This document shows, one piece after another, positions 1 through 32,000 of a stretch of DNA of 32,000 nucleotides (position 1 is the stretch's first letter; each line of letters opens with the position of its first letter). Below the pieces are notes generated by a model. It saw only the letters and a list, made by a program, of their open reading frames with translations, had not been told where the DNA came from and did no database searches. The DNA is taken from positions 60,001 through 92,000 of the forward strand of contig OY970170.1 of the NCBI GenBank assembly GCA_963706795.1, written 5' to 3'. This stretch comes from Candidatus Saccharimonadota bacterium (GTDB lineage: Bacteria > Patescibacteriota > Gracilibacteria > BD1-5 > UBA2023). Position numbers and translations under genes: made by a program.

Positions 1-150
1 TTGCTCAAATTGAGCACTGAGCACACTACTCTCCTCGACTGGAATAAGCTCAAGAATCTGGTGAACATTCGCACTAATTTTTGGATCAGTAAAATACCCC
101 TGATCTTTAGGATTTGATGAGCCGAGTACGGAGTGGTTGAGACCTGGCAT
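1..150 (-). CDS. LRR-array paralog, 5' end only (gene continues past the left edge)
   Basis: ATG at 150-148 shares one nt with the TAA of the upstream gene (TAATG). It translates to MPGLNHSVLGSSNPKDQGYFTDPKISANVHQILELIPVEESSVLSAQFEQ. The NVHQILELIP motif matches the N-terminal module of the three complete paralogs upstream. Confidence 0.6.
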   Translation of the reverse strand, partial: MPGLNHSVLGSSNPKDQGYFTDPKISANVHQILELIPVEESSVLSAQFEQ

Positions 151-1721
151 TAGTCTATACTAAGATACATATTGAATTTTTGCGAAATTTCGGCGATTTT
201 GTCAGAGAGACCTTCAAAGAGTTGACCGAAACCGTTATCTTCAAGATTCAAATGTCTTATTCATGCACTTCCGGCCGCGATTAGAAATTCGAGGAATGAG
301 TAGTGATCGAATAGACCATCAAGTGCATTATCCGAGAGGTTCAGACTTCGAATCCCTGATGTACCTGCGAGTTGTACAAATTTTATCAAATGGACTGCAT
401 CAAAATGAGTACTAAGACCATTTCATGAAAGATTTAGGCTTTTGAGCGAACAGGAAGACTCGAACTCTATAAGGTTCATAAAATCTTCGCGATCAAAAAG
501 GTATTCTAATTCACCAGACGAAAAATTGAGATCTCGGACACCATTGTTTGCCGCAGTATGTGCGAATGCGATAAATTTTTTGCTGGATAGTAATTCGTAA
601 ACACTGCTTTCTCTCCCCATATACAACGAGGTTATACCCGAGATGCCACTGAGTCGTGCAAGCTCGATAAATTCTTGATCTGACAGCACAGATGTTAGAT
701 CATAACTCATAATATACGGCCACCTGAGACCTGATTCGCCCGCAGTTCTGACAATCGAAAGAACCTCCGAAGCACTATATTCTCGAGCATCATCACCCAC
801 TCCATCACTGATATTTAAACAGAGAAGTCCGGAATTACCTGCAACACGCAATAGTTCATGGATTTTTTCGATGGGTAGCCTTATTTTAATGAGCCGATTA
901 TAATCCAGATTTAATTGGCGAATACCTGAAGTCCCCGCTACTCGAACCAGCTCGATCAGATCATCAAAGTCTCAAAAACTCTTATCTAGATCATTATTCG
1001 AGATCTCGAGAGTATGCATTCCTGACTCACCAACGACCTGTACAATCGTAATCCATTCCTGAGCACGAAAAGAGAGATTACCTGGCATAGTGATCGACAA
1101 AGCAGAGCAATTTACATCTTTTAAAAGCGAAATAGTCTCCACGAGACGGTTCAATCCGAATGTGTTTTCAAATGTAAAACTGAGTGCGACTTCATGTGCT
1201 ATCTCTTGCAAGAAGGTTTCAGAATCAGCAATATTCTCAAGCTGTATATTCACTGGCTCATCCGAAGGCATATTCAGATAATCTTCACCCTCAAAAACCA
1301 AATCCTCGAGAGCAAACTCAGTCATAATCTTTTGTCTCATGCTCTGTCGAAGCCCTCAATTATCATGAGCAAGAATAGTATTTACGTAGGCCTCTAAAGC
1401 CTCTCAGAGCGGAGTTTGCATGCCGTCTTTTCGCAAAATACGCGTCTCGAGCATATTTTGTACCTCACTAGAACTCAGAAGTGCGAGACGTTCACTATAG
1501 TCAGAGAAATTATAGTGAGCCTGGGATTTTTTAAGTTCAATCACTTCTTGCCTGACTTTGTCTGCAAAAGACTCCAAAGTTTGAAGTGACGAAGAAATGC
1601 CAGCAACATTGGATGATGGAATCAGGTTAAGGATACGACTGATATTTTCTTGGACCCTTGAGTCAGCAAAGTTCCCGACTGCGGGCTCTATGGATTCGGG
1701 GGTAAGATTATTAAGCGCCAT
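150..1721 (-). CDS. RNI-type leucine-rich-repeat protein, paralog 1 (523 aa, 5 in-frame TGA=Gly)
   Basis: ORF-track pieces 1404..1721, 972..1340 and 423..851 share one frame and are separated only by TGA. I walked the frame codon by codon to TAA at 152-150. Repeats fit AG(T/E/N)SGI(R)xLNLSxNxL, e.g. VAGTSGIRQLNLDYNRL and LAGTSGIRSLNLSDNAL. The N-terminal module is MALNNLTPES...NISRILNLIP...YNFSDY...TPL-TGA. Confidence 0.8.
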
Positions 1722-1845
1722 ATGCTAAAAGATGAATTGCATGCCGTAAGATTGTGCGATTGTTTTTATATCGGAGAAATACCCTGTGGATTGGGTGTTA
1801 TTTTGGGGAGAAGGTGCGAAAGAAGAGAGACGAGACATCTAGTCT

Positions 1846-3384
1846 TTAATCAAAAGTAAGCTGCATGCGGTACTTAGCAGCGATTGCATACATGCGAGAT
1901 ACATGTTCTGCTGACATTGCGGCGGGCCCATACCTGGCTCAGAGCTTAAGAACACCGATTCACGCGCATCAAGCGGCTTCTATAATTGCAATAGAGGCAT
2001 CATGATCGAGAAAGACATCGAGCAAACTTTGACTCGTCAGAAACAATCTACGGATCTTTAAAGCACCGACAGCATTCACAAATTTAATAATCTCTTTGGT
2101 CGAGAGACTATCAAGATTTATCATCTTTAAATTTAAGCTCTTCAAAGTATGTGATAACCCAAGACGAATCAACTCATTGAGTCAATCAACATCAAGAAGA
2201 GTTGACCCCAAAGGTTGGTTCTCCATAGAATTAAAATTCCCAGCGATATGAAATTCTCGTATACCACAACTGGTGCCTACATGGATCATATCTAAGAAAT
2301 CTTTGAGTGGATTATGCACTGCAAGACCGTTGTGTGACAGTCCAAGTACTCGTAATCCGGATTCACCTGCACGCTGTGCCAACTTTTTTAAATCTCCTCC
2401 TTTAAGAAATTTATGTAAAGAAGTGTATGCAAGATTTAAATCACGAATTCCAAAATTACCTGCAGCAGCAACGAGGGAAATAATCTCAGTGGCGGTAAAA
2501 TTGTTGCCGAAATTATTTCATGAAATATCAAAATGAGTGAGTCAAGACTGACCTGCGGTCTCGAATAATTCTACAGCTTCCAAAAAACTAAACTCCCAAA
2601 GGAGACGGTTATAAGAAAGGTTAAGAGTACGAATGCCGGATGTACCCGCCATTTTTACTAATTGGATCATCTGACCAGGAGTCAAATAATTACCCAGAGC
2701 ATTGCGGTTTAAATCGAGATTTTGCACACCACTTTTTCATGCTAGTTGAACAAAATTCAGAATTGCCTGAACATCAAGACTTTTATCGTAACACTCTGAT
2801 CAAAATGAAAGGCATAATTTTTTGCCAGTTTTCCCTGCTTGACGTATTGCTGAAGAAAATTGCAGCTCGTTTGTCTCTTGACGATATGTGTTTGGCCTGA
2901 ACTGAAGAGTGATAGTTTCGTCATTCGAAACTCCACTTTTCCTCTCAAATACACAATCTATAAGTCAGAACTCACTGATGCTTTTTAATATAATTTTTTC
3001 TTGAAACTGTGCATCACTTTCGTTGGTAATACTTGTTACATAAGCATGAAATGTCCTTCAGAGCGGAGTTTCTGTACCAGTTTTATCATGGAAAAACTCT
3101 GTATCGAGAATAGACAAAATCTCTTCGTCAGATAGGCAAATTTGCTCATCATAGTTCGCAAAATTATAGCCAATTTGAGATTGTCTAATTGTACCTACGA
3201 GTCCAGTAAGTTGGTTTGCAAGGACTTCGGTTTGGTTGTGTAAATGAGTTATATTTTCACGTTCCTTAGCAGGGACGAGCTCGAGAATCCTGTGAATATT
3301 TGCACCAATATCCACACTTCCAAATCCCCTAGTAATTGAGCTAGGAACTAGATTTTCGAGAGCGTTCTGCTGTGAAACTGACAT
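1846..3384 (-). CDS. RNI-type leucine-rich-repeat protein, paralog 2 (512 aa, about 10 in-frame TGA=Gly)
   Basis: ATG at 3384-3382 lies 4 nt after the TAA of paralog 3. Pieces 3058..3384, 2542..2727, 2182..2382 and 1969..2172 share one frame, and the gaps checked by hand contain only TGA. TAA at 1848-1846. Repeats include MAGTSGIRTLNLSYNRL, RAGESGLRVLGLSHNGL and AAGNFGIRDLNLAYTSL. Confidence 0.8.
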
Positions 3385-3388
3385 ATAA

Positions 3389-4951
3389 TTAGAGAACGAG
3401 ATGCATTTTATATTTTGCTGCAATCGACCTCAGCTTGGCTTCTGTTCATTTATCTCGTAACTCAAATCCAGTTTGTCCAATATGCAAAGACTGTATTCCT
3501 GCATACCCTGCAATCTCAACTAATTGCATCATTTCATTGTCATAAAAATCCGAGAGGATGGCGCCGCATGAAATATCCAATTGTCGAATTTTTGAAGCTC
3601 AACAAGCACGTACAAATGCATACACATACTCTGGTGCTAGAGTAAAGAAAAGGCAATTATCGAGAATTAAACTTCGCAATGATGAGCCTGGTCAAAATCG
3701 AGCTATTTCCAAGAAGTTTTCTGGACTTAATCACTCTAAAGTGATATTGGCAATACGCAGATAACGGATGCCGTGTTTGCTCGCCTGACTGATACATTGA
3801 GCAAAATCCTGTGGCGACATTTTTGTAAATGGCAATTGTTCACATATATCTAATCAAGTAACCCCTGCATCCCCTGCTACTCGCATCAATTCCGCAAACC
3901 CTTGAGCACCAAGAGCATTGTGCAGTTTGGCTCAGGATATATTGAGATAACGTACCCCAACCAATCAAAGATTTTTAACGAAGGAATATATTTCTTCTGC
4001 GTGTTGCTTCTCTCACAAATCACTGTGTGGGAAATATACATGTTTTAATTTTTGAGGACTCGCGTTTTTGAGTCATGAAAATACTTCATCCGCATCAAAA
4101 TGTGAAGGGAAAGCAATTTCAGATTCCCTGAGGGCAATCTTTTGAATTCACGAGTGTATGAGAGCATGAACAAACTCCTTTAACTGCTCTGAAGTCTCTA
4201 TTTTATAATCAAAAGAACTGATTTGGAGAGTTTGAATACCCGCTTTCCCAGCAGCATTTGTAATGCTTGCTAAGTCATCGCCAGAGAGAGTGATATTCCT
4301 AGTACAAAGATACAGACTAACAACCTGCATCCCCGCATTTCCTGAAGATTTTAAGATTTCTACTATTACTTGAAGATAATCCGCTCCTAAATTTTTTGCA
4401 TCGAGATTTATCCTAAGTGCAGAATCGGGATATTTTTTGAGTAATTCTGACTCAAATCAAGCCTTATTTGAATAGTTAATCCATGCTTCTTTCAAATGTG
4501 GAGTAGCTGCTTCAAATATGAGATTATCTAATCAAAATTCTTGTATTACTTTTTGCTCCATCTGCTTTCGAAAATCTGCTGGAGCCGAGGGTGATATGCT
4601 TGTCACGTAGTGTTTAAAAGCCTTTCAAATTTGCTTTCGCAGACCATTTTTTTGGAATATTTCAGTTTCTAATGCCTCGCGCACCTCTTCAGGCGACATA
4701 AGAATGCAATTTTCATAGTTTATGAAATTATAATCCAAAGTATGTGCATGCTTATATTTATCAATCAACCTCGTGAGTTCATTACCAATCGTAACTATAT
4801 TTTTTTGAATCTGAACGATTCATTTACGTTCCTGGTCTGAGACGAGTTCGAGAATTTGATGTACATTCTTTCCAATATCTCCACCCTCAAACACTCCATC
4901 AAATTTGATAGAATCCCCAAATTGAGAAGCGGAATTATTGAGTGCGGACAT
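3389..4951 (-). CDS. RNI-type leucine-rich-repeat protein, paralog 3 (520 aa, about 14 in-frame TGA=Gly)
   Basis: ATG at 4951-4949 starts MSALNNSASQFGDS...NVHQILELVSDQE...YNFINY. The frame includes ORF 4148..4330 (AAGKAGIQTLQISS). I scanned the frame for TAA/TAG from 4951 downward and the first is TAA at 3391-3389. The C-terminus ...IAAKYKMHLVL resembles paralog 2 (...IAAKYRMQLTFD). Confidence 0.8.
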
Positions 4952-4971
4952 TAAAATCTAGTTATATGAAA

Positions 4972-7530
4972 CTATACTGCTGTTCCTGCGCTGATTTGAC
5001 TAAAGAGATTCATCAAGGCTCATTTTTGATCTGGAGAAGCTACAAGCTCATCCAACAGATGTATGGCTGCAACAAGTAGTCCTGCCATCTGAGCAGCTTT
5101 GAGTGATTCTTGAGAAGCAAAGTTATCAACATAGGTGGCCTGAACAGCACGAAGCGTGAGATTTAGAATCATATGCTCTTGAGAACTAAAAATCTGGAAA
5201 CATTGCCCCTGAATAGATTCCCTCAATGCGGTACAGTAGGTCGCAATATCTTCACTATTAACTACATTTTTAGACTCAAGAATATTTTCTATGCTTTCTT
5301 CTTCGGTGATCTCAACGGGTATCTCAATGCCACGGAATATATCGTCGGAAAATTCAAAATTTCCAAAATATTCGTGATAAACGTCCTGTTTGGTGACGAT
5401 GATTTTATTCTCGATATCATGGATGGAGAGATTTTCTTTGGAGAGTTTTTGGTACATCGTCTTGACGTTTTGGAGGCTTGCTTCGACTTTGTCAGTGACG
5501 AGATCGCTGAAAAAATGGGCTTCCTTAAAAATCGCAAGCAGCGCGTACTGCTCATCTTTGTTGGTCGTATGCTGGATGAATTCTCGATAAAGATGGAATT
5601 CCATCGGGCGAATATCCGTCTTGTAGGCCTCGTAAACTTCAATGAGATTACGCATCGAGAAAACCTTGCGCTTTATGCTTGTAGAGAGTGAGAGTGTTTT
5701 AAAAAGTGGATCTATGAGGGTTTCTACATCTCCCGCATAAGCATTTTGGATGGTAGAAATCGCATGCGCGAGATTTTTGAGAGAAGCAAAAAACGTCTCT
5801 CGATTGAGACTCTGTCCATCCAAATCACGCTTCATGATCTCAAATCCATATTTGCCAGCTCGCATAAGCGCTCCATCCTTTTGAAGCATCATCTGGAGAA
5901 GCATGCCATAGAGCTCATTATCTATGAGATATCTCTCATCTTCATTGACAGTATTTCCGTCGAGTGCATTTTGTGTGAAAGTATTGGCATTCTGCGTTGC
6001 GTAGCTCTTTGCATAGACACGTAAGCGGTTGTACGATGCTTCATCAAAGGTATAACGACCTTGTGAGTAACGCTTCTTTTTTGAATTTTGATCCGGATCA
6101 TTTCCAGTCATGATCATACAAAATCCTGACTTGACCGTGATAGAACCAAGCGCATTTGGAAGCTGAATTGTATGACCAACTCGTCGTGTTAAAACGTCAT
6201 TGAGTGCCATAAAAACCTCAGGACGAATAAGATTTACTTCATCAATAATCACAGGCCTACCAAGCTCTGCAGCCTTGTAGATGGCCATGAGGTGGTATTC
6301 GGTAACAAGCGAAGACTTCCCTGGCTCAAAACTCTCAAAGAGCTCCTTGATGCTTTGCTTAGATTCTGCATCATCACCTGAATTTTCTCATCTATAGTAT
6401 GTCTCTTCGACCATACGTTGCAGCGCATCTTTTTCGTTCAAAAAATCAAAAAGCGCATGAGCTCTCTTTTGGAGGATTACTTTCGGATCTTTGGCTTCTT
6501 CTACAATAATGGAATCCTTATTCGATGACGAAAACATCGACCTGGAAGTGATTACTTTTTCGAGCGTGAGATCTGATACGTCCATATCTTTTGAAGCCGA
6601 TGCAAAGATCGGATCGGTACCGAGATATTCTTTACAGAGGAATCTCGCAAGTTCCGTTTTACCGCTTCCAGTATCTCCTGTTAGGAGGATGACCTTTCAG
6701 CGTCCAAGATCGCGTAAAATATCGTCGATCAGCACGATTTCTTTTTTTGTCAGCACATATCCCTTTTCTGCAGAACGCTGGACTGTTTTAAAAAGTTCGT
6801 ACTTACGTGCAAGATCTTGGATTTCTGGATTGAGTGCGAGAGTGTTGTAGACGTTCTCATTACTAGCATGAATTGTCTGTTCAGACGTATCCAGTCCATC
6901 AATAAATGCATAGATGGAATCATTTATATCGGTAGCAGTCTGTCATCGATCGCTGATGTTATATCGATTTTTGGACTTAATCGCCTTTAAAATTGCCGAT
7001 TGCACATGCCCACGAAGCTCTCACGCCGAAAAATCCTGTCACTCTACCGGCAATAGTTCTTGGGATTTAGTCTCAATATTTCTTTGTAATGCCTGATAAT
7101 GCTGAATATCCAAAAGAAATGCCTGCGCAGCGGTTGCAAGCTCTGTACGGGCTTCTTTTTCAAATCCTGAAAGTCCTTTTTCACGAATCTGCACAAGGGT
7201 GTATGGAGTCTTGTTTCCGTAAAGAAAGGTCGTATTTCTTTCCGCATAGTACACAAAAAACGCTTTTACAAAGCGTTCATCCTTGCAGTGAAGAAGGGCT
7301 TTAAAAAGAGAAGTATTCTTGGTTTGCCCCTCGGTGAGACTGAACATATTTTTAACTCAAGCGAATTCTGTATTAGCAGTAAGATATTTGCCAAGTGGCG
7401 TAGTATCCGCGTCAATATCAGTGAGGAATGCGCTCGTTATTGGAAGCAATTTGTTATATTTTGAATCCAAAAAACGTAGCTCGTGATCAATCGACTGAAT
7501 ATCGTTGAGTGCATCGCTTATCGTGTGCAT
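4972..7530 (-). CDS. AAA+ ATPase, AAA_5 (dynein/MoxR/McrB-like) family, 852 aa, first gene of the LRR operon
   Basis: ATG at 7530-7528 (MHTISDALNDIQ...). Pieces 7039..7347, 6388..6585 and 5020..6288 share one frame and are joined by TGA. The TGA at 5020 is read through to TAG at 4974-4972. Walker A is LLTGDTGSGKT (6655-6678). Walker B and the following region read RPVIIDEVNLIRPEVFMALNDVLTRR (around 6238-6258), typical of AAA_5. Confidence 0.8.
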
Positions 7531-7571
7531 GAGAAAAATCGTGAAGAAAGTCTACAATGAGAACAACTTCG

Positions 7572-7600
7572 ATTTTACACGAAAAGCGCACAGGTTGCAA
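7572..7600 (-). promoter_or_regulatory. Putative sigma70-type promoter of the ATPase-LRR operon
   Basis: On the minus strand: TTGCAA (7600-7595), a 17-nt spacer, then TAAAAT (7577-7572). The -10 element lies about 40 nt upstream of the ATG at 7530, inside a 243-bp AT-rich divergent intergenic region. Sequence pattern only. Confidence 0.45.
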
Positions 7601-7773
7601 AAATGTGGGGTTTTGTGGGGGATTTCGTATTATTTGGTGCATGGATATATATAGATTGAAAAGGTAAAAAACTATAGAAAGTAATATTTGATATAGATTT
7701 CCTTAGGTTCGTCTTACAATCAAGCTATATAGCCAAGAAGCTTCTACAGAAAACACTCATCTCAGTCTCATCA

Positions 7774-8925
7774 ATGAATGCCCGCGTCATAACACTCCTC
7801 ATATCGACGTTCCTTGATATACTTGGCTTTAGTTTCATATTTCCCATTATCCCTTTTATTGTTCGGGATTTTTGAGGAAATGCCTTTGTAACAGGAATTG
7901 CGATTTCTTCGGCGGCGATTGGCATGGTGGTGGGCGGCGTCATTTTTGGTAAGCTCTCGGATATTTATGGGCGCAAAAAAATCCTCATCATTACGGTCAT
8001 ACTCAATATCCTTGGATACATCGCATTTGGCTACGCAGGAAGCTTGATACTTTTTTGTTTAGCGAGATTTCTCTGTGGCCTTGGATGAGGCGGTATGGCC
8101 GTAACTCAGGCATATCTCTGAGATATATCAACCGACAAAGATAGAATTGTAAATATGGGCTATGTCTGAGCCGCCGTAGGTATTTGATTTACGCTTGGAC
8201 CAATCTTCGGAAGCCTCGTCTATGGTTGGAGCCTCAAAGAAATCGGATTTATCTCAGCGATTATCCTCTTTTTGAGCCTCTTAAATATCATCTTCTTCCT
8301 CCCAAAACACGAAGATGTGGAGATTCAAACAATTCCAAAATATTCACTCAAAGGCCTACAGTCGGAAATGTATATTCTCTTTGTGATTTATTTTACTGTT
8401 ACGCTCGCGTTTGCTGGAATGCAGACAGTACTCGCGCTCTTTTTAAGCAGTCGATTTGGATTTGAGAGCAGAAACATCGCCTATATATTCTGACTTATGG
8501 GAATAGTCGGCATTATCTATCAAGGAATACTCATCAAATATACTGCTCGCTATCTCACAGAAAAGCGTATGATCATTATCTGACTCGCATCATTGTCTGG
8601 AGCAATGATGCTCGTTGGCTTGTCACATAACATCTATCTCTCGATACTCGGACTCACGATTGCTGTAATGGGGCTCTGTAATGTGAACTCGACTGTTCTC
8701 TCGATGATCACAGGTTTTTCGCACAAAAAAGACTATGGCAAAAACATGTGAATCAATAGCGCATTTGGCAGTTTAGCCGATGCAACAAGCCCCATTGCTA
8801 CTGGATTTTTATATGCGGCGTTTGGCCCAATGATCGCATTTTGATCGCTTGGACTCATACTCTTTGTCAATCTCGTAATCGTCTGGCAAAGACTCCAACA
8901 TACCAACAATGTCGCTCACATCTAA
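7774..8925 (+). CDS. MFS transporter (383 aa)
   Basis: A continuous frame after reading TGA as Gly, hydrophobic throughout. MFS loop motifs are restored only with Gly: RDF-TGA-GNAFVTG (7873-7875), CGLG-TGA-GGMAVTQAYL-TGA-DIS (8086-8088) and GYV-TGA-AAVGI-TGA-FTLGPIFG. Ends in TAA at 8923-8925. Confidence 0.85.
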
Positions 8926-8940
8926 GTCATGACTGCCTCT

Positions 8941-10038
8941 ATGAAAACTGTTGCTCATAAGAAATATCTCCTCCTTACTGGCTCATACTGAGCCGGACAT
9001 AACGCTGCAAAAGACGCTCTAGAAGCCAAACTCATCACCAAATGACACCAGGTAGAGGTTCTTGATATCGCTGTGCTTCTCAAATGAAAGGGCTGAGAAG
9101 CACTCTGACAGATACAAAATATTTCCGAAAAATATATTCCCCTGCTCTGGGATATGGTTTTTAGAGTGGTGGACAAAGAGTTTCCAAACAAGGTGCTGAC
9201 GGCATCATTTAAGCATTTGTCTCAGGATGTACTCAATGCGTATATCAGTGAGTATCAGCCAGATGTGATTATTGCAGTTTTTCCACTCTGGGCGAGTATT
9301 CTCGAGAACTACACGCAAGTATATGGCAAGACATTTAGTGTATGAGTGGTCATTACTGATGCTATCATTATCTCGCGAGGTTGGCATATGGGACACACAA
9401 TCGTTGACCACTATTTTGTTATCGACGAAGAATCCAAGAAGGTCTTCCACGAAAAATTCCAGCACGAAAAACAGAACGTACATACCTCTTTTTTTCCGAT
9501 AGAAAATCGATTCTTCCTCACTAAAAAGTCTATTCATCCAGAGACGGTGGCCATAGTTTTGACCTGCATGCAAAAGAAGTTTGTTGTCGACATGCTCGCA
9601 AAACTCGACAAAAGTTCAGTCATAAAAAAGGTGCTTATCCTCAAAGGAAGAAACGATCAACTATTCCAAGAACTCCAGCGAGAATTTCATGACGAAAAAT
9701 TCGTCTTTATGGAATTCCTCAATCTCAAAGAAAACATGAAGGACATCGACATCATCCTCGGTAAACCAGGCTGAGCACTCATGAGTGAATGCATTGCCCA
9801 AGATGTCATCCTCATTGCACCTTATTGCATGCCCTGACAAGAAGAAGGCAATAGCGAACTCCTCCGCCGAGCCCACATTGGCATCACCGAAAAAGACACC
9901 GATATCATCATGCAATACATTGAAGAATCCGACTTCACGAATGCCCTCAAATCCTTCGCCGAGATCAAACATCCCAATGTTTTGGATGAGATTATTGAGA
10001 TTATGGAAGAAACGGAAGTGGGGGTGGGAGTACTGTAA
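8941..10038 (+). CDS. MGDG-synthase/UgtP-like glycosyltransferase (GT28 family, 365 aa)
   Basis: N-terminal LLLTGSY-TGA-AGHNAAKDAL and C-terminal GKPG-TGA-ALMSECIAQDVILIAPYCMP-TGA-QEEGN match the diacylglycerol glycosyltransferase signatures (SxGxGH and KPGG...PGQE). Ends in TAA at 10036-10038. Confidence 0.8.
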
Positions 10039-10041
10039 TCC

Positions 10042-10542
10042 TTACACCTCCAAAACCTCAACTACGTAGCGCAATGTATGTTCGTGAAATTTTAAAACGT
10101 AATTCATATAGCGCCTCTCAATTTCTGGGTTGATAGTTTTATTAATGCTATCAGTACCAAAAACAATTCATGGATACATTTCCATGAATTTTATAGGCGT
10201 CATTTGGACGGAGCATTCTGCATGCTCCCATCATTCCACATAATTCTTACCGGTTTTTGGCGCGGGAAGCTCGATACATTCGATTTCAAATGAATCGTAT
10301 CTCAATGGCTCATGAAGCAAGAAAGTTGCAATCGGTCGACCATTGATTACATGTTCACCAATACACACCCCATATTCGGATATGAGTCACTTTAATTCAT
10401 GATATCGATCGAGTGTCGCTACTCGATAACACACATGATCAATCAGATACGGCTGAAGATTGATTCAGTCATTTTTAGCACTATTAAAGAGCTCTGAGAG
10501 CATTGGGTCAATGGGACCAAGGATTTTTTCGATTGGATGCAT
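10042..10542 (-). CDS. YecM-like VOC-family protein (166 aa)
   Basis: DHVCYRVAT..., VINGRPIATFLLHEP, ELPAPKTGKNYVE-TGA-WEH and KFHEHTL parallel E. coli YecM (INGRPICLFKLHEP, ELPWPGEKRYPHEGWEH, KFHPWS). The TGA at 10231-10233 sits on the conserved Gly of EGWEH. Convergent with the glycosyltransferase, with stop codons 3 nt apart. Confidence 0.75.
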
Positions 10543-10656
10543 AGCCTGTAAGATATGAATATTTAGATGAAAAGCGAGGTGCTTTGTGCTTCTTGCATAT
10601 ACTTCCGTGGTTTACCAAAATGTACCGAAGCGCAGACTTCATCTATTTTTAAAAAT

Positions 10657-11427
10657 ATGAATCCTCTTCAAACACGACAAAAAATCATCTCGCTTCTCGC
10701 GGAATATTTTGAGCCAAAGCCTCATGTACTTGCCTACTGGCTCGGAGGATCTGATGCGAATAGTGAGAGTGACGAATACTCCGATCTGGATATTTTTTTG
10801 TGTGTCAAAGATGGAGAAGAGAAAAGCGTACTCGCCGAAGCTCAAAACATCCTAGAAACTCTGTGAAATCTCGACTACAAAGAAGAGATCAGCTACCGAG
10901 AAAATCAGAGCTCACAGACTTTTCATATCAAAGGTACTTCCGAACATTTGCTGATCGAAATCTGCACTATTCCACAAAGCGTATGAATGCAATTTACCCT
11001 GTGACATCCAGCATTTAAGCCAAAAATTATCTTTGATAAGGCTGGTGTTATCACTTTTGTACCACTCGATGAGTGGGCGCTCAAGCACAAAATAAGTACT
11101 CAACTCGCAGAGCAAAAAAACCTCATGTCCGAAAGTTCACGAGCTCTTAAATACATCCAAAGAGGCGAATATATCGAAGCAACAAACTACTATATCAAAT
11201 ACGTATATTTGCCACTCGTTTCCGTTCTTCGAATTAAGTACACGCCACTTTTACATGACTGGTTGCGGATCCATATTTCTCGTCACTTTCCTCAGGATGT
11301 TGCATTGAGACTCGAAGATCTGATGCGTTTTAACTCACTAGAAGATCTCTGAGGGCATATCTCTACAGCTCGTGCATGGTTTTGAGAAGTGGTCGAAGAA
11401 GTAGAAAAAGAAAAGACTCATTCCTAG
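10657..11427 (+). CDS. Nucleotidyltransferase-domain protein (Pol-beta-type NTase fold, 256 aa)
   Basis: The motif WLGGSDANSESDEYSDLDIFL fits the G(G)S...DxD NTase signature. The frame continues through four TGA codons to TAG at 11425-11427. The start could instead be the upstream in-frame start at 10567. Confidence 0.65.
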
Positions 11428-11583
11428 CTCTGCGAAAGCGCTACGAGGATTTTTTTTGTAGAGATTTTTTACATTTTGAAGCTGCTCTTCTAAAAGAAAA
11501 GCGACTGAGCGTCAAAGAATATTTACAGAAATCGTGGACATCCCCTGAGAATGGGCCATGAACTATTAAGGATACAGTATCCT

Positions 11584-11626
11584 AGCACACAAGCAGATTT
11601 TTGTAGGTTTTATACGGATTATTGAG
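11584..11626. repeat. Possible degenerate fourth copy of the intergenic repeat family
   Basis: agcacacaagcag..atttttgtagg..atacgga..ttattgag shares blocks with copies at 18482, 19862 and 21599 but carries deletions. It lies about 35 nt beyond the zwf stop and is followed, on the minus strand, by the palindrome aggatacAgtatcct (11569-11583). Confidence 0.35.
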
Positions 11627-11663
11627 ACGCAAATGTGGTACACAGCGAGATCAATAAGCACTT

Positions 11664-13046
11664 CTAAACATACCACTTCCGACCATCTCTTTCGAGTAGT
11701 ATATCGCTTTCTTTAGGTCCAGAAGTACCTTTTGGATATGGAAATATGATGGGGCAATCATTTTTGCAGTGGATAAGGTCATCGACGACCTTCCATGTTT
11801 CTTCGAGCATTTCCCAGTTAGTGAAGAGGGTTTTGTCACCGACAATACTATCTTCGATGAGTTTTTCGTAAGCTTCTTTGGAGCCAGGTTCGCTTTCAAA
11901 TTTGGATCGAACACGCTGGACCTCCTTGGAGTTGCCCATGACTTTGACATTAAAATGAATATCAATTCATTCATGGGGTTGAATCTCGAGAATGATTCGA
12001 TTTTTTGCTATGTGCCCGTATTTTTTAAAGAGAATTGGTGGAATTTCTTTGAATTCTACGACGATTCGCGTGATCTTTTTGTCGAGTGCTTTACCAGTTC
12101 GGAGATAGATAGGAACACCAATAAATGACCACGTTGCGACTTCGAGTTTTACGGCGACGAAGGTTTCGGTGCGGGAACCTTTGGCAATCTGACGCTCATC
12201 TGTGTAGCCTTCGTACTGACCAAAAACTGTGTTCGTTACATAATCCGGATCGAGCTTGAGCGACTGGAAAACCTTGAGTTTTTCTTGCTGAATAGCAGCA
12301 GCGTCGAGTGACGCGGGTGTATCCATTGTGACCAGCGACAAGACCTGAAACAAATGATTTTGAACCATGTCACGCATAGCTCCAGAAGTATCATAATACC
12401 CTCCACGATCCTCTACTCAGAGTGTTTCGGAGGCAGTGATTTGGATATTATCTATGTATTTGTTGTTCCAGATTGGCTCAAAAACCGTATTCGCAAAGCG
12501 GAAGGCTAGGATATTTTGAATCGCTTCCTTGCCGACATAGTGGTCGATTCGGTATATCTGTTTTTCGTGGAAAACTTCCGTGATTTTAGCATTGAGCTCT
12601 TTTGCAGAAGCAAGATCACGCCCAAACGGCTTCTCAAAAATGATCTTCACACGATCAGTTCATAGCCCCATTTGCTTGTATTCATCCACAAAACGTGTGA
12701 AGTGTTCCGGTGCGATCGAGAGATAAAAAATAATCTGCGAATCCTCCTTTGTGAGTCGGGCAATATCTGACTTGAGGCTCTGATAGTCTGACGACTGCTC
12801 AATATCCACCTTAGAATAATGCACCGTCTCAAGAAAGGCATCAAATACCCCTTGATCCTCAACAAATGGACCACTCTCTGCTCGGATGAATTCCAAAAAT
12901 TCTGCTCGTTTAAAGTCTCTTCTGCCCACTCAAATAATGTCGACCTGACTCGTCTTACTATTTTGAAATATATTGTAGAGAGCCGGAATAAGCTTTCGCT
13001 TTGCAAGATCGCCGGTTGAGCCGAATATGACAAATACTGTGTGCAT
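11664..13046 (-). CDS. zwf: Glucose-6-phosphate 1-dehydrogenase (460 aa)
   Basis: N-terminus [27 protein letters not shown] is the dinucleotide-binding motif. [11 protein letters not shown] is the active-site motif, and EKPFGRDL and [13 protein letters not shown] are also present. Four same-frame pieces are joined by TGA, e.g. II-TGA-VGRRDF at 12930-12932. Ends in TAG at 11666-11664. Confidence 0.92.
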
Positions 13047-13135
13047 GAAACAAAAATGAAATAACCGAGGATTGTATGATGCTCTGGGGATATTGCAAGT
13101 GAGTGCAAAAAGAATACTTATAGATTTAACACTTA

Positions 13136-14131
13136 TTAAAGCTTAGCCGCATCCAAGCCACTCTTCATGTAGCCCCGACAGTCTATCCGACCAATCGAGC
13201 GTTTATCCATATTTCACCCCTTCTTACCAGCTGAGTGATCGACTGACTGAATCTCTACACCTCAAATATGCTCTACCTTTCAGGCATGGTCTGTATGTCC
13301 GTGTACCACTCTATTAAACCCGAGCCCCTGAAGCTTGAGTGCGTCGTCTGCTGTAAGGTATTCGCGGTTCTCAGTATAGAGAAAAATATCGGCGATTCGT
13401 TGGTAATCGAGAGATGGCTCGATGCGTCGCATCAAGAGATCTCGCAATCATGTTTGATATGTCGTATTAATCCAATGGATGCCATGCTGACAAATCATAG
13501 CTGCCATTTCTGATGTGATATCAGTATGCACAAACAATGTATCATCTATATGTTCTGCGATTTTAAACTCGCACATATTCCCAAGCAGAGCAAGGCTGTC
13601 AGTACTTTCGTGCATTTTACTGAGTATCTCTCATCCACTTGGCAAGATCTCGTTGTATTCCTTTAATGAATCGATCTCTATTCATAGGTACTCGTATATA
13701 AACTCTACTATTCCGAGACCCTGATCATTGAGGGTAACATTTCTGATAGCATCGCGTTTCTTTGTAATTTCTTCGGGAGTAAAATGTGCATTTGCATGAG
13801 ATGGAAAAAACGCGACTGGTCTCTCCATAAGAAACGAGATAGCCATATCTTCATGATTACCAGCAAGTACAACAATCTCACCTCCGAGGGCATGGGCTTC
13901 TTTTTTGAGCCTGTTTAATTCACGCATGCACTGGAGACTGGTCGTACCGCGATCAGCAAGAATATCCCCTAAAAAAACTAGGCGCTTATTTGCTCATACC
14001 CAAGAGTTGAACTCATCAATTGCACCCAGCGATAGCAGATTAGCGTACATGATTTCAATATTTCCATGCAAATCACCCACTACGAGTACTTCTGTTGAGC
14101 GTGGTGTTTTTGCGGGTTGTGATTGTGGCAT
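13136..14131 (-). CDS. PPP-family metallophosphoesterase (Ser/Thr phosphatase or ApaH-like, 331 aa)
   Basis: The signature triad is present: VVGDLHGN, FLGDILADRG and LAGNHE, plus a downstream VHGHTD. The frame is continuous through TGA codons to TAA at 13138-13136. Confidence 0.8.
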
Positions 14132-14151
14132 CGTTCGTGCAGATGAGAAAT

Positions 14152-14745
14152 CTAATCATCCAACCCCTTCCCTTCCAAGATTTTTGGCACACCTTTCTCA
14201 ATCCTTGCCTCGCGAGTTTTGGATTGTTTGGCGCTCGAGAAATGGAGAAGATACGCCCTTTGTCGTCCTGGAGTCAGGGCTTCAAAGGCAGTTTTGAGGG
14301 CTGAGTTTTCTGCTAGTGCTTTTTGGAATTCCTCGGGAATGCTAAAGTCTTTGGTCTGTTTATAGTCTATTTTTAAATCTGCCTTTTCAACTTTTATGGC
14401 TTCGGAAATGTAGGATACGAGAGTAGACTCCATCTCAAGAATTTGCTGGATACTCGTGAAACGAATCTGGCGTCATGCTTGCACATTTTCTGTTTGCTGG
14501 ACGAGGATATTCGCAGGATCAGGAAGAAGAACGCCTTTAAAAAAATTAAGTGCACAGTATTCCTTAAACCCATGAATCAACACCACATTCCCTCCTTGGA
14601 ATGTATAACATGGAACACCCCATTTTAACTCTTCAGTGACCTCAGAATCAAGAACAATCATTCTGAGCTTTTTGACTTCCTCCTGCCACCTTTGCTCTTT
14701 TTTGAAATAAAAATCAACCTTAGGATTCATGTTATTAGCACTCAT
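14152..14745 (-). CDS. YdeI/OmpD-associated (DUF1801) family protein (197 aa)
   Basis: ORFs 14473..14745 and 14152..14433 share a frame and are joined by one TGA. Motifs: KVDFYFKK...KWGVPCYTFQGGNVVLIHGFKEYCALNFFKG and LKTAFEALTPGRQRAYLLHFSSAKQSKTREARIEK. Ends in TAG at 14154-14152. Confidence 0.8.
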
Positions 14746-14788
14746 AAGATGGAATTTTTAGATGCTTAAAAATCAGGAGGAAGGTAGT

Positions 14789-15746
14789 TTATTCTTGTAC
14801 GATTATTGCTACATTACCAGATTTGTGTCATTTTTCTACATAGGCATGAGCCTCGACAATTTGATCAAGGGTATATGTACGATCGATCACAGCTCTCATT
14901 TTGTTAGTCTCGATGAGTCATTCGAGATATTCCATGAGTTCGACAGTGAGTGTAAAAGCTCACATGAGCACTTTTCTTTTGCTGGTAATAGAGCCAAAGT
15001 CACTTGAACATATCACCTGGCATGGCAGCATTGAGCACGAGTGCTCAGGTTTCAGTCAGTGATTTCACTCCATCTGCAAATACCATCTTCCCAACACTAT
15101 CCATGACAATATCATAGACAACTCCGTCTCTTACAAAATGCTCTTTAGTGTAATCAATAACCTCGTCAGCACCGAGAGATTTTACCATGTCGATATTGGC
15201 TGTGCTACATACCGCGGTGACGTAGTTTCACATTGCCTTTGCTATCTGAACAGCAGCCGTACCTACCGCACCAGAGGCTCCGTAGATAAGTATTTTTTGC
15301 CCGCTTGTAATTCCAGCTTTTCTGAGGAAACCCAAGGCAGTAGTGCCTCCAAATGGTATTACCGCAGCTTCGACATGTGAGATATTTTTGGGTTTTATCA
15401 CGAGAGCACCATCCTCATTCATACACCTATATTCTGCATAGGTTCAAAAAGTAAGATCCGTATTTCCAAACACACTATCGCCTACTTTGAACTTAGTGAC
15501 ATCTTTTCAGATCTGTACAATCTCTCCAGAAAACACAACCCCGAGGATTGAATTTTTTGGCTTGCTGAAACCAAAGATGAGCCTCACTGCCCATGGATCG
15601 GCCTTTCGGATTCGGACCTCACCAGAATTTACAGCGGTAGCCATTATTTTGATCAGAACTTCGTTATTCTGAGGGATTGGAGTGGGCACTTCTTGTATCT
15701 CGAGAACTTCAGGAGCTCCATAGGCGGTACAGATAGCAGCTTTCAT
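14789..15746 (-). CDS. Zinc-type alcohol dehydrogenase / NADPH:quinone oxidoreductase (MDR family), interrupted by an apparent 1-nt frameshift
   Basis: [21 protein letters not shown]... and [21 protein letters not shown] (Rossmann GxxGxxG) are in one frame. The conserved C-terminus [64 protein letters not shown] (stop at 14791-14789) is in another. The span is 958 nt, which is 3n+1. Confidence 0.7.
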
Positions 15747-15794
15747 AATTGTTTGTTAAATATCTTCGGGGATCAGGTATGAGAAACGGGGGAA

Positions 15795-16529
15795 TTACAG
15801 AGCAATCAGAGAATACGTTCTAAGCACTTCTTGAAACCCGAAATCCTCCGCAAGTTTTTGGGAGATGTCATTGTCCGCATGTGCCCTCCATTGTGGAATA
15901 AATCACTTATCGGATATATCGTTTAGCAGCGATTTAATAACCTGTGTTGCATATCATTTCCCCTTTGCTTCAGGAAGAGTAATGATGCCAATATGTGCGA
16001 TGGTATCTTGTTCATCATCTCGTACATAGTTTCCAAGTGAGAGAATTTGTCCATCCGAGCGATAGGCAAAAAAGGTGTGGAATGGATTAGTGATATCCAT
16101 ACATACCATTTTTCGATCCTTCGAATCGCATGTGTTCATAAATGTTTCGTAGGCAGAAAGATCTGATTGTGTAAGCGCAGATACATTCGGTGAAGCTGGA
16201 AAAACTGGACTCTCAAATTGGTAATATGCCAATTGTGGACCATGTTTTTGAGTTATATCCATCGCAGCTCTGATGTTTCATTCGACATCGTCAGAGCCTG
16301 CCTCAAGTATCTCCGACACCCGTCCAAACATTTTTTCTGATACAGAAACTACCGTGCCACCATTTTGGTACTCAAGTACATAGATTTCGTTTTCGTTGTC
16401 TATCGGTTCTGGCACATCCTTGCGATGCAGAAAAATGGAAGTCTTTTTTTGATCAAAATCTTCGTCCGAACACCCAAGAAAGGTTTGCCAATAGTTTCGG
16501 ACAATATCGAGTTTTGGTGAGTTTTGCAT
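15795..16529 (-). CDS. GNAT-family N-acetyltransferase (244 aa)
   Basis: ORFs 16278..16529 and 15954..16262 share a frame. The acetyl-CoA motif LPEAKGK-TGA-YATQVIKSLL (GxG restored by Gly at 15954-15956) is followed by ...AEDFGFQEV. Ends in TAA at 15797-15795. Confidence 0.7.
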
Positions 16530-16631
16530 GGTAGCTACTATACCGAGCTTTGAGCTTATGAAAACAATAAACTATTTCTCGTCCCTCATCGGAATCACAT
16601 ATTGGATTAAATTAATGTCTATGAGTGATAT

Positions 16632-18359
16632 CTAAAACCCACTCTGCAAGTCAAGCATCTTTTTGTATTTTCAAGCATGGGCCACTAAGTCATTGTGGGA
16701 TCCCTGCTCCAAGATTTTGCCATCTTCGATATAAAAAATCACATCTGATTGTTTTACTGTTTGGAGGCGATGGGCTACAACAATGACTGTACGGTCTTTA
16801 AAGAGATTTTCTAGCGCTTCTGTAATTGTTTCTTCATTGATACTGTCGAGTGCCGAAGTAGGTTCGTCCAGTAGGATAATCTCAGGGTTTTTGAGCATGA
16901 TCTTGGCGATAGCAAGGCGCTGTTTTTGACCTCCAGAAAGCTTGATTCATCTTTCTCATATCTCAGTCTCGAGTTGGTTTTTAAATTCGAATACGAAGTC
17001 ACATTTGGCAAGTTTTATGACTTCTTGGATTCGAGATGGGAGCTGATCCGATAACAGTTCATCTTCGGAGAGCGCATACGTAAGATTTTCGAGAATGGTT
17101 CCATCAAAGATATTTGGCTCTTGTGTGAGATATCAAATATGTCGATAATAAGATTGAAGTGTGATCTCTGAGAGTTTTTGACCATCTACTGCAACGCTTC
17201 AGAAATTCGGATGAATATACCCTGCAATCAGCTTCATAAGGGTAGTTTTCCCGCCACCAGAAGGCCCAACTAGTGCGTATTTTTTGCCACCCGCTAGCGT
17301 GAGTGAGAATTCGTCAAATATTTGCTTGGTATTTGAATACGCAAATCCGAGTTTCTCAATTTGTATATCTCATCATTTACATACAAAGAATGGTAGATTT
17401 TCATGTTCTTGGATGAGCGGCGTATTATCCATCAGATCCAAGAGCTGATCTACCCAAACCATGTAGCGATTATAGCTATTCATAGATCGTTGAATATTCC
17501 AAAAATACTTATAAACAGTCATGGTAAGACCGGATAATAAGACTAAGGTAGCGATCGTATAATCGCCGCGCATGACTCCAATTCCAATAACGAGATAGAT
17601 TCCTGCCTGAACAAGCATCATCATAATAGATGCCGCACCATTGAATGCATCTATAATTACATTGGACCGGATCAATAAATTCTTGATTGAAGTAATAAAT
17701 ACTTGCGAGAGAGAAAGCTCATGCTCAAGCTTGTTATTTTGAAAGATCTCAAATTTGGACATGATGATCTGAGTTCTTTTTCGTTGAAGTTCTGTTACCA
17801 TTTTTCACGCCTCTGTTCTGGAGTCGTGGACTTTACTTTGTGCATAAGCCATGAGCCCTACCGTCACCGCAAAAAGGAGGAGCAAAACCAAAGAATACAC
17901 CACCGGAACAGATACAAAAATAATCACGAACCCGATCAAGATAGTGAGAACTTCAGCAATAACATGAGGAAATGTATCATAGACAATATTGATCCATCAT
18001 TCTACCCCTCTTGTGACAATGCTATTTATTTTGCCCGTTCAGATCGATTCGGTGCGATTATTATCGAAATGGAGATATTTTTTAAAAAATTCAGCAGATA
18101 AATAATGATCTAAATAACTCATCAAGGTATAGCCCGAAAAGGTCGCAGCAATAGCATACCCCTGCTGAATCAGCTTAGCAAGAAGCAGCGCAAAAGCACC
18201 AAAAATAACTCCTTGTTTGTCTCATCGAACAATTGCAGCAATAATCCATGCAGCAATCCAAGGCTCAAAAACACCCTGAAGTGAGTCATAAATTTTTTCT
18301 CCGAACCAAATATACCAATGCCCTTTGACGAGCTTGATAACCCCAAGGAGTCGCTTCAT
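16632..18359 (-). CDS. ABC exporter, fused permease/ATP-binding protein (MsbA/MdlB-like, 575 aa)
   Basis: The N-terminal half is hydrophobic (6-TM type). The C-terminal NBD carries Walker [11 protein letters not shown], signature [13 protein letters not shown], Walker [13 protein letters not shown] and H-loop VVAHRL. The TGA at 16671 is read through to ...[16 protein letters not shown] (16634-16632). I scanned the frame and found no TAA or TAG. Confidence 0.9.
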
Positions 18360-18481
18360 TGTTGTGAGGCGCATGGTTGTTTTTATATCGAAAATACTAA
18401 CGACAGGATTGTATGTACAAGCGAGATGAAGTCACAAAAAAACCGCTATTTTCTTGGTGAAGGCGATTATTTGAAGGTTCT

Positions 18482-18554
18482 ATTGAAATCGAACATGGTA
18501 GGGCACAATCATAGTGCTGCGAACTTCTTCAGGAGAGAATTTGAGTGGGATGAG
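18482..18554. repeat. Intergenic repeat family, copy A
   Basis: attgaaatcgaacaTGGTAGGGCACAAtcatAGTGctGcTGCGAACTTcTTcaGGAGAGAATTtGAGTGGGATGAG aligns with copies B and C in the same orientation. It lies between the ABC exporter start (18359, minus) and the deaminase start (18696, plus). Confidence 0.6.
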
Positions 18555-18695
18555 CGCCAAGGCGGACTATTGGATAATTGAACTCTTCTATTATAATCCT
18601 CACAATTCTAAGCTCTCTATGAAGCTAGAAAGAGATCAGATTGGTTTGCACAGCACGTCTCGTATCCGTAGAATGCGCGCATATTAAAACAAGTC

Positions 18696-19193
18696 ATGCC
18701 CAACTATAAGGAAGGTCTCGATGACCATGCAAACATCCTGCAATTCGTAGAAAAATCTCTGCAAAATGCGCGAAAATCTCTAGATCAGTGAGGCTTCCCT
18801 GCAGGTGCAATAGTCGTAAAAAACGGCAAGATCGTCGGCGAAGGAATCAGTATGGGCAATAAACTCCACGATCCCACCAGTCACGGCGAGCTCTCAGCAA
18901 TACGCGATGCATGCAAGAACCTCGCAACATCGGATCTTTCTGACTGCACGCTCTATTCCTCTATGGAGCCATGCATGATGTGCCTCAATGCCGCAATGTG
19001 GAGCTCGGTACCAAAGGTGATTTTCGCCTGTGGGAAAAATAGAGTTTCGCCTGACTATTACGGAGGAAGTTACGAAACTTCGAGTGTAAATGCGATGTTT
19101 GCACGTGCTATCGAGATAGTGCAGATTCCTGAAATGGAGGAATCTTCTGTAGAACTTGTTCGGGAGTGGGAGAAATCGTGGGGAGGTGAGTAA
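18696..19193 (+). CDS. CMP/dCMP-type zinc deaminase, guanine-deaminase/TadA-like (165 aa)
   Basis: The zinc-ligand motifs DPTSHGELSAIRDAC (H-x-E) and MEPCMMCLNA (PCxxC) are present. The N-terminal piece joins through LDQ-TGA-GFPAGAIVV. Ends in TAA at 19191-19193. Confidence 0.8.
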
Positions 19194-19393
19194 TGCAGCC
19201 CTCGGCTGAGTATTCAAAACCAATATCTAGACCGAAACCAGCATGCGGTAAAAATATTGTCTTTGCCCGCCTTTCGTTTGTCTTTGGAGAAAGAACGTTT
19301 ACCCGTAGAGTGAAGAGATGCTGGATATTGACCTGCTGAACCACATTGCAATGCGGTTTCGTACTCGGCTATATATGATAATCCCTTCATTTT

Positions 19394-19750
19394 ATGGATG
19401 CCTATAGTTCACCAAGTACGAAACCGCTGTATCGCGGTACGCAAATCGTTTGGTACATTCTCGGAATTATTGAGGCACTTCTCGCGTTCCGATTTGTACT
19501 GAAGTTTCTCGGAGCAAACCCCACGGCGGGCTTTACGAGTTTTATCTACGGAGCAACGCAGATGTTTGCTGCCCCATTCCTCAACGTTTTCCGGATTACA
19601 AAGATAGAAGGTAGTGTTTTCGAATGGACCACCATCCTAGCGATGCTCGTATATTGGATAGTCGCGTATGCAATTATTAAGCTGTTTCTCATGGGAAGAA
19701 CAGTCTCCACACCAGAGGCGGCAGCAAAGCTGAGTTCGCAGGAGAAGTAG
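19394..19750 (+). CDS. YggT-family small membrane protein (118 aa)
   Basis: An intact ORF with no TGA. The pattern IVWYILGIIEALLAFRFVLKFLGANP...FIYGATQMFAAPF with two TM helices is typical of YGGT repeat proteins. Ends in TAG. Confidence 0.75.
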   Translation: MDAYSSPSTKPLYRGTQIVWYILGIIEALLAFRFVLKFLGANPTAGFTSFIYGATQMFAAPFLNVFRITKIEGSVFEWTTILAMLVYWIVAYAIIKLFLMGRTVSTPEAAAKLSSQEK

Positions 19751-19760
19751 AATTAAGTTT

Positions 19761-19804
19761 ATACTAAAAACGGTTACCACTCGAGTGGTAACCGTTTTTA
19801 GTAT
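19761..19804. terminator. Bidirectional intrinsic terminator (44-nt perfect palindrome)
   Basis: atactaaaaacggttaccactc|gagtggtaaccgtttttagtat is a perfect inverted repeat centred on ctcgag, with an A-run on one side and a T-run on the other. It sits between the convergent YggT gene (plus) and ABC-F gene (minus). Confidence 0.75.
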
Positions 19805-19861
19805 GTGTTCGAATATAACGATTCAATATCCTTAAAATATTACTTGTAAGAGATGTTTGTA

Positions 19862-19930
19862 ATTTGAATTGGTGGAGCACAAGAGTGGAGTTGCGAACTT
19901 TTTTGGGAGAGAATTCGGAGTTGTATTGAG
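19862..19930. repeat. Intergenic repeat family, copy B
   Basis: atttgaatTGGTGGAGCACAAgAGTGGAGTTGCGAACTTTTTTGGGAGAGAATTCGGAGTTGTATTGAG. It ends 10 nt from the ABC-F stop codon (19940-19942) and lies about 55 nt from the 19761-19804 palindrome. Confidence 0.65.
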
Positions 19931-19939
19931 AAAAGTAAG

Positions 19940-21391
19940 TTATGCTTCTCCATTCTCCAAGTCAATCCTTCAAGTACACTGCATTTTTTCTATGAAATAC
20001 TCGTCGTGAGAAACTATGAGCATGGGAATTCCTAAATCAACAAGTATATCTTCTATCTGTTCCCTGAGGAATATATCGAGATGGTTTGTTGGCTCATCCA
20101 GAATGAGGATATCCGGACGGTTCGACAGCAAGATTGCGAATTCGAGTCTCCTCTGCTCGCCGTAGCTGAGATTGCTTGCCTTCGTATTCACCGCCGAAGC
20201 ATCGAAGAGGAATCGTGCAAGGATAGAACGTTCTTCATTCGCACCTGCAATGGAAAGGCTGCGGAAATTTTCGATAACCGTTTTCTTGCCATTTATGAGA
20301 GAGAATTGGGAAAGATACCCAATGTGGGTATCTGGTCGGATGAGAATGGATTCGGACATCTCGCCGCTTTCGGAAATAATTGTCCGCAGAAGCGTACTCT
20401 TTCCGCTGCCATTCATTCAACATACTCTCAGGCGGTCTGAACCGGAAAGTCGGAAACTGACGTTTTCAAAAATGGTTTTTGAAGCGCCACTTCCTGAGAC
20501 AAAGCCAGCCGATAGTTCTTTTACAGTAAGAATAGTTCATTTTCATTGCGGAAGCTCGATCCGATATGATATTTTCGGATCTTCTATAGGCATAGGAATG
20601 GCGCTCTTAAGTCGCTTTTCAAGCGTCTGTTTCTGCCGCATGACTCGGTCGCTAAAGCGGAATTTCGGATGAAATTCGTGCTCACGAAGCCAGAATTCCA
20701 GCTCAACGATCTCAGCTTGTTCATGGCGATAGATAGACATTCTTCGATCAAAACTCGCCTCTCGTGCAGAGAGGAATTCACGATACGAACCAGTATAAGT
20801 CTCGATTGTGTGATCTTGGGTAATTTCCAAAATGCAGTTTACTGAGCTTGCAATGAGTTTACGATCGTGAGTCACTATGAAAACGCTTCATCCAAAACTC
20901 GCAATAAAAGCGGCAAGGAAATCCTGCCCCTCTTGGTCTAAATGATTCGTCGGCTCGTCGAGAAGCAAGATAGTCGGCTCGTCAAGTATTATTCGTGCGA
21001 GCCTCAGTCGCATTTTTTGTCCACCGGAAAGACTGGAAATCTGCTGATTGCAAAGGGGTAAGTCGAGTCATACGACATCGAGTGCTTGTTCTGCATGGTA
21101 AAACATCCATTCTTCGGTGAAGGCTGAGGCTAGGTACTCACCAATAGTCTCAAACTCATCAGAAAATGTTGGGTCTTGCTCGAGATACCCAATAGTTTCT
21201 CATTGGATGGAAACTATTCCCTCACTCGGAATAATCTGCTTCGCTATGATTTTCAGAAGCGTAGACTTCCCTGCACCGTTCCTTCCAACGACGGCTACGC
21301 GCTTTTTTGATTTTGAATCGAGGGAAAAAGAAAAACCTCGAAAAAGAGTATCGCCCCCATGGTCGTGAGTGACGTCTTGGATATGTAACAT
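19940..21391 (-). CDS. ABC-F family ATPase (two tandem ABC domains, no TMD, 483 aa)
   Basis: Domain 1 has [24 protein letters not shown] and [11 protein letters not shown]. Domain 2 has [15 protein letters not shown] (the first Gly of Walker A is encoded by TGA at 20417-20419), [12 protein letters not shown] and [11 protein letters not shown]. The TGA at 19970 is read through to TAA at 19942-19940. Confidence 0.85.
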
Positions 21392-21535
21392 GGTTGATAA
21401 AAGCTAAAAGAAATGGATCTTTTAGCGAATATCTCAGTTACAAGGAACCTGATGGTGGTAAGTAGTCTGGTAAGTCATATGCTGGATTATACGAAAAACA
21501 GAATTTATGGCAAACACGCATAATACCCGAACAGA

Positions 21536-21581
21536 CTCTAAAAAAGAGCATCAATCCTGGAATTGATGCTCTTTTTTAGAG
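21536..21581. terminator. Bidirectional intrinsic terminator-like hairpin
   Basis: ctctaaaaaagagcatcaat-cctgga-attgatgctcttttttagag has a 20-bp perfect stem including A-run/T-run arms. It sits between the ParB-like gene and the ABC-F gene, next to repeat copy C. Confidence 0.65.
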
Positions 21582-21598
21582 CGCTGCCCAGCAATAGG

Positions 21599-21668
21599 AT
21601 TCAAATTGGTAGAGCACAATAGTGGAGTTGCGAATTTTTTTGGTGAGAATACGGAGTGGGATATTGAG
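21599..21668. repeat. Intergenic repeat family, copy C
   Basis: attcaaatTGGTAGAGCACAAtAGTGGAGTTGCGAATTTTTTTGGTGAGAATACGGAGTGGGATATTGAG. By eye it is about 80% identical to copy B, with small indels. It lies about 45 nt beyond the ParB-like gene stop (21713) and about 17 nt from the 21536-21581 hairpin. Confidence 0.65.
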
Positions 21669-21712
21669 GGTTATTTGCGTTAGAGTATGCAGATTTTAAA
21701 TCTGAACGGAGA

Positions 21713-22096
21713 TTATCCTTGAATTTCTGAGATTCTCGATCGTGGAATAATTCTCACCTGTACTTCTTTTTTTCCCAGCAGATAACTTTTCGCGAGTCTA
21801 TGGAGACCATCGAGCAAAAGTAGTCTTCCTTTGTTAGGCATGAGGTCAAGTGGATAATTCAGGTCAGCATCAAGGATTTTTTTCCAATGGTCGTCTTCCT
21901 TGTATGGATTCACCAGCAGTTCCCAGACAGTAAGATTCCAATCATCGGTTCATTTCTGATCTAAGAATGGTATATCGAAGTGCCACAAAAGTGCCTCAAT
22001 GGGAATAGAAACAACCGGCTCATCAAGAGTCCAGACTTTTTTATAATCCCAAGAGAAGTCGAATCCGACATCTTTGATAATCTGTGGTTTTTCCAT
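21713..22096 (-). CDS. Small ParB/Srx-fold (ParB-like nuclease domain) protein (127 aa)
   Basis: ATG at 22096-22094 (MEKPQIIKDVGFDFSWDY...), one internal TGA (21950-21952), TAA at 21715-21713. The motif GRLLLLDGLHRLAKSYLLGKKEVQV fits the ParB N-terminal-domain DGxHR core. This is a motif-level call only. Confidence 0.55.
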
Positions 22097-22279
22097 GTAA
22101 AAAAATTACTGGAACGATTAAATGCCTCTCGCGCTTATTTGCAACAAAAATATCTGCCAAATAAATGCTTATTACTAAAAGCAATTCACGAACCAGTTTT
22201 TAGATATCGCTCAAATGCACGTACTCATCACCTTATCCTACTAACAAGAGAAAAGAACGGAAAAAACCAGGAATTAAAA

Positions 22280-22312
22280 GCCCTCCTACACTCTTACAGA
22301 GCTTTGGAGGGC
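22280..22312 (-). terminator. Putative terminator downstream of tmRNA
   Basis: On the minus strand GCCCTCC...GGAGGGC forms a 7-bp GC-rich stem with a 19-nt loop, followed by TTTTAATT. It lies about 80 nt past the tmRNA CCA end. Confidence 0.4.
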
Positions 22313-22392
22313 ATTCTTCGCTATCTAGAGCAACGAAATTGCACGTCAATCGCAGAAGCGGCGTGCCATTCGTAGCTCGTGAGAGCGAAGAA

Positions 22393-22839
22393 TGGTGGAG
22401 ATGACGGGAATCGCACCCGTGTCCAGTGGGTCGCATCAGGCATATCTACTTCTATAGGCGACTTCGATTACGCACGAACGATAGGAAGGGCCGAAGAGCC
22501 GAGCGCGCGTATAGTTTTATGGTCAAATCAGATCCGAAAACCATAACAAATGGATCTGACACGAGACGGTGATAAGACATAGGTACCCATCCAAATCCCT
22601 ATGAATTTTCGCCAAGACCAGCTGGTCGGGCTCCGTTAGAAACGGAGGGCGAGTGTTGAAGCTAAATTAAATTAGGCAGCAACGTACGCAGGTGTCATTG
22701 CATTCTTGAATGCAGCGAGTCCGCGAGCAACACGAGTGTTTGCAGTTGTTTTTGTTCGTGGTGTTTGCGGCGGTCACGAACACCCGCCGAGAAGCATGCA
22801 AGACGAGAAAATCCCACTGTAGAATTCTATATCATCCCC
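22393..22839 (-). ncRNA. ssrA: tmRNA (transfer-messenger RNA), about 447 nt
   Basis: On the minus strand the 5' GGGGATG pairs with the 3' CATCTCC-A-CCA, including the G3:U70 wobble that is the AlaRS identity element. The T-arm is ACGGG-TGCGATT-CCCGT and CCA is encoded. An internal tag frame GCA AAC ACT ... GCT GCC TAA (22743-22672) gives ANTRVARGLAAFKNAMTPAYVAA*. Confidence 0.88.
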
Positions 22840-22911
22840 ACTCGCCAGAGTGTAGTAAAAATCATCAAAAAATCAATTGCGAAAGCCTATCTTATCGAGT
22901 ACGCTACCGCC

Positions 22912-23775
22912 ATGAAATTTTCTCGGATTTTCGCTCTCGTCCTGGCGCTCGCTCTTCCTGTAGCGGCATTTGCAAAAACTACTATTCAAATCTCCCCTTC
23001 CCTGCCGGCTGGTCGATATGACCATCCGATCTATGTGGGACTTACTGCATCTGATCCTGCAGCACAGATCTGGTATACGTGTAAGCGTAATGGAACGCCT
23101 TCGGATCTACTCAAATATGAGAAGCCGATTTTGCTCTCTAAATCATGCGCGCTGATATATTTTGGATATGTCACCACCGAGCAAGAATCCAAGATCGAAC
23201 GCTCGGATTACACGATTTTTTATTCTGACGCAATTAGACTCGAGACAAATGCTGATATTTTGTCGCTTCATAATATTGGTACAGGAACCGTGGATGTTGG
23301 GGGTTGGGGTGTAATTGCGGGTACTGGGTCGGTGACAATACCGGCAGGAACGAGTATTTTGCCATGAGAGCATTATTCTCTCGGAAAGGTTTCGCCAAAT
23401 TCGTATGCACTCACAAGTCCTGAAGGATATGTCAAAAACGAAGTAGCAATCACTTTCGCAAAGCCAAAAATCCTCGCGGAGAGTGTCTCGAAAAAGTCTG
23501 CAAATCTCGCGCCTAGGCCCACTGCCAAAACAACAGATACCAAGCCAACTCCCCCACCAGCAAATCTCGTAGATACGAGCACTGGCAATATCGTACCTCA
23601 AAATATTGCTACGACGGCTACAGGTCCAGCGCCAACGCCAAAAACAACAAGTACTACCGATAGCCTCAAGGCCTCTTCTCTCGAATCAAAAAATACAAAT
23701 ACCACACTCCCGATCGTTATTATTGGAGTGCTCGTGGTTGGTGGTATTGGATTTCAACTTTTAAGGAAGAAATAA
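22912..23775 (+). CDS. Secreted, C-terminally anchored surface protein with CHB_HEX_C-like and lamin-tail (LTD) domains (287 aa)
   Basis: Signal peptide MKFSRIFALVLALALPVAAFAKTT. PAGRYDHPIYVGLTASDPAAQIWYTCKRNGTPSD fits the chitobiase/hexosaminidase C-terminal domain pattern. LSLHNIGTGTVDVGGWGVIAGTGSVTIPAGTSILP-TGA-EHYSL fits the LTD pattern. A Pro/Thr-rich linker follows, then the TM tail LPIVIIGVLVVGGIGFQLLRKK. Ends in TAA at 23773-23775. Confidence 0.75.
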
Positions 23776-23827
23776 AAATCACTCGGTTTTTTGCCAATGG
23801 AAGCGGCTTCTGCTATGCTTGGAATAT

Positions 23828-26800
23828 ATGGCCGATCCAAAAGAACAAGCCCCTGCTCAAGCCAAAGCAGCTGCCCCAAAAAACGAACTTATCAATTTTA
23901 AAGAACTCATCGCCTGATCCGATGGGGATAGTTCTGTGTCTGATAAAGAGGCAGTCGTAATTGCATGCTTTGATAATGATAAATTTATACAGCTCTCACC
24001 CGAGCAAAAAGCACGATGGGTAAAGGAAATGGTTCTTATTCTCAAAAACTTCCATATTGAGAAGCGTGAAATTCAGGCCTTTTGTGATATTGCTCGCAAG
24101 CAGATCAAAAACGAGCTCAGCCAGGGAAGCGAATTTATAAACGATCTGACGGACAAGATGGGTCGAAGCCACTGCGTTACTCTCAAAAATACAGATTATT
24201 TTCCAACGAAGGCGGACGATATTCAGCGAGTTGCGGGATATTTTCGTCATATTTATAGCGATCCAGATCAGCGCGAAAAATATGGGAATTACCTCCAAAA
24301 TAATCCTTCTGAAAAAGAAAAGTTTCTGAAGTATTGGGCAGATGCAGACAATCTCACGCGCTATTATCTCAAGGCAAACAAAGAGCCTCAGATCATCGAT
24401 AATATCAACGCATTTGCAGCCGGTCTTCAGGCTCAAAAAACAGTCGCCAAATCCAAAGAAAAAACCGAGATAAATCCTAAAGAAGTCGTAAACAAGGCTT
24501 CAGAACTCATACCAAGCGCAGAGTGAGTGAGTCTCTTGAGTAAACATCTCTCGGTGGATTCGAATGTGCATCTTGCACTCGTTGAGAAGCTCTCAAACAA
24601 CCCAAATCTCATCTCAAAATATCTCACGCACTTTGCAGCAAATGGGAAGGCTCGTGATATCATGCTCGCCGAAACACGTGGCAATGTCGCGCTTGCTTCA
24701 CTCGAATCTGCGATCTGGAAATCGCTTGCGAACTATGGAGTCATCGCACCAAAAAATCTCGGACTGAGTGGCATTGATGCGAAGGGAACGATGATCTTGA
24801 TGTCCAAAAATATCATCCAACGACATTTTAATCTCGGAGAAAAAGTTCCACATCTCGAATTTGCCTTTGCGAAGCTTCGGGCCGTACATGGCAATTTTGC
24901 GACAAATGAAGATGCAAAGAAGGCGATCATCGAAACTTTTGGTGGTAATGCCGAACAATTCAGCAAAAACACCAAGCTTCAAGCCGAGATTCTTGCGGTT
25001 CGTGGTGTACCGTCGGTTGAGCCAATTCAATCATATATTGAAGAACTCCACCGAGGTAAAAAAGACCTCCATCGCACTATCCAAACAGGTGATGCTGGAG
25101 CGATCAAAAAGATCCTCGATGGACAAGATATAGACACGGCGCGCATCGCTGCACTCACAACACCATACGATCTTGAGACGAATCGTATCTCCGTTGCACG
25201 TAGCAAGGAAGCAGGTGGAGGATTTGTTTATCAGAGTGAATTCGCCTATATCTCAGAAGTTCGCAAGCAGTCCTTCCGCGAAATCAACCTCGTCAACCTT
25301 GAGCACTACATTGCCTTTGTGAAGGCAAAAGGTCAGAATGTCGACACGGCGCTTATGCACCTCGTGGGAGTTTCGGATTCGACGGTGTGAGGCATTGCAA
25401 AGCTCGCGGCTCTCGGGAACCAGATTGGCGTGGACGTAATAACCGGCACAAATACACCAAGTGATCGCAAAGAACTTCAGGGGCTATTTAAGACACATTT
25501 GCTTCCGCATTTTAAACCGCTCGTTGAGCAATTGCAGATCAATGCGATGGGGAGTGAGCTCGTAAAAATTATTGGGAAGGTTACGGGAACACCACTTCCA
25601 GCTCAGACTGAACGTGCGATTATTGCAGCACTCGAATCCAAAAATGGTCTCCGCCGTACGAATTCCGAATACGTAAAGATCATCCTCGAAAATGTATCTG
25701 ATGAATGACATCGAGCACAGATTTTGAGAGAATTAGCGCATTCTCGCACATCTCTCGATGTTGCAACTGCGCCGGCCTGAGTCAAAAATGCAAACAAAAA
25801 TCTCTCACCAGAGATGACAAAAGCACTCGAAGAAGCTAAACTCAAAACCAAAGGAAAGGCCTTTGAAATCTTGAGTGCGGAGGATATAAAAATCCTCACT
25901 GAGATGACGCGGGATCCTAAAAAATACAACCTGAGTCCGACCGATCTTGCTGCGATCCAAAATCTCATCAAGCATTGGAAACTTCAGTCAAATCTTCGTA
26001 ATAATGCGAGTCTCGCGGCTTCTTCTGGAGCAATTGCCAAGGCAAAGACCACAAAAGACGGAGTCATGCTCGCGGATGCACTCGACCTGCGTACACAAAA
26101 CCAGATCGAAGCCGAAGGCGCAGCCAAGCGCCGCGCACAATTGACCGAAGGCATGACCGCCGCACAAATCCTAGAGCAGAGTGAAAAAAACAAGGATTTT
26201 AAAGCACGAATCACCGCTCTCGATAACGCTGAATCCCAAGCAAAAGCCTCTATCGAATGAATAGATCGCGAAACCAGCGGCGTGCTCCGAAGCGCTTCAC
26301 GATCAGAAACCGCGCAGCACACAATGCTCTTTGGTGGCTATGGCGCAGGGAGTTTTACAGAAGTCTCATACAGCTATGACAAGGGTTGGGAGAATACTAC
26401 CGAATCCGTGAGTGTCCGTCGCCGATGAATGACTCAAGATGCTGATACGCCAGACAAAAGATCTGCGGCCGCAAACGAAGAATGAACACGAGGAGTAAGA
26501 TGAATGTCTGGAACTCCAACATTTGTCAGTCTCGATACAGCCGAAAGCCGCGACTTCCGTAAGCCTATTTCGCTTGATCCAGATGGACACTTCGTACTTA
26601 GGCAGTGAGCAAAGAGCGGGACGATATTTTTGCAGATTGATCAGAACGAACGTATCAGTATTCCAAAATCACAGGCCAATATCGCCCTCTCCCTCATCGA
26701 GATTGCTCAAAAGATCGGTGAAGTCGACATGATCCGCAATATCGGACCAATGATTGCACAGATGAGCGCGCACGGCATCTTTGCAAATCTAAAAGATGGC

Positions 26801-27037
26801 ATGTCCAATCGCGAGGAGCTCGATGTCATGAAATATCTCGTACAACTCTATGGCGTACAAGACGTCAATCTCGAGGCAACCGATCCGACAATGCTCGCAA
26901 ATTCGATTAAGCTCAACTCGCAGAAAAAAGAGAATTCGTTTTATGCTCAGGGACTCAAAAAATGAATCCTCGACAAGGACGGCAAGCTCAAGGTCGCCAA
27001 CCTCGAAAAGCAGATGCAGATGCTCAAACAAGCATAA
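23828..27037 (+). CDS. Large hypothetical protein (1069 aa, about 11 in-frame TGA=Gly), no domain recognised
   Basis: Five ORF-track pieces (23936.., 24527.., 25430.., 25814.., 26630..) share one frame (start coordinate mod 3 = 2). All gaps, translated by hand, contain TGA but no TAA or TAG. ATG at 23828, TAA at 27035-27037. I see no signal peptide or TM segment. The protein is Ala/Lys/Glu-rich and looks helical. Confidence 0.75.
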
Positions 27038-27040
27038 TTT

Positions 27041-27080
27041 AAAAAATAACTCAGATTCATCTAAATCTGAGTTATTTTTT
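27041..27080 (+). terminator. Intrinsic terminator after the 1069-aa ORF
   Basis: aaaaaataactcagatt-catcta-aatctgagttatttttt has a 17-bp perfect stem with an A-run/T-run. It starts 4 nt after the stop codon. Confidence 0.75.
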
Positions 27081-27125
27081 AAATTTTTGACCACGAAGCA
27101 CCACAAGTTTTATAAAAGTTTTTGG

Positions 27126-27152
27126 TTGACTTCTGCTCATTATGGCTAGAAT
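27126..27152 (+). promoter_or_regulatory. Putative rpoB promoter
   Basis: TTGACT (27126-27131), a 15-nt spacer, then TAGAAT (27147-27152), about 80 nt upstream of the rpoB ATG. The spacer is shorter than optimal, so this is tentative. Confidence 0.3.
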
Positions 27153-27230
27153 AACGCTCAGTTGTTCTCGCTTCCGATTGTGTTATGCCATGGCGAGGGC
27201 AGTTTTTTATGTATTTATTAAACCTGCTCT

Positions 27231-30200
27231 ATGGCTAAAAAGCAAGATTCTGTCTTGTCAAACTCAGAAGCACTCAAGCAATTGGGTGAAGTGTATGAGA
27301 TTGAAGGACGGTACTTCTTCACGGATGATCGATCCATCCTTGAACTCCCGAACCTCATCGAAGTTCAGCTTGATAGCTACCACGATTTTTTGCACAATCG
27401 TCTTGATAAGGCTTTCCGCGAAACTTTCCCTATTTCTGACTTCTCTGGCGAGAAGATTGAGATTCATTACAAGAGTCTTTTCCTCGACGAGCCAAAGTAC
27501 TCAGTAGGAGATGCTAAGCGCAAGAACCTCAATTTTGAAGCACCCCTCAAGGTTCGCCTCGAGATGCTCAACAAGGAGTCAGGTGAAATCAAAGAACAGG
27601 ATGTTTATATGGGTGGAGTTCCTCTCATGACTGAGAAGGGAACATTCGTAGTCAATGGTATCGAGCGTGTTATCATCAATCAGATCATCCGATCGACTGG
27701 TGTTTTCTTTGTTCCAGATCCAAAAAATCCTGGAGCATACGCGATGAAGATTATCCCACAAAAGGGTTCTTGGTTCGAAATCGAAATCGAGAAAAAGGGT
27801 ATCATCAACGTCAAGATCGACAAGAAGCGTAAAATTCCAGTTACGGTTCTTCTTCGTGCGTTTGGACTTGAGTCTGACAGCGATATCCTCGCGGCATTCA
27901 AGGGAGACAAGGACATGATTGCAAAGCATGTTGGACCAACTCTCGAAAAGGACAAGACAAAGACTCGTATGGAAGCTCTCTACGCGATCTACAAACTCCT
28001 TCGTCCAGGAGATCTCGGAACGGATGAACGTGTTATGGATCTCTTCCAGGCTACATTCTACGATGTAAAGAAATTTGAGCTCGGAGAAGTAGCTCGTCTC
28101 AAGATGGACCGCAAGACTGGAAAGAACACTCCATACGAAGGAGATGCTCGATTCCTCTCTTCTGATGATCTCGTTGACGGTCTTAAGTACCTCATGGGAC
28201 TTATGTTCGAGCTTCCAGGGCACACTTGGGATGACATCGACCACCTCGAAAACCGACGTGTTCGTTCGGTTGGCGAACTCGTTTATGACAAAGTAAAGGT
28301 TGGTCTTGCCCGCATGGAAAAGATCGCTAAGGATCGTATGACGATCGTTGAGCTTGCTGATGCTACCCCAGGTACATTCATCAACTCACGTCCGATTGTT
28401 GCCGTTCTCAAGGAATTCTTTGGAACGTCTCAACTCTCACAGTTCATGGATCAGAGTAATCCTCTCTCAGAACTTGCCCACAAGCGACGTATTACTGCTC
28501 TCGGAACCGGAGGTCTCACTCGTGAGCGTGCCAGCTTCGAAGTTCGTGACGTTCACCAAACACAGTACGGTCGAATCTGTCCGATCGCGACTCCAGAAGG
28601 ACCAAATATCGGTCTCGTACTCCACCTCGCAAACTTTGCTCGTATCGACAAGCATGGATTTATTACAACTCCATTCCGAAAGATCGGTCATACTGCAAAA
28701 AATGATGGTACTTCACCAATTGGTCGTATCACTCTTGATGACATCCTCGATGACAAGGGTAATGTAGTTGTTGCCGAAAAGACAAAGATGGACGCAACAC
28801 ACGCAAAACTCCTCAAGGACAAAGTCAGCGCAGCGGAAGTCGAAGTTCGTGGTTACCTCACTCTCGATTACGAGTATTTTGATGCGTACCAGGAGCGAGA
28901 ATTCGTTATTGCCGAAGCTAATGCCAAGGTCGATGACGAAGGAAACTTCGCCGAAACTCGTATCTCTGCACGTAAGAACTCTGAGCCTACTACCGAGTAC
29001 GTTCGTGAGATTACACATATGGACATCTCTCCAAAGCAGACGATGTCGGAGTCAACTTCACTCATCCCCTTCCTCGAACACGACGACGCGACACGTGCCG
29101 AAATGGGAACGAACATGATGCGACAGGCAGTTCCACTCGTACGAGCTGAGTCTCCAGTCGTTGGTACTGGTTCTGAGCGTATGATCGGAGAAGGATCTGG
29201 TTACGCCATCAAGGCAGAAGAAGACGGGGAAATCATCGGTGTCGATGCAAAGCATATCTCAGTTCTCTACAAGTCAGGAAAGAAGGCGCTCTACGAGCTC
29301 CGCACATTCGAGCGATCAAATCACGATATGATCGTCCACCAGAAACCACGTGTTTCGACTGGTGAAAAAATCGAAGCAGGAAAGATTCTCGCTGACGGTC
29401 AGTCAATCGACAATGGAGAACTCGCCCTCGGACGAAACCTCGTTGTAGCCTATATGCCTTGGGGTGGTTATAACTTTGAAGACGCGATCATTATCTCATC
29501 ACGTGTGATGGAAGAAGATCACTTCACGTCAGTCCACATCAACGAATACGTTATGGACGTTCGAGAAACAAAACTCGGACCTGAGCAGACAACAAACGAC
29601 ATCCCGAACGTTTCTTCTACAAAACTCAAGGATCTCGATATTGACGGTATTATCCGTGTTGGTGCCTACGTTCATGGTGGTGATATCCTCGTTGGTAAGG
29701 TTACTCCAAAGGGAGAAATCGAACTCTCTCCAGAAGAGCGTCTCCTTCGAGCGATTTTCGGAGATAAGTCTAAGGACGTAAAGGATTCCTCTCTCGTTAT
29801 GCCTTCTGGATCAGGAGGTAAGGTTATTGGAGTACACATCCTCCGCCGTGAAGACGGAGACAATCTCGCGACTGGAGTATTTAAGCAGGTGAAGGTCTAT
29901 GTTGCTCAGACTCGCAAGATCGAAGTCGGAGACAAGATGGCCGGACGTCACGGAAATAAGGGTATCGTTTCTCGCATCGCTGCGATCGAAGATATGCCAT
30001 TCCTCGAAGACGGAACACCAGTAGATATCATCCTCAATCCACTCGGAGTTATCTCACGTATGAATATCGGACAGATTCTCGAATCTCACCTCGGTATGGC
30101 AGCGCGCAAGCTCGGTATCAAGATCGCTACACCAATCCTCAATGGAGTTTCTGTTGAAAAGATCGGCGAACTCATGGACCTTGCAGGACTTCCAAACGAT

Positions 30201-30770
30201 GGAAAGGTTCAACTCTTCGACGGAAAGACGGGAGAACCATTCAAAGAAAAGACAATGGTCGGAGTGAAGTACATGCTCAAACTCCACCACCTCGTAGAAG
30301 ACAAGATCCACGCTCGTTCAGTTGGACCATACTCTATGGTTACACAGCAGCCACTCGGAGGTAAGGCACAGAATGGAGGACAGCGTCTCGGAGAAATGGA
30401 AGTATGGGCCCTCGAAGGTTACGGAGCGGCAAATATCCTCCAGGAAATGCTCACGATCAAGTCTGACGATATCAACGGACGTGCTCAGTCATACGAAGCG
30501 ATTGTCAAAGGAAAGCGAATCCGCCGACCAAATATGCCAGAATCATTCAACGTTCTATTACGTGAACTCCAGGCACTCAATCTCAAGATCGATCTTCTCG
30601 AAATCGATCAACTCCGTACAGAAGAAACCGCTCAGATCGAACGCTACATGGAGCTTGAGAAGCTCGAAGGACAATTCGATGTCGAAGTCGATATTCCAAG
30701 CGTCGAAGCAGAGAAGACAGAAGGTGAAGGTCAAGAAAAAGTAGTGACCACTGATGAAGAAACCGAGTAG
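27231..30770 (+). CDS. rpoB: DNA-directed RNA polymerase subunit beta (1179 aa)
   Basis: An intact ORF in the track with classic rpoB blocks: FMDQSNPLSELAHKRRITALG, GRHGNKGIVSRI, NPLGVISRMNIGQILE and GGQRLGEMEVWALEGYGAA. Ends in TAG. It contains no in-frame TGA. Confidence 0.98.
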   Translation: MAKKQDSVLSNSEALKQLGEVYEIEGRYFFTDDRSILELPNLIEVQLDSYHDFLHNRLDKAFRETFPISDFSGEKIEIHYKSLFLDEPKYSVGDAKRKNLNFEAPLKVRLEMLNKESGEIKEQDVYMGGVPLMTEKGTFVVNGIERVIINQIIRSTGVFFVPDPKNPGAYAMKIIPQKGSWFEIEIEKKGIINVKIDKKRKIPVTVLLRAFGLESDSDILAAFKGDKDMIAKHVGPTLEKDKTKTRMEALYAIYKLLRPGDLGTDERVMDLFQATFYDVKKFELGEVARLKMDRKTGKNTPYEGDARFLSSDDLVDGLKYLMGLMFELPGHTWDDIDHLENRRVRSVGELVYDKVKVGLARMEKIAKDRMTIVELADATPGTFINSRPIVAVLKEFFGTSQLSQFMDQSNPLSELAHKRRITALGTGGLTRERASFEVRDVHQTQYGRICPIATPEGPNIGLVLHLANFARIDKHGFITTPFRKIGHTAKNDGTSPIGRITLDDILDDKGNVVVAEKTKMDATHAKLLKDKVSAAEVEVRGYLTLDYEYFDAYQEREFVIAEANAKVDDEGNFAETRISARKNSEPTTEYVREITHMDISPKQTMSESTSLIPFLEHDDATRAEMGTNMMRQAVPLVRAESPVVGTGSERMIGEGSGYAIKAEEDGEIIGVDAKHISVLYKSGKKALYELRTFERSNHDMIVHQKPRVSTGEKIEAGKILADGQSIDNGELALGRNLVVAYMPWGGYNFEDAIIISSRVMEEDHFTSVHINEYVMDVRETKLGPEQTTNDIPNVSSTKLKDLDIDGIIRVGAYVHGGDILVGKVTPKGEIELSPEERLLRAIFGDKSKDVKDSSLVMPSGSGGKVIGVHILRREDGDNLATGVFKQVKVYVAQTRKIEVGDKMAGRHGNKGIVSRIAAIEDMPFLEDGTPVDIILNPLGVISRMNIGQILESHLGMAARKLGIKIATPILNGVSVEKIGELMDLAGLPNDGKVQLFDGKTGEPFKEKTMVGVKYMLKLHHLVEDKIHARSVGPYSMVTQQPLGGKAQNGGQRLGEMEVWALEGYGAANILQEMLTIKSDDINGRAQSYEAIVKGKRIRRPNMPESFNVLLRELQALNLKIDLLEIDQLRTEETAQIERYMELEKLEGQFDVEVDIPSVEAEKTEGEGQEKVVTTDEETE

Positions 30771-30872
30771 TCCTACTCATTATTCCCACCAGCATCCAAA
30801 CGGTCTCCGGATCGTTTGGGCACACGGGAACCGAAGTCCAGCACTTCCCTTCCAATCCATAATTCTCCCAAT

Positions 30873-32000
30873 ATGTTTCCAGACAAGAATTTAGAAAATT
30901 TCCTCAACGATAAAATCACCGACTACTCTCAGATCGGTAAGCATGCTGGAAAGCGTGATATCACTGCAGGAAAAACCCTCGATAATCTCGCGGGTATCTC
31001 GATCGGACTCGCTTCAAAAGAAGAAGTTCGCGGACTTTCGTACGGAGAAGTTCTCATCTCTGAAACGATCAACTACCGAACACAGCGCCCAGAGCGCGGA
31101 GGTCTCTTCTGTGAGCAGATCTTCGGACCACGCAAAAACTACGAATGTGCGTGTGGAAAATACAAACGAATCCGCTACAAGGGTGTAGTTTGTGAGCGTT
31201 GTGGTGTAGAAGTTACGACTGCTCAGGTACGCCGTCAGCGAACTGGACACATCGAACTCGCCGCTCCAGTTGTACATATTTGGTACCTTAAGTCAGTTCC
31301 TTCTCGTATTGGTCTCCTCCTCGATATTTCTATCAAGAAGCTCGAACAGGTTATCTACTTCGCTTCGTACATCATTACTGAAGTCTACGAAGACAAGCAA
31401 GAATCAGCAGTTGCTGATCTCGAAAATGCCTACAAGACATCAAAGATTGATCTCCAAAAGCGCGTTCAGAAGGATCTTGCTGAAGCAAATATCCAGGTAG
31501 AAGAAAAGAAACTCTCAAAGAAATCATACTCTGAGCTCGAAGCTGCGCTTACGCACCAGATCGACAATCTCGATGAGGAATACGCTCACATGAAGGAACT
31601 CCTCAAGAGTCTCAAGGTTTCAACTGTTATCGGAGAACTCGACTACCGAATCATGTACGACAAATTCCCTCATGTATTTAAGGGAGGAACGGGTGCAGAA
31701 CATATCAAGACTCTCCTTGAGCGTATTGATATACGTGCATTTATTGCCGAACACCAGACTGAGCTCAAGACTGCTCCAAAGTCTAAGCAAAAGAAGATTC
31801 TCCAAAAGCTCAAGCTCGCGTCGAGTCTCTTTAAGTCAAATCAGCGTCCAGAACATTTTGTTCTTGAAGCGATTCAGATCCTTCCACCGGATCTTCGCCC
31901 GATGATTCAGCTCGATGGAGGACGTTTTGCGTCATCTGACCTCAACGATCTCTACCGACGTGTTATCAACCGAAACAACCGTCTCCGCAAGCTTATGGAG
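30873..32000 (+). CDS. rpoC: DNA-directed RNA polymerase subunit beta' (5' 376 codons; continues past the right edge)
   Basis: ATG at 30873. The translation contains the zinc-binding CACGKYKRIRYKGVVCERCGVEV, RRQRTGHIELAAPVVHIWYLK and LPPDLRPMIQLDGGRFASSDLNDLYRRVINRNNRL. It is absent from the ORF track only because no stop occurs before the window ends. Confidence 0.96.
   Translation, partial: MFPDKNLENFLNDKITDYSQIGKHAGKRDITAGKTLDNLAGISIGLASKEEVRGLSYGEVLISETINYRTQRPERGGLFCEQIFGPRKNYECACGKYKRIRYKGVVCERCGVEVTTAQVRRQRTGHIELAAPVVHIWYLKSVPSRIGLLLDISIKKLEQVIYFASYIITEVYEDKQESAVADLENAYKTSKIDLQKRVQKDLAEANIQVEEKKLSKKSYSELEAALTHQIDNLDEEYAHMKELLKSLKVSTVIGELDYRIMYDKFPHVFKGGTGAEHIKTLLERIDIRAFIAEHQTELKTAPKSKQKKILQKLKLASSLFKSNQRPEHFVLEAIQILPPDLRPMIQLDGGRFASSDLNDLYRRVINRNNRLRKLME

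Follow-up and report, generated by a model that had tools for sequence, protein, structure and literature searches.

Organization and decoding of the locus

The window, a 32,000-nucleotide stretch of a Gracilibacteria genome, carries on the minus strand between positions 1 and 7530, when read with genetic code 25, an AAA_5 ATPase, three complete leucine-rich repeat (LRR) paralogs and the start of a fourth (Table 1). The genome uses code 25 (UGA = Gly), as follows from both the excess of glycine opposite TGA codons across the aligned ATPase family (329 of 870 residues versus a 3% background, with tryptophan at about 0.1%) and the summed length of the long open reading frames (≥150 residues), which reaches 16,200 residues with TGA as sense and 3,542 under code 11. 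This bears out the decoding assumed in an earlier, sequence-only note on this DNA, whose account of the genes, their paralogy and their tight coupling was also accurate, down to the 20-nt ATPase-P3 and 4-nt P3-P2 gaps and the TAATG at 148-152 by which the P0 start overlaps the P1 stop. The surrounding genes are of the housekeeping type and do not form a defence island.

Table 1. Features of the ATPase-LRR operon, listed in the direction of transcription (window coordinates)
Feature	Position	Strand	Remarks
Promoter-like site, TTGCAA-N17-TAAAAT	7572..7600	-	Within 243 nt of intergenic DNA that precede the ATPase
AAA+ ATPase, predicted MoxR class, 852 aa	4972..7530	-	Pfam AAA_5; 7 in-frame UGA (Gly) codons
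LRR paralog P3, 520 aa	3389..4951	-	14 UGA codons
LRR paralog P2, 512 aa	1846..3384	-	10 UGA codons
Mini-ORF, 37 aa	1725..1838	-	In the P2-P1 gap; read directly from the sequence
LRR paralog P1, 523 aa	150..1721	-	5 UGA codons; Pfam LRR_1
LRR paralog P0, first 50 codons	1..150	-	ATG at 148-150; runs past the left edge

The promoter proposed in the same note is present at its position and plausible as that of the ATPase operon, although such consensus matches are no more frequent here than in shuffled sequence (24 found, 21 ± 4.5 expected). A feature that went unreported there is the 124-nt P2-P1 spacing (1722-1845), which contains a candidate remnant of a further paralog: its mini-ORF retains an N-terminal piece (TGYFSDIK) and a C-terminal tail (IAQSYGMQFIF) and, as compared by eye with the N-termini of P0 and P0027 and the C-termini of the paralogs, appears to be an internally deleted LRR gene. 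Fragments of P1 and P2 translated with code 11 (P0024 and P0025, respectively) are found on the 1.27-Mb contig.

The fourth paralog is genuine, since the 106-residue protein P0035 is identical to the 50 residues of P0 in the window, extends into a full N-terminal module and maps to the same 1,267,896-bp contig. The printed N-terminus of P0054, a full-length member of the 90%-identity cluster of P0035, differs from the latter solely in that UGA is read as tryptophan, and by this comparison P0 would measure about 517 residues. The array thus extends beyond the window, as had been suspected, and the genome encodes at least seven LRR paralogs.

The repeat proteins combine LRRs with a private N-terminal module

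P3 belongs to the family (family HMM, E 2e-192; N-module HMM, E 3e-49) and opens with a conserved module of about 147 residues, after which degenerate 31-residue LRRs follow. Pfam alone does not recognize the repeats in P3, and P1 is the only paralog in the window to pass the LRR_1 cutoff (26.2 versus 20.6 bits). Despite this weak support, we assign the repeats to the LRR class on the basis of their periodicity (31-32 residues, with P2 anchors recurring every 31), their consensus (GIxxLxLxxNxL followed by a helix), their relatives and a structure model. An AlphaFold2 model of P1 residues 251-432 (pLDDT 79.5, pTM 0.78) features six alternating helix-strand units with 13-residue helices, and the best sequence match among solved structures is the bacterial LRR-only protein 3goz (E 3e-8), which we take to be the Legionella effector LegL7. 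A fold search with the model is ambiguous, as its best E-values correspond to TIM barrels (TM 0.40-0.46) and its best TM-score to an LRR domain (0.52-0.55).

The label 'RNI-type' previously given to the repeats is only approximate. With RNI-like and NLR-type LRRs, such as 3goz and the tropomodulin LRR 1pgv, they share the consensus, the strand-helix alternation and high variability at the canonical x positions of LxxLxLxxNxL, which peaks at positions 12, 13 and 15 of the 31-residue unit, with some helix positions nearly as variable. They differ in unit length (31 rather than 28-29 residues), in an AG-SG motif before the strand, in the lack of fusion to an NTPase and in the flanking N-module and C-terminal tail (AKQYxMxLxY), both of which are unique to this family.

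A search of 1.84 billion representative proteins yields some 28 genuine relatives of the N-module (about 145 residues), which is seen only in fusion with these LRRs and is essentially confined to Gracilibacteria genomes that carry the ATPase-LRR arrangement. Within a genome it is better conserved than the LRR region in L001 (73% versus 48%), L010 (72% versus 39%) and L009 (63% versus 50%), and barely so in the window (36% versus 32%). No invariant acidic residue of the module stands out as an evident MIDAS ligand. In agreement with the earlier note, a crude hydropathy scan detects neither transmembrane segments nor signal-peptide-like N-termini in the paralogs.

The ATPase resembles MoxR proteins and in relatives is encoded with a VWA partner

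The ATPase contains a single AAA_5 module at approximately residues 265-510 (Pfam, 45.7 bits versus a cutoff of 22), flanked by helical regions of about 260 residues on the N-terminal and 340 on the C-terminal side. Its Walker A (GDTGSGKT, 285-292) and Walker B (IIDE, 428-431) residues are invariant across 13 family members. A profile search of the PDB gives no match because sequence similarity is too low; however, an AlphaFold2 model of P0001, an ortholog with 56% identity (pLDDT 65.5), is best matched by CbbQ (6l1q) and NorQ (9qh8/9qh4; target-normalized TM of about 0.56-0.65) and suggests that the core adopts a MoxR-class fold. The NorQ structure is that of its complex with the VWA domain of NorD. 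The earlier proposal of a split NLR-like sensor thus lacks its STAND NTPase: the nSTAND3 match in Pfam scores 24.2 bits, below the 27.2 cutoff.

The same note had the LRR proteins stand in for the VWA partner that usually accompanies MoxR ATPases. The relatives do not support this, as every operon with enough sequence (L001, L002/L003, L007, L009, L012, L013 and L016) encodes a protein of about 800 residues that combines HExxH in its N-terminal part with a VWA domain, complete in its MIDAS motif, at the C-terminus. A profile of this protein matches the Pfam-recognized VWA partner of a distant AAA_5 homolog at locus L006 with 98.6% probability (E 6.7e-16); all five Gracilibacteria orthologs share DxSGS and GGTND with L006, the third MIDAS position (ADSD in the orthologs) aligns with ITDGE of L006, and HExxH is in register throughout. 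Searches place the HExxH domain in no known peptidase family. In the window itself the VWA gene is missing, most probably because it lies past the left edge.

The closest characterized counterparts are CbbQ-CbbO and NorQ-NorD, with which the Gracilibacteria pair shares the predicted fold of the ATPase core and a CbbO-sized partner whose gene belongs to the operon and whose C-terminal VWA domain has an intact MIDAS. In contrast to these, the window ATPase has about threefold the size (852 versus some 260 residues), with helical extensions at both ends, the VWA protein carries HExxH, the loci are free of Rubisco or nitric oxide reductase client genes and a variable LRR array accompanies the pair.

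ATPase-LRR linkage is conserved while the array turns over

Linkage of this ATPase family to LRR genes, on which the earlier note had staked its proposal, is clearly kept across nine independent Gracilibacteria loci. In loci with ATPases 40-59% identical to that of the window, same-strand genes positive for the family HMM follow the ATPase in numbers of 5 (L001), 7 (L016), at least 8 (L010), at least 2 (L008), about 7 (L009), 2 (L002) and 1 short gene (L013), and the reverse search from the LRR protein P0031 recovered the ATPase, 7 LRR genes and the VWA gene. Loci hold between 0 and at least 8 copies, with 5 and 7 in a pair of loci whose ATPases are 82% identical, and both repeat and gene number differ between close relatives. 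Locus L012 encodes the ATPase and the VWA protein and no LRR gene, which indicates that the pair functions without LRR proteins. Together with the VWA gene of the relatives, this identifies a classical MoxR-VWA pair as the constant core and the LRR array as a variable third part.

The LRR-less L012 could also be taken to mean that an independent, fast-evolving LRR family merely happens to lie beside a housekeeping MoxR-VWA chaperone, a reading to which L014 and L015, short contigs with LRR genes and no ATPase within 2.3 kb upstream, lend some weight. We regard such incidental adjacency as very improbable given the same-strand organization of the window genes with gaps of -1 to 20 nt outside the P2-P1 spacing, the equivalent arrangements in eight further loci despite the low ATPase identity (40-59%), the interleaved position of LRR genes, in L001, L009, L013 and L016, between those for the ATPase and the VWA protein, and the near-restriction of the N-module family to these genomes.

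A model for interchangeable LRR subunits and its alternatives

We found no published description of an ATPase-VWA-LRR array in a literature search. The earlier claim that no described bacterial system is matched stands for the whole assembly and not for its core, which is a classical MoxR-VWA pair: the system is an undescribed three-part variant, found in one lineage only, of a known ATP-driven protein-remodelling machine. The mechanism of the class has been described (PMC13036017, PMC9976466) and, by analogy with CbbQ-CbbO, NorQ-NorD, RavA-ViaA and midasin, we give roughly even chances to a Gracilibacteria-specific system in which a MoxR-VWA remodelling pair is served by interchangeable LRR subunits. 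The ATPase would form a ring, with the VWA/MIDAS protein as the adaptor by which it acts; the LRR paralogs would dock on this machine by their shared N-terminal module, bind differing protein targets with their variable concave faces and each steer ATP-driven remodelling, or HExxH-dependent cleavage, to another ligand. All parts look cytoplasmic, and the speed at which LRR genes are gained, lost and diversified suggests fast-changing targets, for which phage proteins or proteins of the episymbiont's host cell are candidates. Conflict or host interaction is our leading guess for the biological role.

On sequence alone, LRR adaptors are indistinguishable from LRR clients, and the paralogs may instead be host-interaction effectors or adhesins of an episymbiotic or predatory cell that the MoxR-VWA-HExxH machinery folds, processes, assembles or passes on for export. 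Characterized MoxR-VWA pairs do serve dedicated clients, namely Rubisco for CbbQO and cNOR for NorQD (PMC4660213, PMC13036017), Gracilibacteria are thought to be host-dependent (PMC11452946, PMC6851277) and about 1% of a 1.27-Mb genome is devoted to the system. The match of the repeats to 3goz, an LRR-only protein, points the same way, as does an N-terminal peptide, MSPLTP, common to all LRR paralogs and the VWA protein of one clade, which could be a signal for HExxH processing or targeting. Neither the window nor L009 conserves the peptide, however, and its conservation at the DNA level along with the leader may instead stem from translation initiation or gene conversion. The hydropathy scan likewise speaks against export, no secretion genes are consistently adjacent to the loci, and one chaperone with 2 to at least 8 diverged clients sharing a 145-residue module is equally well described as docking. 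We consider this client reading rather unlikely.

Subunit docking must also be weighed against a split, NLR-like anti-phage immunity, in which a germline repertoire of LRR receptors would sense invader proteins and signal through an ATPase-VWA threshold switch to an HExxH protease effector causing arrest or death. The precedent is the MoxR-vWA ternary systems (Kaur et al. 2020, 2021; VMAP, iSTAND, iSTAND2, TERNS3, FtsH and beta-propeller types), predicted anti-invader assemblies in which effectors and a variable recognition component join the pair (PMC7159879, PMC8195603). Common to both are the pair, a third, faster-evolving component with repeat or recognition domains and diversification as a recurrent theme, and the varying copy number, the fast divergence of the LRRs, the expansion of repeats within genes and the deleted remnant are all typical of an arms race. 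Type I restriction-modification genes adjoin the system in L013 and a Fic gene in L001, and PADLOC returns a weak match to mad8 (22.5 bits). Against immunity stand the missing STAND NTPase, the housekeeping surroundings in the window, an HExxH domain outside known peptidase families and domain searches that detect no known ternary third component or effector-associated domain. Gene order differs as well, with the ATPase first here and the third component preceding MoxR and vWA there; the ATPase is much larger, the VWA domain is C-terminal and effector domains do not follow, and the third component is an LRR protein with a private N-module whose tandem copies number from 0 to at least 8, where the ternary systems have one. 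The host here is moreover a reduced member of the CPR, a group excluded from the multicellularity statistics of the ternary papers (PMC7159879, PMC8195603), rather than one of the multicellular bacteria. Taken together, we view immunity as a doubtful explanation; the system is absent from viral contigs, an observation that is neutral in this respect.

Outside Gracilibacteria, the pair at L006 combines an ATPase of similar length (P0014, 755 residues, 26% identical) with a partner bearing the N-terminal HExxH...DDIxVN motifs of the Gracilibacteria VWA protein and a Pfam-recognized VWA domain. It differs in having neither UGA recoding nor LRR genes and in adjoining conjugation-type genes (TraG/VirD4-like). 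Such a pair appears to represent the ancestral two-gene module, to which the LRR array was added in Gracilibacteria.

Genetic code and organization of the array

Under code 11 the region falls into short ORFs, and admitting TGA as a sense codon raises the combined length of ORFs of at least 150 aa across the window from 3,542 to 16,200 aa. When nine ATPase orthologs are aligned from DNA, glycine accounts for 329 of the 870 residues facing TGA (background glycine 3%), tryptophan for ~0.1%, and UGA codons likewise fall on the conserved glycine positions of the LRR repeat motif AG-SG-I. Together, the gain in ORF length, the glycine opposite TGA and the UGA codons at motif glycines establish code 25, in line with the assumption made in the earlier note.

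Read in this way, the left part of the window encodes a large AAA_5 ATPase followed by LRR paralogs, named P3, P2, P1 and P0 in transcription order. The tight coupling described from the sequence by the earlier note, with gaps of 20 nt and 4 nt and a TAATG overlap, is exact; the 124-nt spacing between P2 and P1 had been overlooked. This spacing contains a 37-aa ORF, MSRLSSFAPSPQNNTQSTGYFSDIKTIAQSYGMQFIF, whose start is similar to a paralog N-terminus and whose end is similar to the paralogs' C-terminal tail, so that by sequence it looks like the scar of a paralog with an internal deletion. The promoter-like hexamers noted at 7600-7572 are indeed present, and matches of this kind occur equally often in shuffled sequence. 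Hydropathy scanning agrees that there is no transmembrane segment and no signal-like N-terminus, and DNA-level comparison within the window array returns short, weak matches only, so that recent gene conversion has not taken place there.

Features of the window read with code 25
Feature	Position	Strand	Length or remark
LRR paralog P0, first 50 codons	1-150	minus	array runs off the left edge
LRR paralog P1	150-1721	minus	523 aa
Putative paralog remnant	1725-1838	minus	37 aa
LRR paralog P2	1846-3384	minus	512 aa
LRR paralog P3	3389-4951	minus	520 aa
ATPase	4972-7530	minus	852 aa
Protein without Pfam match at E <= 1e-5	10567-11427	plus	286 aa
tmRNA	22393-22839	minus	Rfam RF00023, 82.3 bits (gathering score 47)
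Protein without Pfam match at E <= 1e-5, directly upstream of rpoB	23819-27037	plus	~1070 aa

A small family of large MoxR-class ATPases

The window ATPase scores 45.7 bits against the Pfam AAA_5 profile (cutoff 22) over two stretches, at ~aa 280 and at 395-483. The remaining Pfam P-loop matches fall under their cutoffs, including nSTAND3, which covers the P-loop alone at 24.2 bits against a cutoff of 27.2. A word-indexed search of a large protein collection recovered 13 full-length relatives, one of them labelled Candidatus Gracilibacteria, and nine distant ones; the two nearest full-length relatives show 54-56% identity and the others 38-48%. The family is small. Walker A (GDTGSGKT, 285-292) and Walker B (IIDE, 428-431) are invariant in 13 of 13 family sequences.

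A profile of the family found no meaningful match among PDB sequences. The fold was judged on an AF2 model of an ortholog that is 56% identical to the window ATPase, modelled at moderate confidence (pLDDT 65.5). Its best Foldseek matches are CbbQ (6l1q) and NorQ (9qh8/9qh4), at target-normalised TM-scores of 0.56-0.65, with dynein AAA modules and McrB ranking next; pLDDT falls below 50 in model segments ~318-353 and 477-526, which are the ones relevant to the clade-defining helix-2 insert and pre-sensor-1 hairpin. CbbQ and NorQ are about one third the size of the window ATPase, which differs from them by additional helical N- and C-terminal extensions.

The ATPase and the LRR genes are linked across loci

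Homologous loci in other contigs were classified by code-25 ORF calling and HMMs built in this analysis.

ATPase loci related to the window array
Locus	ATPase identity to window	Genes that follow
L001	56%	5 LRR genes followed by an 820-aa gene
L010	59%	at least 8 LRR genes, reaching the end of the contig
L008	58%	at least 2 LRR genes
L009 (= L011)	42%	2 LRR genes, an 827-aa gene, 4-5 further LRR genes (one split)
L002 / L003	41%	787-aa gene, then 2 LRR genes
L013	41%	205-aa gene (N-module and one repeat) followed by an 809-aa gene
L012	40%	825-aa gene; no LRR genes
L007	55%	start of the large gene, cut by the contig end

Because all of these loci had been found through the ATPase, the reverse test was begun from LRR-family proteins. 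Protein P0031 led to a further locus, L016, where an 856-aa ATPase is accompanied by 7 LRR genes and also by the large gene. The ATPases of L016 and L001 are 82% identical and are accompanied by 7 and 5 LRR genes, respectively, and copy number therefore shifts between close relatives. A second starting protein, P0053, led to two short contigs, L014 and L015, which carry at least 2 LRR genes; the 2.3 kb upstream of these contain no ATPase. The association on which the earlier note had staked its reading is thus conserved, as seen both from the ATPase side and from P0031.

Several further observations concern individual loci. L016 (731-14485) and L001 (5750-17710) are separate contigs of a single NCBI assembly (GCA_020049755.1) and both carry the system, as expected either of two strains or of two copies in one bin. 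On L014 (2350-4275) and L015 (1-2334) the upstream genes, among them ClpP, lie on the opposite strand; both contigs are short, and an ATPase-VWA pair may lie downstream, past their ends. At L009 (20335-21428) two overlapping ORFs share one paralog between them, an N-module-only ORF of 165 aa (database protein P0023) and an LRR-only ORF of 224 aa; the split is due to a frameshift, to pseudogene formation or to an error of assembly. In L001 (8330-15270) and L010 (1124-9960), almost all LRR paralogs begin with ~17-20 nt that are near-identical (ATGTCCCCACTCACTCC..., encoding MSPLTP), and the VWA gene of L001, described below, opens with a near-identical stretch as well. A C-rich leader (...ctctccc) precedes most internal LRR genes of this clade and is absent before the VWA gene and the first LRR gene; no Shine-Dalgarno sequence is found at the clade's gene starts. 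The shared start and leader could act as a common element in translation initiation, mark a tract of gene conversion or encode a signal at the N-terminus.

The constant partner is an HExxH-VWA protein

The large proteins of the relatives' operons (787-827 aa) are mutual orthologs with 41-45% identity. Searches of Pfam, NCBIfam and PDB sequences did not recognise them, and Pfam does not detect even their VWA domain. The domain was identified by profile-profile comparison: in hhalign, columns 542-724 of the partner profile align with residues 462-642 of a protein from L006, a distant pair outside Gracilibacteria (98.6% probability, E 6.7e-16). The L006 protein is encoded downstream of a distant AAA_5 homolog and has a Pfam VWA match at 511-687, most of which is overlapped by the alignment. 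The five Gracilibacteria orthologs and L006 all keep the MIDAS motifs DxSGS and GGTND; for the third position of MIDAS, ADSD of the orthologs is aligned with ITDGE of L006. VWA makes up the C-terminal ~240 aa of the partner, and the additional N-terminal region holds an HExxH motif near its N-terminus, which is an invariant HELSH in the 5 orthologs and HEIAH, in register, in L006. Downstream of it, every ortholog and L006 share LHxLxNxxDDIxVN, again in register; the HExxH region itself has no match to recognised peptidase folds in Pfam, NCBIfam or PDB.

A VWA/MIDAS gene is adjacent to the ATPase in seven related loci. Conservation of this pair across loci identifies a large AAA_5 ATPase and an HExxH-VWA/MIDAS protein as the constant core of the system. 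The pair is an old two-gene module that is also present outside Gracilibacteria, and to it this lineage has added a variable LRR array. The proposal that LRR proteins take the place of the VWA partner classically found with such ATPases thus does not hold: the relatives' operons keep the HExxH-VWA gene alongside the LRR genes, and L012 has the pair without LRR genes. No VWA-type ORF is found inside the 32-kb window, where the array reaches the left edge. Since the array runs off that edge, and since in L001 and L016, whose ATPases are 55-56% identical to the window's, the VWA gene comes after the LRR array, we expect by analogy that the VWA gene of the window genome lies beyond it.

The L006 pair (95-11392) is encoded without UGA recoding and its neighbours include topoisomerase, sigma-factor and TraG/VirD4-like coupling-protein genes. 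These conjugation-type neighbours suggest that conjugative elements can carry the ancestral two-gene module.

LRR paralogs combine a conserved N-module with variable repeats

Each LRR paralog begins with a ~145-aa N-terminal part (the N-module), continues with the repeats and closes with a conserved short tail. The N-module aligns in all lineages, L002 included, and has an invariant Y-x4-Y (Y70 and Y75 in P1; Y-[DNTY]-[FY] context). Repeats recur every 31 residues in each lineage and every 31-32 in the window, with the consensus AGxSGIxxLxLxxNxLxxxLxxxDFxELVKQ, in which the L and N positions are conserved and the x positions variable. Positional entropy is highest at the canonical x positions 12, 13 and 15, with position 3 and the helix positions 18 and 22-23 nearly equal. 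Within the genomes of relatives the N-module is better conserved than the repeats (73% vs 48%, 72% vs 39% and 63% vs 50%); among the window paralogs, which are old, the difference is small (36% vs 32%).

Profile support for an LRR assignment varies among the proteins. P1 passes the Pfam LRR_1 cutoff (26.2 bits vs 20.6), P2 and P3 stay below it, and an L002 paralog reaches 48.7 bits on LRR_8. Against PDB sequences P1 has no meaningful match, and an L009 paralog matches the solved LRR protein 3goz (E 3e-8) and, with less support, alpha-repeat proteins designed with 31-residue units. For a UGA-free segment of P1, aa 251-432, a confident AF2 model (pLDDT 79.5, pTM 0.78) contains six alternating units, each a 13-residue helix and a short strand. 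In Foldseek searches with this model TIM barrels lead by E-value at TM-scores of 0.40-0.46, and the top TM-score belongs to the LRR domain 1pgv (0.52-0.55), an outcome that is consistent with the LRR reading, if not decisive. A TIM barrel, to which weak Pfam matches to ComA and HMGL-like also point, was rejected on the repeat number of ~1-13 and the clear LRR consensus, since a variable number of repeats disfavours a closed barrel. From the same repeat number and the Asn-ladder consensus, we interpret the repeats as an open solenoid of RNI-like type. The earlier designation as RNI-type LRR is approximate: the tandem LxxLxLxxN(x)L core agrees with it, and the unit length is 31 residues, not 28-29.

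The family is rare and the array extends past the window

When 1.84 billion representative proteins were searched exhaustively with the N-module in HMMER, there were 31 matches at E <= 1e-3, of which 15 reach E <= 1e-10. About 28 are genuine, and all full-length ones among these bear the same LRRs. Most derive from loci already analysed, and several are code-11 fragments of 105-185 aa. Six of the matched proteins, P0024 (= P1), P0025 (= P2), P0035, P0027, P0041 and P0039, lie on one 1,267,896-bp contig, and the window genome therefore encodes at least 7 LRR paralogs. P0035 is identical to the 50 residues of P0 present in the window and extends from there as a full N-module; by comparison with the database protein P0054, full-length P0 would have about 517 aa. 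The array is thus longer than the window, as had been suspected. P0055, considered as a twin of the fourth paralog, proved to be an internal fragment of P0 itself.

A single-sequence search with P1 against a collection of 5.8 billion proteins, in which the genes of the window genome are stored as code-11 fragments, returned no matches, probably because LRR words swamped the candidate list. Among viral contigs there were no relatives of the system.

Relation to described systems and possible function

The closest arrangements found by full-text literature search are the MoxR-vWA ternary conflict systems, whose third components are VMAP, iSTAND, iSTAND2, TERNS3, FtsH or a beta-propeller (Kaur et al. 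2020/2021; PMC7159879, PMC8195603). The same papers describe no LRR array, and they exclude CPR organisms from their multicellularity statistics. In the Gracilibacteria system the third component is instead an LRR protein, and none of the known third-component modules was matched in Pfam, NCBIfam or PADLOC. Ternary systems have the order third component, MoxR, vWA, with one copy of each, whereas the Gracilibacteria operons place the ATPase first, vary in the position of the VWA gene and carry from 0 to at least 8 LRR genes. Moreover, effector domains of ternary systems are C-terminal to vWA, whereas in the Gracilibacteria partner VWA comes last and the additional region is N-terminal. NLR/STAND sensors differ in that their NTPase is normally fused to the repeats; here, separate genes encode the repeats and an ATPase with a MoxR-like fold.

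NCBIfam and PADLOC returned P-loop noise and a weak mad8 match. Two published descriptions of Gracilibacteria genomes do not mention this locus, and a 2019 report of 'hypervariation' concerns an unrelated PTD-repeat surface protein. The suggestion that the arrangement is undescribed thus agrees with the literature search. We regard the system as real and conserved, and to the extent of our search it is undescribed; it is confined to a small Gracilibacteria clade, where it represents a three-component variant of the MoxR-VWA theme and not a VWA-less novelty.

In characterised MoxR-VWA pairs the ATPase ring grips and pulls the VWA adaptor, and the client is held by the adaptor's MIDAS site or by other surfaces (PMC13036017, PMC9976466, PMC4660213). 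In the relatives the machine is such a pair, and in the model that we prefer, by analogy, the LRR paralogs would dock on it via their common N-module and present different ligands to it. Alternatively, the LRR paralogs could be clients themselves, not adaptors. Under the adaptor model, target selection would pass to a modular, fast-changing LRR set, which would make MoxR-VWA substrate choice testable by comparison and experiment. To our knowledge, MoxR-VWA pairs are widespread, and it is known for few of them which client they serve or how their targets are selected.

LRR copy number varies among relatives and repeat number among paralogs, the window holds the apparent remnant of a deleted paralog, and the ligand-facing x positions of the repeats are variable; such marks of fast turnover hint at conflict or at interaction with a host. 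Two loci give weak hints of a defence-type neighbourhood, which the window does not share: in L013 (5891-9066) the system is followed by proteins judged from their sequences to be similar to type I restriction-modification specificity and methylase subunits, and in L001 (4896-5651) a Fic-domain gene (Pfam) precedes it. Against a role in defence, no known defence module was detected and the surroundings of the window array are housekeeping in nature (MFS transporter, MGDG synthase, YecM, G6PD, ABC transporters, rpoB/rpoC and tmRNA). A bolder proposal, which we put forward tentatively and consider rather unlikely, is that at least 7 cytoplasmic, germline-encoded LRR receptors of a reduced, host-dependent CPR bacterium plug into one ATP-driven MoxR-VWA(-HExxH) machine by a shared docking module and form a modular, split innate-immunity or host-recognition system, a functional parallel to NLR or VLR repertoires that relies on a MoxR and not on a STAND NTPase.

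Within the housekeeping surroundings, ARAGORN reports no tRNA or tmRNA in the whole window despite the RF00023 match. As for the system itself, standard annotation misses every part of it, as code-11 calling fragments the genes and Pfam is blind to the VWA domain, the HExxH region and most of the LRRs. Assuming at least 7 paralogs of ~1.5 kb together with the ATPase, the system occupies ~1% of the 1.27-Mb genome, a share of a reduced genome which implies that it matters for the organism's lifestyle, be it in defence or in dealings with a host.

Follow-up and report, generated by a model that had tools for sequence, protein, structure and literature searches.

A clustered intergenic repeat downstream of the tmRNA gene in a Gracilibacteria genome resembles the joints of recombination or duplication more than a new RNA element

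What is a repeat of about 70 nt doing, three times over, between the genes of one short stretch of a Gracilibacteria genome? The window, i.e., the whole stretch of DNA analysed here, covers 32 kb of this 1.27-Mb genome, in which TGA is read as Gly (code 25). It holds three direct copies of the repeat, all intergenic and in one orientation, that of the minus strand: copy A at 18480..18555 (nhmmer E = 1.3e-20), copy B at 19855..19931 (E = 1.8e-21), and copy C at 21591..21668 (E = 3.1e-20). The first-pass annotation had described three clear copies in the same orientation, and this was borne out by repeat finding, by pattern matching, and by the nhmmer profile of the repeat (E = 1e-20 to 2e-21 across copies A, B, and C); the core consensus that it gave also proved correct on alignment. 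Matches to the pattern GCACAAN{1,4}AGTGN{1,4}TGCGAAYTTYTT in the window were copies A, B, and C only, and none occurred in 100 shuffles. The repeat of three copies is real. Pairwise identity was 84.6% over 65 nt between B and C (81% over 68 aligned columns), 75% between A and C (69% over 68 aligned columns), and 71% between A and B (66% over 68 aligned columns), copy A being the most diverged. The edges of the copies are sharp, the flanking sequences are unrelated between copies, and the conserved blocks TGGTrGrGCACAA, TGCGAAyTTyTT, and GGnGAGAAT are confined to the three copies. Only about 9% of the window is intergenic, yet all three copies are. They lie within 3.2 kb, and the nhmmer profile detected no further copy in the other 29 kb. 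A weaker copy claimed at 11584-11626 was missed by the profile at E ≤ 100, and its gapped Smith-Waterman scores (20-33) fell below those of unrelated background windows (38-50).

The cluster is 0.7 kb from the tmRNA gene (22393..22839, minus strand; Rfam RF00023, 82.3 bits, E = 1e-30), and all copies lie downstream of that gene and in its orientation. Between the tmRNA terminator and copy C is a minus-strand gene (21713..22096) for a ParB/Srx-like protein of 127 aa, which matched nothing in Pfam or NCBIfam and whose sole match was phrog_17560 (1.8e-8). Copy C lies 45 nt past the stop codon of this gene (21711-21713) and is 17 nt upstream, in the minus sense, of a perfect palindrome with A/T feet (21536..21581; 20-nt arms, 6-nt loop), which is the terminator that follows the ParB/Srx-like gene and copy C. 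Beyond this hairpin, a promoter-like site (TTGCCA-16-TATAAT at 21513-21486) would serve the ABC-F gene (19940..21391, minus strand; 483 aa, seven TGA=Gly codons), which is flanked by copies B and C. The top NCBIfam match of its product was a ribosomal-protection-like ABC-F; no orthologue above 46% identity was found, and it behaves as an accessory gene. Some 10 nt separate the edge of copy B from the stop codon of ABC-F (19940-19942), and this copy is 57 nt upstream, again in the minus sense, of a perfect 44-nt palindrome with A-tract/T-tract feet and 23-nt arms (19761..19804). This second palindrome dominates the predicted fold of 19750-19945, is kept in the related locus L013, and is a bidirectional intrinsic terminator common to the YggT gene on the plus strand and the ABC-F gene on the minus strand. 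The YggT gene (19394-19750) and a deaminase gene (18696-19193), both on the plus strand, form a block (18696..19750) bracketed by copies A and B. Copy A lies inside a 336-nt divergent intergenic region between the deaminase gene and a minus-strand ABC exporter gene, with no hairpin adjacent.

Much of the gene-relative placement reported at first pass was sound: the arms of both palindromes are 100% complementary, the stops at 19940 (ABC-F), 21713 (ParB-like), and 11664 (zwf) are correct with TGA read as Gly, and copy A is indeed upstream of the ABC exporter, whose start was called at 18359. A layout of stop codon, element, and palindrome had been proposed for three of four copies; it stands for B and C, and is two of three rather than three of four because the copy at 11584-11626 is unsupported. 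Copies B and C must belong to 3′ UTRs of the minus strand. Terminators follow B and C and not A, and promoter-like sites occur upstream of A and C only (weak minus-strand sites at 18619-18590 and 21739-21712, respectively). The two hairpins adjoining copies have unrelated sequences, and another hairpin, at 27036-27085, has no repeat copy beside it. The first pass had overlooked the TGA=Gly code, the nearby tmRNA gene, and the difference in gene content among close relatives.

The repeat itself showed no sign of a fold. On either strand, copies A to C folded no better than shuffles (z-scores -1.1 to +0.8), in longer contexts the terminators alone folded, and the repeat search found no inverted repeat inside the copies. 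RNAalifold of the three copies gave -2.15 kcal/mol on the minus strand, with five invariant pairs and no meaningful covariation, and -4.39 kcal/mol on the plus strand, with two double-change pairs, each broken in the third copy; a covariation test on three sequences has little statistical power. A comparison with Rfam, suggested at first pass, matched no copy: there was no match at the gathering score, and none at E ≤ 10 over 18000-23200 or copy by copy. A small CAC-(4-7 nt)-GTG hairpin had been noted in copies A to C; the letters are present, whereas the pairing amounts to 3-4 bp and the fold is no better than in shuffles. The idea of a structured cis-regulatory RNA or sRNA module of the Rfam type thus found no backing in fold z-scores, covariation, or Rfam.

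Relatives of the repeat were sought outside the window. The scan of related genomes that the first-pass annotation had recommended took in Gracilibacteria loci adding up to about 156 kb, of which about 38 kb came from a relative whose rpoB is 94% identical, and found no copy. A pattern scan of GTDB species genomes returned only five single chance matches and no copy, and searches of JGI metagenomes, IMG/VR, phages, and plasmids were likewise negative. Within the collections searched, the repeat therefore appears restricted to this lineage.

Gene content downstream of the tmRNA gene differs between relatives: where the window carries the ParB-like and ABC-F genes, one relative (L018) carries genes for a PemK toxin and an ABC ATPase and another (L015) an ATP-grasp gene. 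In the closest relative, L013 (94%), zwf is kept at 96% aa identity and YggT at 93%, and the segment corresponding to window positions 13105-19178, copy A included, holds other genes instead. The YggT block (19179-19876) is 86.7% identical to L013 at the nucleotide level, and the deaminase is not conserved there. Colinearity with L013 ends at 19876, which is 15 nt inside copy B. Of the junctions, that at B alone has a counterpart in a relative for comparison, and a breakpoint placed at random in the 189-nt spacer there would fall in the repeat about one time in three; neither of the other L013 block boundaries, at about 13105 and 19179, carries a repeat.

The ends of the copies offer a further lead, albeit a weak one. 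Their minus-strand ends (...CTCCACCA, ...CTCTACCA, and ...CCCTACCA) are like the end of the tmRNA gene (...TCTCCACCA): the terminal octamer of that gene is shared by B, and is matched at 7/8 positions in C and 6/8 in A. The octamer TGGTGGAG is not a rare one, with three exact occurrences in the window. At the B junction, the L013 sequence agrees with the terminal 12 nt of the tmRNA gene at 11 positions. A terminator hairpin follows B and C as it follows the tmRNA gene. The whole repeat, on the other hand, showed no significant similarity to the tmRNA 3′ end (61-279 of 500 shuffles were as good).

Our preferred explanation, to which we assign a probability of roughly 0.35, is that the copies are DNA-level direct repeats left as joints where gene blocks were inserted or reshuffled, and that they are passively transcribed. 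With neither an RNA fold nor a reading frame, and with no relative elsewhere in the searched collections, they are better likened to joints of recombination or duplication than to a new RNA element. Blocks arranged as terminator hairpin, optional promoter, one or more genes, and repeat would have been added or reshuffled by recombination through the repeat. Campbell-type or site-specific recombination would leave one repeat copy on either side of an inserted block; we propose that this is how the ABC-F gene came to lie between C and B, and the deaminase and YggT genes between B and A. The copies would have no RNA structure of their own, would sit passively in the 3′ UTRs of the ABC-F and ParB-like genes and upstream of the ABC exporter, and would still be substrates for deletion or excision between them. 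This origin, like any present-day recombination activity, is inferred. In favour of the origin are the intergenic, sharp-edged, and co-oriented state of all three copies, their unrelated flanks, the lack of any sign of an RNA or protein product, the clustering of the copies in a plastic region, their restriction to this lineage, the colinearity break inside copy B, and, weakly, the tmRNA-like ends. Against it, YggT is a conserved housekeeping-type gene and not an obvious cargo, only one junction was compared, and the other L013 boundaries are not at a repeat; domain searches found no recombinase, integrase, or transposase among the window proteins. As B and C are only 81-85% identical, any recombination event was not recent, and retention of the copies could equally reflect a function.

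Such a function is what the main rival proposes, and we regard it as possible, though on the whole unlikely: the repeat may be a functional, single-stranded, C-rich and G-poor RNA module of about 70 nt in minus-strand UTRs, bound by a trans factor (Rho at a rut-like site, an RNA-binding protein, or an sRNA). It would tune termination, read-through to the next gene (copy C being upstream of ABC-F), or mRNA stability; in a variant, the copies would give a family of 3′-UTR-derived sRNAs with a common seed that use the downstream terminators. A stop codon precedes B and C and a strong intrinsic terminator follows them, so they should be transcribed. The copies are also co-oriented with the flanking minus-strand genes, with promoter-like sites upstream of A and C. 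Furthermore, the minus-strand RNA of B and C is predicted to be nearly unfolded (-2.4 to -3.4 kcal/mol) and has 5 G and 24 C in 72 nt, a skew in the top 0.4-1% of 70-nt windows; copy A is ordinary in this respect (top 11%). In copy C, the 5′ arm of the terminator that follows has a predicted pairing partner in UAUUGUGCUCUA (-11.0 kcal/mol, a value attained in 13 of 500 shuffles), and this pairing would make an anti-terminator-like arrangement upstream of ABC-F. Genes of the ABC-F class are known to be controlled by leader attenuation. Nevertheless, copy B lacks this pairing, with 229 of 500 shuffles doing as well, and no terminator follows A. A conserved structure, covariation, and an Rfam match are all missing, and placement relative to genes is uneven, with two copies in 3′ UTRs, one in a 5′ region, and nothing downstream of B. 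The genes here lack a Shine-Dalgarno motif, so a C-rich anti-SD seed would have no obvious target. A rut site requires a composition and not 85% sequence identity, and the repeat is missing from all related loci examined.

A more ambitious form of the joint explanation is speculative, and we consider it rather unlikely. The locus might be an accretion system downstream of ssrA in a code-25 CPR bacterium, with no integrase in cis and a recombinase acting in trans. Recombination at an approximately 70-nt site with a tmRNA-end-like terminus (...CYCYACCA) would pile up single-gene modules, each with its own terminator and promoter, behind the tmRNA gene. Accessory genes, the ribosomal-protection-type ABC-F among them, would then sit in a cassette array of a new kind.

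It is improbable that the repeat spread by local hopping as a miniature mobile element, whether MITE-, REP-, or BIME-like or the solo end of an insertion sequence. A short, sharp-edged intergenic repeat with an adjoining palindromic hairpin in two cases would fit such an element. Terminal inverted repeats, a target-site duplication, and an internal palindrome are all absent, however: the ends of B and C are not mutually complementary, the flanks carry no duplicated bases, and an internal half-repeat lacked significance, being equalled in 66, 55, and 8 of 200 shuffles. The window encodes no transposase or RAYT, no copies turned up elsewhere in the window, in the relatives, or in the public collections searched, and neither the mutually unrelated adjacent hairpins nor the hairpin at 27036-27085, which stands without a repeat, suggests a mobile unit. 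This reading is already weakened, and the REP-like element considered at first pass is unsupported, since the repeat lacks a palindromic sequence and the searches turned up no dispersed copies.

We give little credence to a DNA-binding site, whether an operator or a nucleoid- or partition-type site, for a protein that would co-regulate or organise the locus. The conserved blocks occur in the three copies only, A and C are about 86-90 nt upstream of promoter-like sites, and the ParB/Srx-like gene is adjacent, all of which would suit a candidate site of this kind. Yet the orientation relative to the nearby promoter in A is the reverse of that in C, and B has no promoter to serve; dyad symmetry is absent and the internal repeat is not significant, no DNA-binding domain could be recognised in the ParB/Srx-like protein of 127 aa, and 70 nt is long for an operator.

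The repeat is non-coding. A decayed coding remnant or small ORF is very unlikely, whether the plus strand is read as LVEH(N/K)SGVANFFG or the minus strand, in the frame of the upstream stops, as PKKFATPLLCSTN. Four of the five substitutions between B and C in the first block (45 nt) fall in a single codon phase, and the minus-strand frame of copy B continues the ABC-F frame. This phase bias falls short of significance (p about 0.14) and does not recur in the other pairs, whose substitution phase counts (7/4/4 for A-B and 6/4/3 for A-C) show no codon periodicity overall. The earlier judgement that a conserved peptide was unlikely therefore agrees with our results: +1/-1 indels between copies break every frame, start and stop codons are not shared, and the implied peptides had no Pfam match and, in tblastn, matched only the copies themselves. 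The plus-frame ORF of copy B extends 98 codons antisense into ABC-F, that of copy C passes through the terminator palindrome, and this ABC-F is longer, not shorter, than its homologues.

Finally, a strict island model, in which the copies arose as 3′ ends of the tmRNA gene that were displaced in a series of integrase-mediated insertions, would fit their tmRNA-like orientation, downstream position, ...ACCA ends, and the terminators after B and C, but it is essentially refuted for the repeat body, which has no significant similarity to the tmRNA 3′ region, gave no hit with tmRNA/tRNA covariance models (E ≤ 10) or ARAGORN, lies in a window without an integrase, and is far closer between copies than to tmRNA, as independent decay would not give; the terminal 8-12 nt are a possible core.

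The joint explanation can be set against known systems. Direct att repeats bound genomic islands and tandem island arrays at tRNA and tmRNA genes, and accretion of integrase-less, cis-mobilisable elements (CIMEs) is known for ICESt1/3 of Streptococcus. Like att repeats, the copies described here are direct, oriented with and downstream of the tmRNA gene, and devoid of RNA structure; they bracket accessory-type blocks that vary between relatives, and colinearity breaks inside one of them. Unlike att repeats, the repeat body does not derive from the tmRNA 3′ end, with which it shares at most an 8-nt match, and unlike att-bounded islands the blocks span only 1.4-1.7 kb, include YggT as a housekeeping-type cargo, are flanked by copies 66-85% identical, and are accompanied by no integrase. 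Islands at tmRNA genes were reportedly treated by Williams under the title 'Traffic at the tmRNA gene' (J Bacteriol 2003).

Among other short repeats, those of the REP/BIME type resemble ours in being extragenic, located in 3′ UTRs near terminators, and co-transcribed with the upstream gene. Enterobacterial REPs are imperfect folding palindromes that are dispersed in hundreds of copies and associated with RAYT transposases, whereas this repeat is non-palindromic, unfolded, present as three clustered copies in 32 kb, and without a RAYT in the window. The terminal inverted repeats and target-site duplications of a MITE are absent. As in rut sites and C-rich 3′-UTR sRNA seeds, the minus-strand RNA of B and C is about 70 nt of C-rich, G-poor, unstructured pre-terminator UTR; a rut site is defined by composition whereas the repeat is a conserved sequence, and copy A, of ordinary composition, shows the likeness only weakly. 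Seeds of that kind usually target Shine-Dalgarno sequences, which the genes here are without. Integron attC sites are 60-140 nt long and stand at the 3′ end of gene cassettes, and the present site similarly follows each of two same-strand genes, giving gene-plus-site modules. The RYYYAAC/GTTRRRY core sites, the imperfect palindrome, the folded bottom strand, and intI are, however, all absent here, and the modules, unlike integron cassettes, have their own promoters and terminators.

On the present evidence the repeat is small and private to its lineage, and its chief practical use is to mark a plastic locus. If it acts as a linear RNA signal, it would be among the first cis-acting UTR motifs described in the phylum. 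If the copies are joints, they would show accessory-gene gain and loss beside the tmRNA gene in a very small, recoded Gracilibacteria genome without obvious mobile-element machinery. The genes concerned include a resistance-type ABC-F and an ABC exporter, and the locus would then help in understanding how the genomes of CPR bacteria change.

Three direct copies of an intergenic repeat of about 70 nt, all in one orientation, were found near the tmRNA gene (copy A, 18480-18555; copy B, 19855-19931; copy C, 21591-21668; coordinates of profile matches); they correspond to families D1 and D3 of the repeat search. The degenerate core GCACAAN{1,4}AGTGN{1,4}TGCGAAYTTYTT matched exactly these three copies and had no match in 100 dinucleotide shuffles. 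A profile built from A-C and run on the window returned the copies at E = 1e-20 to 2e-21 and everything else at E ≥ 2. Identity was 84.6% for B-C over 65 nt, 71% for A-B and 75% for A-C (81, 66 and 69%, respectively, over 68 aligned columns). The edges of the copies are sharp because the flanks of A, B and C are unrelated, and no sub-motif of the element occurs in the window outside the three copies. A weaker fourth copy, placed by the first-pass annotation at 11584-11626, was undetected by the profile and reached 20-33 in gapped local alignment, against 38-50 in unrelated background windows; it was dropped from the count. An internal tandem half-repeat of ~30 nt was not significant in A and B and marginal in C. 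The element is a real but small, lineage-private and unstructured three-copy repeat.

Beyond the window, GTDB species genomes gave five single matches in unrelated taxa, approximately the chance expectation. The element was not found in JGI metagenomes with two different patterns, in IMG/VR, or in phage and plasmid collections, and the profile found no copy in ~156 kb of non-redundant related loci, including ~38 kb contributed by a relative whose rpoB is 94% identical (GCA_049315825.1; Logan DRR424548 and SRR13740837; contigs L009, L013, and L014). Analogous intergenic repeat families were absent from the other Gracilibacteria loci examined, and a paper on a curated Gracilibacteria genome reports a gene flanked by long stem-loops and a PTD repeat that is coding, with no element-like sequence (PMC6851277). 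Contig L006 was 100% identical to the window. Contigs of rpoB relatives (83-94% identity) end at the element locus or diverge before it, and loci reached via YggT homologues (81-83% identity) sit in an unrelated gene context.

In the minus-strand direction, each of B and C is preceded by a stop codon and followed by a perfect palindromic terminator. Copy B separates the ABC-F gene (19940-21391, minus strand) from the palindrome at 19761-19804, and copy C separates a ParB/Srx-like 127-aa gene (21713-22096, minus strand) from the palindrome at 21536-21581, which is followed by a promoter-like site (21513-21486, minus strand). Copy A sits 123 nt upstream of the start of an ABC exporter (16632-18359, minus strand), so the layout of stop codon, element, and palindrome described earlier holds for B and C but not for A. 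Between A and B are a cytidine/tRNA-type deaminase (18696-19193) and YggT (19394-19750), both on the plus strand. The palindromes at 19761-19804, 21536-21581, and 27036-27085 are perfect, 44-50 nt long, and have A-tract and T-tract feet; palindromes of this kind are apparently the bidirectional intrinsic terminator style of the source genome. They also coincide with, or lie close to, breaks in Logan contigs of the strain itself and of its relatives (L006 stops at 19790, and L014 begins just past the equivalent of 27085).

Open reading frames are fragmented under the standard code and become full-length genes once TGA is read as sense (e.g., 19940-21391, 11664-13046, and 23819-27037). Of the seven TGA codons in ABC-F, four fall at positions where 20 homologues have an invariant glycine, and the genome therefore uses code 25 (Gracilibacteria), in which TGA encodes glycine. 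Homologues of rpoB carry the annotation Candidatus Gracilibacteria, and rpoB itself (27231-30770) has no TGA codon. Elsewhere in the window, three tandem paralogues (520-560 aa) carry leucine-rich repeats of the ribonuclease-inhibitor type (Pfam LRR_1; 150-1721, ~1846-3519, and 3389-4951, minus strand) and are followed by an 852-aa AAA_5/STAND-like ATPase (4972-7530).

The genes downstream of ssrA, the tmRNA gene (22393-22839, minus strand), differ between relatives, with the ParB-like gene and ABC-F in the window, a PemK toxin and an ABC ATPase in L018 (84% rpoB identity), and an ATP-grasp gene in L015 (85% rpoB identity). The 94% relative keeps zwf (96% aa identity) and YggT (93% aa identity) and carries an ADH-like gene and a MerR gene in place of window positions 13105-19178, a stretch that includes the deaminase, the exporter, and copy A. 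Window and relative align colinearly across the YggT block, its spacer, and the hairpin (86.7% nucleotide identity, 19179-19876), and this colinearity ends at 19876, 15 nt inside copy B. The best ABC-F orthologue among 5.8 billion proteins is 46% identical, and the gene context of orthologues at this identity is not syntenic with the window. Copies C and B bracket ABC-F, and B and A bracket the deaminase and YggT. Followed along the minus strand, two blocks show the order hairpin, (promoter), gene, repeat: that of ABC-F, and that of the ParB-like gene, which comes after the terminator belonging to the tmRNA gene. The deaminase-YggT block also has the hairpin first and the repeat last in the minus sense, with its genes on the plus strand.

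ABC-F may be an acquired antibiotic-resistance-type gene; its best NCBIfam match is "ribosomal protection-like ABC-F" at 353 bits, slightly below the 380-bit cutoff. The ParB/Srx-like protein has a DGLHR motif and matches neither Pfam nor NCBIfam; no relative was found in IMG/VR, and its sole match is the phage family phrog_17560 (function not known, E = 1.8e-8). More than 100 proteins are 75-83% identical to YggT (118 aa), some of them source-named as other CPR groups (Parcubacteria, Doudnabacteria), and two neighbouring surface-type proteins (22765-23775 and 23819-27037) are just 57 and 44% identical in the 94% rpoB relative. Either very uneven evolutionary rates or horizontal transfer of YggT could explain this pattern.

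Our preferred, still tentative reading, to which we assign a probability of roughly 0.35, is that the copies are DNA-level direct repeats at the joints of recombined gene blocks behind ssrA. Gene blocks would have been inserted or reshuffled in this variable stretch by recombination through the element sequence, direct repeats would have been left at the block joints, and the copies would be passively transcribed as UTR. Such a history accounts for the sharp edges, the common orientation, and the bracketing of accessory genes, as well as for the missing fold and reading frame, the lineage restriction, and the break of colinearity within B. It is weakened because the window encodes no recombinase, because only one junction could be compared (with a chance of coincidence of about 1/3), because the other block boundaries in the relative do not fall at repeats, and because one bracketed block holds the conserved YggT gene.

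The main rival, possible if on balance unlikely, is that the element instead acts in RNA, as a linear C-rich UTR module bound by Rho, a protein, or an sRNA and possibly affecting read-through into ABC-F. In B and C, 24 of 72 plus-strand bases are G and 5 are C, which places both in the top 0.4-1% of 70-nt windows by G/C asymmetry, with A ordinary (top 11%). The minus strand of B and C is accordingly a C-rich, G-poor, unstructured tract whose composition matches a Rho loading site, although composition is the only respect in which the element resembles a rut site. In copy C, the segment UAUUGUGCUCUA is predicted to base-pair with the terminator that follows it, on its 5' arm (-11.0 kcal/mol; 13 of 500 shuffles), but copy B has no comparable pairing; an anti-terminator pairing of this kind, which is marginal and confined to C, was rejected. 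A C-rich anti-Shine-Dalgarno seed is unlikely, because the window genes lack Shine-Dalgarno motifs; a Shine-Dalgarno-like GGAG motif was absent within 30 nt before the ATG in 19 of 19 genes checked (e.g., 18666-18695 and 21392-21421).

The 3'-UTR or sRNA module raised by the first-pass annotation is not supported as a structured RNA. Single copies folded no better than shuffles (z-scores -1.1 to +0.8, both strands), the minus-strand RNA of B and C was nearly unfolded (-3.4 and -2.4 kcal/mol, respectively), and in 190-240-nt contexts the terminators were the sole folding parts. RNAalifold on A-C gave -2.15 kcal/mol (minus) and -4.39 kcal/mol (plus) with no meaningful covariation. The tmRNA was the sole Rfam match at the gathering score, and at E ≤ 10 neither the locus search nor searches with each copy singly matched A, B, or C. 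The CAC...GTG mini-hairpin is present with 3-4 bp but carries no statistical weight.

That the copies are a MITE/REP-type element is improbable. A, B, and C lack internal palindromes, target duplications, and terminal inverted repeats, and the window contains no gene for a transposase, RAYT, or integrase; the REP-like element suggested previously is not supported. A protein-binding DNA site seems more doubtful still. A sigma-70 promoter was matched weakly in A only, sigma-54, ECF, and boxA patterns were not conserved across the copies by eye, and a replication origin or terminus site was rejected, as GC skew has no switch at the locus. Coding remnants are very improbable. Two co-phased frames yield look-alike peptides across copies, and the phase of substitutions is suggestive in the first block of B-C (4/5 changes, p about 0.14) and only there, being flat for A-B (7/4/4) and A-C (6/4/3). 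Compensating +1/-1 indels separate the copies, no start or stop codon is common to them, the plus-frame ORF of B runs antisense into ABC-F, and that of C crosses the terminator palindrome. Searches with the peptides gave no Pfam family and no further match in the window or related loci; both frames were rejected, in line with the earlier view that a conserved peptide is unlikely.

Least probable of all, with barely any weight, is that the copies are displaced tmRNA ends. There is a weak lead to the tmRNA gene: on the minus strand B ends ...GCTCCACCA, C ...GCTCTACCA, and A ...GCCCTACCA, and the tmRNA gene ends ...TCTCCACCA, with its terminator immediately after. At the B junction the 94% relative (L013:6787-6798, Logan DRR424548) has TGGTGGAAATGA in tmRNA orientation, an 11/12 match to the final 12 nt of the tmRNA gene; L013 ends 21 nt further on, its last bases being ...TGGTGGAAATGAGGCAACTAAGGATTTAATACT. 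The strict form of this model was rejected because the similarity of the whole element to the tmRNA 3' region is not significant, the terminal octamer has three exact occurrences in the window, and A, B, and C are far more alike among themselves than to tmRNA. A tRNA- or tmRNA-like reading of GGTAGAGCAC...GTTGCGAAT likewise failed, as ARAGORN found no tRNA and Rfam was negative. The tmRNA gene itself was found by Rfam (82 bits) and missed by ARAGORN; the reading frame of its tag ends ...AFKNAMTPAYVAA, and two hairpins follow it (22394-22312 and about 22312-22275). From the sequences of the copy ends, a short att-like core there is possible.

By the tests applied, the element does not match REP/BIME, MITE, attC, or Rfam-type RNA. 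The closest known systems are the direct repeats that bound islands or integrase-less cis-mobilisable modules at tRNA/tmRNA genes, but such repeats are defined by an identity block with the target gene and an integrase; the element as a whole shows no significant similarity to the tmRNA 3' region, and the window encodes no integrase. We file the element as short intergenic direct repeats at plastic loci. For the organism, it is conceivable, though doubtful, that these repeats mark a system of modular accretion behind ssrA in a recoded CPR bacterium.
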